Assembly: GCA_946965045.2 (NCBI GenBank)
Contig: OX337228.1
Coordinates: 3,286,001 to 3,350,000 of the forward strand
DNA length: 64,000 nucleotides
Origin: Epithemia pelagica
Taxonomy: Eukaryota; Protista; Bacillariophyta
Reading direction: 5' to 3'
Part shown: one piece after another, positions 1 to 64,000 of the stretch
Layout: each line of letters begins with the position of its first letter
Position numbering within the stretch: position 1 is the first letter of the stretch
The notes under the pieces: generated by a model
The model's input: only the letters and a program-made list of their open reading frames with translations
Database searches by the model: none
Told to the model about the DNA's origin: nothing
Translations under genes and position numbers: made by a program

Positions 1-302
1 TCGGCAATCCGCAAAAAGAACTGAGGACTTCGGATCACTTGAAAGGCGCGCTTTACGGCAGAGGGCAAGTCGTAGGGTTTCGCATCCACCAATTTATCAA
101 TCATTTCGTCCATTAATGCCATCTCCTGTGCAGTGGGCATGCGTTGATTGCCTTCCAAACGTGACGATGAGCCCGCGAGCACAACTGAGCTCGTGGCTTC
201 ACGATGCCTTCTGTAGTTTGATGGGAAAACGGAGAAGCTTGATCCACCCCAGATGGCGACGAAAAAGGTCACCATCGTTAAAAGAAAGATAATTGTCGTC
301 AT
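1..302 (-). CDS. 5' part of a hypothetical, probably plastid-targeted protein (runs off the left edge)
   Basis: Manual translation from ATG 302: MTTIIFLLTMVTFFVAIWGGSSFSVFPSNYRRHRE...MDEMIDKLVDAKPYDLPSAVKRAFQVIRSPQFFLRIAE, open to base 1. Hydrophobic signal peptide followed by an S-F motif and an S/R-rich transit-like segment. Confidence 0.55.
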   Translation of the reverse strand, partial: MTTIIFLLTMVTFFVAIWGGSSFSVFPSNYRRHREATSSVVLAGSSSRLEGNQRMPTAQEMALMDEMIDKLVDAKPYDLPSAVKRAFQVIRSPQFFLRIA

Positions 303-744
303 TTTGCTTTGATTAGCCAGAGATCAAAAACAGTTCTAGTAATACTTTGTATTGTAAGAATGGCTCATTCATCGCATTACAATCACAAAAAACGAGAAAA
401 CGATATTCACGTCCATTCATCTCGAAGTGGAGCCGGCCTTCCAATCGAACACGTACGCGTTTCTGGTCGCACGTACGTTAGCCACCATTATTCGCAGAAG
501 AGACGCGCAATCCCAAAAGTCATCGTCCGACGACCACAGCACCGAGACCTTTTTATTCCCATTCTTACTCCGTTGTTTTTTGGACGAAGGCAATCGGCCG
601 TGTTCCTTATCGGAATCTTCTCTTTACGATTTGGTCTCACGTATTCTTGATCTGATTGAAACAATCCTGTGTTGAGGGGAACCACAAGAACTATTGATCA
701 CTCTTCCAGAATTTGTCATTGTCCATCGCAAGACTAACAACAAC

Positions 745-1951
745 ATGAGCGGGAACTTACGCGACGACGGAAATATCACTGCCGCTGGTCTCGGACAGCG
801 CTGCATACCGACAAAAGAAAAAAACCAACAGTTCAAAAAGATTCGAGCCGTTCCAGCGAACCAAGTTTGTTTCGATTGTCCTGCCTTACGACCCACATGG
901 GCCTCCGTTACGTATGGTACGTCGCAGTGTTGTCACAATATTCATGGGCATTTTCTCGAAAGAGAGGGGCCGCTCACGGTTGAAAACTCCTTGTCCTCCA
1001 TTTGTAGGTGTCCTTCTATGCTTGGATTGCTCCGCAACGCACCGATCCATGGGAGTTCATACCACTTTTGTTCGAAGTGTTGATCTGGATGAGTGGACGC
1101 AGCGACAAATTGATGCTATGCGTTTGGGTGGAAATGACAATGCCAGACAGTATTTTCGGAAACATGGCCAAACAGATATGCATGGAAAGATTGAGAAAAA
1201 GTATACCAGTAAGATTGCCAAAGCGTACAAAGCAGAGCTCCTTAGCTTGGTAAGCGGTGAAGCAAGCAAGAGAGGGGAAGCGGGCGCGACCACACAAACG
1301 ACCACAGAAGCGACACCCAATCTCTTGCTCAGCAATCTAGAAATTTCTTCTCAGGCAGAGCAAGATGCTTTGGCTCGGGAAAAGATTGCCCAGGCCCGTG
1401 CGGCACACGCCCAGCCGGTGCAAGCTTCAGCCAAAATGGCGTCACAGCTACCTGGTGCCTCGAAATTGGTCACTAGTACGATCGGAAATGGTGCCACGAA
1501 CAAATCGGGGCAGAGCACGAATGGGAATTCTGCAAGTACTACTTCTTCATCTGCGCCAATGTTGCGCAAACCAGCATCGTCAGCTGGAAGTACCAAACTC
1601 TTTTTGAAAAAGAAGCCTTCGGGCACTTTGGGATCCAGCAAACTACGAGTGAATAAACTTGTCACTCCTGCGGCCAACAATACAGTGTCTGGACTTGACG
1701 CAACCTCTGACTTTGACGATTTCGGGACCTCCGACACGCAACAACAAGAAGAAGAAGCAGCAGCAGTCGAAGAGGCAAAGAAGAAGAAAGCCCAAGAGGA
1801 AGAAGCTGCTCGGGCTGAACTTCAGCGACAACAAGAAGCAGCGGCTTCTGCAGTTTCTGCCGCTGCAGAAAAACAACCTGCTCCCTCGTCAATGGAGCAG
1901 GGCGTTGCGAAACTGAAGGCCATGAACTGTGACTTTTTCGCAAATATGTAG
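745..1951 (+). CDS. ARF GTPase-activating protein (ArfGAP2/3, Glo3-like), 2 exons (745-916, 1008-1951)
   Basis: After removing GT-AG intron 917-1007: CFDCPALRPTWASVTYG/VLLCLDCSATHRSMGVHTTFVRSVDLDEW, the CX2CX16CX2CX4R ArfGAP zinc finger. Confidence 0.92.
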
Positions 1952-2024
1952 AGTTACTTTGTTTGTACAGAATGATGTCATCCCTTCTTGAAAGTAGAGA
2001 CAATTTATCGATGTTTATTGGTCA

Positions 2025-5000
2025 CTACCAAAAAGCACACCAGCCTATGAACAGCTGGCACAGATTCTCGCTGCTTGTCGCCTGAATAATCAGTCGCTGA
2101 ACCTGGTCCTGGACAACTAGGGGGTCCTCTCCGTCCCGGCTATCAGGAAAGTCGGTACCTGTGAGCTTGTCCTGAACCCTTCGTATAACTTTCAGAGCTT
2201 TTTCATTAAGAGCACCCTCGTGGGTTGCCGCATCCTCTCCATCCAGCAAGGACATTACTTCTCTTTGAAGCATACTTCGCTCCATTCGAGAACGTGCTAG
2301 TGAACCTTCGAACGCGGACGATTCAGATCGTCCACCGGCTGTTTGTCCACCACCTGCAATACTCGATATCCGGTCATCCAGTACTACATTTGCGGCCAAA
2401 GTCTGTATGTCAGCGAAAATTTGCATCGAACGAGCACGGGAGCGCGGACCCCCGATGGCTAAACCATCATCTTGTCCTCCACCACCATCACGGCCACTCG
2501 GATCGTTTTCGTCATCCTCTTCCAGAATAGGGGGTCCAGATGGCCCTCCCATTTGACGACTTACTGGAGCCGCACTGCTACTTGGACCACCGACGCCGCT
2601 TTGACGGCTTCCTCCAGCCCCCCGACGCCGGGTACTTGAGGTACTGACAGAAAACGTATGCGAATCGTTGGCGGAGACGTCTGCTAGACGCCAACTGATT
2701 AAGGGATCGTAAACAAAAGCTTCCAGCATAGCAACAAGGGAATCCCGACTGTCACGTAGGACCGTCATGGTACGTTCACAGGTGCTCCTGTAGCTACCTT
2801 CAATTCCTGAAACTTCCATTGCTTTGATTAACATCCGCGTTAAGCGGAAAGGTACCTTTCAATGTCAAATAAATAAGAAAAGAAAATGATTCGACAAGTT
2901 CGCGTCAACACATTCTGGACGATCTCCACGTACCTTCTCGGGAAACTTATCGCGGTTCTTTGCCACCTCAAAACAGTCACCAAAATCAATGTGAAGAACT
3001 CTACCTGAAACTTCGTCCAGCAGCAAGTTTGATGGATGACGATCGCCCAAACCAAGAATGTACCCGACCATTGACATAACAGCAAGGCTCCTTGTGAATG
3101 TTGTTCGGCGCTCGAGCCATTCCTCACTGTTTGTACTTTTGAGCCAAAGAATCTCGTACAAGTCATCACCGGAGCCAATCGTGTTCTTCAGAGCTTGGGT
3201 AAAGACTTCTACCTTCTGCATCACCGTAAGTAACTCATAATCTGGAGCTATTTTCAACATTTCCCGATTCTCGGAGTTCAACGGAATCCCCTTTGATTGT
3301 CGATAGTCTCTTATGAGGCTATGAAATGTATCTGTGTGTGGAACCCAGCCGACAAGACCACAATTGTGCGAGAGGGGCGCTATCGCATATCTTTGGATAT
3401 TCAAATCATGTTTCTTTGTCTGTGGATCGCGAGCTAGCAATGCATTTACAAGTCCAAAGAGTTGCATCACTCTCTCGTCTTGCCGGAGATCTTCGTGACC
3501 TTTCAGAAGGTAAACATAATCCTTTCCGTCGCTTCCTCTGAGTGTAATTTTACGCGGTCTCTGCTTGCTCGTAATCACGTGAACTTTAGGAACAAACTTG
3601 TGAATTTTCACGTATGAGCCATCTACCCGATAGGACCCAGGTACACCCAGTTCAAGATTAGTCGCTCCACTTAGAGCCGGAGAACATTGACTCAATTCAA
3701 GTTTCGTCAACGACGGCAGTTGTTTATTTATACGTCGAAATACTGTGTAGTAGATATCCCAGGCTTTGTTGATCGCTGCAAAGAAGCCTCATTACTTGTC
3801 AGGCGACTATTCCGACAACACAAGCATTAACACACCCCGTTTTATCCTTGTCCTACGGGAGGAGCAAGCGCTTACCTGTTTCCGCTTCTTCATTCTGTCG
3901 AAGCCTGGCATGTTCGGCCGATTCGTATCGTTGGTCAGTGATTCCGGGTGCCTCGGTCAAGCGGAGATACTCTCTAATATGGAAGTGGGCCTTTGCAAGA
4001 TCTTGTCCGAATACGGACAGGAACTCGTTTTCTCTTTGAGTCTCAGCTCCTCGCTCGAGGTTGCTGTGAAGCGGTAGAAGCAGTTCCAGCATAGCTGAAA
4101 AATTGCCATCACCAAAGTACAACCGACTTGCATCTTCTAGTCCCTCGTGCCACGTTTCAAGCCAGAGTATGGCGACTCGAATTAGCTCCGCCGAAACGAG
4201 AAGAGCTTCATTGACCAATTCACTAGAATGAGCACGTAGAGAATTCATTAAACTTTGAGCGGCACTTTTTCGTTCCGCCACAGGTGACTTCAACAAGACG
4301 GACAAAGGGTAGATGAAAGCTTGTGCATGGGCTTGGCCTAGCTTTACCAAGAGAGGGTGCAAAACTGATCGAACGGCTGGTTGCTTGATGTGAATCCTCG
4401 CAAGCAGCTGCGGAAGAATACCAAGCCAAGCTTCAATAGCAATGTTGCCAATGGAAGCGTTTATGACTTTGGCAACATCTTGAACACCCGCGAATCGAAA
4501 GAGGCAGGTCAGCAGATTCAATAGGTCTTGCTGGACCGAGGCACTCCATCTTATTGTTCCAAGGCTTATTGCATTGACAAACCCTTCCACCGCTGCAACA
4601 ACGTGGTTGCGTAACGTCCTTTCTGACAAACGAGTAGGCACCGACGAGTGAAACTTCTGCGGGGAATGATCTCCTTCGCTGGATTGGAGAGCAATTCGAA
4701 AGTTAAGCAATGCCCAAGCATGCCAAGCCTTGTAGCCACAATCGTTAAGGGACGTTGCCCGCTTGTACGCAGCAAGTACTTCAATTTGGAGCTCTTCGGG
4801 AATATATGAATTGGGCGAGAGTTTGGTTGCAATCTTCCATTCACCGAGCTCTACCCAGCATCTGCTCAAGAGCTGTGTCTCTTCCAAGCTCCCACAATGT
4901 GAAACCATGTCTACCACTGAACAGAAGCGACTAAGTCGAGTCAAAGCTTCCTCTCTTCGATGTGTATACCACAGGTGTCGCACGAACGCGTCGTAAAGTT

Positions 5001-8000
5001 GATATTGTGTTGCCAATTTCACTAAACCTCCTGCATCTGCCACTATCGACTTGCTCAGATGCTCGTGCTGTGGGCCATAGTTTGAAATGGATGCTATCAA
5101 GTCACCCTGAAGGATGCGTTCGATGACCGGTGAATGAGAAGATTCACGAAGTCGCCCAAAATCTAAGCCCAAATCAATTGAGTCTGACAGACCGAAGGCC
5201 GGCCCATTGATATCCGCATTCATTGCTTGCAGCGGATCTAGAAGAACCCATTCCGCAAACTTGTGTCGTTGTGCCTGACGTGACAACTCGCTGAGTGTTA
5301 GAATGGAATCAATATCATCTTCAGGACCAAGAACAAGAGATCTAACTGAAAGTATCGCAGAATGGACCTCAGCATCTCGGCGACAACCAGCAAGCCTATC
5401 TCGCCACACAGCGAGAAGGCGTTGCCGAGCATCGAGGTGACTAGGCCGGTTTGCCGGGTGAAGATGAGATCCTTGGATTGATCGTTCTTCAACCTTCCTT
5501 AATTCTATAATTTCTTCCATTTCTGCCACACATTGAGCTGTCACCTGCATAGAAAAACCATTCGATTCAGCATCATCAAGCAAAGTGAAAGACTCTAAGC
5601 CACATACACGTACCATACTGGGATATGCTCTGTTGTACGACTCTGCAAGAAGCGCTGTTAGACGACCATCCATTGCCTTCCGAGCTGCATCAATTGCATC
5701 GGCAGCTTTGGCCCATTGTCTGCCATGAATGAACGAGACTGCACTGTAAAAAGCACCATCAAATTCAACTTGTGTCTTGGTCGTGTCAGCTACCAACATG
5801 GATGTTCCGGACAAGCCTGCCGAAATTTCGTTCCCACCTTTGACCAGTTCGCTAGCAAACCTCTCTAAATCTTCCCATTTGCCAAGTCGCCACGCGGCAT
5901 GAGCACACATCCGCATCGCTTTCCGCTGACCTCGCGGAGAAGCCCATTCATCTCCTCGTTTGTCGCCGGCTCGTCCACTGAGAGCTTCCCAGTTCTGTTC
6001 ACCCAGTTCAAGGACTTTTCGCCATTCTCCGCTCGCATCCAAGCACCGCATACAACCGAGCACGGCCTCAAAATTGTTGCTGTCTCTCTCAAGTTTTCTT
6101 TCGTAAACTGCCAAAGCCTCAGCCCAGGAACCCAGCTTCGCAAGCCAAAGTTCCTGTTTCGCTGTGATGTCCAAGCCATCACGATTTTCGTTCTTTCCCT
6201 CGACATTACACATAACACTATAACACATGTCATACGTTTGCTGTTTTGCAAACTTTGTGGATAGTTCTTCTCCAACGTAAACGTCACTGACCAATGCCTC
6301 ACCCAAACTCGAAACCTTGAGAATTCCCAGAGCAGCGTCTTGAAGATCCAGTTTACGATTTATGCTGATGAGAGATTCAGCGACGGAAGCATAAGCCTGT
6401 GCGGTGGTTTCACCAGTGGCCCCTTGTCTATATTCGCGCTCTTTATAGTGCAGTGCTTTGGCGTATGCACGGCATTTCAATGCCAAGTTGGCGAGAATTC
6501 CAATGTCAATAGGAAGTCCACCTGTCGGCTCATGTTCCATAAATTCTGCAAGATTCAAGAGAGCCTGGAGGATTTCAGGAGATACGTTTGAGACAAAGGC
6601 TGTTTCCAGCGCATGCACAAGATTGAGACGGTAGGCTTCAGCTAGATCTCCCCAACAACAACAAAACGCGGCACTAAATAACTCTCGCGAAAGAGGTTGA
6701 TAAGCCTGTGCCAAGCTAGCGCATGCCCTCAAAGCCGGCGAAGGTGCCTGCCGGAGGAGCTCTATTGCAAGTCGCCTCATCCATTCATCCCAATCATCCA
6801 TGGAGGACCGCTGGGAAACATCCCAAGCTCTTTGAAGATTTGTCTGGTTCACTCTTCGCGTGGTCGATGAATTTTGAGACAAGTGCAAAGGAGAAGTCAT
6901 ATCAACGCCGTTCTCCCGTGCCAAGTTATTTTCGCCTTCAACTGCGACCAATGACCCACTTCTGTCAGCGATATGAATAAAATTTCGTGGACCAACAGAA
7001 TTGCCAAGCTCGTCAATAACACCATCATACATATGCAATACCGACCATACGTCAATGCCCAGCGATGTCACTTGATTTTCTCGTGCGCTTGCCGCAAAAA
7101 TGGATATCCACTCCGTGACTGCTTCTCGGACGACGGAGTCATATACAGCAAGCCAGTTGCTAAGTCCGATTAATTTGATACAGACACAAAGAGTCTCAAC
7201 CATCGCTGATACCACTGAAATATCTGAAGGAGGTTTCTCCTTGAGAACGCGTATGATTGGATGAACAACTCTCGCGGGTAACCCACGTTCATATGTGTGG
7301 TCCGTCTTTGGTGACTTCAAAGGAAAGAAGGAACCAGATAGAGCATTTGTCGGAACACATAAAGATTCAAGGAGATGCGAAACTGTTCGATAGGTCAAAA
7401 CGGAAAGGTGCAATAAGTCGGACATCGATAGCCTTGAATCGTTACTTGCCAAGATCGAAGCCAACGAATCCACTAGCTTCAGGAGCGCTGGTACCAAAAT
7501 ATGAAGGTAGTCGCTCAACACGCTCCTCAATCCACCCAGGTTGGTCAAGATTAGCGATAGCTTCTCATATTGCTCTCCCTGGTTGCTGGAAGATGACTCT
7601 CCCCAGTCGGCAACCTGCAATTCGTCGAGTGTAACAAGAATCTTTTTTACGAAACGACGAACAAAATGCTTGAATTCACCCGGAACACCGACGGCAATGT
7701 TTGATATGAGGCCAAAGATTGTGGATAAGTGCTTTGAATTCCACAGATCTTCTGTTATTTCGAAGATATCCGCTACGTAAGGGCGTAGGTGTTCTCGGAC
7801 AATAAGGCTAAGTGTCGAAAGCTGCTTCAACAGGGATTCTCTCAAAGTTGACGGGCAATTTCGAAGAGTCTTCGTGATATGTGGTACCACCGTCTCCAGG
7901 TACGGAACGCATCCAAGACCGAGGGATTTAAAAATGAACATGATTGCTTGTGCCACGGTTCCGTGGTGCACCGTGAGAGAGGGATCTCGAAAAATCCGCA

Positions 8001-11000
8001 TTAAAGCTTGAATTGCAACAGTTGGATAGAATTCTTCGTCGATAGGTGTCATTTTCCGAGCAGGTCTTAAATTTGAAACAGGTTGGGCAATCATTGCGTA
8101 TTGCTCATACATAAACAAATATGCTGGTTTATCTTCTTCGGCGGCTCCTGAAATTCTAGGGTTGTCAGGTATGGCAAGTTTTCGCATGGAATTATCGTAG
8201 CCCGCCGAGGTATGTTCGGTCGCAAGATCTGTGTGATCTGTTTCTTCGAAGTACGCCCCCCCTACGGCACCACGCTTACGAGTCCTGGAAGCGATCGAGA
8301 AGTATCGATCAGGGTCAAGTGCTCCTAGAATGCCCAATGTTCGGATAACTTCTCTTCGTAGTGACCAAGGAGCTCTTTTGGTTGCGGGCAAGATATCAGT
8401 TGCTTGTGAGAGAAGTCGAGGGTATTCGAGGTATGGCATAACGTATCCAGTCGATCCAGCTATCTGGCCCAGTGTTCGTAAGCTTGTTCTTTGTTTGCTT
8501 GCAGAGCTGTTGTCCAGCATGATTTTAAGGACATGTGGAATAATTTTGTGAACCCATGGCTTCAAGGCTACTCCTGTGGCAAGAGCTAAATCTCCGAGGG
8601 CTTCAAGCGATGCAGCCGCCAAACGAGGTGGTGCTGAAGCATCTAGCGGTAACGCAGTTATCAGATGAGCCAAAACGGGGTGAACCAGTCTCTGCAAGGC
8701 TTTCGCACGGAGAAACACAACCAATAGGCGTGTTGCCTCTTCCCGTCCACGACCAGTGTCAACACCGCAGTTGAGTTCCGTGATGAGATTTTCAAGAAAG
8801 ATTCGAAGCACCGGTAGTATTATTGCGGGATTCATCGATGACAGCCTACCAAGTAGGCGCAATCCAGCTGCTCTTGTACTCAGGGACTCATCCTGCAGGA
8901 GAATGAACAATCTTGCAAGATGGTGACTCTGCGCTAGAAAGAGGTCATATCTTGAGTCGAATGCTTGAACAACACAGAGCCGAACACCACCAGTGGGATC
9001 AGATACCGCGACCTGCACCAAAGCGCCAAGAACTTCTTCGATAATCATTCCTGAGTAGCCGCCCCATATTTTTTTCGTTGGCGCTGGGATGAGGAGCATA
9101 CAGCAGGTTAAACAAGCAGCTCTACGTACTTCCGCAGAAGGATGCTTCATGTATTTCGCAACAACATCATTTAGGAAAGGAAGCAAGGGAACGACAGTTG
9201 AGCCATTGGAGACTCGGCCACCAAAAGATGCTAGAGTTCGCAAACTCAAAACAAGTCTGTGGACTGTTCCAGGGTCACTCCCCCAGTTCACTGCAACAAG
9301 TGCACGGGTAGACGAATTTCCGAGGCAAAAAGAGAAGAAATTTCGTATTCCAGCGAGACTCAGAGAAACTTCCTGAAGCATTCGGTCTTCAATGTCATTC
9401 TGCATTGTTGGTATAAACTGAGCTATCACATGGAGGCATTTGATTAGATCAACGCTGAGGCCAGCTTGAAACATTTTATCAATCAAATCTTTGAGGTACG
9501 GAATTGCAGAATCGCCCAAAGCCTCCACCAAGTTTGACGCACAGTAGAGAGCTGCGCTTACAGTTATGGAAGTGTTTCCTATTCCACTTCTTAAGATGTC
9601 AAAGATTTCTCCCAGTTTCTCATGCGTGATTCCACCTTGAGAGAGTTCAACCATTTTTCTTCCCGATTGCTCGGGGTCGTCACTGATCTTCAAAGTGGGC
9701 AAGTGTGTCCCACCAATTAGATTACCAGTTTCATCGTCGGTCATGGCTAAAACAAGCTGGCCAATAGCCTTGAATGCTGTTGGGCGAACGTCAACACCAG
9801 AGCGTGTAGTTGCGATGGTTGAGGCACTTTCGACAAGGAAAACCAACGACTTTTCAAGGAAATGCCGTCCAAAGACACGGGGGCGTCTCTGAGCAAGGCG
9901 AGGGAGTAAACGAATAACTTCCAATCGGATTAGTGCTTTTGAAGATGTACAGAAGTTCATCACTCCTTGACACAACTCATTGTATCGGGGGAGAACGAAA
10001 TCTCCAGTGTACGCAAGCATCGTTGACACTACGAGTAAGGACCCGTGCTGCGATGCCTCAGCTTCTGTCACTGCTTTCCAGCCTCGTTTTTGTGAAGAGT
10101 CTTCATTGAGACCTTCCATGAGGGCGAAATGAACTTGACACAGCAGACCCGTCAAAGACAAGTGGTGTCGATCTACTAGAATCTTCAGGCACTGAGACAA
10201 AGCATCAGCTGCACAAGCTCGAACGATAGGCTGCTTGTCACGAATAGCTTCAAAAATGTGGTCAAGAAAAGCATTCGATCCTCCTTGGCCCACCGTCTGT
10301 TGACTTGTTTTTGAATGAAAAGTCGTCGGGGCATGAATGGCAAACTCTCTAAGTGCCAGGCATGCTGCTAGTCTGAATATCCAATGAAGTTGAGCTAAAA
10401 ATCAGCTTCCTCTGCGACCAAAATTGAAGACGACATCACACATACCTGCGATCTGATCGATCCGTTCGGAGCCACTCCAATGCCCTTGTAACTTCTGACT
10501 CAACTGCATCAACGACAATGAACAAGTTAGCTCGTGAAGCACCGTGATCAAGGACGTACGCCTCGTTAAACTTACCTAAGTCAACATTAGCCGGTCGCCT
10601 GGCCATCTTACCCAAAGCCGACGTTACAGATGATAGAAATTCAAAGTCCCCTCCAGCAGTACGTAAAGCCTGCGAGAGAGTATTCGCAAACTTGATGGAC
10701 TTCTTTTCCTCGTCCACAGATGGAGCAGCAAGCAGAGCATGCACTGCTGTAAGACCAGCTAAGCGCCTTTCTTGGTCATTGCAATCATGGACCAGTCCAA
10801 AAACAGCGGTGAACACTTGCGACTCCACATAACCAAAGTCTTCCGGGGACATTTCGTGTGCCAACGTCCATAAAAGGGAAGCCAATTCATTCGCCGCTCG
10901 CTGGTTCTCACGGTCACGTTTCGATATTCTAGAAAATGAAGATAACTGCTGAACGAGAGCAGGGCCATGAGTACTGCTTTGGCTCGTAATGCCTGCCACA

Positions 11001-11686
11001 CCTGAAACTCCTGCCGAGGATGCGTGCGGATTAGAAGACTCAGGTGACCCTGCCAACCAAACACGATGGAATAAAGACTGTTGCCCAGAAACATCGCCAC
11101 TTCCATTCATATCAGTGGATTGGGGAGCAATTACTCGAAGATGAGGAGCTGTCTCCAGTAAGTTCTTGGCATGTTGTGGATCCTCTTCGTTAACGGAAGC
11201 CTCAGCAATGGTTGGAGTCCGCAGTTGAGCCGATGATTTTAACGAAGTTCGGGGAGGATAGAAGTATGGTGCAAGACCGACGGAACTGTGAGAGGGAAAA
11301 TCAACGCGAGTTTGATCAAAGAGGGATGACTCCAATCTATTAGGTCCGATATCATCAGTCGAAGGTAGTGTTGTCCCTCGCTTTGGACTAGAGCGACCGA
11401 GCCCTCTTTTTCTTGGGTTTCTTTTATTCGTTTCAATGAAGCTTATGAGGGAAGCTGTGTCAATGTGCTCATTCCGACTGAGAACCGCAATGTCGACAAA
11501 GGAATCGTGGTAGTCGTCCCATGGGTCTGATGATGTTAGTGTGGCGTCGTCAGACGATATCGTAAAACTCGATGGACTTGACCAAGCTGCAGCAATATTT
11601 TTGCGTCGAACCTCCATGCATATTGTCTTTACAGGACTCTCGTACGTATTCGACCCGCCAGCTCCGATGCTGTTTGACACTGACAT
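2025..11686 (-). CDS. TOR: Target of rapamycin (TOR) kinase, multi-exon
   Basis: Four consecutive minus-strand ORFs joined by GT-AG introns. They encode HEAT repeats, FAT, FRB ([18 protein letters not shown]...[10 protein letters not shown]), the PIKK kinase domain ([36 protein letters not shown]) and a FATC terminus ([12 protein letters not shown]). Start chosen as ATG 11686; in-frame ATG 11695 is also possible. Confidence 0.97.
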
Positions 11687-12083
11687 AAAAACCACGGAGT
11701 TGGATGAGGCAACAACAGAAAAGGGAAAGAAACATCATCACCATGTCGAAGGTTTTTACCTGCAGAATGAACAGACGTAGACATTTTATGTTAGACGTGG
11801 AGATCTGAGCAATGTTTTAGGAGATCCAATTGCATGGAGTTTCTGTATTCTAGTAAGAGTAGATGCTAAACGTCCCGATCGCCTGCGCCATGGTCGGGTT
11901 GGGAACACATGTATCTCTGATGGGCACGGTGGTTCGTGTCTCGTCCTCGGATGGGCAATATTCTGAGCTCCTGCTTTTGAGGTAGCTCTGCTAGCTACAG
12001 TCCCATCCATCTATTCCAGAGTGCTAAGGCTCCTACGAGCCAAGGTACCAATAAAACACTCTAAATTATGCTTGGTCGGCAAT

Positions 12084-13160
12084 CTATACTTCTATGTTGG
12101 TGCATTTTGCGGTCTTGTCAAATCGTCGAAGGATACCAGCAGTGACCTTACCGGGACCAAGCTCATATGCTTCCTCAAAACCACTAGAAAGCATCAAGTC
12201 CATGGTGTTTTCCCAAAGAACCGGAGAGGTCACCTGCGTTGCCAAAAGTTTCTTCATCGTCTCTGGGTCAGAATGAGGTTTAGCATCAACATTGCTGATG
12301 ACTGGTATGCGAGGTTTCTTCAATTCCACACCTGCCAGAACTTCCTCCAAGGACGCTACTGCAGGCGCCATAAAGTCAGTGTGGAAGGCCCCAGCTACCG
12401 CCAACTTGACTGTCATGCGGGCCTTGAATTCTGGCTTTGCCAGTTCTTCTACAGAGGCACATGCAACAGTCGTTCCAGATACGGCATAGTTACCATTGCA
12501 CAGGAAATTAGCGATTTGGATTTGCTCACCGCTCTTCTCAGAGGCCATTGCGCACAGCTCCGAAACTTTGCCTTTATCGAGACCAATCACAGACACCATG
12601 CCGGTATCAACAGCATCTGAAGCAGCTTGCATAGCTTCGCCGCGAATCTTCGTGATCTTGACACCGTCGGCAAAAGAAAGGGCACCCGCGAAACAGAGTG
12701 CTGAATATTCCCCAAGAGACAGACCCATTGCACATGTGGCGGCGTCAACAGCTTCTTGTCCGGATTCTTGACGAAGCTTTTCCACTGCGGCCATACTAGC
12801 CACAAAAATTGCAGGTTGCGAGATGACAGTAGAGTCCAATTTCTCTTTTGGCCCCTCCGTACATACTTGAAGAAGATCGTATCCGAGGATTTCGCTTGCT
12901 TCATCAAAAAGTTCCTTCGCTTTTGGGACTTCCTTCACAACATCACCACACATGCCCACGAATTGTGCCCCTTGTCCGGGAAACATGAAAGCAACTTTCG
13001 ATGTAAAATCATCGAAGTCGTTATCACTGGAGCTATGGAGATTGCTGATCTGAAATGCTCCTGCAGTCCATCGAGAAGTGATTGATCGATGCGTCGTTGG
13101 TACAAACGCAAACGCTACTCTGAACAACGCAAAAGAAGCAAAAACTGCAGAACGAGTCAT
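12084..13160 (-). CDS. fabD: Malonyl-CoA:ACP transacylase, plastid-targeted
   Basis: FMFPGQGAQ, GLSLGEYSAL (GxSxG nucleophile), VAGAFHT and QVTSPVLW motifs; bipartite presequence MTRSAVFASFALFRVAFA|FVP. Confidence 0.95.
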   Translation of the reverse strand: MTRSAVFASFALFRVAFAFVPTTHRSITSRWTAGAFQISNLHSSSDNDFDDFTSKVAFMFPGQGAQFVGMCGDVVKEVPKAKELFDEASEILGYDLLQVCTEGPKEKLDSTVISQPAIFVASMAAVEKLRQESGQEAVDAATCAMGLSLGEYSALCFAGALSFADGVKITKIRGEAMQAASDAVDTGMVSVIGLDKGKVSELCAMASEKSGEQIQIANFLCNGNYAVSGTTVACASVEELAKPEFKARMTVKLAVAGAFHTDFMAPAVASLEEVLAGVELKKPRIPVISNVDAKPHSDPETMKKLLATQVTSPVLWENTMDLMLSSGFEEAYELGPGKVTAGILRRFDKTAKCTNIEV

Positions 13161-13426
13161 GATTTCCTTCGGTAAGTTGCTTCAGAAATATGTTTCGGTA
13201 TCCCCTTCGTTAAAAATTGTGTGTTACGGTGAACGATCAACCCGGATCTCCGATATGAAATAGATGTATCTTCGCCGTCGACATGCACAACATCGATCAT
13301 CTACGATGCGATGTACGTCACAGCAATCCTGTCCAGTGATATCAGACGTCATCTTCTATCCGCTATGTACTGGTCAGAAGATTTTGTGGATCTACGTCTA
13401 TCCTACGTAGCCCAGTACCAGAAGCC

Positions 13427-14236
13427 TGGTCATTTCTGGTCAATTTGGTCATTTCTGGTCAATTTTAGACGAGGCATGGCGTGCGCGGGCACGGACACTC
13501 AGGCATAAAAGTGACTGTCGCACGACAACGTGAGCCGATCAGACCATCTCGCAGAGCCCCACCCCATAAACAAGAACCCAAAATGCTATCAATTGTCTCA
13601 TTTTTCCCGAAGAACAAAGAAAGCAAACCCTGCGGATGGATCCAATGCATGCAACAATCAAACAAAGCTGTCAACACTACTTTATAAGGTAGAAAATGAG
13701 GACATCCTGTTACAAAGGATCCTGCATCCTGCATGGAAAAGCGAAAACTCTTGACCATCTATTCTACTTGGGATTGTAGCCTCTCGGCTTGGCTACCTAC
13801 AAAAGATGGGATTAGGTAGATCGTCACAGCTCATGCAATAAAATATGGATCCATCCATGTCCACAACAAGCTAGAATGTGTGAATTGGAAACTGGTAGCT
13901 TTTCCCTTTCCAGTTTCCAATCAATAGATATAGCTAATGCTACTGGTCGTCTAGGAGTACCTAGCTAGAATATCCTTTACCTAGCTAGATGAGCCTAGCA
14001 TAGGTAGCGATCCTGAGTCCCGTATGGTAGTACGGGAGTACAACATACTCGTACTCGTAGGGGTCAGAGTCAAAATGGTTGGGACGGGATCCCAATCCCA
14101 TCGGGCGTGGGGTGGGGGTTGCTGATTTTAGATCGGCTTAAATAAAATCCCGCCTACGCGGAAAATGTCGGCGCGCTCTATAATGGCCTCTCCGACTCTA
14201 ACCTAAAAAGTACAAAAAATTGACCAGAATTGACCA
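13427..14236. repeat. Intergenic segment bounded by a 21-bp inverted repeat; possible non-autonomous element
   Basis: TGGTCATTTCTGGTCAATT occurs twice in tandem (13427-13464). AAAATTGACCAGAATTGACCA (14216-14236) is a 20/21 reverse complement of 13446-13466. No TSD recognised. Confidence 0.35.
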
Positions 14237-14559
14237 TCGCCAGAATAGGATCATCTGGGGAGTAGTGTAGAGTATTTGATATTACTGGGGACTAACCCTA
14301 CCCTCTAATCCTAATCTAGTAGCTAGAAAGCTAGTTTTTGCAGTTACTCCTACTAAGCAGTTAGCAGAATCAAAAAGCAGAAGTACCTGGAACCCTATCC
14401 CCAAATCACAATTATTATGGCAAGAGCAGCCTTTTCTGAGCCTTTACTCTACTGCCTAGTATGAACTCTTTAGCGAGATTGCAGTTAGCAGAATCAGAAA
14501 GCATATGTGACCTGGCGCTTTCAGCATTTAGCAGTTATGGAAACTCTGGCGCAAAATTA

Positions 14560-14639
14560 GCCTTTACTGAGAATCGAACCCAGGACCCAGGACCTTGTCA
14601 TTACTAATGACATGCTCTAACCAAATGAGGTATAAAGGC
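14560..14639 (-). tRNA. tRNA-Thr(AGT), variant or pseudogene with a 7-nt duplication
   Basis: Acceptor stem GCCTTTA/TAAAGGC; anticodon stem TGTCA/TGACA with loop TTAGTAA; T arm CTGGG-TTCGATT-CTCAG; TTTT tract just downstream. Extra 7-nt copy (CCCAGGA twice on the + strand) in the variable region and C at position 10. Confidence 0.85.
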
Positions 14640-14985
14640 GCCGTCGACGCGCACTTGTCACTAGAGATCCGAAATGCTGGAAGAACACCCCGTCCGTCAT
14701 CCGTCAACCACAATCCACAATACGGATGTGGCGATAATATCTTATGCAGAGCCGAATCATGTATAAAATCTCGCGCTCGTCCATGGACGCGCCGGGCCGG
14801 ATGAAGCAAGCCAAGAACTTGACCCAACGCCAAAGCCACGATCCAAGCGCCCAGCGCTGTGCTGTGCTGTGCTGTGGTGCATTCAAAAGTGGTCTGAACC
14901 GATAGAGCAGAGAAGTCTTGTGCTGGATCAGTTCACTTTGTGTATCTCATCAGTGAAGAGTGAAGACCAGTAACATTCCTTCAAG

Positions 14986-17780
14986 ATGGCACGTTGGTTC
15001 CGTTCGGAGCCTATGGAGTATATCTCCTTCATTGTGAATGAAGATGCGGCACACGACTGCTTGGCTGATCTTGGCCGCATGGGTGTAATTCAATTTACCG
15101 ATGTGAGTCGAATGACCAACCGCTTGTAGCTGATATGCTCTCCTTCGCCTTTTTCTTGCAGATTTCTTGTTTTTGATAAATATTTTTGGTAAACTGATGC
15201 GTGTGGCCCTCTCTTTTCTTTAATATTTTTCAGCTGAATCCGGATTTGACCCCCTTCCAACGTCGCTATGTGTCCTACGTGAAACGTTGCGACGAGCTCG
15301 AACGCAAGCTTCGGTTTTTCACCAATGAAATTGAGAAGTTTGACCTGGAGCTTGTGTCAGCTGGAACGGTTGACAACTTCGTCAACTCCCCAACCCTTGT
15401 GTCAGGCACCACCGATGCCACGAAACGAAGTGGTGCTCAGCTTTTGGAGTCGATGGAAGTCGAGTTGGAGCAGTATGAATCGCAGCTCAGAGAGCTTAAT
15501 TCCTACTCTGAGAAGTTAACCCGTGAATACAACGAAAAGGTTGAGCTTCAAGAAGTCTTGGAGAAGGCACGCCGATTCTTCATGACTGATGCTCCGCGTC
15601 TTGCCGTATCCGAACTCACCACCGGAGCTGGTGGCACCGGTACTCAGGCTAGTCTTCTTGAATCCGAGATTCGTCCCGACCTGGATATGCGTTTCTCCAG
15701 TATTACTGGTGTTGTAGCTACCGAAGAGAGGATGCGATTTGAACGCATGATCTTCCGTGCTACTCGCGGTAACTGTTACATTCGCTTCGCTTCCATCAAA
15801 CAGCCCATCACCGACCCTGAATCTGGCGCCATGGTGGAAAAGTCTGTCTTCATCATCTTTTACAAGTCTGAATCCATTGAAACCAAGCTGAAGAAGATCT
15901 GTGATGCCTTTTCTGCTCACCGCTACTCTCTTCCGGACATGGACGATTCTCCTGCTGTTGACAAGATGTTGACCGAAAATGCTCAGGAGCTTGTTGATAG
16001 TCGTACTGTTCTCCTCAAGAACCAGGATACTCGTTATCGCCTCTGTCAGCTTCTTGCTAAACATACGGAGCGCTGGACATGGATTGTTCTCCGCGAAAAG
16101 GCCGTCTACCACTCCCTCAACATGTTCAAGGCAGATGTTTCAGGAATGCTTCGTGGAGAAGGTTGGGTTGTGTCCGAATCGTTGGATAAAGTTCGTGAAG
16201 CAGTTGAACACGCTCATGCGAATATGGATTTGACGATGCCTAGTTTGGTTGACCATGTCCCTCAGCCGTGGCCAACGCCACCGACCCATTTCATCACGAA
16301 CAAGTTCACTTATGGATATCAAGAATTTGTGAACACCTACGGAATCCCTCGTTATCGGGAAGCCAACCCTGCCCTTTTCACCGCAGCTACGTTTCCATTT
16401 CTTTTTGGTGTCATGTACGGAGATATCGGTCATGGGTTGTTTCTCTTTCTTTCCGGATGCACCCTTCTTTGGAACGAGAAGGCTAACGACAATGCTAAGC
16501 TTGGAGAGATGGGTGAAGGCATGCACGCTGGTCGCTACATGATCACCATGATGGGATTCTTTGCTGTTTATGCTGGATTGATGTACAACGATTGTTTCTC
16601 GCTCGGTATCAATTTCTTTGGTTCGCGCTATCAGTTCGAGGGTCAGGACACAGGAGATGTTGAAGATGGAGATGTTGCGGCTCTTCAAGGCCAGTATGGT
16701 GCCGAGAGCTCCGTCTACCCATTTGGATTGGATCCCATCTGGCATGTGACATCCAATGAACTGTTGTTTTTCAACTCGTTCAAGATGAAGCTGTCTGTAA
16801 TTTTTGGTATTATTCAGATGTTCTCCGGAACATGCCTCAAAGGCTTGAATGCGGTTTATTTTAACGAGCCTCTGGACTTGTTGTACGAGTTCATTCCTAT
16901 GGTTGTCTTTGCGGCGTCAATGTTTCTTTACATGGTATTCTTGATCTTTTTGAAATGGTCGATCAACTGGAATTCGCGCATGCTCTCCGCGACGTGCCTC
17001 GATCCTTATGGTGATACATGGGGCTCCGCTGATTATGATGGTGAATGGAAGGAGTGCAATAACCAGAACGGTGATGGCTACTGTACACCCTGGGGTTACG
17101 CTTGTGACGGTTCTGAAACCACTGTTGATAAATGTCCTCTTGACTTTGGTGGATCTGGCGACGGTTGCCAACCCCCAAATCTTATCACCACACTCATCAA
17201 TATTGCTCTCAACCCTGGTGTTGTTGATGAACCTATGTACGGAAATCAAGGTGGCATCCAAAACATTCTTCTTCTTGCGGCATTTATATCGGTCCCCGTC
17301 CTTCTTTTGGCTAAGCCGTTGCTTCTTTCCCAACAACAGCACCAGCCCATTCAACATCATTCGGATGACACTGAAGGTGCCAACGGAGGCCACGGTGAAG
17401 ATGAGGAAGAAGAGCACGGTTTCGGAGAGATTGTCATCCATCAAGCTATTGAAACGATTGAATTTGTACTTGGTATGGTCTCCAACACTGCATCGTATTT
17501 GCGTCTCTGGGCCCTTTCTCTTGCGCATTCTGAACTCGCGACGGTTTTCTGGGAGAAAGCGATGCTTTCTACTTTGAACATGAACTGGTTTGCGGCGTTT
17601 ATTGGATATGGTGTCTTTGCTGGTGTGACGTTTGGTGTTCTTTTGATGATGGACGTCTTGGAGTGTTTCTTGCACGCTCTCCGTCTTCATTGGGTCGAGT
17701 TCCAGAACAAATTTTTCAAGGCTGATGGTGTGCGCTTTGCTCCCTACTCGTTCAAGCAGATTATCAAAGATGCGGCGTAG
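14986..17780 (+). CDS. VHA-a: V-type H+-ATPase V0 subunit a, 2 exons (14986-15102, 15234-17780)
   Basis: MARWFRSEPMEYISLIV...GVIQFTD/LNPDLTPFQRRY, REANPA, FLFGVMYGDIGHG, SNTASYLRLWALSLAHSEL, FLHALRLHWVEFQNKF; GT-AG intron 15103-15233. Confidence 0.97.
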
Positions 17781-18308
17781 ACATGACTTAGTTCGATTAA
17801 GTATCCTTGTTTAGTTACGATATGATGTTAGTTTTGTTCGACTGAGTTCAGTGAACGATGTCGGGTAGATCGTTTAGATGGGGTCTGGGGTGGAAATTTC
17901 AACAATCATGACTGCAAAACAGACATAGTCATCTGACAATCGATCAGGAAGTACAATGACAAATTTGGACAGGGATTTGAACGTTAACTATGATAAAAAT
18001 AAGATATCAGAATATACAGAGTTGCACATTTTATGATGTGTTCAGGTCATTTTGTTGACTGTAAACCGCGCAGGGTCATAAGTCGATTAACTGTACAATT
18101 CAAAAATATATCTATTGTAATAAACAAATATCGTGATTTTCCCAACCATTAACAAATGACTTTTACAAGATGGGATATGAAGAAAAGATGGTTAAACGAA
18201 AGAAAGATTTCTCTGTTGAGTTGAAACCATCCCGTGAACTACCCTGGGGCCGATACCAACGCCTTTGCCGAGACTGCTCTGCCCCGCTCCTCTTGGATCC
18301 CGTCGCGG

Positions 18309-21300
18309 ATGACGGCGGCGCCGGAAACGGCGCGCTCCGCGGACCCGCCATGGTCATTTTCGGCGAAAACTACACGACCCATGGTGCACCCACGACCGAA
18401 ACGCCAATTCGTCCCCCAAACCACACCCAGAAGTCCCGAGACGGCCCGGGCAAGCAAGGCGAATCTTCCACTCGTCATGGAATTTCTACCTCGTCTGCGA
18501 AAAACCAAACCGAACTCACCACCGGACGGCAACCCGGCCCATGGCCGAAGCCAACAACCAGCAACAACCAAACCCACAAGGCCCAACAGGCACAACGTAC
18601 ACCCGGTCCAACACGAAATCCCCGACCCGCCGAACACCACGCAGCAACGGATCTTTTCAGACAGAGGCCACCACACCGACCAACCAGACGGCAAACCAAC
18701 AGCCGACACCATGGCCACAATACACGTCGTCTCCTCAACACTCCCTCAAGGGAACCTTAGCCACCCACCGCCGCGACGAGCTCGGTATCCAACAAGATCA
18801 ACCGCTACCCAGACAGACACCCGACTCCTACGGCCGCGTGGAGTACCGACACCAACACCAAGTCATCAACCAAATGACCAACCAAATGACCCAAAGGAAA
18901 GACAAACCACTCTCACAACTTTGGAAAACCCAGTCTTTCCCAAGTTACCAGCCTGCTCCCGCAGTCCCCAGTCCTCCGACCCGCCCACCAGCACCATGCA
19001 CGTCCACTCCAAGCCTACCCTTGGCCGCCCGCCTGCCCACCGCGGCAACAAACTCGCCCCTGCGGTGACAACCAAGCCATCTCCCACCTACAAGCCGTCC
19101 GGAAAGCCCTCGCGCAACCATTCTCCGACCATGGAACCCCCCGCCGCCGAGCAGCAACACCCCACCGACGCCACCACCATCACCCCAGAGAAGAACACCC
19201 ACAAACACCACGACGGCAGCAACCAACACACCAACACCGGCACCGAACTCTCCCATCAAACCAACCAGAAAAACGACAAAAACCAAACCAACGAAAACAC
19301 CAACAACCATAAAAATGACAAAAATCAATCCAACGACAACACCAACACCCACAAAGACGACAAACACCAAGCCAAAGACTCCGCCGGCAACCACACCCAG
19401 CCAATCCCAGCCACCCACTACAACATCGCCGCCAATACAGGGGGCGAAGACAACAAGGACTCCACCGAGACCAACCAACCCCCCACCGACGAACCCAACG
19501 ACGAAGAAAACCACAACGGGCCAGCCAACAGCAAGCCGAACAACGAAACCACCACCTCCATCCACAATCCGTACCGCAAGTCGCCAGCCCCGAAAACAAA
19601 GAAACCGCCAGCCCAAGAGCCGGCACTCTTGATCCACCTTCATGTGGCGGTGAATCACAACCCCAATCCACAGGTGGAAGCCACGCTCCCCCGCCTGACG
19701 GAAGAGTCACTCACTGAACACTTCAACCACGTGTTCCAACACCACAATAAACGAGAAGACCCAATGTGGTTGCAAGTGCATTCGATGGATTTCATCGAAA
19801 CAAAACAATCAGGACGCCCCACCGGGCGCAACCAAAACGAAAGCCCCAACCGTCCCCGAGGAGGACACACATCCACCTTCCACATGACCCTGTCGCCCGC
19901 CCCCGCCAACGACCAATTCGACACCAAAGTCTTCACGGAACAAGGGCTACGTTTTGCCCTCCAACTCTGGCATCGCCACCACCAGTCCGACTTCCTCTTC
20001 GACGAATACGGGTACCAATACATTCTCCGCCCTGGTACGGCGCAGTCAAACCCCACGGTCAACCCCCGGTACGACCAGATTCACGTTTATGTCCCAGCAT
20101 GCAACAACCGCACCAGCGACACGTTCGGCATCATCGTCGGAGTTCCAGCGATGGCGGTAAAACACCGACGCGGCTTTATGGACCTGGCCCTCGCCATCCG
20201 TGAATGCCTCTACCCCCACCTACCGAAAAAACTACAAGGCGACGACTTCTTCGACCATATTGGATGTCGAGGGGGCACCTTTAGTGGCGACCTAAAGTCC
20301 AAACAACGTGGACAGGTCCAAGTCATCTACCTAGCAGCGTCCTCACGCAGCAACTTCGAAGCCCTGCTTCGTTCCTACAACGCCTTTCGGGCATCGAACC
20401 GAGGAATGGAAATGGAATGGACAGACAACACGATCCAACTTCTTCCAATGCCAAAGAACCAAACCACCAGGACAACAACACTGGAAGCACTCAAGGATGT
20501 CGACCAATATTTTGGCGCATGCATCAAAATAAAACTTAGGCACATCAACCACGAGGCAACGGATGACGAGTGGGCACAACTTAAGGATATGGAAGAATTC
20601 GTTGCACTCTTCCCTGAGTTCTGCAACGAAGACCCCTCCCCCCAAGCGTACACATTGTATCTGCGTCGTACTCCCGACACACACCACCTGGACGGAACGA
20701 CCATTCGGCAGCACACTGGATTCCCAACCAACATGCTTCTCCCTTCGCTGGCCGCAATCGCCGCGACTCCCCCCTCCCCAGAGTCCACCACCCAACAACA
20801 AGGCAACTCAACACCGTCGAGCCACACTTCACGCCTTCTCGAGTTCACCGACCGACTCTTACGTCGGAAACCTACCAGCTGCGGAAAAACAAATCGCGCA
20901 AGCCCCCCGGGAACACCACCACCAACAAAACGAGCAGCACCAAACCACGACTCCAGCGACCACAGCGAGAAATCGGACCCACACGACGACGGTACCGATT
21001 GGCAGACGGTTATAGCCAAATCCCCACAGTTGCAGAACCCAACACACCCAGACGACGGAAAACCAAAAGCCAAAAAACGAGCAAACCAATATGACGACTT
21101 GGCCGACGAACTGTCCGACGACGACAACGTCGAAAGCAACCACAACCAAAGCCGCCACTCCAACGACGAAGACGAAGAGATGGCTGACGCCGACGAATGG
21201 GACAACCACTCCCACTCGTTGCTTACACCAGAGGACGACCACCACAACGGACAATCCGCCCCGACCGGTGATGAAATCGCAATGATCTTCTCGTACGTCC

Positions 21301-21497
21301 GAGAAAACAACCCATCCCGCCTCCCAGAAATCAGGAGGTATCTGGAAAACACAAGGTCCTTTGCAACGGACACAGACGCGCAAGATGCGTGGGAGTACGC
21401 CCAGTCGTTGGTAGAGACGGGTCCTCCCACCATCGCCGGCACCCGCACCGGCCATGTGGTCCCGCATGATACATGGGCCAAGGAGCCAAATGAGTAG
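18309..21497 (+). CDS. ORF1 of the non-LTR element (about 1060 aa; low-complexity flanks around a central globular region of unknown family)
   Basis: Open frame 18234-21497 with first ATG at 18309; its stop overlaps the ORF2 start (ATGAGTAG, 21490-21497). Confidence 0.75.
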   Translation: MTAAPETARSADPPWSFSAKTTRPMVHPRPKRQFVPQTTPRSPETARASKANLPLVMEFLPRLRKTKPNSPPDGNPAHGRSQQPATTKPTRPNRHNVHPVQHEIPDPPNTTQQRIFSDRGHHTDQPDGKPTADTMATIHVVSSTLPQGNLSHPPPRRARYPTRSTATQTDTRLLRPRGVPTPTPSHQPNDQPNDPKERQTTLTTLENPVFPKLPACSRSPQSSDPPTSTMHVHSKPTLGRPPAHRGNKLAPAVTTKPSPTYKPSGKPSRNHSPTMEPPAAEQQHPTDATTITPEKNTHKHHDGSNQHTNTGTELSHQTNQKNDKNQTNENTNNHKNDKNQSNDNTNTHKDDKHQAKDSAGNHTQPIPATHYNIAANTGGEDNKDSTETNQPPTDEPNDEENHNGPANSKPNNETTTSIHNPYRKSPAPKTKKPPAQEPALLIHLHVAVNHNPNPQVEATLPRLTEESLTEHFNHVFQHHNKREDPMWLQVHSMDFIETKQSGRPTGRNQNESPNRPRGGHTSTFHMTLSPAPANDQFDTKVFTEQGLRFALQLWHRHHQSDFLFDEYGYQYILRPGTAQSNPTVNPRYDQIHVYVPACNNRTSDTFGIIVGVPAMAVKHRRGFMDLALAIRECLYPHLPKKLQGDDFFDHIGCRGGTFSGDLKSKQRGQVQVIYLAASSRSNFEALLRSYNAFRASNRGMEMEWTDNTIQLLPMPKNQTTRTTTLEALKDVDQYFGACIKIKLRHINHEATDDEWAQLKDMEEFVALFPEFCNEDPSPQAYTLYLRRTPDTHHLDGTTIRQHTGFPTNMLLPSLAAIAATPPSPESTTQQQGNSTPSSHTSRLLEFTDRLLRRKPTSCGKTNRASPPGTPPPTKRAAPNHDSSDHSEKSDPHDDGTDWQTVIAKSPQLQNPTHPDDGKPKAKKRANQYDDLADELSDDDNVESNHNQSRHSNDEDEEMADADEWDNHSHSLLTPEDDHHNGQSAPTGDEIAMIFSYVRENNPSRLPEIRRYLENTRSFATDTDAQDAWEYAQSLVETGPPTIAGTRTGHVVPHDTWAKEPNE

Positions 21498-24400
21498 GCA
21501 GGCACAACGAATACGGCACTGCCCAGTCCCCAACTGCAACTGGCAGGTGCCAACAATCAACAGAAAACCACAGGCGGCTCTTAAAGAGCACCTCATCACC
21601 CAACACAAAGAAACGTCACCAACCGACTACATGACCCCTGAATACTGCACAACTCACAGTTTCCACATTTGCCGACACTGCGACACTCCCAGCACCATCT
21701 ACACCACACCAGGGCACCTCAAACAACATATAACAACAACACAGAGTAGGAAAAAAACAAACATCGACCTAGTTACAACCACCTACCGACATCTATCCCC
21801 ACAGGCACAAGCACACTGGAAAGAGAGCATGGCCTGGCTACACCAACTCCAACCCCAGCCGCCACCCTTTCGCCGCACCACTTGGCACAAACTCAAGCAC
21901 CCACTGCGTCGAGAGTTTTTCGTCTGTTACAACACCGTCGTTTCATGGGTACTGGAATCCACTCCGGAACTACACCCCTCTGTCCTCCGAGATGACCAAC
22001 CACCAGCATGGAACAATGACAGCACCCCGTTTTGGAAACTTCTGGTGCTGCTTGAACCCCTGCTACTCGCACCTATCAAAGGAACCGTACACAAGACACA
22101 CTCCGACGCCCTCCGCACACGAGTAAGCCTCTTCAAGAATGGCCGGATCAAAGAATTACACGAAATGACCTGGAACCCACAACCACTGCCGACCAACCAC
22201 CGGCACACCAACAGAAACAAACCAAAGAAACCGTCAAGACACCACCAACAACCACAAACGACGACACAACTGCCCCCGAACAGACTGAAGTCTGCACAAC
22301 ACGCAGCAAACGTCGGAAATTACACGACAGCGTACAAGCGCTTGATGTCGCATATGCCCACAGCAAAACTCACCCCGCCACGGATTGCAAGAATACAAGA
22401 AGAACTGTTTCCGAAACGGCGGAACCCCCCACCAGGAACAAGAGCAACAGGAACTGTGCAATCTCCGCCACCAGCAAGACAACACTTGCAACTCACCAAG
22501 GACCTTTTCGAACTGTCCTTGCGCCAAATGAAACCAGGAACCGCCTCGGGCCCGTACGCCACTTGCACGGACGCACTCGTCTCAATGGCGTTGCATAAAA
22601 CAGCAAACACACCTGACGCCACCAGACCATACTTTTCCAACCTCATGGCACTGACCCAGTTGATTGTTACGGGACAAATACCAATAACAATCCAAACACT
22701 CCTAGCGGGAAACTACTTCTTGGCCCTCCACAAAGATCTGACAAATTTGGAAAAACTCCGGCCCATAGGCATCGGAATCGCCCTGCGACGACTCGCGGCA
22801 AAAACAGCGTTAGTACACATGACTGATGCAGTACGGCCCATCCTCCTCAAGGGAGGACAATACGGAATTCAAACTCCAGGTGGCGTGGATTTCGTCGCCC
22901 AAACCACCACGGCAGCCGTGCACAAATATATCCACTGTGACAACGAAGACAACTTACCATCACGCAGCCTCCTCCTATTGGACCTTCGCAACATGTTCAA
23001 CAACACTTCAAGGACGGCAGCACGAGAAATTCTCATCAACGATCCAGCTACCGCACCACTGGTCCCCCTCTATGACTTGCTCACGGGCAAACCTTGCCAA
23101 TCATGGTTCTTCGATGCAAACCACAATCCAGATTACTTCCTCCAAGAGGAAGGATTCCCACAGGGCTGTCCTCTCAGCCCATTATTCTCATGCCTCCTTC
23201 TGTTGGCACTGACAAATCGAATCAACAAAGAACAAGCCGCGAGAGCAGCGGCAAGAAAAGCCAATGGCGATAACTATGACGACGGCAAAGGCGGCATCGC
23301 GCACTCGGCGTCGATTATGGATGATACATCCATTTGCCTACCCCACCCGGATATCGACTGGTTCATTCAACGGTTTCAACAGCTGGGTGAGCCCATGGGA
23401 ATCCAACTCAACGGCACAAAAACAAAAATTCTTACCTCAACCACACAGGTATCCCCCAAGGACAGACTGCCCGTCCACCACCAACAATGCCTCCAACAGG
23501 CACTGACCCTTCTCTGTCCCGACAACCCAAAAACACCAGAACTGACCTCAGGCACCCGCTTCCTCGGACAGCCCATCGGCTCGGCACAATTTGCCCAACA
23601 ATTTCTTCGGGAACGACTCCAAACGATGGAAACCAACCTAGACAAACTGAACCAACTAGACGACCTTCAAACACGAAGCAGTCTTTTTCGGTATTCCTTC
23701 ATACCGGCAATTCTCCACCTCCTACCTGCCGATATCGTCCAGGCCAACCCACCTGCCAACCAGAGATCCACCCTGTGGACAAGCCCAATCACGGCAACAA
23801 CCAACCGGTTGATTGCTAAGTTTGTGTCCACACTCGCCTCGTGTGTCGAAACCGACGTAACCGAACAAACAACAACCATTGCCTCCCTGCCCAACCGACT
23901 GGGAGGGCTGGGATACCACAGCGCCGCCGCAGCAGCATACCCACGTCTCATCACACAAACTGCACGAGCAATCAAACTGGCACTGTCCAAATCTTCCCCC
24001 GTCCCAACGCATCACCAACAACAATACATCAACTGGGAACATAGCGAAGACCCGGCCATCACAGCTTACCGCAAAGGTCTGTCACTATTCAATGCCGAAT
24101 ACGCCGACCAAACACTGCATGACCCCGATCGTTTCGATCATACTACCCACAACCGACAACTCAACCATGTCCTCAAAGAACATGTAATTCCCAGACTGAT
24201 CGAACTCACCGATCCCGCACAACGCGCCTTCCTCCCTTCACTCCTGTCACCGTTGACGAGTATGGCACTCCACCTCCCACGCCCAGCCGAACGATTTCGA
24301 CTCGACAATCCAATCTTTCGGACGGCAATACGTAGAAAACTCCGGCTACCACTCTTCCACACCCAAACCAACAGTCGATGCCGCTGCAGCAAGAACCTTG

Positions 24401-25320
24401 ACCAAACAGGCGACCACCTCTTTCGTTGCAACCAGGCCTCCAAAACCGCACTGTCCAACGCCGTGCGAGACACCCTTTTTGACATCCTCCGCAAAGCGGC
24501 GCCCGCCGCGAAAGCAGTTGATTCACTACATGATGTCCACCTTGAGCCACCGGGCTTGGCTCCACAACACAGCCGCAACATTTGCCCGGCCGACGTCGGC
24601 ATGCTTCTCACCCAACCACATCAAAATGACCCATTCAGATACGTAGCCATTGACGTAACAATTCCGCCTCCGCAGACCCCAACACCCCTTCCAGACCCGT
24701 CCGACCACAAATTCATCGCACAAGTTGCCTCGAGGACGCATCACGAAGCGGCAAGGGCAAAATACTGCCGTGATCCGGACACCGCCACACATTTACTCCA
24801 GAATGGTATCTACTTGATCCCCTTCACAGTGGACCACTTGGGATCGCTCGGCCACTTTGCCGACCGACTTCTCTTCAACCAAGACCACCCATTGCCCTTT
24901 TCCACAGCTGAACCGCCGGACTGGACCGATCCACACTTCGGCAAGTCTGCCGCCCGAAGCAATCGACACCCAGCCGCATACGCACTTTACCAGAACGTTG
25001 AACACGCTCCCGACAACATCCTCTCCCGAGCCAACAAAGACACCAAACTGCACTATCCAGAAGCCAACATCTACACAATCGCCCATTACGCCAAAGCCTC
25101 CCTGGCACACACCATCGTTTCGTCCCTGGCGATACATGCAAACAACCAAATTGCGGCCAACAGAGCACATACATCTGCGCAAAGATCGCGCACAACCCAG
25201 CTGGCAAACCTAGCAAGACCGAATTTCGCCCCGGTGACACCAATCTATTCCCCTCGTCCTGTCGATGATTTCCTCTCACCAGGACCGGACGCCCCACTCC
25301 TCTGCAGTTTCACCGCTTAG
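21490..25320 (+). CDS. ORF2: C2H2-like zinc fingers + reverse transcriptase + zinc knuckle + RLE endonuclease
   Basis: CPVPNC...HLITQH and CRHC...H; RPIGIG, LLDLRNMFN, GFPQGCPLSP, SIMDD, FLGQPIG; CRCSKNLDQTGDHLFRC; PAD...AIDVT...EAARAKY (PD-D/ExK-like). Confidence 0.92.
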   Translation: MSRQAQRIRHCPVPNCNWQVPTINRKPQAALKEHLITQHKETSPTDYMTPEYCTTHSFHICRHCDTPSTIYTTPGHLKQHITTTQSRKKTNIDLVTTTYRHLSPQAQAHWKESMAWLHQLQPQPPPFRRTTWHKLKHPLRREFFVCYNTVVSWVLESTPELHPSVLRDDQPPAWNNDSTPFWKLLVLLEPLLLAPIKGTVHKTHSDALRTRVSLFKNGRIKELHEMTWNPQPLPTNHRHTNRNKPKKPSRHHQQPQTTTQLPPNRLKSAQHAANVGNYTTAYKRLMSHMPTAKLTPPRIARIQEELFPKRRNPPPGTRATGTVQSPPPARQHLQLTKDLFELSLRQMKPGTASGPYATCTDALVSMALHKTANTPDATRPYFSNLMALTQLIVTGQIPITIQTLLAGNYFLALHKDLTNLEKLRPIGIGIALRRLAAKTALVHMTDAVRPILLKGGQYGIQTPGGVDFVAQTTTAAVHKYIHCDNEDNLPSRSLLLLDLRNMFNNTSRTAAREILINDPATAPLVPLYDLLTGKPCQSWFFDANHNPDYFLQEEGFPQGCPLSPLFSCLLLLALTNRINKEQAARAAARKANGDNYDDGKGGIAHSASIMDDTSICLPHPDIDWFIQRFQQLGEPMGIQLNGTKTKILTSTTQVSPKDRLPVHHQQCLQQALTLLCPDNPKTPELTSGTRFLGQPIGSAQFAQQFLRERLQTMETNLDKLNQLDDLQTRSSLFRYSFIPAILHLLPADIVQANPPANQRSTLWTSPITATTNRLIAKFVSTLASCVETDVTEQTTTIASLPNRLGGLGYHSAAAAAYPRLITQTARAIKLALSKSSPVPTHHQQQYINWEHSEDPAITAYRKGLSLFNAEYADQTLHDPDRFDHTTHNRQLNHVLKEHVIPRLIELTDPAQRAFLPSLLSPLTSMALHLPRPAERFRLDNPIFRTAIRRKLRLPLFHTQTNSRCRCSKNLDQTGDHLFRCNQASKTALSNAVRDTLFDILRKAAPAAKAVDSLHDVHLEPPGLAPQHSRNICPADVGMLLTQPHQNDPFRYVAIDVTIPPPQTPTPLPDPSDHKFIAQVASRTHHEAARAKYCRDPDTATHLLQNGIYLIPFTVDHLGSLGHFADRLLFNQDHPLPFSTAEPPDWTDPHFGKSAARSNRHPAAYALYQNVEHAPDNILSRANKDTKLHYPEANIYTIAHYAKASLAHTIVSSLAIHANNQIAANRAHTSAQRSRTTQLANLARPNFAPVTPIYSPRPVDDFLSPGPDAPLLCSFTA

Positions 25321-25387
25321 GAGTTCCATAAACCATAGCCCGTTAAATCTAAATCAAAAAAAAAAGAGGACGGCAGTCGTAACGGTA

Positions 25388-25694
25388 CTCGTCGCCTTGC
25401 AACTTGGGTCGACAAAGGGTCAAATCGCGCAAGGAGGGCGCTTGTGCCCGACGAGCCAGTAATCAGTAATCAGTAATCAGTAATCAGTAATCATGAATGG
25501 CATTGCGTTTTGAGTTTTGAGGTGTTGCGTTTGCGTTATCATTGATCTTATTAGCCATTCCCCTTGCAACTTGGAGACAAAGGGTCGAATCGCGCGAGGA
25601 GGGCGCTTGCGCCCGACGAGCCAATAATCAGTAATCAGCAATGGCATTGTGTTTTGAGGTGTTGCGTTATCATTGAACTTAGCCGTTCCATCCC
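25388..25694 (+). repeat. Degenerate tandem duplication (unit about 165 bp) with a (CAGTAAT)n heptamer array
   Basis: CCTTGCAACTTGG...GGGCGCTTG(T/C)GCCCGACGAGCCA starts at 25395 and again at about 25562; about 5.3 heptamer copies at 25457-25493 and about 2 in copy 2. Confidence 0.85.
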
Positions 25695-26190
25695 TTCTTG
25701 GTGTGAATGGAGATACACCTATCTCACCTAAGCTACTACTCCTAGAGGGGGCTGGGACTACCTACGCTATGTTGCTTCGTGTCGCATGCGCTGATGCTGC
25801 TCACCCATGCGAATCCAGGGTGAGCGATCAGCGCTGATCAGACTCGCGTGGTCACGGCGGGTCAGAGCTACATCACGCTCCCATAGGAATACTGAATACT
25901 GAACTCAGCCGTCCTTCTCCTTCGCCTTAGGCGATTCAATCATTCTCGCTCAACAGACAATGAAGAATCGGCGGAGGATTAGTCGGGGTTGATCATGACT
26001 CAATTTTTTTGGACGGCTCTCATTCACGATCATACAAGACTGGGAGCCACGGAAAACGCCATGGTCTGTACTCTGTACGCTGCTGCTGAAATGGCCCACT
26101 CGGGACTGCACTCAGTCGTCCTTGAGGTGAAGATCTTCGGTGGCAATCCGCATTGAAGCAATACTTCACACACCAACTGAAAGTTTCACC

Positions 26191-26973
26191 ATGGCCACCT
26201 ACGCCGCTCTCATCGTTGCGTCTCTCTTGTCGACAAGCTCGGCCTTTGTCTCACAGCAGGCTGCCCCTGCATCGTCCGTTGCGTTGAAAGCGACTGATGG
26301 TGTCTGGGATCCGATGGGTTTCTTGACTTTGGGTGAGGGAGAAGCTTTTGACACTTTCCCTTACATGTTCCCAAAGGAACAATTCTTGCGTGAAGCCGAG
26401 ATCAAACACGGTCGTCAGGCAATGCTTGCTTGGACAGGTGTTTGGGCTACCAGCAAGGTACGTACACACTTTCCTGATTGCCATGGTTGAATCCCCGTGG
26501 ATATCTCACGCGTCTTCCCTGCGCATTACTTTCACAGGATGCTTTCGGATTGGGATTGCATTTCCCTGGTGCCCCTGAATGCGATGACTGGACACAAGCG
26601 CTTGGTGTTTTCGCGAAGGAAGAACCTGCCGTTTTTGGAGCCATTTTGGGTCTGATCTCCATTGCTGAAGGAGAATCGGTTGGTCATTCTGGTGACAACT
26701 TCAATGGAGTGGTGTCCAAAGAACCAGGAAATCTCAACTTCGATTACCTTGGATTGAAGGCCAAACTCAGTGATGATGAAGTTGCTCGTTACAAGGATGT
26801 GGAAATCAAGGTAAGGGGATCATTCGCTGTGTATTCAATTGCTTCGCCAAATTATTACTCATAACCCTTCTCTTCAGAACGGAAGAGCTGCTATGATTGC
26901 AATGGCATCACTTTTTGCTTTCAAATCTATCCCCGGATCTGTTCCCATCATGGACCTCCTTGGTGCTAACTAA
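26191..26973 (+). CDS. Light-harvesting (fucoxanthin-chlorophyll a/c-type) protein, 3 exons (26191-26457, 26538-26810, 26878-26973), 211 aa
   Basis: Presequence ...STSSA|FVSQ; WDPMGF, FLREAEIKHGRQAM, GNLNFDYLGL, EIK/NGRAAMIA; two GT-AG introns. Confidence 0.93.
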
Positions 26974-27155
26974 GCATTTTCAGCCGACGACGAGAGGGTT
27001 GTTCAATTGGAGTTGCTATCTGGCATGCTAGGTTCCTAGGTCCCTATTGCTCGGTGAAAAGATAAGCAATTCACCACATTTTGCAAAATAGCTGTGGTCG
27101 TTTCGCGTCATGATAATTTTGCACTTCTCTTGATGTAGATAGGTCATCGAAATGA

Positions 27156-27851
27156 TCACAACCGTGGTGTCATACTCGAATGAAGTGCACGCCATCCACT
27201 CATGAGAATTAATCCACATCCCAGTTCAAGTGGTAAGAGTTCTTCCCCACCAAATCCTCCTATTGGTCTATGTTCCACAACTGCTAGAAGAAGAGCTACC
27301 ACAAGGCGTATGTTGATCGATCCAATGAAAGTGTGAAATGCCAAAAGAAACGCAGCTTTGGGCCCAGCGCGTTCATCGGCAGAACCATAGTGACCATCAA
27401 CAGCCGAATACAGAAAAACTCCATTCCACAAACCAGCTACAACCCAACACAATGCCAGTAAACATCCTTCGTTGAATGCTTGCCCAATAAAGTCCAACTT
27501 CATCCGGTGAACAACCCAAAACGATATGGACAGTGACAAGTTGACCAGCAGAAACACATCATACAGAAGTAAGTCAGGGTCGTCAACATCTACAGGAGGT
27601 CTTGGACGAGGCCACTGAAAAAAATCATGACGCTGTGTTTTCCGGCTGGGCTTCGTCTCCACGTCATTGTCCTCATCATGAGCAGGGCCGCATTGGAGTG
27701 AAGGATAAAGGGGTTCAAACTCTTCAAGTTTCCCAGTACATACGATAGGCATCGGTCGTACCCGTGAGGATGAAAGTATCAAATCACAGGGTAGATCGGT
27801 TTTGACTTTCGGGCCCACCAGGAGATGCAATAACACGTTTGATATTCTCAT
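27156..27851 (-). CDS. Hypothetical multi-pass membrane protein (231 aa)
   Basis: Single ORF with about four hydrophobic segments (e.g. LLLYDVFLLVNLSLSISFWVV, CLLALCWVVAGLWNGVFLY); family not recognised. Confidence 0.65.
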   Translation of the reverse strand: MRISNVLLHLLVGPKVKTDLPCDLILSSSRVRPMPIVCTGKLEEFEPLYPSLQCGPAHDEDNDVETKPSRKTQRHDFFQWPRPRPPVDVDDPDLLLYDVFLLVNLSLSISFWVVHRMKLDFIGQAFNEGCLLALCWVVAGLWNGVFLYSAVDGHYGSADERAGPKAAFLLAFHTFIGSINIRLVVALLLAVVEHRPIGGFGGEELLPLELGCGLILMSGWRALHSSMTPRL

Positions 27852-28012
27852 TCTTGAAGTGTTGTTGTTCGATGAACTTACGGAATGATGAAAGATAGAT
27901 CGGGGAAAGCGGAACCTTTTAGTCGGACATCATAATCAGTCCTGAGTCACGAATACCTACGTCAGCATTCCGCAACCTGCGCACACAACGTTTTCTTTAT
28001 TCCGCCTATTTG

Positions 28013-28919
28013 ATGATTGATGAGTCCACAATGATTTCTAAGATATTGTTGCTTTGCTTTCAAATCTTTCTAGTAATATCGAGCGAAAGCTCAGCTCTTG
28101 CACCGCCGAGTCTTACAAGCAATCCACCCTCCCGCGACAGTTTTGCCAAAGTGGCATCCGATGCCGTGACCTTGTGCTTGATACTAGCAGTTGGTACTTC
28201 TGCACCCGCATTTGCGGACGAAATTGGAGTTGAGAAAGATGCTCCAACTCTCTACACTGGAGAAACAGTAGAGGTATGTCATTGTGCTTGATTACTTGAC
28301 GAAGTTTCGAGTTTTAGGAGCTGACGCCTTCAATTTTGTTTGTTTCGAACAGATATGCACCAAACGTGGTCCTTTGGGTGCCTGTCTTCAAACTGAATTT
28401 CGGACGGAGCAAAACGACAATGATAAAGCTAACAAGTACTTCAGCTATACCTCGAAAGCTTTGCGTGAGAAAAATGAAGTTCTGCAGGGAAGTGCGGAGG
28501 GGGAAAGCAACGCCTTGATTGAGCGGTTGAAACAACAAACAGAGGACAATCGAGAAAAGAACAAACTAGACGTCGAGCGAAAAACATTTGAGAATGATCA
28601 GGTTCGTCAATGAAATAATGAAAAGTTCGAGTTCAGAATACGTTCAGATTTCCTCCACTTATCCTTTGACGTTTTGTTTGATGATCCTCAGTCCGCAACG
28701 TTCGGTCCGTTTGACCGACAAGTTGTTATCATGAATACCGATGGCAAAACTTTTACGTTACTGCAGAATCCACAGGCCATGCGACTGAAAAAGGCTGGTT
28801 TCATTGTAGATCGGAAGTTTGTGAAGCAGCCCACAGCCGAGGAACTAGATCAAGTGCTGGAAGCCGAAGGTGAAGGTATTGCCGGAGCCCTTCAATCTTT
28901 GTTAAGTGGTGGGCAGTAG
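28013..28919 (+). CDS. Hypothetical plastid (possibly thylakoid-lumen) protein, 3 exons (28013-28273, 28353-28601, 28692-28919)
   Basis: Three ORF pieces join in frame across GT-AG introns. Signal peptide, then a second hydrophobic stretch ending PAFA|DEIG (AxA cleavage-like). ATG 28031 is an alternative start. Confidence 0.7.
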
Positions 28920-29358
28920 GTGGAAAATGATTGCATTATTCGCCCTTGCATTTCCGCCGTCTCAGATTGTTTTCCGGAAACAATATGATAAGATAGTTGA
29001 TCCTCAATCTCATTTTGATTGAGTCTGAGCTAGGAATTAGGATCTACTCTATCAGTGATGGAGTATATTTGAAGTGTCGTGCCTACATTACTTCGGGTGT
29101 CGATTGGTCTATTTTCGATTGGTGATTGGTGTCCCTGTTGAGGATAGCTGAGCAACCGGTGATTATAGAGGACCAAGGTGCGACCAGCGACGGGAAGAAG
29201 GATCTGAAAGATACGGAGTCATGGACATTGGTCTGTCGACGTGGCAAAAGCAACGAAAGAACGAACAAGAGAGCCAACGCTCATTCAATGGAGAATACGT
29301 AGTTCGATAAGCCTATAAAGAGTTGCTTTTACGGCACGGCTTGTTAGAAGTTTCAACA

Positions 29359-29372
29359 TATTCTCCATTGAA
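29359..29372 (+). promoter_or_regulatory. Primer-binding-site position of element 1 (non-tRNA type, complementary to its own LTR)
   Basis: TATTCTCCATTGAA directly after the 5' LTR; reverse complement TTCAATGGAGAATA at 29284-29297. Confidence 0.75.
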
Positions 29373-29423
29373 AATTTGTTATCATTACACTAAGTACCTC
29401 CGTTGTTGACGTGAAGTACTCTT

Positions 29424-30107
29424 ATGAGTGAAGAGGGCACAAGTGAACGCGTACAAGCTTTATTATCGGAACTGGCCCAACTCACTATCGAACAAGAGGA
29501 TCTCTTACACGAAGCGGAGCAGCGCTACCAACAACGCTTTCGCACCAAGGAGGTGCAGCATCGCGAGGCCATCGCTGCACTGGAGCGACAACGAGAAATC
29601 GAGAGAGACAACGATTACAAGGAAACGGAGATTCGGAAACAGCTGATCTTCGAGGAGACACAGCAAAAGCGACGCACTTTGCTAGCCAAAATCAAGCGGA
29701 CTGAGCAAGGTCCACCAAACTGCGTGGCTACATACCCAGAGCACTCCGCTGAAGCGTATCTTGTGGAACCGAACCAAGAAGACAATTCGGAAGAGAATCA
29801 AGATCGTCGTTCATCTCCAGTGGCTCTCGTTGACCTGATCCGAGAAACACCGGACGGTGAAATCGAAACGGAAACAATCATCCCTGCTATTCCACCACAA
29901 AGAGGCGTACTCCCACGGTGGATTCCAATTGGAACTCGAGTTTGGGTATTGAATACTCTCAAGTTGAAGGAAACAGTGGGACAAACACACCTCCAAGGCA
30001 CAGTGTCACACCACGGAACGTTATATCACTTCATCAAGATTTGGAATCCCATCACAAAAGATACAGAAGAACACCGCCGCCATCGTGACAGCATTGCGAT
30101 TGTGTAA
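29424..30107 (+). CDS. Extra ORF upstream of gag in element 1 (227 aa; coiled coil + C-terminal KOW/SH3-like domain)
   Basis: Intact ATG-to-stop ORF between the PBS position and gag, ending 5 nt before the gag ATG; homologous C-terminus in element 2. Confidence 0.8.
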   Translation: MSEEGTSERVQALLSELAQLTIEQEDLLHEAEQRYQQRFRTKEVQHREAIAALERQREIERDNDYKETEIRKQLIFEETQQKRRTLLAKIKRTEQGPPNCVATYPEHSAEAYLVEPNQEDNSEENQDRRSSPVALVDLIRETPDGEIETETIIPAIPPQRGVLPRWIPIGTRVWVLNTLKLKETVGQTHLQGTVSHHGTLYHFIKIWNPITKDTEEHRRHRDSIAIV

Positions 30108-30112
30108 ACAAG

Positions 30113-33100
30113 ATGTCTCAACAAGGCAACGCAAATCGTCCAGACACGGTTGAGTCTAGCTCCCGGTCGAGTGGACAGCAACGTCAAGGCAGAGGCGGAC
30201 GAGGAAGAGGACGAGGATGGCAGAATCAGGCTCAACAATCCAACTCGCCTAGATTTCAAGGCCAAGAACCGTCGCTTAAAGAATGCATATTTGATTATAG
30301 TGAGGATCCGCAATCGAAGCGCTATCTACGAAACGTCGAGTTATTGATCGGCTACGTCGGTAGTAATTTTGATCGACACAATCAGGAGTTCCAACAAGCA
30401 CTCGAAGCATTGAAACTACCCGACCCAGAAGAAGCAACAAAACCAAAAGACCCCACAGATATGATCCAAATGGAAGAGTGGAAGATGGCGTACAAAGCAC
30501 GCCAGGAGCAAATGGTCCTCTACAAAAACTTTCGGGCAGCGCTCTACAGCTTGATTATGGGACAGTGTACCCCGCTACTCAAGGATAAGCTACAGGCCCA
30601 CGAGACCTTTGGAGAGATCAAGAAGCTGCGTGATGGTGTGGATCTCTTGAAACTTATCAAGCAAATCACATTCACCTTTGATTCCGGACGCATATTCACT
30701 CTCGTCGCCCGAGATAAGCTCAAGGAAGATTTCTATAGTCTGAGGCGACGAAATAACCAAAGTCTCCATTCCTATTACGAGGTATTCCGAGCCAAAGTCA
30801 AGGTCTTGAATGAAGCCGGGATCGTCCTTTACGAGAAGGACATGCTGGAACGAGTGGCCAAGGAAAAGAAACACACAGCACCTTCTTCCGACGACCACGA
30901 GGACGCCCAAAATCGTTGTATTGCCATTCGATTCATCCAATCTTGTGGCAACAAGGAGTACGAAGCACATTTGCAAAATATGTTCTTGGATGGACAGAAT
31001 GTATATCCCAAGACGCTTGCCAATGCTCGTGCAATCCTGGACAATCGAATGACAGGAAAACCAAAGAACAATCCTGGTCAGAGCAACGGTCAGCCCGACA
31101 ACGCCACCGGTGTGGCGTATGTAACAAGTGGAGAGACGAGTTTGCCCGATTCCACTATGACAGGCCACTCCAATGCGACAACTGCAACAGGATCACAAGC
31201 AAGTGGCTCCCAAGCATCAACAACACAGAGTCGCTCAAATCGAACCAAGTCACAAGCCGAGGGTAACAATGAATCCAATCGAGGTGTGCTAACCTCATCA
31301 AACAGGGGCTCATCCGTCAACTGCGACTCACCTGATTATGTTTTCTCTTCCTCTACCATGCAGGCTAGCATTCCCCCTCAATGGCTGTTACTGGACAATC
31401 AGTCCACCGTTGACATCATCAAAGATCCATCCTTATTAAAAAATATTCATTCGTCTGAGAATCCCATCGTCATTCAGAGTCATGCCGGACAGAGGACTCT
31501 TCAGTTGCGAGGACTCCTGCCTGGATACGGCATCGTATGGCATGACCCGGAGGGTCCAGCCAACATCATCTCCCTAAACAACGCCCACACAAGATTTCAC
31601 ATCAAATACGACAGCGACCATGGAAACTCATTCGCCTTACATGACCGAGCCACTGGTAGGCTAAAACACAAGTTCAATCCAAGCCCAGAAGGTTTATTCT
31701 ATCTTGATACATCGATGTTACAGAGTAGCTTCGTAACCACTGTTAGCGAAAACGAAGATTCTTACTCCCCGGAAGAAATTCGTAGAGCCAAGTTGGCCAG
31801 ATCACTCCTAGCGAAGATAGGACGGCCTTCTACCAAGGATTATCTTCATATCCTAAGGCACAACCTACCACCAAATGCTAACATTACTACTGACGATGTA
31901 CACAGGGCCGAGAAGATCTACGGTCAAGATTTGGGAACGCTCAAAGGCAAGACAACTAGACGCAAGTCTCCATTTGTCGACACGTCCACGACAGTACCAC
32001 CTCGCATTGCTGAGGAGCACAAGGATGTCACGTTGACCATTGATGTCATGCACGTGAACAATGTACCATTCCTTGTCACCACATCAAGGAAAATACATTT
32101 CGGTACGATGGACGCCATACAATCAACCACCGATACCAATATTATACAATCCCTGAAGAAGACTGTGGCAGTTTACCAACGTGGTGGGATTAGACCGAGA
32201 ATTGTGTTGGCTGATGGTGCATTCACAAGTGATGATATGCAAGCCAGTCTTCAACTCCTCGGTATCACCATCAACCCCACTGCCAGGGATGAGCATGTAG
32301 GTGATGTGGAACGTTACATCAGGACTGTGAAGGAGAGGATGCACTGTGTTTATAACACGCTTCCTTTCGATGCCCTACCGAAGGTCATGTTGATAGAACT
32401 GGCCAAATTTGCTACGTTCTGGTTAAACTGCTTCCCACATCATACCGGCATTTCCAAAACACAAAGTCCACGCCTACTCGTGACCGGTGAGCATGTCGAT
32501 TTCAACAAACATTGTCGGTATGAATTTGGCCAATACGTGCAGTGCCATGAGCAGCACGATAACACCATGGCCCCAAGAACCATCGGAGCTATCGCATTGA
32601 GGCCAACCGGTAACAGGCAAGGAAGTTATTACTTCCTTAGCCTCACTAGCGGCAGAGTAATCACAAGGAATCATGCCACCGCTTTACCGATGCCAGCAGA
32701 AGTCATTCAACGGGTGCACCAGTTGGCACAAAGTCAGGAAATGCAACCGGGATTAGCGTTCGGGAATCGTGACAACAGAATCTTGTTCCTAGACGAGAAC
32801 AATGAACTGTTTGATGATGATGACGATTCCTATGAAGATGTACAGGACATGGACGAGGATCTGCGGGATGACGATGATCTAGTTGAGAATGAATTAGCTG
32901 AAGAGGACGTGCCTGGTGTTGAAAATGTCATAAACGAGCCAGAGCCCAACCAACCGTTGGACAATTTGGATCTTGAACCGTTGGAAATCCAAGGAGTGGG
33001 GGCAGAAGCCAATCTGCCTGTTCCGGTAGACGATGAACAATATCATGAGGCGCAGGAACAAGACAATAACGATGCGATCAATGATGATGCTTTGGAGGAT

Positions 33101-35223
33101 GTTGTGATGGATATGGATGCTGATGATGAGGATGATGGAGGGGAGCTAGCCGGTGGAATAGAGGAGGAGAAAGAAGAAGAAGCATCTATCACGGTGGAGG
33201 ACGTGGGGATGGATGATGAAGAACATGAACAGGAGAACAACAACCAACCCCAAAATGAACCCCGATACAATTTACGACCGAATCGACAACGAAGCTATGC
33301 TCATCGATACGGGCATTCTTATGCCGCAGTGGACAAGCTTCAGCGTGGACGTTACGATGGTTATTTGAGAGATGGAATCCTGTATTTGGTGTCAACTGAA
33401 ATCAATATGGCAACACCACAAATGCCAATGAGGAAGGGCATAAAGTTGTTCGGTGATAAAGGAGTGGCTGCTGTGAAAGTAGAGATACAGCAGTTACACG
33501 ACCGCGGTGTTCTACAAGCTGTCCACAAAACTGATCTAACTTGGAATCAAGTGCAGGAAGCGCTAGGTTACTTGATGTTTCTAAAACGCAAGCGCTGTGG
33601 CAAAATCAAAGGACGAGGCTGCGCTGACGGGAGAAAACAACGATCGTATATTGAAAAACCCGACTCGGCATCACCCACAGTTGCTACTGAATCCGTCTTC
33701 ATCACTGCCGTGATTGACGCTTTAGAACGACGCGTGGTTGCAGTAGCTGATATACCAGGGGCGTTCATGCACTCCGACATGGACCCCAACGTATATATGC
33801 GGCTAGAAGGATTGATGGCTGAGCTATTGTTGGAAGTCGACTATGACACCTACGCTCCTTTCTTGACCTATGAGAAAGGTCAACCGGTAATTTATGTGGA
33901 GATGCTTAAAGCTCTTTACGGCACGCTTCGTGCCGCCCGCTTGTTTTGGGAGAAGCTTACCGCCGTGCTCAAGAGTTGGGGATTTGTTATCAATCCCTAC
34001 GACTCGTGTGTTGCAAATAAACAAGTAAACGATCGACAGCTCACTGTTACGTGGCATATCGACGATTTAAAAGTCTCGCACGTGGATGGCAAGGTAGTTC
34101 AGCAATTTTTGGATGACCTACGAGCGGAGTTCGGACAGTTGGGCGAAATCTCAGTGTCTGAGGGTACTCGACACGATTACCTTGGCATGTTCCTAGACTA
34201 TGGGGAAGATGGTGTGGTTCAAGTGGATATGAGATCGTATCTTGACACCATCCTACTTGACTTACCGAAAGAATGGATTGGTCGTGCCCGTAGCCCGGCA
34301 GCGAAACACCTCTATCATGTGAACCCAATGGCTCACAAACTGGATGAAACAAGAGCAGACCGGTTCCACAGTGTAACCATGCAACTCGCCTACATGGCCC
34401 AACGTGGTCGCCCGGACATACGGACTGCCGTGACTTTCCTCAGCACCCGTGTCATGTCACCTGATGATGATGACTATCGTAAGCTCGGACGTGTTCTGAA
34501 GTATTTACAATCCACACGCGATTTAATCCTACGCCTAGAAGGTGACCCAATGATGCATCTGTGGTGGTGGGTTGACGCATCTTATGCGACTCATCCCGAC
34601 CTCAAAGGACACACTGGGGGTTTCATGACCATGGGAAAAGGAGCAGTAGTGACGGCATCATCGAAACAAAAACTTGTGGCCCGTAGTTCCACTGAATGTG
34701 AACTCATTGGGGTACATGATGTACTCCCGTCTATCATCTGGACCAAGAACTTCATACAGGCACAGGGCCATGATATCAAGGACGTAACCCTACATCAAGA
34801 CAATCAGAGTAGTATTCTATTGTCAAAAAATGGACGGTTATCCAGTTCTAAACAAACCAAACACATCAACCTTTGCTACTTTTATATCACGGATTGCATC
34901 AAGCGCAAAGAGCTGGATATTGCATTCTGTCCGACTGAAGAGATGGTCGCCGATTTTTTACCAAGCCGTTACAAGGTCGCATCTTCTACCAATTGCGTGA
35001 TATCATCATGAATGTACCATCGGATAGTAAATATCATTCCTCGGCACAAAGGAGTGTGTTGAGGATAGCTGAGCAACCGGTGATTATAGAGGACCAAGGT
35101 GCGACCAGCGACGGGAAGAAGGATCTGAAAGATACGGAGTCATGGACATTGGTCTGTCGACGTGGCAAAAGCAACGAAAGAACGAACAAGAGAGCCAACG
35201 CTCATTCAATGGAGAATACGTAG
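30113..35223 (+). CDS. Gag-Pol polyprotein of element 1, with an apparent 1-nt deletion at 34954-34959
   Basis: PR WLLLDNQST; IN TIDVMH/ADGAF/EHVGDVER; RT KGRGCADGRKQ, DIPGAF, KALYG, WHIDD; RH VDASY, STECEL, QDNQS. Six T where seven restore DFFTKPLQG; the corrected frame stops at 35221-35223 inside the 3' LTR. Confidence 0.93.
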
Positions 35224-35390
35224 TTCGATAAGCCTATAAAGAGTTGCTTTTACGGCACGGCTTGTTAGAAGTTTCAACAGTCCCTAGATACTAGGTAGTC
35301 CCTCTCTATTATTTTCTGGTTGCATTTTAATGTCAAACGCCCTTCGCCTTCCGCAGGTGCTAGCGCCCGGCGACAGTACAGAATCGAGTC

Positions 35391-37187
35391 ATGAGTGCCC
35401 GGTCGTGGCACTACACGAGAACAATGAGAACTGGTTTTGTGCTGACGCTGCTCTACTTCTCAATGATGTCAATTTCTATGGAACACGCACAGAAAATGGT
35501 ACGACAAGAGCTTAACTCCGAAGTACATTTACATTGCAAAAGGTTCAGGAGACACCGATCACGGAAGAGTGAGTCTAAGTCTCGAATGTCGGAAACAATG
35601 GATGTCGATGGAAAAACGGGCAATGGGAAATTCGCGCATTTCAAACACTCCTTTGCGGGTGCTGTCCATTGCTTCTTAAAAGGATTTGAGGAAATTTTCT
35701 TTCCACGATTTCTTATACATCATTCTGAACCCTCGACTAACAAGCATCGCTATGGACATGGTCGCACTCATGTACGAGGTGGTGTCATGTTGGCTGGATG
35801 TGACACAGTGGCAGAGCATTATGAAAAGGTACAGAAAGTAATGGATGCAATCGCTGCGTTGCATGGTGCTGAAGGCTTAGCAGCAGCTGGTCTTGAATAT
35901 CGCACTGTTCTCTGTCCAGAACATCGGCTTTCAGAATCTGAGAAGATCGGGGTCTTGGGAGAAGTAGATGAGGAATCAGAAACGTGTGAGACAGTTGAAA
36001 GAGAAGCCACTCTGAACGGTTTGCCAGTCTCGCGTGACGACGTGACGTCTTCAGAATGCTCTGAGTCGTTGTGGTCTGTCCAATCAGAAAACCCATCCGA
36101 TGAAAGTTCTCATCTCCCTCTACATGAAACAGCATTGTCATCTTCGAGCGCAACCAATGATGGGTCTTCCATTACCCCCTGCCATCTATGCCATCAAAGA
36201 CTGTTTCATATTGAGTCAAATACGGCGATCACACCAGACAACCGCTTGCGTTATATTGCAGACGGAGATATGTACGAAGCGATTGCAGAGCTTTGTCAGG
36301 ATTATGCTCACCAGGTTATGTGCGATGAGATGCGAATGGAATGGGTTCCCATTGAGGATGACTCTGAGCACGACGACGAACCCAACGAACAGCACCCTCA
36401 CCATCGTCGTCGTCGTCGCCACCACCCTAGTGCAATTTGCTGTCTTGTGAATTCCAATCATCCATGTGTCGAAACAACAAGCAGTCAGGTTCAGGACGGA
36501 GCAAACCCAATGGCTGGTAGACCAACTATGTTGATCGGAACGGGGAGAGGCAAGGTTCGTGCAGGTATATTTTCAAGAAAACACTTGATTTGCAATAGCA
36601 TTGAGTCATCTACCGCGCTACCGTTTTTAAGGGAAGCAAAAGTTCGTAATATGAATGTTGTCATCCCTGACCCTAATGCTCGAGGCGAACGTTTCGGCTA
36701 CGATACATTTGGTAAAACTATGACGAAGCTTTTCTCCTCCTGGGAAAATGACGCACCAAACGTCACTGAAAGAGACATTTATATTCTCTCACATTCCGCA
36801 TCAGGTTCACACCTTGCTCGCTGTCTCATGGATCAGTCGCAAGCTTTAATACCTCACATTCGGGCTATTGCATTCACCGATTCCACACACAACATTCAAT
36901 GGACCAAGTCACAAAAGAGTTTGGAACTATTTCGTCTTTTAGAGTCACCAAAATCCGTCTATTTTCGCTGTTCGAACGAGGAAAGAGATAATCGGTGGTA
37001 TCTGCACGCAACAGGGGAAGAGGTAAAGACTGATTCGTTCTGGGAACATCGGTTCGGGAAAATAAAAACATACTGGGCTGGGACATGCGAACATTCGCTC
37101 ACCAATTTCTCTGCCCATTCGAAAATATGGGAACACTTTGATTGTCACTTGTCGAAGCGAGATGGAACGATTCGACATGAGACATGA
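35391..37187 (+). CDS. Arb2/FAM172-like alpha/beta-hydrolase-fold protein
   Basis: VVIPDPN, YILSHSASG, AIAFTDSTH and WAGTCEHSLTN resemble Arb2/FAM172 motifs; true start uncertain. Confidence 0.7.
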   Translation: MSARSWHYTRTMRTGFVLTLLYFSMMSISMEHAQKMVRQELNSEVHLHCKRFRRHRSRKSESKSRMSETMDVDGKTGNGKFAHFKHSFAGAVHCFLKGFEEIFFPRFLIHHSEPSTNKHRYGHGRTHVRGGVMLAGCDTVAEHYEKVQKVMDAIAALHGAEGLAAAGLEYRTVLCPEHRLSESEKIGVLGEVDEESETCETVEREATLNGLPVSRDDVTSSECSESLWSVQSENPSDESSHLPLHETALSSSSATNDGSSITPCHLCHQRLFHIESNTAITPDNRLRYIADGDMYEAIAELCQDYAHQVMCDEMRMEWVPIEDDSEHDDEPNEQHPHHRRRRRHHPSAICCLVNSNHPCVETTSSQVQDGANPMAGRPTMLIGTGRGKVRAGIFSRKHLICNSIESSTALPFLREAKVRNMNVVIPDPNARGERFGYDTFGKTMTKLFSSWENDAPNVTERDIYILSHSASGSHLARCLMDQSQALIPHIRAIAFTDSTHNIQWTKSQKSLELFRLLESPKSVYFRCSNEERDNRWYLHATGEEVKTDSFWEHRFGKIKTYWAGTCEHSLTNFSAHSKIWEHFDCHLSKRDGTIRHET

Positions 37188-37792
37188 GTATAAGCTTAGA
37201 GACGGGGAAGAGACTACCAATTTACGAGGAAGGAACTTTTCTGTATTGTCACGAGTGCCAATTTAGCCTGTAGTTGCCCTCTTAGACCCCTTCGTGTACT
37301 GGCGATCTTGGAGCACTACATTGTTTTTCTGTTGTCTCTTTCCCGTTTTTGTACTCGACGATAGATGATACTTCTAGAAGGTCATCTCGCAGCGGTTAGC
37401 GGCACTATCCGTTTGATGCAATTTTTATTACCCCACCCTCTTTAGACCCGACAAATAACAATGACCTGCCATCAACCCCCCAACAGCAACAGGAGTCTTT
37501 TTGTATCCCCCGAAAGTATGCCAGGTTACTGCTAGCTAGAGTCAGAATTCAGAATACAATACGAGTATAGGAGTATTATTGTTCAAGTTTTTCTACATAG
37601 ACTCTCTAGTAGAGAACTTTTTCGTGCTGAATTCTCCTCTGCCTGATCTGAGCGCGTTGACGTTGTTGTCAGGTCAATGGAAGCGTCCCCTGTCCCCTTC
37701 CTGCAGAAAGTCAAGGCGAGACTTTAAAGTTCCGACTCTTCTCCAGAGACTTGAAGTTTTTTCATTTCATTTCCTGAATTGGTCTCGTGAAA

Positions 37793-40700
37793 ATGTCACT
37801 AGACGATAGCAACATAGATGGTCATCGTCGACGGCGCGGATTGTTTCGCCGAAACATGAATGAAAATCACCAGTCGTTGTCGAACGATGACATGGATAGC
37901 CTTGGTATGGGATCTGGTTCTGCGAATGGCGATCAGATGAAAAAGCCTCGTCGTTTCAGGATGAGAAGGAGCAGAGACGACTCTATGATACGAAATTCGA
38001 AACCTGAAGTGATCACAACGAGATCAAGGTCCCGGAGTAACGATGAAGTTTCTTTTGATGCGAGCAGTGGCCGTGATTCCAAGGAGCCTAGACGCTGGAG
38101 ACGCTTTAATCCACTGGGATCGAAGAATCGAAATGCTAGCAGCAAAGATGGTGCGAGCGATGGAGGCTCCGACCGCTCGTCTTTGCAGCCCCATTCAATA
38201 CAGTATACCGACTCATTTGACAGCGACAACATGCTCAATCACGTTCGGACAGTAGATCCCAACACCAGTTTTAGGCGTCGAAACAGAGGGCCCGAAAAAG
38301 CAAAACAGGGCGACCCAATTCTTGCTGATGGAGGTTTCACTATCGACACAGAAAAGGATGGTATGGACAATTCTGTGGAACCACCCGTGAAACGCATTTC
38401 TTTTGACGAGTCAGTTCTTGAACAGGAGATGTCGACCCGGCCAAATATGTACAGCAATGGTAGTGTCATGAGAGGTTTAGGTGAGGGAAGCTTTGTTTCT
38501 CAGACCAGTATGCAAACTTATCGCAGCATGGGTGGTAAAGATACAGTGTCAGAACGTGCGCAATATTCTGCGCACGATGGAACTCGTGCAAGCAGAAATA
38601 GAAAGAAGTACCGTGTTCGGCCCTTCCACTGCTTTAATGATACGGTGCACATGACAGAAGAAGAGATATACAATGACAGTACAAAGCCCTCTCTCAACTG
38701 TGAAAAACTCAAATCATACCTCGCCCCGTCCACTAAAAGCCACACGAAATATCATGTGACCGAAGATATTCGAGAAAAGTACGGATCTCCCAGAGACGAT
38801 GGAAGAATTGGTTCCCTCCGCTGCGAAGTCCTTGGCTGTGTCAGCTTAGCGCGGAAATCCAAGCCTGATGTCTGTGTATATCTTGTCGCTGGCGATACTG
38901 CATTCTGCACAGATGTCATCCAGGGCTATCGCAGTCCAATGTGGCCAAGCGTTAGTCGTCGTGCAGCAGTCTTTCCTCTTCACCATGCGTACACACGACT
39001 CTATGCCGGAGTATTTGATGTCCGCGCGCGGAAAAACAAGGAGAATGACGTCTTTTGTGGACGTGTTTGTGTTGACGTTTCCTCGTTGAGGCCAAACACA
39101 GAATATGATATCACGTTCCCTTTACGGTCCTCCGCTTTTGTCTACGATAAGCAGAAGCGTGGCGTTTTGCGCCTTCGATTCTCGCTTCATTGGTTTTCCG
39201 AACGAGCTGCGGTCCTTTCGTACTTCTACAACCCTCGGACGTTGGATACAAGTTCTCCTCTTGTAGAAGGATCTCCTACAATTCCCTGCGCCGACCCCAA
39301 AACGTTTCGCAATGTGGCTGTTACTGTTCATGGTAATGATCTCCCAGGAAAATACTCCCGCTCGGCTTTTAAAGCAACAGTCCGTGAATTTCAACTGTAT
39401 CAGCTCAACGTCCGATACATGCTTAAGTACTTGGTGATAGATGCTGTGATGTATGAGAAGCCCTACATATCCCTGTACCTCTTCCTCGCCGGTATGCATT
39501 GTGTACTTACAGAGTCAGTCAGCAAAGTACCTCCTTATATCATGGGGTTCGTAATCATTCTGTACCTGGAGAACTACAAGCACTACGTCGCTGATACCTT
39601 GTACAATGAAGGGTACCAACCCCTGACCATGTTAGAGGTGTTCAAGGCGTTGGTGAGCAAGACGGGATCCGGCGACAAATACTTCGAACCTATCTTGGTA
39701 ACAAAGAGAGCCAAGCGACGGTCGAATCGGCGCAATCCGCGGACACTGCGGCGAATACAAGCAGATTCACTGGGTTCTACCTCAAATGACGATGGAGAAA
39801 ATCTTTTGATGGACCACAAAGAATTCCCGTTCTCCGACCGAGAAGCCTATCCTAAATTCAGCGTGGAAAACGCACTAGCTCCTAGTTCACGTAATAATGG
39901 TGCGCCCACATATTGTTTATTCCCATGTTCAAGTACATTCTAACTTCATGGTTTTCCGTTCTTCTTCAGGGAGCAACACAAGACTACACGGGAGACTCTC
40001 TGTCTATTATGCACCTGCCGATGCAGACCAAGGAGGTGGGAACGATAGCGCCGAAGAAGAAGAGGATGAGTCTAGCGACGAAAGTGCAGGTGATGAAACG
40101 ATCATGGAGGGAGCCGGGATTTATGATCAAGCTTTTGATCTTGACGACGAAGATATTGCCGCTGATCAAACTGTGGAGATTGCAAACAACCCTTATCAGT
40201 ACGAAGCCGCAAATCCTTATGGATATGGTTCTGGAAGCCCAGCCTCGACGGCGCAAGGAGAAAATGGCAAGCTCCGAAGAATCATTCATTCTACTCAGAA
40301 CATTGACGATTCTGGTGGCGCTGCTGTTCCACCCCAAGTGACCGTCAAGAGGGTTGAAAATTTGTTTCACAAGAATTCTTACAGTTTAGCAGTGGAAAAA
40401 GTTGTGGCACCACCAACTAAAGAACATGTGAAACTTGCGATGAACACAAGCAACGACAATGGGCATGAAAAACTCGCATTAACAACCGAGGAAATCGAGA
40501 AGGAGATCGAGAAGATGCGCAAATCTTACTTGGACGAGTTTGACAAACTTTTGGGACTGCAATCAAAGCATCCTAATCCCATATCAAGGATGTTTGCGAC
40601 ATTCCTTGGGCCTCTGATGCGTATCTTACGCATACCTGTGTTCATGTTTCGTATTTCTTTCAATGCATCGACCTGGCGAGACCCGTACCTTTCCTTCTGG

Positions 40701-41378
40701 CTTTTTTGTTTCATGTGTCTGACTCTGATCATATTGATGGCCTTTCCATGGCGTCTCTTCTTCTTGCTAGTCACGTTGGTTGGGCTTGGACCCCAGAACA
40801 TCTTCCTCAGGAAGTATATAGAAAAGCTTGTGGCCAAGAAGAAGGCAGAGGCGGAGACGGAAAAACATAAAGACACTACCACTGCGTCAGAAAGCGTTCC
40901 AATATCCAATGTGTCCGACCATCTTGGCAATATAATTCGAAGACAGCGAAGCGATGAATTTGATAGTGCCAGTGTCAAAACTGAAACCCGAAGGGGGTTA
41001 TTTGGAAGGAAGAAGAATCGGAAGGCACAGCCGGTGGTAGAGTCTTCCGAGTTTTTCATGACGCAAGATCGTCCGCCTTTCAGTTCCGGTTCGACAAGCA
41101 ACAGAAAACTACGCCCTAGGTCAGTTGTAGTTCCTTATACCCGACTTCGCAAAGAAAGATTCTATGACTGGCCTCCTGATCCGACTGTTTCTCGGGCCAC
41201 GCCGCTTGAGCTGGAAATGTGGTCAATGGATCATTTACAGGACGATAGTTTAGAAGACAAACCAGCAGAAGAAGAGCAGCACTTTGAAAGGCGGTTGAGC
41301 ACCGGTCATCAGCTATCACCAGATGCGCGGGGGATATCTTCGTCTGAGTCCCTACGAAGGAGAAGAGGCTCTCTTTAG
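37793..41378 (+). CDS. C2-domain protein with a C-terminal PRT_C-like membrane region (MCTP-like), 2 exons (intron 39900-39969)
   Basis: C2 pattern LRCEVLGC...SPMWP...LYAGVFD...DVFCGRVCVDV...GVLRLRFSLHW; STWRDPYLSFWLF...FPWR; the splice keeps the frame. Confidence 0.8.
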
Positions 41379-41426
41379 GGTAGACTCAAGCATTTCTGTA
41401 TTTGCTTCGATATAATTGCTAGAGAT

Positions 41427-42607
41427 CTAATCAGTCCAGTCAATTCGAATTGGGCGACCCATAAGATTTTTGCCGTTCAGAGAAGCAGCTTTGGAGCAAT
41501 CCTGCATTTAGGACATGTGAGAGCAGATGAACTCGGAAAGAAAATTGAGGCAAAAGAACTTACATCCGAGTTCCAGAATTCAACAAATCCACTGCAGTGA
41601 AGGGAACTGCGATTAGAGCGGGTCATCTATGAGCAACAAAGAAGTTCGTTTATTCGTACCATCCTTTGAAATCGCCTGAGTCTCTGTGGTGAAGCCACCG
41701 AACGGCTTTTACCTCGGCATCTACACTACCGAAAAACTTGGAAATTCCATCGTCATCAATATCATAGGATAGATTCCCAATGAAGAGTTTTCTGCAGTCC
41801 GGAGGTTTGACGCTCATGGCTTTCAAGCCCGATCCACCCGCTTGCCCACCCCCACCAGATCCATGCGATGCAGAAGACTTATTGGAGGTTGTGGGAGGCC
41901 AGACATCACCCGGCCTTGCCGGGGCGTAATTCACTTTTATTGGTCGCCCCATGAGCTGTGAGCCTGTCTTACCCACAGCATCAGCTGCTCTTGATGAGCT
42001 CTCCATCTCGACAAAAGATGAACCATAAAATGCACCCGACTCCTTATCTGTTATCCACTGCCAAAGACATGTTAGATTGTACCCATATATGATTCCCCCT
42101 ATATTTTGCGCATACCTTTATGTGTGTCACACCTGAAATAAACGCTTTCAACGACGATTCATCCACTGCGAATGGTAAGTTTCCAACGAAAAGCCGCGTA
42201 ATACCCTGAGGGTTCCCATGACAGGGAGTTTGCTTCAACTTTGGACATTGGATTTTTGTATCTTCTCCATGCTCAACAGAACATTGTGAGTCGACATGAC
42301 CAACATCGATGGTTCCCATGTCTACCTTCTTCTTTTTCGTTGATGCGTCAGAAGCATTGCTAGTTTTGCGCTTTTTCAAAAGTGATCTTGGGAGGGAAAC
42401 CAAACCATCTCGACTTAGAATGAGTTTCCCCTTTTTTTCAAGAGTTATGGCGGCTTTCTTATATTCTTTCTTGGCTAATTTTTCACTTTCATCACGCTGA
42501 AGTGAAAGTAGCACCATTTTCCGTAATTTTTTAATCTTGATTGATTTCGCGTTGTCCCCTTCGGTTTGCAGAGCTCCTGCTACTACCGAAAGTATTGCAT
42601 CTTCCAT
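41427..42607 (-). CDS. Two-RRM RNA-binding protein (nucleolin/NSR1-like), 4 exons
   Basis: RNP2 LFVGNL and LFIGNL; RNP1 SGAFYGSSFVEM and FKG/CGFVEF; ends GRPIRIDWTD* after three GT-AG introns (first 42058-42115). Confidence 0.85.
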
Positions 42608-43577
42608 TTTTCAGAGTGTGATGAACAGTTCAATGATAGAGATGAAAATATCTCTTTTGGATGGAATGATTTGTTAAGATCTCGACTCTCGACGATATTG
42701 ATTGGTGATAGGGCCATGTAGAGGATCGGGGATTGGATGGTAGGAAGGTTTCAACCGAATGTGGTAGAGTGTACTCCAAGGTACCTGCTGCTACCTACAA
42801 TAATAGAGGTAGGTAATCTGTCCGATCCGGCGGGTGTATAACTTCTGTCATCCATCCGACATTTTTCTTTTTTCATTTTAGTTTATATAACGTCCATAAC
42901 AACTGTCATAACTGGCTTCGCGCGCTTCGCCCTGGCTTTGGCTTGATACGGAGCACGACGCGAAGAAATCCCACACAAGGATGAACAGTGAACACACACG
43001 TGAAACAGAAAAAAACATGCACAAACACAAGACAAGTGGCAATGGCCCACAACAAGGAAAGCTCTTAGTACATTGACTGCAACTTAAATACAAGCATAGT
43101 CAACTCTATATGTATCTAGGTACTCCTCCTATTTGTTTAGGCTTCCTGGCCCTATCCATTGTATTGTGTCCTTCCTTAGACTCTGATGTCGTCCACACAC
43201 TGGTTGATTGTCATCTTGTCATTTTTCATCCTTCTTCTCATTCGGTTGATTGCCGCGTTTACTGATGATCCAGGGGGTAGATCTTGACAGTAGCATTCAT
43301 GCTATGGTCATTCATTTTGCTGGATTGTTCGATTTTGTTGCAGCCCCATTGTCATTTCTTGTGGTTCGTCGAATAGTGAGAAGTGAGACGATTCATGGCA
43401 CAAAATACGAGGCGAGGCCGGCGTTCAGATTTCAACGATCGAAGGCAGGCTGACGATTTGACATGGCAGGCGCTTTGGAAAAAAAAAAGAGGCCAAAGTT
43501 GGGCAACGCACGAAGGACAGAAAATATACACCTCTTGAATCGTTCCCTATACTCCTACTCCTAATATGCTCACGTTA

Positions 43578-44301
43578 CCCCCTAGCGGGGGTGGCTTATA
43601 GGGTGTAATTTCTCTGAGCCACCCCCATACCTATTTGCCAAAAATAACCTGTTTCCAGTCGGCCGGCATATCTCATTTCCTCCACCACGATAACAACACG
43701 GGCCATGGTGTTGCACAGGTTGTTGTGCACCAATTTGGACTCGTGAAACCTGTCTTCCTAGTCATAGACCTCAAACCATTAGCATCACCAAAATTTAAAG
43801 GTTAAGGCTATTATGCATCAGACTCATAGGCGCCATGCCTCGTGGCACAGGTACGGAAGCGACGTCTTGCCATTTCGAACGAAGCAACTCAAATGGACTA
43901 TATGGCTCTTATCTTGCTTTGTTTGGACACCTATTGGTACACAATACACATCACAGTAGTAGTTACACAGTGTATTGATAGCAAAACAGCAACTCTAATG
44001 TATGTTCACGCCATCATGGTCTCCTATTGTGCCGTATTACAGCGTCACTGTATTGGTCATTTCCTAGAATGGCCCGCATGCACTGTGCCCCTCACAATGC
44101 ACTGCCATGGTACCGATATGAAGCGTGTGATGGTCGGATCATGATGGGGTGGCCGTAGGAGGTCACCAGCAACGACAAAGTTTGATTGTCGTGTTGTTAT
44201 CGCGGTGGAAGGAATGAGAAATGCCGGCCGACTGGAGCCAGGAAAAAGATATGGGGGTGGTTCACAGAAACTACAACCTCAAAACCATCCCCGCTAGGGG
44301 G
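43578..44301. mobile_element. Non-autonomous TIR element (MITE-like, 724 bp, TA TSD)
   Basis: TA|CCCCCTAGCGGGG(G)TGG at the left end and CCA(T)CCCCGCTAGGGGG|TA at the right end; no convincing internal ORF. Confidence 0.7.
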
Positions 44302-44629
44302 TAATGATTACGTCACATCCGTGGACAGGTCCCTTGAGCTACCACTACTACTCCTCTATAACTTAGCATAGACTATGGACCTAAACGTCGGAAGAGTTGT
44401 CGAGAGTCGACCTGTTGGAACAGAACCAGGAGCCGAGCCAGGAACCAAGCAATAAGAGCGACCAAAGAATGAAGAACCCTACTGACGTGGAGGATTGGCA
44501 AGATGTCGCCCTAAGCGGTCATAAGATCCGCAAAATGAAGGAAACATCTAGTGCTCACTCTTTGTAATCTATAACGAAATTTGCTTAGCTTTGTTGCCTG
44601 TACAGCACGAAGACTGATCCGTTTCAACA

Positions 44630-44643
44630 TAGATTACAAAGAG
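44630..44643 (+). promoter_or_regulatory. Primer-binding-site position of element 2 (non-tRNA type, complementary to its own LTR)
   Basis: TAGATTACAAAGAG directly after the 5' LTR; reverse complement CTCTTTGTAATCTA at 44558-44571. Confidence 0.75.
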
Positions 44644-44671
44644 CTGACATTGTACTTCACGGCACAATCTG

Positions 44672-45332
44672 ATGTCCACAACGCAGTCCCCAGAAGAAAA
44701 CAGTACACCAGTGTCACGTTTAATAGGGCAGTTTATTCGGTTGAAGCTTCTGTCCGAAGGGCGCGCCAGTCGACTGGCTGAGGAACACGTTAAACTTGTG
44801 AAGGCGTTGGATCGAAAGTACTGGGCTGATAAAGCTGAATTGGAACAACAGTACCGTCAAGCCTTACATAACGAAGAAACTCGTTATCAACAAGCGTTGT
44901 TGCGCCAAAAGAACAGTCACGAGGCTGAGTTGGGACGGGTGTACCGAGAAGCACAACAAGAAGAAGATCAAACGAATCCGGACCAGCAACCACAAGTGGT
45001 AGAGGAAGAGCAAGAACAAACCTCCACAACTCCACAAGAAGTAGAAGCAGAGACGGTGACAACACCCATTGTGAAGGTACTTGGAATCCACAACTCCACA
45101 AGAAGTAGAAGCAGAGACGGTGACAACACCCATTGTGAAGGTACTTGGAATCGGATCTCGCGTACGAATTAAGACCGGCATCTACTTGTCGGGTCACAAA
45201 GGAAAAGTCTACGGAGCAAAAGGTGAGGTAACGCGGTTTACCAACGACTTTGTGGTCGTCGCTGTCCGAAACCACCAGAACAACAAGATCGAGGAATTTC
45301 GTCGCAAAGAGCACAACCTGACCATTCTATAA
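44672..45332 (+). pseudogene. Extra upstream ORF of element 2, frameshifted by a 64-bp tandem duplication (198 aa when collapsed)
   Basis: 64-bp unit repeated at 45023 and 45087. Removing one copy gives 597 nt in frame: coiled coil then GIGSRVRIKTG...GEVTRFTNDFVVVAV...RRKEHNLTIL*, stopping 1 nt before the gag ATG. Confidence 0.8.
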
Positions 45333-45333
45333 G

Positions 45334-48300
45334 ATGAGTGGGCGTCCGGAGAATGTACAATCGGGCGAACAAGGCGGTCGAGGACGAGGTCGATCAGGAC
45401 GTGGACGTGGTGGCCGGCAAGGAAGAGGACAGCAGGGTCCCAAATTCGAAGGGCAAGAGCCACTCTTAAAAGGGTGCACGTTTGACTACTCACAAGATAC
45501 TCAGGCGAAGAAGTATTTAAAAAATGTGGAGTTGTTGGTGGGTTACATCGGCATCAAATGGCCAAAATACAATCGTGATTTTCAACAAGCCGTGGAAAAC
45601 CTCCAACTACCACCACCAGCACCACCGACAAGGCCAGGACCAGCTGCAACACCGATTGAAGCCAAGGAGTGGGAATTCAACTACAAGGCACATCAAGAAA
45701 AAGAGATTGCTTATGATGGTTTTCGTTCCTCCCTGTACAGTGTTCTGCTCGGGCAGTGTACTGAGCTCCTAAAGGACAAATTAAAGGCAACTTCCACCTT
45801 TCCAACCATACAAGCATCAAGAGATGGGATCGCGCTTCTCTCACTCATCAAGACTACCACTTTCACCTACGATAGCGGTCGGGTATACACAGGTATGGCC
45901 CTTGATCGCATCAGAACGGATTTTTATACGCTCAAGCGTCACCCTGGACAGTCTGTACAGAGCTTTTATGAGGTGTTTAGAGCGAAAGCACAACTTATTG
46001 ATGAGATGGGGATTGTTCTGTATGATCAACTCTACGTTGATGAGTTAGCACACAAGAATGGGCGTACTGGAAACGCAACTGAAGCCGACAGGAATGAAGC
46101 CCAAGCACGAATGATTGCGAATCGATTCATCAGGGCATGCCAGCAAAAGGAGTATGAAGCACATCTCCATAATAACTTCCTGGACCAACACAATATTTAC
46201 CCTGCAACACTCGCTGACGCCAGAGCTATTATTGATGCTCGCATGGGGCGCCTAGAGTTGTCAAACAGCGGTCAACAACAACAACAGCAACACCTTAATG
46301 AGCCCAACACAGGAACAGCGTTTGCAACACAGGGAGAGTCCAATGATTCTGCCCAAAACAACAACGACGAAACACAAGGTTCGATCTTGAATTTGCCCAA
46401 TGGTCATTGCAGTGATTTGTGCTCACATTCGTTTTCCATTACTCCTTCACAGGCTCACATTCCTAAAACATGGGTGCTGTTGGATAATCAATCAACAGTC
46501 CACCTGTTCAGTAATCCATCCCTCCTGATGACACCACCAAGACACACCGACACGACCATGCACATTCACGGCCATGGAGGCCACACAAGCACCACACAAA
46601 AAGCATCAGTACGCGACCACGGGGATGTTTGGTTCCATCCAAACGGATGGGTCAACATTCTCTCATTTCATTTAGTTAAAAAACAGTTCGAGATCAATTA
46701 CATTGCACAATCCGATGAGTTCCACATTTTGCACAAGGGCACACTGATCGACACCTTTCATGCCAGCAAAGAAGGTTTATATTATTCCGACTGGTCCAAT
46801 GCCACTACTGTTGGTTTAGTTACGACGATTGCATCTAATAAAGCACGTTATACTACCAATGATGTAGAAAGAGCATATGGAGTACGGTCCCTCCAAATCA
46901 AAATTGGGCGTCCTAGCGACAGAGAGTTCGCGGCCATCCTTGACCGCCACATGATACCCAATTGTCCGTACACCAGCAAGGATGTGCTCCTGGCTGCCAA
47001 GATCATCGGTCCAGATATCGGCACCCTCAAGGGCAAGACTGTACGAAAGCGACCGGTGCGTGTGGATGAAAACACGTTCGTTGACATCCCTATTCCTGAT
47101 CGATACAGGGATGTGACGATGAGTATGGACGTCCTTCACGTCAATGGAGTCCCCTTGTTGGCGACCATATCACGTCACATTCGTTTCGGCACCATTACCG
47201 CGTTGAAAAGCTTAACCTCCGAGTCCTTACTCGAAGCAATCAAACACGTTGTGGGAGTCTATCGACGTGGGAACCTTCGTCCAAGAACAATGTTGGCTGA
47301 TGGAGCTTTTGATAATGATGTAATCAACACGGGACTGCATGCACTAGGCATGAGGCTGAATCCATCGTCTCGCGAAGAACATGTGGGTGAGATCGAGCGT
47401 TACATCAGAACAATCAAGGATCGGATGCGATGCATATATAACACCTTACCTTTTGAGCGTGTCCCAAGGGTACTCGTGATTGAAATGGCAAAAGCAGCTG
47501 TGTACTGGCTGAATGCTTTTCCAAAAGGAAACGGTATCTTTGATGATGTAAGCCCCAAGACAATCGTCACAGGACAACAGCTGGATTTTCACCGTCACTG
47601 CCAGTTTGAATTTGGGCAGTACGTGCAAACACACGAGCCCCATGATAACTCAATGACACCTAGAACACAAGGTGGCCTAGCTTTGCGACCAACGGGTAAT
47701 CAACAGGGCGGATATTACTTTCTGAACTTATTATCCGGTCGAGTTAAGTCGCAACCATGCAACAGTGGTGCCAATGCCAGAGAGCATCCCAAAACGGGTG
47801 GAACAGTTGGCGCTTGCACAAGAGGCGTTTCCCGGACTGGCATTTGGTGACCGTGACAATCGCATCCTGGCACTTGAATATGATGATGCCATTGATGACG
47901 ATGAAGAATATGTGCCTGACATGGATCAGGATGAAGATCTACGATACGATGAAGCATTAGTGGATGAAGAAATCGGTGACCTCACTCATCTTGAGCAGGA
48001 TTACGCTGAAGCGGTGGATGATGGAGTGGAACAGGGGATGGATGATGAATTGGTACTGGAAGGGAATGGGGCCGAGGTGGAGCTTGAGGACCTTAATGGT
48101 CAGGATGGGGGAATGGAGAATGAGCTTGAGGACCTTAATGGTCAGGATGGGGGAATGGAGAATGAGGATGATGAGGAGGAGGAGGCATTGGAAGCAGAAC
48201 ATGATCAAGCCGTGATGGAGGACTTCGTGGAACAAGCAGCCGCTGACAACCTAGATGATATAGCCGAAGCCGAAGATGAAAGCGTGGCAAATGAAGGAGT

Positions 48301-50350
48301 GGCAAATGAAGGAGTGGCAAATGAAGGAGTGGCAAATGAAGGAGTGACAAATGAAGACGAACACGAGTTGCCTGTTGCTGAACCGCATCAACCACAACAA
48401 CCAAACATCGGTGTTGACGGTGGTGGTGTTGGCGGTGGTGGTGACCACGTGCCTGACCAACCTAGATATAACCTACGCACTAACAGAGAACGAAACTACA
48501 CACATCGATACAACAATGATATCTACGTGACTTCGACAGTCGTTGAAGATTTGTCCACACCACAGATGGGCATGAAATTGGGCGTGAAAATGTTCGGTGA
48601 GCCTGGTGTGGCAGCAGTAAAAAAAGAAGTACGACAACTTCATGATCGGGAAGTGATGAAAGCCGTGATGAAAAGCACCTTGACCAAGGAACAAATTAGA
48701 CAAGCACTAGGCTATCTAATGTTTCTCAAACGCAAACGGTGCGGCAAGATCAAGGGCCGAGGATGTGCTGATGGGAGAAAACAACGAGCCTTCATAGCCA
48801 AAGAAGATGCCTCTTCGCCAACAGTGGCCACAGAAGCGGTATTCATGACTGCCATCCTGGATGCCATGGAACGTCGTGAAGTAGCAGTAATTGACATCCC
48901 AGGAGCATTCATGCAAGCCATCATGGACCCAGGGGTGTACATGAGGATCACGGGATTGATGGTGACCTTGTTGCTCGAGATTGATGACAGTTATCGTCCA
49001 TTTGTTGTATACGAACGCGGTGAACCAGTGCTGTATGTTGAATTGTTGCGTGCCCTCTACGGAACATTGAGGGCGGCCCGATTGTTCTGGGAGAAATTGA
49101 CCGCGGTAATCAAAAGTTGGGGGTACACGATCAATCCGTATGATGCCTGCGTGGCCAACAAAATGATCGATGGAAGTCAATGTACCATCACTTGGCATAT
49201 TGATGACCTAAAGATCTCGCACAAGAAGAAGGGTGTCGTTGACACCGTGATACAACAAATCAAGGATACATTTGGTCAACTGGGTGAGATTTCCGTCTCC
49301 CGAGGAAAGCGTCATGATTATCTGGGTATGTACCTTGATTTCTCGGAACCAGAGAAGTTAATTGTGGACATGCGGTCATCAATTCACGGAATGATAGAGG
49401 ACATGCCACGGGAGTTCAAAGGAAGTGCACAAACACCAGCGGCGAGTCATCTGTTCCATGTCAATGAAGAGAGCCCAAAGTTGGACAAAGAGCGCGCTGA
49501 CTACTTTCACAGCTTGACCATGCAGTTAATGTATGTGGCGCAAAGGGGCAGGCCTGATATCAGAGTGGCCATTGCTTTCCTCAGCACACGGGTGCAGGCA
49601 CCAACTGAAGACGATTGGAAAAAACTCTCTCGTGTTATGAAATATCTGCAATGTACCACGGATCTTTTGCTCCGACTCCGCTGCGATGGATCAGGAATTA
49701 TCAGGTGGTGGGTGGATGCCTCATATGCCGTCCATCCTAACATGAGAGGTCATACCGGTGGGGTGATGAGCCTTGGTGAGGGAGCCGCCATGAGCATATC
49801 CGCAAAGCAGAAACTTGTGGCACGATCATCGACAGAAAGTGAGTTGATCGGCGTCCATGATGCAATGCCTAACATGTTGTGGTGTCGGGAGTTTTTACTT
49901 GCCCAAGGATATGCAATAAAAGAAACCAAACTACTACAAGACAACATGAGCGCAATGTTGCTAGAGAAGCATGGAAAGGCCTCCAGCAGCAAACGTACCA
50001 AACATATTAACATCCGGTACTTCTTTATCAAAGACAGAGTGGATAAAAAGGAGATCCAGATTGAACATTGCCCGACTGCTGAAATGTTGGCTGATTTCCA
50101 CACGAAGCCCTTGCAAGGATCACTCTTCTATAAATTCCGGGATCTGTTGTTTGCTATCCCGCAGAACGATAAATACCATTCTTCGGCAAGGAGTGTGTTG
50201 GAACAGAACCAGGAGCCGAGCCAGGAACCAAGCAATAAGAGCGACCAAAGAATGAAGAACCCTACTGACGTGGAGGATTGGCAAGATGTCGCCCTAAGCG
50301 GTCATAAGATCCGCAAAATGAAGGAAACATCTAGTGCTCACTCTTTGTAA
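45334..50350 (+). CDS. Gag-Pol polyprotein of element 2, frameshifted near 47746
   Basis: WVLLDNQST, SMDVLHV/ADGAF/EHVGEIER, KGRGCADGRKQ, WHIDD, VDASY, QDNMS. Comparison with element 1 (VITRNH vs V-SRNH) indicates a 2-nt loss; stop 50348-50350 lies in the 3' LTR. Confidence 0.92.
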
Positions 50351-50593
50351 TCTATAACGAAATTTGCTTAGCTTTGTTGCCTGTACAGCACGAAGACTGA
50401 TCCGTTTCAACACGACCTGCTTCGACAGTTGACTTTGACTCCTCTGGAGCAGGAAATGTGCAAGGGCCACAGCAAATTAGTTGCCCTAGCACAAACAGCA
50501 TGGTAGTCTATCTCGTAATTTTAAAAGATGCCTCTCAACAATCGCACTCACGGACGAGGTGAACAACGCTTTGAAGCTGCGTAGGTCAAGGTA

Positions 50594-51241
50594 CTATACA
50601 ATCTCAATACCAGATTCATCTGCCAAGGGAACTCTTTCGTCCAGAGTAGACACTCGATCTATCGAGTAATTCGGAGATCGTGAAAAGCTCGAACTCTCTG
50701 TAACCCCAGTGGAGAAATCTCGACCATGGTGGGATGGAGCGGAGGACGGGAATGCTTTGCGTTGATCAAAACCTGTGGCATAAAGTTGACGCTGTCGCTT
50801 CACTGTCATAAACGTGAAAGATCCAACTAGCAAACAGATCAGTTGCAACTGAACCATACAATAGTCTTCGTCAGCTCTCGTCCTTTTGCAACTTCCGATT
50901 TTTTGACGCGACTCTACCTCGGCTAAGTCGTGTAGACGGTGTTAGAGATAAAAGTTTGTAAGAAAACATCTGCGCTTCAATATCTTACCTCCGTTCTCTA
51001 TTGTCACGCATGTGAAGGTTTTAATCCTTCCCGTGTTTCTGCACTCGCTTATTGACTCGATGTCTCCACCGCTGCATAACTGACATTCAGTCTTAACGGT
51101 ACATATTTCACGAGCAGCGGTTTGTGGGTGAGCAGCCGTGTGATCCAGCAGTCCAACGTAGACTATCAAACACGTTGTAAGCCATCGGCCAAATCCATGG
51201 GGAAGAAGCCGTAGAAAGACGGATAATTGGTTCTTCCTCAT
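50594..51241 (-). CDS. JTB-like small Cys-rich membrane protein, 2 exons (intron 50923-50988), 193 aa
   Basis: Signal-like segment, ECQLC...ECRNTG...TC...SCKR, then a TM helix followed by VKRQR. Resemblance judged by eye. Confidence 0.55.
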
Positions 51242-51540
51242 GACAACCTTCCAAAACAAAGTTTCCTCTTCAGGAGGGGAATGTGGTCAGTCGTGGGCCG
51301 TGATGACTCCCGAAAGGTGCTTCTAGCTCTACTCATACTAATATCGGGCACACTAATACCGATATACTCCTAGGTGAAAAGTGGATGACAGAATTTAGCT
51401 AACAACATAAAAGACACTTTGTGAGGTCTCTCTCTACAGATGCATAGGCTCCTTGGCTTACAACGAAAGCAAAACTGGTCCTCTGCAGTAGAGTCGACAA
51501 TATCCATTCTACGATACATGTAAGGGCGAGACGACGATCC

Positions 51541-53470
51541 TCATTTCTCGGACTTTTTCGCTTTGCATCCAACAGACCGATCCCATGCGCAACACAAGCG
51601 ATAGTTTTTGTTTGGGTGATCCTGTATGCACTGAAAAACATTAGAATGAAACCCACCGCATCCCTCTGTGAGTAGGTCTCTCAGAAGAGCATGAAAGTTG
51701 GAACAGCAGTTGGCCAGTGTGAAGCGAGGGAGAAGCTGCAGTTTCAGGGAGGAAAGAGCAGAAATCATCACCTTGTCAAGGGAAAACAAATCTCGGACCT
51801 CATGGACAGACCCAGTTCCTTGTATAACATCATACGGATTGTATACAGGACGGAATAATGAGTGTCCATCTTCGAGCGACTTAACTTGAGCTGCTGAATC
51901 AAACAGATGCTTATCCTCCGTAGTGACCAACAAGGTTGGCTTTACCCCATTGATCATGGATTTGTTGACAGATCTTACCCAAGAGCCTTCCCACATATCT
52001 GAAATTGCTTTGATGTAGTTTTCAAACGAGAAGCACTCGCTTTCGGCATTGCATTTGTCTGAAGCTAATCCAAAAGGACGATGTTAGATGTGATGATGCG
52101 GACAGAAGAAAAAGAGTCAGATTTCATAACAGCTCACCTCGAATCGGTAGACCAACACTTGACGTAGAAGTCACATTTTGATTTGTTGTCACAAGACGAA
52201 CTATGCCATCAATCTCTTTCATCACAGTGGGTAACGGTCGTAGGGCATACATCATGAGTCCATTCGTTATCTCCTGGTCTCCTTGAAAGAGAGATGATGC
52301 ATTAGATACGGGTTTGAGAAGTCTATTGAGTCCTTCAGTTGCTGCTTGTGATTGAAGTGCGGGGTTCAACGAAATAAGCTTTTTGGAGATGTTGTAAAAA
52401 AGGGATCGAAGATTGGAAGGGTGGCGTTGTTGGCGAGGGGGCAAGTTCAATCCGAGCACGCGATCATCTTCGTACTCCGGTGGCGTTATGCCATGACGAA
52501 ACAACTGGCGGCTTTGATTACGACTCAACACATTTGCATTGGCAATGTCCTTATGTAACAAGACACAAGGTGAGCTGGACCTGAAAGTGCATTGAATATC
52601 AGACCGTGGACAAGACGCGAGGGGCCAGGGAGACTTGAACGCCGAGTTTGCTTTCGCTATTGAAATGTTGTTGGCGAATATTGCAATACGATTCGTGGCG
52701 ATTGCTGCCTTCAGTGCTGATACTGCGGTAAGACGGAAATTGGCTCCAATACCCTTGCTTGACATGGGTACAACCAAAAACCGAGATTTGGAACACTCAT
52801 AATCAAATGGTCCCACGTCCCGGATTCCCCCTTGATTGACATGAAAAGTGGATGAAACCTTTTCCTCCATTGCTGGTGCGTGTTGATGCCAGTATGCGGC
52901 AAGGTACACTAGTCGAGTTGTCCAGAGTCTCGAGTCGGTATTATCCGTGACCCATCGCGAAGAGTTGAAGCATATAGTTTCTTGTAAAATGGATGATATA
53001 GATTGTGTGTTTGTATGTTTATCATCACCCAGAAAAAGGCTGAAGGCACTTGTTTCGTTATTTTCATGCACATTTCCCAGGCGAGACCCAGCCAACCAGG
53101 AAGGAGCAAACCGGGTTTCTGCTTGGTTATTTACCGAAATTAAACCATCTGGATGGTGATTCGAAATAGATGTGATTAGAGAGTGACAGCGAGATTGAGA
53201 TCCGTTGGTTTTGCTTTGCTCAAGAATTAAGAATTGCACGGAATGATCCTGTTTTGTCAAAAGCATGATGGCGCCATAGTGTTTTACATTGCTCTCGAAC
53301 ACAACCATCACAACAGCGAAAAGCAATATCACGAATGCCGAGCGGAAACTTGAAATCTTGATAAAATCCATCTTCATGGCATTGGATTGTTTCATATTCT
53401 CTTCCAAAGAACGGCTGATCGCCTGTAAAGAGTGCAAAACTGCACTTCGAGCTCGTGCGACAATCGACAA
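51541..53470 (-). CDS. Putative type II membrane glycosyltransferase (GT23/alpha-1,6-fucosyltransferase-like), 2 exons (intron 52065-52137)
   Basis: N-terminal TM anchor; spliced VGLPIR/ASDKC resembles the VGxHxRxxDK donor-binding motif; LVTTED motif; start uncertain. Confidence 0.65.
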
Positions 53471-54654
53471 TACCTACGTGATTTGATTTGTAATTCTCGT
53501 CATCCCACATCCCAAATCCCAAGTCATGGTCCGATGTGAATTTGAAAAACTTAAAATGAGAGCCGGCGTTCGCCGCCGTGCGCGGACTCGAAACTTGTTT
53601 GGTCCCATGTACATGTATGTCTCCATTATTTTTCTATTGGGTGCGATTGGGGGGGGTACCTTTGTTCGTCCGTCATCCGAAAGGAAAAAAATTGTCTCGT
53701 ATTTTTTCCCAAAGCGCCAGCCGGGTGACATCGCCAGCCTCCCTTCGATCGCTCGAAATAGACGCGCCGGTCACGCCATGTATTGCTGGCACAAGGGCCA
53801 GGAATCGTCTCACTTTTCGAGCAACACCACAAAAGACGACCATGAGCACACCAAAAACCAAAAGAAAACCAAAAGAAAACCATCCAGCCGTACGAACGAC
53901 CACAGTGACAACTTTATGGCCAAAACCATCCACCTAGATCACAGGTGAAGGCGGAATACATCAAAGGAAGGATGACAACACGAAACATGACAATCAACCA
54001 CTGCAATGAACAATCAACCACTGCAATGATGAAGCGAAGGTTTGACAGCGTCATCATGGGGTATGTAAGCCCAGGAAGCAGGAAGCCTAAACTAGTAGTG
54101 GACTATGCTTTTATCTTTCCCATAGACAAAGTGCCAGGAGCTTGTGTTGCACCATGTGTGTGTATTTCATGGTGTGTGTGTGATGATTCCGTGAAGCTTG
54201 ATCCACTACGTAAAGAGTACTCGCTTCTGAAACAGTATAGACTTTTGAGTACAAAATGGGCTTGTAGATTTCTCTGTGCATGTCTCGTCAAGTCTCACGG
54301 CTCACGGTTCCTGTTTCCCATTCATGAGCGCAAGCGGCTACACAATACAAGCTGAGTTCAGGGAGTATGTTCCTGACGTAGACCCCTCGTAGATTTAGTA
54401 CCATAGAGTATAATCCTTAATAGCGTTCGGCCTTACTAGTGAATGAAAGTGTCCGACTCGCGACTTCCCAGAGTCTTAGGAAATATTTTTATGTGTTTTA
54501 GTGTGTTGCGTGACAGCTTCCGAACGCTGGAATTCCGTCCAAAATGATGAAAAAACGGTTGTTGTCTAACGACCATGGTGGAGGGCCTCCCAGACCCGTT
54601 GAACTGTTGCCGAGCTGCATCCGGATGCTTTAGGGTTTACTTGAACCACCCCCA

Positions 54655-57600
54655 ATGGGGCAACAGTTCAACGCATCGACATCATCCACAATGACACGAT
54701 CATCGGACTCACCTCACGCAGCACAGTCTCGGATGGAACGAAGTTTTTCTGGGAACGAGATTGTTGAACTGTTTCGGAAGCAGTGCTCACCCACCGTGTT
54801 TGGATTCTGCAACAAGTGGTTCCGAGATGTCGAGCTTGTAGGATATATGAACACTTGGTTGCCAGGATTGTCTGTGCTGGAAATGAACCGTGCTTTCCGA
54901 AGAGAAAAAAGCATTGCGATGTGTTTCGATGATGTTGAAAAGCCAAACAAGTATGGCTTCTACCGCTACAGAGATACGATCAAAAGGGAACGCTTCACAT
55001 TCTATTACATCTCTAAAGACACAACAACCCTGCCAGTGATGTTGGACGATCATCAAGAATGGCTGGAGGCTGCAGCCGAGAATGTGATTCGGCGGTCGGG
55101 ACGAGCGAAGCCAACGAAGCGAAGGAACGAAGAGTCACCAGGGTTGCGTGAAGGCACGCTAAATACATCCAAGCAAGCAAGAAACACTTCAACTCCACCA
55201 GCAATCAAGAGCACTGCAACGCAGCAACATGGTCAACCGCCACAAATTGGAGACAGCCCTACCGAAATGCAAACGTCACCACCTCACGACAACACAAATC
55301 AGGTGCTTGTTGGAGCAAGCCAACATCCTGAATTGGCCACAGACGAAATCGGCCATGACCATCCACAGAGTTTGCCGATTGGTTTTTCAGTTTTCGAGAG
55401 TGAGATGATCCAAGGTCTATCGCAACAAATGGAAAGCGCCTTTTTTGATGAGCCAAGGAACCGTAGGCTCTTTGCCGGCAAATGCGATTCTCCAGGATCG
55501 TCAAAACGAAATCTTGAGCGATGGATAGAAACCCTTGAAAGGGCCATTTCCAACGTGGAGGCACTTCTGAATGTGGTTAACAAGGGAGACATCTTCCCCC
55601 TCAACCAGGAACAGCAACAGAGGGTACTGCTCAAGGCAACGTATTTACAACTTTCTTATAAGATAGCGTTGCTTGATATGCCACACGGTCGTACATGGCT
55701 GAACTGCATAAGCGAAGCCATTAGCAAAATGGAACAGATTTATGGTGAAAAAGTAAAAAAACATCCCAAGACCATTGCTCGTTTTCACAGGTACTTTCGG
55801 GAAGACGACAGTTTCCCTCATCCCAACTACCACGTTCATATTGGGAAAGAGCCATCGCCCGTCTTATTCGTTCACATACCTGAAGCAAAGGTAAAGTTTG
55901 AATGCTGGGCAAAGGAAAACCTGAGCACTCTTACAACAGAGTCTGCTCTAATGTACCTGAGGACAACATTGCTTCCGGATATGCATGCCATGATCGTACA
56001 AGAGTGCATGGATACGAATGCAACGCCAGTATCGTACGAGGCCTTCTTGGCATCGATGAAGCTTTCCACCATTTCGCAAAGCACAGCGTGGCGATGTATT
56101 GCTGCTGCAGGGTTTGTGTTCAAGGAACACACGAAAACATACTTCACTGATCGACACGAAAATGCTGAGAATGTTGCCCACAGAGCTGCTTTTGTCAAGA
56201 AGTACTTTAAGTGGGAAGAGCTGTCGTATCGGTGGGTGCAGCTCCCTACCGAGGATGCAATCAAACTTGAAAACGAAGGGAATGCGGGCAAGGAGAAGCT
56301 CTTGCCAAACAGCTTTGTATTTGAGTACACTGATGTAACAACAGGCAAGCAGATGCGGGAGTACCATGTTGATGCCTTCCCAAGCGAATTTGAACGGTAC
56401 ATCAAACCAGAAAACACAATTCACAATGGAAACTTGTCACACAGGTTTCCCTCCGACCGCAAACCTGTCATCCTCATCGGCCAGGACGAATCGATCTACA
56501 AGCAGTTTTCCTTCTCGTCTAAGGCATGGTACACTAAAGATGGCGCAACTAAAATGCTGCCAAAGGATGATGGACATGGGATGATGATCAGCGCTTTTGT
56601 AAGCCGATCATGGGGCTTCCTTATGAACGGAAACCCGTTGCTTGCTGCGAGTCTATTTCGGATTAATGAACTCCGTCTACATGCGACACACAACAAATAC
56701 GTCTCTACCGAGGCTGCAGTGAACCTCAATGGTCACACTGCCAAGACTCCAATTACCAATGCCCAACCGTTCACTCGCTTTTTTGAATACGGAGCAGATA
56801 AAGAGGGATATTGGAATTATGAATACATGGCCTTGCAGTTGGAGGATATTGTCGATTGCCTCGTGGTCATGTTCCCCGCCCATGACTTTGTCTTTTTGTT
56901 CGACCAAAGCAGTGGTCATGGAAAACAACAATCCGATGGGTTAAATGCTCTGAACATGAATAACGACTGGGGAGGAGCTGTTCCCAGCATGCGGGACACA
57001 CAAATTATTGATCAAGCTTGCCTTGGCCCGTACAACCATGACGACAAACTACGAGTTGGTGACGTACAACACCTCGTCTATCAGGAGAACGATCGTGGTC
57101 CAGTTGCTAAAAAAGGCCATCGTCTCAATGACGCGCAGCGTGTCGCATCGAAGAATACACACCGAACTGGTAGAAAGAAAAAGCGCAACCTCACAAAGAA
57201 GGAGCTCATGGCAAAACTTGTCCGGGTCATGGGACCTGGAATGCAACGTTCATTTCAATCGAAAAATGCTGGTGAACTACAGGACCTTTGTAAACGCTCC
57301 AACATTGCAACGGTGATTGAAGATGATGTGATCGAGGAAGGCTGGATGAATGCTGCAAAAGGGCTCTTTCAAGTGTTATGGGAGCGGGGGTGGATAGACC
57401 CTAACAACATGATCAAGTACGTCAAGACAACCAGAGATGCATGGTTGGAAGCGGATAAGAAGACTGTGAAAGAAGCCTATCAGGCGGACTACAAAAAGTA
57501 CTCTATGGTTCATCTGATGAGCGAATGCTCCGATTTCAAGAACGAAAAATCTGCAATGGAGAAGCTGGCGGAAGACTTGTCTGAACGACATCGTTGCAGG

Positions 57601-57996
57601 ATCGAGATTCTCGTATCGACCAAGTATCACTGTGAAATGGCCGGTGAGGGGATCGAGTATGGCTGGGGTTACTCAAAAAAAGTCTTTCGTGCTTTCTCAC
57701 TGAATGAGAAGAAAGACAAAGCTGCCTTTTTACGATGTTTGACAGCGAGCCTGAAGAAAACAACACCCAAAATCATGCGGAAAATGTCAGCAAAGGCACG
57801 TCGCTATATGCTCGCGTACTTGTTATACGATCAAAATTCCAACAACAGAGACTATGCAGCTGCGGGCCTCTCGTATGCCAAAATTGAAAAGATGTCAAAA
57901 GCAATCAAGTGTCACCGATCCGCCTTCGACCAAGATCATGGCTTCATCTCACGTCTCTGGAGAGAAACGCAAGGATCTGGTGCAGTAGAAACCTGA
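54655..57996 (+). CDS. Intact 1113-aa DDE transposase related to the IS630/Tc1/mariner superfamily
   Basis: HTH-like ISQSTAWRCI..AGF...YFTDRHE; IGQDES (D1), FLFDQSSGH (D2), KGLFQVLWERG, KYHCEMAGEGIEYGWGYSK (E). No TIRs found. Confidence 0.85.
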   Translation: MGQQFNASTSSTMTRSSDSPHAAQSRMERSFSGNEIVELFRKQCSPTVFGFCNKWFRDVELVGYMNTWLPGLSVLEMNRAFRREKSIAMCFDDVEKPNKYGFYRYRDTIKRERFTFYYISKDTTTLPVMLDDHQEWLEAAAENVIRRSGRAKPTKRRNEESPGLREGTLNTSKQARNTSTPPAIKSTATQQHGQPPQIGDSPTEMQTSPPHDNTNQVLVGASQHPELATDEIGHDHPQSLPIGFSVFESEMIQGLSQQMESAFFDEPRNRRLFAGKCDSPGSSKRNLERWIETLERAISNVEALLNVVNKGDIFPLNQEQQQRVLLKATYLQLSYKIALLDMPHGRTWLNCISEAISKMEQIYGEKVKKHPKTIARFHRYFREDDSFPHPNYHVHIGKEPSPVLFVHIPEAKVKFECWAKENLSTLTTESALMYLRTTLLPDMHAMIVQECMDTNATPVSYEAFLASMKLSTISQSTAWRCIAAAGFVFKEHTKTYFTDRHENAENVAHRAAFVKKYFKWEELSYRWVQLPTEDAIKLENEGNAGKEKLLPNSFVFEYTDVTTGKQMREYHVDAFPSEFERYIKPENTIHNGNLSHRFPSDRKPVILIGQDESIYKQFSFSSKAWYTKDGATKMLPKDDGHGMMISAFVSRSWGFLMNGNPLLAASLFRINELRLHATHNKYVSTEAAVNLNGHTAKTPITNAQPFTRFFEYGADKEGYWNYEYMALQLEDIVDCLVVMFPAHDFVFLFDQSSGHGKQQSDGLNALNMNNDWGGAVPSMRDTQIIDQACLGPYNHDDKLRVGDVQHLVYQENDRGPVAKKGHRLNDAQRVASKNTHRTGRKKKRNLTKKELMAKLVRVMGPGMQRSFQSKNAGELQDLCKRSNIATVIEDDVIEEGWMNAAKGLFQVLWERGWIDPNNMIKYVKTTRDAWLEADKKTVKEAYQADYKKYSMVHLMSECSDFKNEKSAMEKLAEDLSERHRCRIEILVSTKYHCEMAGEGIEYGWGYSKKVFRAFSLNEKKDKAAFLRCLTASLKKTTPKIMRKMSAKARRYMLAYLLYDQNSNNRDYAAAGLSYAKIEKMSKAIKCHRSAFDQDHGFISRLWRETQGSGAVET

Positions 57997-58407
57997 TCTA
58001 ATCTCCATTTATCATCAAAATGCATGTAACTTAACTATTTATAACAGCAATCCATTTTATTGAATGTATTTCTTGTCAGTTATTGGTATCAATGATCACT
58101 TCCGTGTTGCGTGCTCGTGTTGCGTGTTGGATTATCAGTTTGTAAGTACCTCGAAAATGTGAGAGAGCGAGAAAATGGACGATTTTCGGAGCAGACCTCG
58201 CGCAAAACACGCCTCCCTCTCCGAAAACGCGCACGCATCGCAAAACTGGCACGCAAATCCTTAAGTAACTCAGCCCACATACCAAAACTTCACCGTTTTT
58301 TAGTATGTGAGCTCAAGATTTTTTTTTGGAATGTGAGCTGAGGGCTGAGGAGAATGCTGCGTTTCGTGTTTCTTGTGTTTCGTGTTTCGAGTTTTTGCGT
58401 TTCGACC

Positions 58408-61257
58408 ATGGGGAAACCAAGCCCTAAGAAACAGTATTCAAAAGCAGGCGCTCAAAAACGAGACAGCATGAGTGACAAAGGAAATCTTGACGCTCTTATA
58501 CTTGCAATAGATGCAGCGGAAGAGCAGTCAGCCAAAGCAGCAGCGGCGCCCGAAGCAGCAGCAGCCGCAGCACCCGAAGCAGCAGCAACAGACGAAGCGA
58601 CAACAACAAAGCACCATCGGTTTCTTTCGGATCAAGACTTTGCCGAAGTGAAGGATAAAAAGCTTGCAGATGTTCGGCGTGGCCATCCAGAGAAGGACCA
58701 CAGCAAACAGTATTCGGAAACTCAAATGCGGCAGCTCCTCATCGATACGCGCACAGAGGACTACAAGAAAGGCATCGAGGAAGTGGAGAAACTCCCTTCT
58801 CGTTCTGGACGGGATCCAATCAGGACTTTCTCCGAAGGCCTCAAGACGCTCTCCAAGATCAAAGACAGTGCTGTACTTGCCTGTGCTATGGGAGAGTATG
58901 TCTCACGGAAGATTTCGGCCACTTTTTCGGTCCAAGAAGCTCCAATTCGGAAGCCCGGTTCTGGCTTGTCAAAGGGGAAGATTGTGCCACTTTCGAGTGG
59001 AATGGGTCTCCCTGTCAAGAAGAACAGAAAACATACCTTCCTGATCGGCAAGCATGTCGGTTACACATTTGCGAACAATCCGGTAGTCAAGATCTACCTT
59101 GGAAAAGTGCTTCTGTTTGAGGTGAAGGAGTCAAAACTCCCAGGCGCCGGGTTTGGCGTTTTTGCAGTTCGGACAATCAAAGATGGTGAAGTGATTGGTG
59201 CGTACACGGGAAACGACGTCACGTCTCGGACAGTTGTACCCAACGAGTACGCGATTCAGTTCGGACGTGACAATCGAAGGCTTCAAGCAGACAACGACGA
59301 TCACTTCGGCATGGGGCTGCACTTAATCAACGACCACCTACACCATCGGTACGGTACAGACAATCCACCGGATGAATCGGATGATCATTACAACGTGAGA
59401 ATCATGCCGAATCTTCTAGTCAAGGCAATCAAGCCGATCGAAAAGGGCGACGAGCTGTCTTTGTTTTATAACCTTTCGGACGAATCGCCGACGTCCTCCG
59501 AACAGGTTATCCGACCGTCGACGAAAGGTGACGACGACGAAGACGAGGGAAAGAAACGCGGTCGACCCAGTGATGAAAATGAAGACGACGGGAAAAAAAC
59601 AAAGAAGCCTGTCTTAACTTCTCCTTCTACTGTTTTCCGTCCAGTTGCTACTGTTGCTCGTCCTCCTTCTCCGCCTCCTCCGCAATACGTTTCTGAGCAC
59701 TACAATTCGCCCCCTCAGCTGCCGCCGCATTATCCTCCGCAATATTATCACCATCCTCCGCCGCAGTACAATTATCCTCCGCCGCAGTACAATTACCCTC
59801 CGCCGCAGTACAATCATCATCCTCCGCCGCATTATCCTTATCCTCCGCCGCATTATCCTCATCCTCCGACGAGTCATCCTCCGCCGCAGTACCATGGACA
59901 TCCTCCGTCCTACAATCAACCCAACTATGGAGGTTACGGGGGGACTCTACCTTCATCGCTCCATCATCAGCAGCAACAACAACGCACGACCCAGCCGGTC
60001 GAAGGCTCACCCCACCTCCTTCCAAGCAATCCCATCCCACCTGCAGCACAAGCTCAACCCGTGCTCCTTCCCAGCAGTCCCGTCCTACCTGCAGCACAAG
60101 CTCAACCCGCCACTCAAGCCAATCCCAGCCCTAGTACTGGAATGTTCGTACCAGTGGTAATGGCAGAAGATGACACGGATAGTATTTTTGAGGAGATGGA
60201 AGCGATCGATGCGAAAGCGAAGGAGAATGAGCGTTTCGAGAAAATGAAGTTGTTACATAGAGAATTGCGCTCGAAGTATTTCAAATGGCTGTACGATATT
60301 GAAAACAAAATGTATCGAGGATATTTTTTGACAACTCCGCCAGATCTCCTCGAAATGTTGGAGAATGCGTGGTACAGCACAGGCTTGGACCAGAAAGGAA
60401 AGGGCAAATTTTTCAAATCTGTTCAAGACTACACACCAAATTTGTTGATGGCAATGATGGAACATGAGGGAATGGTGTCCAACATTCGGTACTTCGGCCA
60501 CGTTAACCCCGAACATGCTGCAAAGGTCACGGCCAATTTCAAGCAGCTGCTTGCCTCAGCTCTCTATGGGATGAACTACGCAAAAGATGATTCATTTGCA
60601 GACCAAATCAACATTCACCTTTCGTTCATGAAGACCACAGAGGCAAAAGTTCAAGAACCTCACATCGACTTCTTGTTCCAGAGCGTAACAGGGAACATGT
60701 CCGAAGGTCCCAAAACGCCCTCCGGGAAGCAACCAATCAAAAAGACTCGGAGAGCGAATGCAGATCTGCCACTCCGGGAACGCATGCCTTTTATTGTTTT
60801 CATGCCCCTGGCGGAGGAGGGTATGTCCGTTGAATTGTGGAGTTTCCGCAGTGAGAAGCACAAGGATTATATGAACGAGCTGGGTAAAGTGGTACATATC
60901 CCATATGGCACGTTTCTCCTCGTTCGAGGAGATACTGTCCATGCTGGTGGCTTTAAGACTGGGGAGATGGGGAATCCACGTGCACATTTCTACGTGTACC
61001 AAGGAAAAGATGGGACCGTTCACGATCCCATGCCAAAGAACACCTACAACCTTCCTTCTGGAGAAAGCAGGCTTTCCGACTACTACTTCCATGACAAAGA
61101 CATCCCTGGTGTTCGCCGAAGTGGGCTCGTTGGGGTTAAGCTTTGGGTCGGGGACAAGCGTGTTTGCGTCCTAAGTGACAATCCTCGTAAGGTGCTTGTG
61201 GCCGCGAATTATAAACCTGGTAAGAAGATCGCGAGCAAAGAAGCCGATCAAACTTAG
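58408..61257 (+). CDS. Intronless 949-aa protein: SET domain + Pro/Tyr/His repeats + 2OG-Fe(II) dioxygenase-like domain
   Basis: SET (about 59110-59472): SKLPGAGFGVFA...GEVIGAYTG...HLIND...KGDELSLFY. DSBH (about 60650-61000): QEPHIDF...FIVFMPL...GTFLLVRGDTVHAGG...RAHFY. Confidence 0.8.
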   Translation: MGKPSPKKQYSKAGAQKRDSMSDKGNLDALILAIDAAEEQSAKAAAAPEAAAAAAPEAAATDEATTTKHHRFLSDQDFAEVKDKKLADVRRGHPEKDHSKQYSETQMRQLLIDTRTEDYKKGIEEVEKLPSRSGRDPIRTFSEGLKTLSKIKDSAVLACAMGEYVSRKISATFSVQEAPIRKPGSGLSKGKIVPLSSGMGLPVKKNRKHTFLIGKHVGYTFANNPVVKIYLGKVLLFEVKESKLPGAGFGVFAVRTIKDGEVIGAYTGNDVTSRTVVPNEYAIQFGRDNRRLQADNDDHFGMGLHLINDHLHHRYGTDNPPDESDDHYNVRIMPNLLVKAIKPIEKGDELSLFYNLSDESPTSSEQVIRPSTKGDDDEDEGKKRGRPSDENEDDGKKTKKPVLTSPSTVFRPVATVARPPSPPPPQYVSEHYNSPPQLPPHYPPQYYHHPPPQYNYPPPQYNYPPPQYNHHPPPHYPYPPPHYPHPPTSHPPPQYHGHPPSYNQPNYGGYGGTLPSSLHHQQQQQRTTQPVEGSPHLLPSNPIPPAAQAQPVLLPSSPVLPAAQAQPATQANPSPSTGMFVPVVMAEDDTDSIFEEMEAIDAKAKENERFEKMKLLHRELRSKYFKWLYDIENKMYRGYFLTTPPDLLEMLENAWYSTGLDQKGKGKFFKSVQDYTPNLLMAMMEHEGMVSNIRYFGHVNPEHAAKVTANFKQLLASALYGMNYAKDDSFADQINIHLSFMKTTEAKVQEPHIDFLFQSVTGNMSEGPKTPSGKQPIKKTRRANADLPLRERMPFIVFMPLAEEGMSVELWSFRSEKHKDYMNELGKVVHIPYGTFLLVRGDTVHAGGFKTGEMGNPRAHFYVYQGKDGTVHDPMPKNTYNLPSGESRLSDYYFHDKDIPGVRRSGLVGVKLWVGDKRVCVLSDNPRKVLVAANYKPGKKIASKEADQT

Positions 61258-61514
61258 ATCTTTCCTCGTGGTGAAAGTGTGTTATTGTTGAAAAAGAATA
61301 CCATGGTACGTTGAGTTGCAGTATGACATTAAGATTTATTAGTTTATTCCTTCATATTATACTTTAGTACATTGTCGTGTTTGTTTCCATGAAGTGTCGA
61401 AAACGCAAAATATGAGATAAGAATCATAGCTCGTCTGGGACCAATCACGAACTCCCTCGTACATCCATACGAGACGCGCCCGCAAACCGGGACCCAACTA
61501 CCGACACTGGGAAG

Positions 61515-61720
61515 CTGGATGACGACGATGACGATGATGATGACCATGACAATCACGACCATAACGATGATGAAGAGGACAAACGGGATGAGCGATGATA
61601 GCTACAACAAGGACGACTACAATACAACGACGACAATGATAGCCACGACAATGACGAGGACTTGGACGACGACAATAATGATAATCACAACAAGAACGAC
61701 TGTAGAAGCACTACAAGTAC
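61515..61720 (+). repeat. Degenerate trinucleotide (GAC/GAT/AAC) low-complexity tract
   Basis: GATGACGACGATGACGATGATGATGACCATGACAATCACGAC... continuing for about 200 bp. Confidence 0.7.
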
Positions 61721-61783
61721 CATGATGACAAATCGATTCATATTTAGTGATTAAGGATACCTAAAACGTCCATCAGTAGATAT

Positions 61784-62690
61784 CTAGTACGCCTCGTCCT
61801 CATGATCCAAGTAATCGGGACCAAAAAGCCCGTTTTGCTGCGTACCGATGAAGTCTTCTTGGGTCTCGAGAAATCCATCATCGGCATACGAATCAATGGA
61901 TGTCCGGTATGCACGGGAAGGATTGCTAAAGAACAAAGGAGGAGACGACGGGATGTTTTCTCCCAATGCCAGCGACTCATTCAAAGTCTGGCGAGGGTCT
62001 GTCGCTCCACTTTCCTTCACCTGTTCCTCAGCAATCCGACGCTGGAAAGCATGCTTCTGGGAGGGGGTCAGTGCGAAAGCTCGAGACGCCACCTTCGGGG
62101 AAGAAGTTACTTTCTTCGGGGTCACATAAGACTCTGGAGTCTTGTTCTCGACGTCGTCCTCCTTCTTGATCTCCTTCTCGGGCTTGCTGTCGGGCTTGTT
62201 GTCGGGCTTGCTGTTGGGTTTGGTGTCTGTGGCAGCAGAGGGCGCGTCGTGAGAAAGGGAGACTCAAAACCAACAATGAACAATCAAACTTACCTTCTTT
62301 GCCGACAGCCTCGATCGCAAGGAGCTCTGCCGCGATATCCGACAGGTTAGCGCATTCGACGTCCTTGTTGCTGACGAAGAACACTGGGATACCATCTTCA
62401 TCCCCAATGGTGAGTTGCCACTGTTTTGCGCGCTCGTGCCACGACGAAGGACCCTCAAGGTTGAAGGTCACATGCTTCTTTGTCGAAGCGGGAGACTTCG
62501 TCGTCGTCGTCTTCTTCTTCTTCGACGTTTTGTTGTCCACGGCCGTCTTTGTCTTCATTTTCTTGTTTGCCTTGTTTCCCTTGTTTCCCTTGTCGGAGGG
62601 AAATGCGGTTGTGGAGGGAGCTGCGGCGGAGTCCTCCTGCTCCTTCTTCGCAGACTCAGCTCGTTTGGTAGCACTACGCGTCTGGCGCAT
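61784..62690 (-). CDS. Hypothetical 279-aa K/E-rich protein, 2 exons (intron 62227-62293)
   Basis: GTAAGT...CACAG intron joins ORF 62028-62780 (from ATG 62690) in frame to ORF 61784-62125. Confidence 0.65.
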
Positions 62691-62861
62691 CGTTGGAAAG
62701 TGAGAACACAATAGGGATTCGTTCGTTTGATTGTTGTGTTTGTTTGTTTGATTGTTGCCCGCTCTCCGTTCTTGTGTCATCTAGGGAATCCCCCCGCGCT
62801 CATTCGTGAACAATATCGGCGCGCGCCACAAAATCAACTTGCAGCATGAAGCAACTTCCGA

Positions 62862-63434
62862 ATGACCCGCCGTGCAATGGAACAATCAAACAGAGACGAC
62901 AGGAAGAGGCAAGGAAGAAGAAACAAGATGACCAACATGAGGACGAAGTTCGAGTTCAACGAAGAGGATGGCCGTGAGGGTGGTGCTGGTCTCCCGTTCA
63001 AGTCGTGCTTTTATGCCAGCGATGTTTGCGCGCTCATCGGGCCCATGTCGAGAAACAAGGACACTGGCCACAACATCGTCGACCGTGGCCATCTGCTTGT
63101 GCAGCGGGAGCTTGCGACCGACTACCTACGGATTGCAGTCTTTGACCGGGATGCAACAAGCGAGCATGAGGAACCAGCGTTGGTTGTTCCAGTTGGGTTC
63201 ATTGCTCTGTCGCACCTGGACCAGGTCTCTGGAAAGACGAGCAAGAACGGACCTCCCATGGGATGCATCCGCCTCTACACACGCTGCTCCATCAACCCTA
63301 AAGCCTGCATGGAACCCCAGGTCGTTACAATCTACATGGGAAGCAAGGATATGGATCGCTTCAACATTTCGCTTGGTGCGATGATGCTCAAGCACCCGCT
63401 TCAAAATCTCTTCTTTAATCATCAACAAGCCTAG
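62862..63434 (+). CDS. Hypothetical 190-aa protein, divergent from the preceding gene
   Basis: ATG-to-stop ORF with a beta-rich globular-looking composition; 171-bp spacer to the divergent ATG containing CGGCGCGCGCC. Confidence 0.55.
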   Translation: MTRRAMEQSNRDDRKRQGRRNKMTNMRTKFEFNEEDGREGGAGLPFKSCFYASDVCALIGPMSRNKDTGHNIVDRGHLLVQRELATDYLRIAVFDRDATSEHEEPALVVPVGFIALSHLDQVSGKTSKNGPPMGCIRLYTRCSINPKACMEPQVVTIYMGSKDMDRFNISLGAMMLKHPLQNLFFNHQQA

Positions 63435-64000
63435 ATAGTGAACAATGTAGCAGCGTTTTATGATTATCATTTGAGTAGGATCTTCATTCTCTATGAATAC
63501 GATCTAATTCTATAGTTGTGTTACGTTTACCGTACAATACATTGCGTTCAGGTACGGCTGTGTGAGTCACAACAAAGAAAAGAACATCAATCTTTGTTGT
63601 GAACGACGCAACTTCTAGTCTAAGTTCCATATATCTAACGAGAAGAATATCAATTTTTGACGTGAACAACGCTACAAGTGTTCATAGTCTTTGTTCTATC
63701 TTCTATCATTCGATTCTACAATAGAGGTGCATTGGTTGCACCAAGTTTTGCCGTGAGTCGCCGTAGTAAATCGCGCGGCGACCACCTTCAACTAGATAAA
63801 ACGACACCTACAAAACGAATGCAGCGCCGACATCGTTCTCCATGCTCAACCCATGAATGGAGAAGAGGTTCAGAGCATGGGATCATGGAGCCGTCTCCTA
63901 TTTGGCAAGAGATCGGTCAAAAGGACCGTTCACCATGGTCAATTTTTGGTAGAACGGTAGAGGCATAAATAGAAGGGCTATATTAAGGGGATGGCTCGCG

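Follow-up and report, generated by a model that had tools for sequence, protein, structure and literature searches.

Self-priming of reverse transcription has been established experimentally for the retrotransposon Tf1, in which the 5′ end of the element's RNA serves as the primer and pairs with a PBS located after the ...CA end of the LTR (PMC10085805). The preliminary description of the DNA analyzed here had named Tf1 as the known precedent, which is borne out by that work. It had further assumed that Ty1/Copia elements are limited to whole or half tRNAs as primers and had been aware of no self-priming case among them. The former view is outdated and the latter is contradicted by the literature, because self-priming was predicted in silico for the plant Ty1/copia lineage TAR (Neumann et al. 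2019, PMC6317226), and the same authors cite an earlier self-priming proposal for the elements Houba and Osr-1 (PMC6317226). In the fungal GalEa Copia elements, a Conserved Hairpin Site replaces the PBS (PMC5445492). The paper that defined the CoDi elements makes no mention of PBS, tRNA or priming (Maumus et al. 2009, PMC2806351), and in the full-text literature on self-priming in combination with diatom or copia, we found no description of such a mechanism for diatom elements. We consider the host lineage, a diatom, to be what is new in the present case, the mechanism having already been predicted within Copia.

The window, that is the entire stretch of 64,000 nt from Epithemia pelagica analyzed in this work, contains an intact Ty1/Copia LTR retrotransposon on the plus strand at positions 29136–35279 (hereafter: element 1). 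It is flanked by the target-site duplication GTCCC, with the 5′ copy at 29131–29135 and the 3′ copy at 35280–35284. The two LTRs, located at 29136–29358 and 35057–35279, have a length of 223 nt each and are 100% identical; the 5′ LTR reads TGTTG...TTTCAACA and has TG..CA ends. Two reading frames are located between them on the same strand. ORF1 (29424–30107, 227 aa) ends 6 nt before the ATG of ORF2 (30113–35011), which encodes a polyprotein of 1632 aa. The polypurine tract AAAGGAG (35048–35054, plus strand) is situated 2 nt 5′ of the 3′ LTR, and the junction ..AAAGGAGTG between polypurine tract and 3′ LTR is common to several families.

Pfam assigned no family to ORF1 at E < 0.01. In ORF2, RVT_2, the Copia-type reverse transcriptase (RT), was recognized at residues 1161–1381 of 1632 with an E value of 1.4e-12, above the curated cut-off. 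Neither Pfam (E up to 1) nor a PDB sequence search detected protease, integrase or RNase H. Inspection of ORF2 by eye revealed a protease-like motif LLLDNQS near residue 425, an integrase-like D644/D701/E733 (GDVERYIRT) upstream of the RT, the RT motif HIDD and an RNase H-like WVDAS near residue 1486. Judged from its sequence, element 1 is a Ty1/Copia element, with the domain order PR-INT-RT-RH as read from these by-eye motifs. The structural traits of Copia elements are also present, i.e. TG..CA LTRs, a target-site duplication of 5 bp and a polypurine tract before the 3′ LTR. Membership in the Tf1/sushi group of Ty3/gypsy chromoviruses, which are characterized by the order RT-RH-INT and a chromodomain, was considered and ruled out by the RVT_2 match together with the position of the integrase-like motif upstream of the RT. 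Pfam searches of the element 1 proteins yielded no match to a chromodomain.

Within the 5′ LTR, the 14-mer TTCAATGGAGAATA is found on the plus strand at 29284–29297, corresponding to LTR position 149–162 of 223, and a second copy is located in the 3′ LTR at 35205–35218. Its exact reverse complement occupies positions 29359–29372 (plus strand) and directly adjoins the 5′ LTR. The former, with which the predicted transcript would begin, is the putative self-primer; the latter stands at the position of the PBS. The first base after the LTR, a T, is the partner of the A at the 3′ end of the 14-mer, and there is no TGG after the 5′ LTR. The helix has a length of exactly 14 bp; the next positions do not pair, being A and A on the outer side and C and A on the inner side. 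It would enclose the remaining 61 nt of R/U5 (29298–29358, plus strand) including the conserved block TTGCTTTTACGGCAC. With one mismatch allowed, dinucleotide shuffles of the window contained a mean of 0.04 matches and in no case three. All of the 32 exact copies of the 14-mer in the genome lie inside elements, in triplets of LTR, PBS and 3′ LTR or truncated versions thereof, and none outside. What the preliminary description had read from this region, namely the exact complement at the PBS position, the lack of a TGG and the pairing of the first base behind the LTR, was seen again here. Its estimate that the match is not a product of chance agrees with the shuffles and with the recurrence of the same layout with unrelated 14-mers.

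One such recurrence is element 2, located on the plus strand of the same window and flanked by the target-site duplication CGACC. Its 5′ LTR of 217 nt spans 44413–44629 and its 3′ LTR 50196–50412. The layout is that of element 1, with an unrelated 14-mer: the putative self-primer CTCTTTGTAATCTA (44558–44571, copied in the 3′ LTR at 50341–50354) is preceded by GCTCA, and the PBS TAGATTACAAAGAG at 44630–44643 adjoins the LTR and is the exact reverse complement of 44558–44571. The ORF1 counterpart of element 2 (44672–45172) is shorter than ORF1 of element 1. Despite the identical LTRs, its polyprotein is distributed over two overlapping ORFs (45334–47850 and 47765–50350); related families have single open frames of ~1700 aa. 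The split is a frameshift, either mutational or programmed.

When the pol protein was compared with all six frames of the 60.5-Mb genome, 30 loci with 63–100% identity were obtained, among them element 1 itself (L001). Twenty-four genomic copies have a cleanly defined LTR pair. The complement is perfect (14/14) in 22 of these, and a single mismatch is present in each of the remaining two. Together, the 24 copies carry four primer variants, TTCAATGGAGAATA, TTCAATGGAGTTTA, TTCTAAGGAGATTA and TTCTAAGGAGAATA. In the mismatch copy L019, pol is interrupted by stop codons. The two LTRs of L015 (G000:C7:3718003-3725958) are 100% identical and both have C in place of A at primer nt 14, and its PBS retains the T; no other intact copy shows a mismatch at the end of the helix. 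This reflects either a recent mutation that has yet to reach the PBS or a cut after nt 13. The 1-kb 5′ pieces of eight further families showed the layout in seven cases and provided two more variants, TTCTTTTTAAAATA and TTCTATCAACAATA. For the remaining one, L062, no hairpin was found in the guessed 1-kb window, which probably missed the LTR. In this genome, the primer is always located directly after CTCA and 71–75 nt from the LTR end. An irregular arrangement was noticed in L003 (G000:C9:2858670-2866514), which has the PBS and lacks the 14-mer in its 5′ LTR region, with two 14-mer copies 222 nt apart at its 3′ end. From its sequence, this locus looks like a copy with a tandem 3′ LTR and a damaged 5′ LTR.

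Among named homologues, those closest to the RT-RH region come from the diatoms Mayamaea pseudoterrestris and Nitzschia sp. Nitz4. Contigs of two other diatom assemblies (L052–L054) contain primer/PBS pairs of 14–16 bp with again different sequences, and three families of Logan contigs provided three more pairs. In L051 (Mayamaea pseudoterrestris, BROI01000014.1), a primer-like CTTCTTGGAGAAAA is present in the LTR, and only the first 7–8 nt of the PBS match; by its sequence, this copy appears to be deleted just inside the PBS, and it was left out of the primer/PBS counts. A scan of metagenomes with the RT-RH alignment yielded 80 loci with 42–57% identity and a total of 398 kb. Using exact inverted repeats of at least 13 nt with a spacing of 45–130 nt as criterion, 44 were found in these loci, compared to 0–1 in block-shuffled controls. 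The sequence context CA-primer...CA-PBS was found for 37 of the 44 inverted repeats, distributed over 35 of the 80 loci and representing 28 distinct primers. Many of the loci without a match are short contigs, in which the 5′ LTR is probably missing. Over all DNA compared, we obtained 55 distinct primer-to-PBS segments with 38 distinct primers and arms of 14–17 nt. One metagenome contig, L083:180-505, contains three arms of 22 nt (CGTTGTTGCACCAAAAGAGGTA and its complement) in alternating orientation and ~60–120 nt apart, an arrangement unrelated to the primer/PBS layout.

The preliminary description had proposed to look for covariation of PBS and LTR in CoDi families; here, primer and PBS were checked for covariation in the elements compared. 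Alignment A1 consists of 18 R/U5/PBS segments, with the primer in columns 11–24 and the PBS in columns 95–108. All 252 paired cells are Watson-Crick (252/252), with zero G-U pairs and zero one-sided changes, and both-sided changes are found in 12 of the 14 pairs. Not one of 500 shuffles reached any of the five measures. When the partner was slid by 1–3 columns as a control, pairing fell to 36–53%, and RNAalifold predicted the same helix from A1 independently. With the double changes in A1 and the 38 distinct primers, the outcome of the check was positive: the primer/PBS pairing is real, is kept by covariation and is widespread in the diatom and environmental Copia clade. Pairs that are exclusively Watson-Crick, in a primer and a PBS that diverge together, would be expected because the PBS would be recopied from the primer in each cycle. 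A stem under selection at the RNA level alone should tolerate G-U pairs; their complete absence fits one arm being copied from the other.

In the predicted RNA starting at 29284, nt 1–14 fold onto the PBS with −30.4 kcal/mol and a z-score of −4.5. The RNA of element 2, taken from its primer onwards, gave the same fold of nt 1–14 with −30.7 kcal/mol and a z-score of −6.0, and the primer:PBS helix was retained in the minimum-energy fold of each of the 55 segments. For the R/U5 loop alone, the median z-score was −0.74, with 12 of 55 values below −2. We do not claim the inner R/U5 hairpin as a counterpart of the U5-IR or 'pretzel' of Tf1, since by this median it is no better than shuffles. An inner stem-loop capped by TTGCYTTTACRGCAC is present in the minimum-energy folds of every family of this genome. 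Nowhere in the LTR is conservation among the families of this genome higher than in the TTGCYTTTACRGCAC block (29323–29337; A1 columns 54–70), part of which is retained in L052, an element of another assembly. The block could serve as a signal for poly(A), for packaging or for recognition by the RT.

The trinucleotide TCA stands directly 5′ of the element 1 primer at 29281–29283 (plus strand) and is invariant in the 18 sequences of A1 (T8 C9 A10). Among all 55 segments, a set selected on CA and not on T, a T is found at position −3 of the primer in 48, and the primer begins with T, C or A, never with G. The helix reaches over the preceding A in 2 of the 18 A1 sequences and in 7 of 55 overall, no more than by chance. 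From mapped transcription starts in Phaeodactylum, the initiator-like diatom consensus TCAH(+1)W was derived (Kadono et al. 2015, PMC4686930). This motif is of low information; its match here fits a predicted +1 on the first primer base, 29284. Comparing the upstream regions side by side, we noticed the U3 motif CGACGTGGCA with an ACGT core, located in element 1 at 29237–29246 (plus strand), ~40–47 nt upstream of the primer, and in many families of this genome ~35–47 nt upstream of it. The position is shared with L007, L011, L013, L018, L020, L022, L023, L060 and L061. No TATA box was found between CGACGTGGCA and the primer. Its core resembles a bZIP site, and CGACGTGGCA is a candidate for a promoter element in these LTRs. 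The sequence TATAAA at 29314–29319 was rejected as a TATA box, since it is not conserved beyond the closest families and would leave no R. Among sequencing runs, three were found to contain this stretch, all of them with DNA contigs of a related sample, and none was an RNA run. Logan contigs were likewise rejected as transcripts. They are LTR-collapsed cycles with terminal overlaps of k-mer size and are therefore uninformative on RNA ends.

A search of 21 distinct host tRNAs against the PBS, a comparison also suggested in the preliminary description, gave no match beyond chance. One of the 21 is an initiator-like tRNA-Met found by pattern; the Rfam scan of the genome had scored 63 of its 1840 candidates, with many organellar tRNAs among these. 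Against seven PBS variants, beginning 0–3 nt from the LTR end, the best contiguous pairing of these tRNAs was 4–8 Watson-Crick pairs, or up to 10 with G-U pairs. The initiator-like tRNA-Met did not exceed 6 contiguous pairs with any PBS variant, and a 12-nt PBS for a tRNA 3′ end with fewer than 4 mismatches was found in neither of the two 5′ UTRs. Among the 21 distinct tRNAs, the matches to the PBS are at chance level. A stronger argument than this comparison is that each of the 38 PBS sequences is matched by its own LTR, so a host primer cannot set them. A side observation concerns a tRNA-Thr(AGT) gene of 81 nt in the window (14559–14639, minus strand) with a 7-nt tandem duplication, GTCCTGG, in its T arm. 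It is otherwise near-identical to L042 and, judging from the duplication, may be a pseudogene.

From these comparisons, the primer for reverse transcription of element 1 is most likely the 5′ end of its own transcript, as in Tf1, and not a tRNA. In the mechanism that we propose, RNA polymerase II would start at 29284, the base after the invariant TCA. The first 14 nt of the RNA would fold onto 29359–29372, closing a loop of 61 nt of R/U5; the pairing is indicated by covariation and the fold is predicted. By analogy to Tf1, the RNase H of the element would then cut after nt 14 and free a 3′ OH, from which the reverse transcriptase would extend through U5/R, yielding minus-strand strong-stop DNA for the transfer to the 3′ R. 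Finally, plus-strand strong-stop synthesis would copy the attached RNA primer and thereby rewrite the PBS in every cycle. The preliminary description had postulated a tRNA-independent, self-priming Copia lineage. This inference is strongly supported, short of proof, by the covariation and by the lack of a match among the 21 tRNAs compared.

The covariation proves that the two arms pair, which is not the same as proving that priming is done by the 5′ arm. The primer might instead be supplied by the host, for instance as a tRNA fragment or some other small RNA, while the 14-mer in the LTR masks or presents the PBS as part of a leader stem. Structures of the 5′ leader that involve the PBS are known in Ty1 and in retroviruses, and the tRNA comparison covered 21 tRNAs, with the 63 of 1840 candidates that were scored. 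However, the primer is copied during plus-strand synthesis, so that a PBS served by a host RNA would stay the same, and we found 38 PBS sequences, several of them in one genome. In addition, there is no locus of the 14-mer outside the elements, the best tRNA pairing is at 4–8 Watson-Crick pairs, and G-U pairs, which would be tolerable if the sequences formed an RNA stem alone, are wholly absent. Hence, we consider priming by a host RNA unlikely.

A different role would fall to the 14-mer if transcription started downstream of it. The RNA would then contain the 14-mer only within U3 at its 3′ end, and this copy could circularize the RNA with the PBS or prime from the 3′ end. The CYC5/CYC3 sequences of Ty1, which circularize the genome, are a model for the first possibility. 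A TATAAA is indeed found 16 nt after the 14-mer (29314–29319) in the families closest to element 1, and the start at 29284 is a predicted one. Yet the TATAAA is not conserved in the other families, and with a start 30 nt behind it, R would be almost absent. A start at the primer agrees with the invariant TCA and with the sharp boundary of the helix. In this genome, the primer is always found 71–75 nt from the LTR end. A downstream start is about as unlikely in our judgment as priming by a host RNA. A chance match, or a palindrome at the DNA level without a role in replication, has the small size of the motif in its favor and nothing else. Against it stand the 0.04 matches in shuffles, the 38 sequences at the same position and the 44 inverted repeats versus 0–1 in the controls; it is already refuted by the covariation count and the block-shuffle control, and we assign practically no probability to it.

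If element 1 is indeed self-primed, this extends to diatom Copia elements a mechanism for which proof previously existed in Tf1 and related elements and a prediction in one plant Copia lineage. The comparative support is unusually clean, with 38 co-varying primer/PBS pairs and zero wobble, and the strict Watson-Crick pairing constitutes a natural test of the copying of the primer into the PBS. Self-priming might be a general, perhaps ancestral, mode of the whole diatom and environmental Copia radiation, in which every family would have a private primer/PBS 'barcode' as a result of the rewriting of its PBS by the primer in each cycle; we put this forward tentatively and consider it somewhat less probable than its opposite. 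If true, these elements would be independent of host tRNAs and blind to control based on tRNA fragments, so that neither tRNA availability nor silencing by tRNA fragments could act on them, and the view that LTR retrotransposons were originally hairpin-primed would gain weight. There is also a practical side. Pipelines for LTR annotation that require a tRNA-type PBS will fail on these very abundant diatom elements or mislabel them, and CA-primer...CA-PBS is a simple diagnostic motif. Some diatoms can be transformed. Some diatom Copia elements are stress-induced (PMC2806351), and taken together, these two properties make the mechanism accessible to direct testing.

With the CoDi elements, element 1 shares the diatom host and short LTRs, the domain order of Copia and the presence of an ORF1 before the ORF2 that encodes the polyprotein. 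Copia elements primed by half tRNAs, i.e. copia, Ty5, Osser and Bryco (1/2 tRNA-iMet) and Bianca (1/2 tRNA-Ile), resemble element 1 in having a PBS without the TGG of a tRNA 3′ end. In contrast to these, the PBS of element 1 is matched neither by the initiator-like tRNA-Met of this genome nor by the other tRNAs compared, and it varies between families. GalEa and element 1 are both Copia elements without a tRNA-type PBS and with an inverted repeat at the PBS position. In GalEa, the site consists of a conserved local palindrome that follows the LTR and has no complement within it, whereas in the elements described here the partner of the PBS is located 59–123 nt upstream inside the LTR and is highly variable in sequence.

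The plant TAR lineage belongs to the same superfamily as element 1 and has the same predicted tRNA-independent self-priming, the hosts being land plants in one case and a diatom in the other. The pol of element 1 is very divergent, with RVT_2 as the only domain recognized by Pfam, and its likeness to TAR consists in the superfamily and the predicted mode of priming. A further correspondence is that to Tf1 and Tf2 of Schizosaccharomyces pombe, the Tf1/sushi type. As in element 1, their PBS adjoins the ...CA end of the LTR and is complementary to a stretch of the same LTR; in both Tf1 and element 1 the PBS lacks complementarity to tRNAs, and the primer:PBS duplex closes R/U5. The complementary LTR stretch is the 5′ end of the RNA in Tf1 and the predicted 5′ end in element 1. 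The primer duplex of Tf1 has a length of 11 nt, compared to 14–17 bp in the diatom and environmental Copia elements. Tf1 is a Ty3/gypsy element with a 'pretzel' of three duplexes, whereas element 1 is a Ty1/Copia element in which the z-score of the inner hairpin is unremarkable. By analogy, element 1 appears to work like the Tf1/sushi elements, although it stands outside their group.

Follow-up and report, generated by a model that had tools for sequence, protein, structure and literature searches.

Few transposons carry epigenetic enzymes of their own, and most of those that do are uncharacterized; VANC in Arabidopsis is an example. As summarized in PMC12730594, genes for SET histone methyltransferases are found on HarbingerS and MuDR DNA transposons of Phytophthora (Kojima & Jurka, Repbase Reports 2014), and the same paper describes TET/JBP dioxygenase genes on fungal DNA transposons of the KDZ and other lineages (PMC12730594). 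In the human SETMAR (Metnase) protein, a SET methyltransferase is tied to the mariner-type transposase of Hsmar1, in a single host fusion with a domesticated transposase.

Here we analyze a 64,000-nucleotide stretch of the genome of the diatom Epithemia pelagica (contig OX337228.1, positions 3,286,001 to 3,350,000; "the window"), in which one uninterrupted ORF of 949 amino acids (ORF2, 58408–61257, + strand) encodes a SET domain fused to a predicted 2OG-Fe(II) oxygenase. Like the Phytophthora elements, as far as their published summary describes them, the locus is a stramenopile TIR transposon with a SET gene beside its transposase gene, presumed to manipulate the element's own chromatin. Compared by that same description, it differs from HarbingerS and MuDR in that its carriers are Tc1/mariner-like, with a TA duplication, and piggyBac-like, and in the fusion of the SET domain to an oxygenase. 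With the fungal TET/JBP carriers it shares a 2OG-Fe(II) dioxygenase accessory gene on several unrelated transposon lineages, which in fungi is thought to counter epigenetic silencing (PMC12730594), but the oxygenase here is not of the TET/JBP type, is nearest to PhyH/P4H-type enzymes, is fused to a SET domain, and resides in a diatom. The locus resembles SETMAR in linking a SET methyltransferase to a mariner-type transposase, whereas here each has its own gene, in an element that is mobile and multi-copy, and an oxygenase domain is added to the SET protein. Outside Repbase Reports, we found no description in the literature of a transposon-borne fusion of a SET domain with a classical 2OG oxygenase. 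SET genes and dioxygenase genes on transposons are already known, and the SET-oxygenase fusion is a variant of transposon-encoded chromatin modifiers.

ORF2 is the second gene of a recently active DNA transposon

End-to-end alignment of genomic copies delimits an autonomous TIR DNA transposon of ~9.72 kb on the + strand, which begins at position 54346 of the window and continues for 64 bp beyond its end at 64000, to window-equivalent position 64064 (genome coordinates G000:C1:3340346-3350064). Six further copies align over 54346–64064 with 93–99.6% identity and have unrelated flanks, and the element boundaries, TIRs, and unrelated flanks could be read in seven copies. The left TIR (34 nt, 54348–54381, + strand) begins CAAGCTGAGTTCAG and by our own count matches the right TIR (window-equivalent 64029–64062) at 31 of 34 positions, with the right end of the element read directly in the 64 bp beyond the window (L021:1-64). 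Outside the TIRs lies a TA target-site duplication (left copy 54346–54347, right copy at window-equivalent 64063–64064). TA is present on both sides of every copy read, and a single TA occupies the junction in 34 empty sites of a host repeat, with no occurrence of the reversed control pattern. The TA duplication and the TIRs at both ends agree with Tc1/mariner (ITm) elements.

A preliminary description of the locus had proposed that ORF2 is transposon-borne, with co-occurrence with the transposase at other loci as the check and, as the opposite outcome, a host gene present once and showing no linkage to the transposase. ORF2 lies inside the element bounded by TIRs and TA duplications, and at no fewer than 25 genomic loci the transposase gene invariably has the SET-oxygenase gene as its same-strand neighbor; ORF2 is neither single-copy nor unlinked. 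ORF2 is intact or near-intact in at least 20 genomic copies. The 99.57% identity of copies A and B across 9.7 kb indicates recent activity of the element. Spread of a host gene family through segmental duplication is excluded by the exact boundaries, the unrelated flanks, and the empty sites. These observations show that the element is an autonomous, recently active cut-and-paste DNA transposon with ORF2 as its second gene.

The element carries three or four ORFs besides the transposase. Downstream of ORF2, the ORF3 region (61784–62780, − strand) holds overlapping, Lys-rich ORFs of 113 and 250 amino acids; an ORF occupies the same position in sister families, and similarity to the counterparts in one of these (L044) is weak. 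ORF4 (62862–63434, + strand) encodes a conserved 190-aa protein with an invariant NVVDRGH...QRE..TDYLR motif, which has no Pfam match and shares 40–47% identity with its positional counterparts in the sister elements L044 and L045.

The transposase has a predicted Tc1/mariner-like core

ORF1 (54655–57996, + strand) encodes 1113 amino acids and ends 411 bp before ORF2 on the same strand, a spacing that had been reported correctly. Pfam, NCBIfam, and PDB sequence searches gave no significant match for the protein and, because it had no Pfam match, its identity as a transposase, proposed earlier from the sequence, had to come from structure. An AF2 model of the piece encoded by 56092–57834 (pLDDT 87) bears the proposal out. 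In structural alignments with VIA-align, the modeled core best matches Metnase (Z 15.2, rmsd 2.6 Å over 189 residues), Mos1 (15.1), and Sleeping Beauty (13.6), with retroviral integrases at Z 10.2 or below. The motifs GQDES, FLFDQSSGH, and HCEMAGEGIEYGWG resemble the DDE_3 blocks DE.., D....H, and ..NPIE..W...K, and the protein-atlas neighbors of ORF1 carry PF13358. The DDE residues, which we assigned from motif and secondary structure as D132, D271, and E522 (numbering of the 581-aa ORF1 piece), are invariant among 26 homologs.

In classical Tc1/mariner families, ~34–41 residues separate the second Asp from the third acidic residue. In ORF1, D271 and E522 are ~251 residues apart, with an insertion of ~250 residues between them. 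The element thus agrees with Tc1/mariner in its TA duplication, its short TIRs, and a predicted DDE core of RNase H fold that is closest to those of Mos1 and Sleeping Beauty, but departs from it in the length of the transposase, the wide D-to-E spacing in place of the short one, the absence of a match to any Pfam transposase profile, and the 9.7-kb length with extra ORFs. On the strength of the model, we consider ORF1 shown to be a transposase with a Tc1/mariner-like core and an unusually long D-to-E spacing. By pairing a mariner-like core and TA duplication with an insertion of ~250 residues, the transposase broadens the known Tc1/mariner range.

ORF2 joins a SET domain to a predicted 2OG-Fe(II) oxygenase

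The frame of ORF2 is open from 58354, and the ATG at 58408 is the likely start. Residues 248–355 (59149–59472, + strand) match the Pfam SET profile PF00856 with 27.6 bits (cut-off 22.4), covering profile positions 1–105 of 105. The SET motifs named in the preliminary description are all present (GAGFGVFA, AYTG, LIND, and GDELSLFY), so that the domain retains GxG, YxG, the motif III Asn, and ELxxFY with its Tyr. The domain lacks a post-SET Cys cluster. In all four transposon families that carry a SET domain, motif III reads ND for NH, with Asp replacing His, which could alter SAM binding or catalysis. At 24–47% identity, these families do not vary in the motif residues G, YxG, N, EL, and Y. The families that carry SET only have a degenerate first GxG motif. 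A profile built from the transposon-borne SET domains matches the MECOM PR/SET and EZH2 SET domains with E ~5e-5; against MECOM, EZH2, NSD2, and MLL alike it gives matches of similar, low strength.

Between the two domains, a basic KKRGRP motif (residues 382–387, 59551–59568, + strand; read from the translation), which we take to resemble the RGRP core of AT-hooks, may be a DNA-binding or nuclear-targeting patch. The Pro/Tyr repeats noted earlier proved to be a tandem array of 6.6 copies of a 21-nt unit (7 aa, YPPPQYN; 59728–59868, + strand) within a low-complexity linker of ~200 residues. A homolog search with the whole of ORF2 was swamped by this linker and returned ORF2 alone; the search with the oxygenase half gave three matches.

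The C-terminal domain (60250–61065, + strand) is predicted to form a double-stranded beta-helix (DSBH). Its HxD iron ligands (HID, 60661–60669) and distal His (VHAGG, 60940–60942) lie exactly where they had first been placed, and a putative 2OG-binding Arg follows at 60979–60981. Among 68 homologs the ligands H163, D165, and H256 are invariant, as are Q160, P211, W222, and G258, and R269 is nearly so; the HxD...H residues and the Arg are also kept in six aligned intact copies and in the piggyBac-borne version described below. The AF2 model of the domain has a pLDDT of 84.7 and a pTM of 0.83. Every PDB match listed by Foldseek (E down to 1.5e-6) is a 2OG oxygenase, the best 50 structural matches in VIA-align are likewise all 2OG oxygenases (Z 9.2–12.4), and a viral structure library gave the same picture, with Fe/2OG dioxygenases as the matches. 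Pfam, NCBIfam, and PDB sequence searches with the domain returned no significant match, including no Pfam match to PhyH (PF05721) or 2OG-FeII_Oxy at E up to 10. Of the two domains first described, SET is thus supported by profile, and the DSBH domain, which matches no Pfam family, by fold and catalytic residues. From its conserved residues and predicted fold, the C-terminal domain is a 2OG-Fe(II) oxygenase.

Within this superfamily of folds the domain is nearest, by resemblance of the model, to PhyH-type and prolyl-hydroxylase (P4H)-type enzymes. PhyH accounts for 25 of its 30 named protein-atlas neighbors, and the top structural matches AsqJ, KanJ, AndA, EasH, and SnoK are PhyH-type enzymes. 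With enzymes such as AsqJ (6k0e), KanJ (7cl2), FtmOx1, Pseudomonas P4H (4iw3), and PHD2 the model shares the DSBH, the HxD...H triad, and an Arg ~13 residues past the distal His on the next strand. It aligns with PhyH/P4H-type structures at Z 11–12.4 over 174–199 residues, with a sequence identity of only 7–15%, and unlike them has a long N-terminal helical extension, a C-terminal hairpin, and the SET fusion. A JmjC or TET identity is rejected: neither JmjC nor TET/JBP gave a Pfam match in the oxygenase or in its 68 homologs (for JmjC, in ORF2 as a whole), and neither is represented among the best 50 structural matches. AlkB-type chains (ALKBH1 Z 10.7, AlkB 10.2, FTO 9.5, and ALKBH3 9.2) are not separable from the top match at 12.4, and the AlkB profile has no Pfam match in the domain. 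A tblastn search of phages with the oxygenase domain found nothing, and a link to the cyanophage dioxygenases of PMC2938197 is therefore unsupported at the sequence level.

Sister families and a second carrier

Two sister families (L045:8302-16671 and L044:9621-16595) share the TA-CAAGCTGG ends of the element, and a further contig (L087) opens with the same ends. Both families carry a transposase, a SET-only gene, and ORF4. A SET gene is found at one and the same place across three transposase lineages that are 38–44% identical. Diverged SET-oxygenase paralogs, at 42–49% identity, are carried by a piggyBac-like element, with a piggyBac-like transposase (PF13843) lying head-to-head at a distance of 2.5–4 kb at all 11 loci. 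At one of these loci (L053), both genes are inside a single 12.2-kb element with TIRs of ~1.2 kb. The transposase there matches PF13843 (DDE_Tnp_1_7) with 35 bits (cut-off 22.4) over a 160-aa middle ORF piece only, the other ORF pieces having no Pfam match, and CTAT on both sides of the element constitutes a 4-bp duplication other than the TTAA of piggyBac, which as a single copy is weak evidence.

Origin, constraint, and distribution

The transposon-borne oxygenase domains form one clade (SH-aLRT 99) among standalone, host-type homologs, a tree topology that indicates a single origin. Because SET genes hold the same position in the sister families, because a piggyBac-like element is a second carrier, and because the oxygenase domains form this one clade, ORF2 is a long-standing transposon gene and not a stray host gene. 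Between subfamilies A and E, the oxygenase half has a dN/dS of 0.44 with all catalytic residues retained; the values of 0.5–1.0 among young copies come from few differences and are hardly informative. Among the standalone homologs, P0006 lies in conserved PGK/WD40/TPR synteny in three samples, and a paralog in the same genome (C1:6216217-6217137) is 40% identical.

A SET N-terminus is present in 0 of 150 oxygenase homologs, and a metagenome scan for the oxygenase gave 32 loci, none with a SET or transposase gene nearby. Relatives of the transposase in other diatoms and in metagenomes have no adjoining SET gene. Since neither these relatives nor the 150 homologs have the SET partner, the association of SET, oxygenase, and transposon has been seen in Epithemia pelagica only.

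Discussion

We consider it probable that ORF2 is a long-kept transposon tool, a nuclear, chromatin-directed module of two enzymes that favors its element. The protein would act in the nucleus on chromatin. With SAM as methyl donor, its SET half would methylate a lysine of a protein, a histone tail being the most plausible target, and its PhyH/P4H-like half would use Fe(II), 2-oxoglutarate, and O2 to hydroxylate or oxidize that substrate, or a complex containing it, at a second site. The two halves would be connected by the flexible Pro/Tyr heptad linker, which bears the AT-hook-like patch. On balance the element would benefit, either because its copies stay open to expression or because its transposition and repair proceed efficiently, in chromatin otherwise subject to silencing by the host. 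The oxygenase matches no curated family, and enzymes acting on small molecules, such as AsqJ, KanJ, AndA, and FtmOx1, make up most of its best structural matches, so that a substrate outside chromatin is also possible.

A broader and more doubtful proposal is that the fusion is a portable chromatin-reprogramming cassette exchanged among transposon superfamilies. Its oxygenase would then be the founder of a novel class of 2OG enzymes that modify proteins or nucleic acids in tandem with lysine methylation, for example by oxidizing or hydroxylating a histone residue beside or on the methylated lysine.

The fusion may instead serve transposition or repair and not anti-silencing, with the SET domain marking chromatin at breaks, as is reported for human SETMAR with its H3K36 methylation and its improvement of end joining, and the oxygenase modifying a repair or chromatin factor, so that excision sites are better repaired or integration improved. 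Both carriers are DDE cut-and-paste elements, mariner-like and piggyBac-like, that leave double-strand breaks, and the transposase core finds its best structural match in the transposase domain of Metnase. As far as the account in PMC2847698 goes, the SET domain of SETMAR is an H3K36 methylase that enhances repair. However, SETMAR is a host SET gene fused to a dead transposon and not a transposon tool, and the weak, similar matches of the SET domain here to MECOM, EZH2, NSD2, and MLL place it specifically near neither SETMAR nor the NSD type. We regard this explanation as unlikely.

The preliminary description pictured a writer combined with an eraser or oxidizer that could modify chromatin or counter host silencing. 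As an eraser, the oxygenase would demethylate methyl-lysine or methylated DNA or RNA, removing a repressive mark while the SET domain writes an activating one. An HxD...H...R oxygenase fused to a methyltransferase fits this picture, ALKBH1, AlkB, and FTO lie within about 2–3 Z units of the best match, and JmjC-SET fusions occur naturally (PMC2938197). The eraser half nevertheless found no support: JmjC and TET/JBP chains are missing from the best 50 structures, Pfam JmjC, TET_JBP, and 2OG-FeII_Oxy_2 have no match in ORF2 or the 68 homologs, AlkB has none in the domain, and PhyH dominates the named atlas neighbors, with PhyH/P4H-type enzymes the nearest. We know of no lysine demethylase of PhyH/P4H type, and a writer with an eraser seems quite improbable.

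It is very improbable that host SET and oxygenase genes were captured by chance (transduplication) and copied along as a functionless passenger, as the standalone homologs that are ordinary host genes (P0006), the paralog in the same genome, and young-copy dN/dS values near 0.6–1 might suggest, given at least 20 copies with intact ORFs, conservation of the catalytic residues in both domains at 24–47% identity across four transposon families, a SET gene at the same position in three transposase lineages, a fusion still intact after moving between two transposon superfamilies, and a dN/dS of 0.44 for diverged oxygenase halves.

That two unrelated superfamilies keep an intact two-enzyme fusion, on elements that are young and multi-copy, points to selection acting on the transposon itself. 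Marine eukaryote data contain at least 235 relatives of the oxygenase, an uncharacterized family whose transposon-borne members are physically coupled to a lysine methyltransferase. Were the fusion an exchangeable cassette, it would let these elements evade the repressive methylation of histones and DNA by which diatom transposons are silenced. The locus offers a testable handle on how DNA transposons contend with chromatin silencing or break repair in this major marine algal group.

The SET-oxygenase gene is carried by a TIR transposon

The preliminary description placed the SET-oxygenase gene (ORF2, 58408-61257, + strand) 411 bp downstream of a transposase gene, and this spacing holds, as the upstream 1113-aa ORF (ORF1, 54655-57996, + strand) has its stop at 57996 and ORF2 its ATG at 58408. 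Six other genomic copies align with the window from position 54346 to the equivalent of position 64064 with 93-99.6% identity and have unrelated flanks, giving an element of about 9.72 kb that extends 64 bp beyond the window. Its ends are inverted repeats starting with CAAGCTGAGTTCAG, which match at 31 of 34 positions (manual count) and are each flanked by TA. The window copy sits within another repeat, whose insertion site is found uninterrupted at least 34 times in the genome. When the flanks are joined across one TA to form a search pattern, this pattern has 34 matches, compared with none for a reversed control; these are empty sites, and therefore demonstrate TA target-site duplication. 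The surrounding dispersed host repeat covers 53639-54345 and positions 65-203 of L021, the stretch that continues past the window end. A copy on another contig (C11) has the same flanks as the window copy, implying either duplication of the repeat and element together or two insertions at one site. A subterminal CGTAGATTT motif is found near both ends (54382-54400 and L021:6-20) on the same strand, making it a direct rather than an inverted repeat, and may be a binding site for the transposase. Elsewhere in the window, positions 18001-26000 are richer in GC (0.52-0.55 compared with about 0.47), and there the GC skew is strongly negative (-0.23 to -0.35) and the AT skew positive.

The proposed linkage of the two genes extends well beyond the window: in genome-wide six-frame searches they are adjacent and on the same strand, inside one TIR element, at at least 25 loci, with intact ORFs at many of these and identical transposase scores at five. 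Two copies differ by only 0.43% over 9.7 kb, indicating that the family was active recently. The element also contains an ORF region on the - strand (61784-62780) and the 190-aa ORF4 (62862-63434, + strand). ORF4 has no Pfam family match, and its counterparts in two related families (L044:15856-16392 and L045:15956-16453) share an invariant NVVDRGH..QRE..TDYLR block, with 40-47% identity across the three transposon families. ORF4 is likely to be a functional protein of the transposon, the third.

ORF1 has the predicted fold of a Tc1/mariner-type transposase

ORF1 has no Pfam match, and its 68 homologues, which include proteins from Fragilaria crotonensis and Thalassiosira exigua, are nearly all unnamed. 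Three blocks are invariant (GQDES, FLFDxSSGH, and HCExAGEGIEYxWG..K) and resemble the catalytic blocks of IS630/Tc1 DDE_3 transposases. A structure model of residues 480-1060 (pLDDT 87.2) matches the transposase domain of Metnase (Z 15.2, rmsd 2.6 Å, 189 residues of the 201-residue chain aligned), Mos1 (Z 15.1), and Sleeping Beauty (Z 13.6), with retroviral integrases at Z 10.2 or less. The modelled core thus bears out the earlier assignment of ORF1 as a transposase, by fold instead of profile. In classical Tc1/mariner families roughly 34-41 residues lie between the second Asp and the third acidic residue, whereas about 251 residues separate the second Asp from the Glu in ORF1, because a folded insertion sits in between. 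Contig C9 (1912824-1931488) carries an internally deleted transposase gene in a tandem array of four copies, spaced at about 5.7 kb. The open frame (584 aa, 97-99% identity to ORF1) runs from residues 1-307 straight into residues 612-846; the array is a deletion derivative amplified in tandem.

ORF2 combines a SET domain with a predicted 2OG-Fe(II) dioxygenase

The window contains an uninterrupted + strand ORF at 58354-61257. Because sister proteins share the first residues MGKP, translation probably starts from the ATG at 58408, giving 949 aa. A complete SET domain spans residues 248-355 (Pfam, 27.6 bits; cut-off 22.4) and contains the motifs GAGFGVFA, AYTG, LIND, and GDELSLFY, as had been read from the sequence. 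The four transposon-borne SET proteins compared (24-47% identity) have several invariant elements: the last Gly of motif I, GE.(I/L)G.Y.G, MG.H..ND, and EL...YNL with its Tyr. All four have ND in place of NH. A profile of these domains matches the SET domains of MECOM, EZH2, NSD2, and MLL about equally weakly, and therefore points to no particular target lysine. The linker contains 6.6 copies of a 21-nt tandem repeat (59728-59868, + strand; 7-aa unit YPPPQYN) and a KKRGRP patch, which we take to resemble an AT-hook core.

Pfam, NCBIfam, and PDB sequence searches with the C-terminal domain found nothing significant. A phmmer search run exhaustively against 1.84 billion representatives identified 235 relatives, of which 68 were aligned, none with a Pfam oxygenase match. 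In a 360-aa piece (60175-61254), Q160, H163, D165, P211, W222, H256, and G258 are invariant and R269, H271, and Y273 nearly so, a pattern that reads as an HxD...H triad with an Arg 13 residues beyond the distal His. The HID triplet (60661-60669) and the VHAGG His (60940) lie exactly where they had been described. From this alignment AlphaFold gave a confident model (pLDDT 84.7, pTM 0.83), and the top Foldseek matches of the model in the PDB are solely Fe/2OG dioxygenases (E down to 1.5e-6). When compared with 48,161 representative chains using VIA-align, all 50 chains listed are 2OG oxygenases (Z 9.2-12.4), including AsqJ (12.4), Pseudomonas P4H (11.6), KanJ (11.5), AndA and EasH (about 11), ALKBH1 (10.7), and PHD-type hydroxylases. 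A viral structure library agrees, with matches to 2OG oxygenases of giant viruses and cyanophages, and PhyH clusters make up 25 of 30 named neighbours in the protein atlas. The assignment as a 2OG-Fe(II) oxygenase therefore stands, with the modelled domain belonging to no curated family and nearest to PhyH/P4H-type hydroxylases.

The fused gene is shared by two types of transposon

Two sister families in the species' ENA assembly, with transposases 38-44% identical to ORF1, share the window element's TA-CAAGCTGG termini (L045:8302-16671 and L044:9621-16595). Their gene order is also that of the window element: the transposase comes first, followed by a SET-only gene (316-408 aa; 21.1 and 25.7 bits for Pfam SET) and then by a homologue of ORF4. 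The genome further contains diverged SET-oxygenase paralogues with 42-49% identity, and, by coordinates, a piggyBac-like transposase lies 2.5-4 kb away, head-to-head, at 11 of 11 such loci. On contig L053, a 12.2-kb element (744-12901) holds this transposase, the middle piece of which matches PF13843 (piggyBac type; 35 bits, cut-off 22.4), head-to-head with SET (8792-9961) and oxygenase (9992-11569) ORFs. Its inverted ends, about 1.2 kb or more, consist of 193-bp tandem units (744-3198 and 11714-12901, with more units on the left), and it is flanked on both sides by CTAT, not TTAA, as read from a single copy. Its transposase frame is split in three, with the breaks at identical positions in several copies, a pattern suggestive of introns.

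In an oxygenase-domain tree that includes 50 homologues, the versions from two mariner-like subfamilies (A and E) and the piggyBac-like element group in a single clade (SH-aLRT 99), which is nested within a set of standalone proteins. These standalone relatives are ordinary genes elsewhere, several being MMETSP transcripts and one (P0006) having conserved PGK/WD40/TPR synteny in three samples; a SET N-terminus is found in none of 150 oxygenase relatives. The genome also has a standalone paralogue (C1:6216217-6217137; 40% identity, 394-aa open frame, no adjoining SET match), which could be the host-type source gene of the transposon domain. The two mariner-like subfamilies are mosaic. Between ORF2 (58408-61257) and its counterpart at C3:3246330-3249263, identity is about 99-100% over the N-terminal 400 aa, including the SET half (dS 0.004), and about 70% over the oxygenase half (dN 0.158, dS 0.357, ratio 0.44), where every catalytic residue is kept; the linker has likewise diverged by 30%. 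This difference indicates that transposon lineages have recombined within the gene. Together, the sister families, shared SET motifs, piggyBac-like carrier, oxygenase clade, standalone relatives, and mosaics argue that the fusion arose once, that the fused gene passed between mariner-like and piggyBac-like lineages, that lineages recombined, and that both domains are under purifying selection.

Relation to known systems and possible function

SET genes are known from HarbingerS and MuDR transposons of Phytophthora, and TET/JBP dioxygenases are carried by fungal KDZ and other transposon lineages (PMC12730594). JmjC-SET fusions have been described as host proteins (PMC2938197). A search of the literature other than Repbase Reports found neither a SET fusion with a classical 2OG oxygenase on a transposon nor such a cassette common to two transposon superfamilies, and we therefore regard the fusion as a variation on known transposon-borne SET or dioxygenase genes. 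Neither a SET nor an oxygenase gene lies beside transposase relatives in Fragilaria crotonensis and four metagenome contigs, most of these contigs being short, and 32 metagenome loci with oxygenase relatives have no SET and no transposase. Thus, the association is documented in Epithemia pelagica only.

The structure of the element is established, as are the folds of both enzymes, the conservation of their catalytic residues, and their long persistence on transposons. As a less probable alternative, by analogy with SETMAR, the ORF2 protein might be a repair cofactor. The demethylase role raised in the preliminary description, a further alternative, is disfavoured, because the oxygenase is nearest to PhyH/P4H-type enzymes and no JmjC or TET/JBP chain is among the best 50 structural matches listed. 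In the chromatin-modifying role that we propose, the SET half would methylate a lysine of a protein, with a histone as the most plausible target, and the oxygenase half would hydroxylate or oxidise another site within that substrate or complex. Tethering to chromatin would fall to the basic patch and the flexible heptad linker, and the net outcome would favour expression or transposition of the element.
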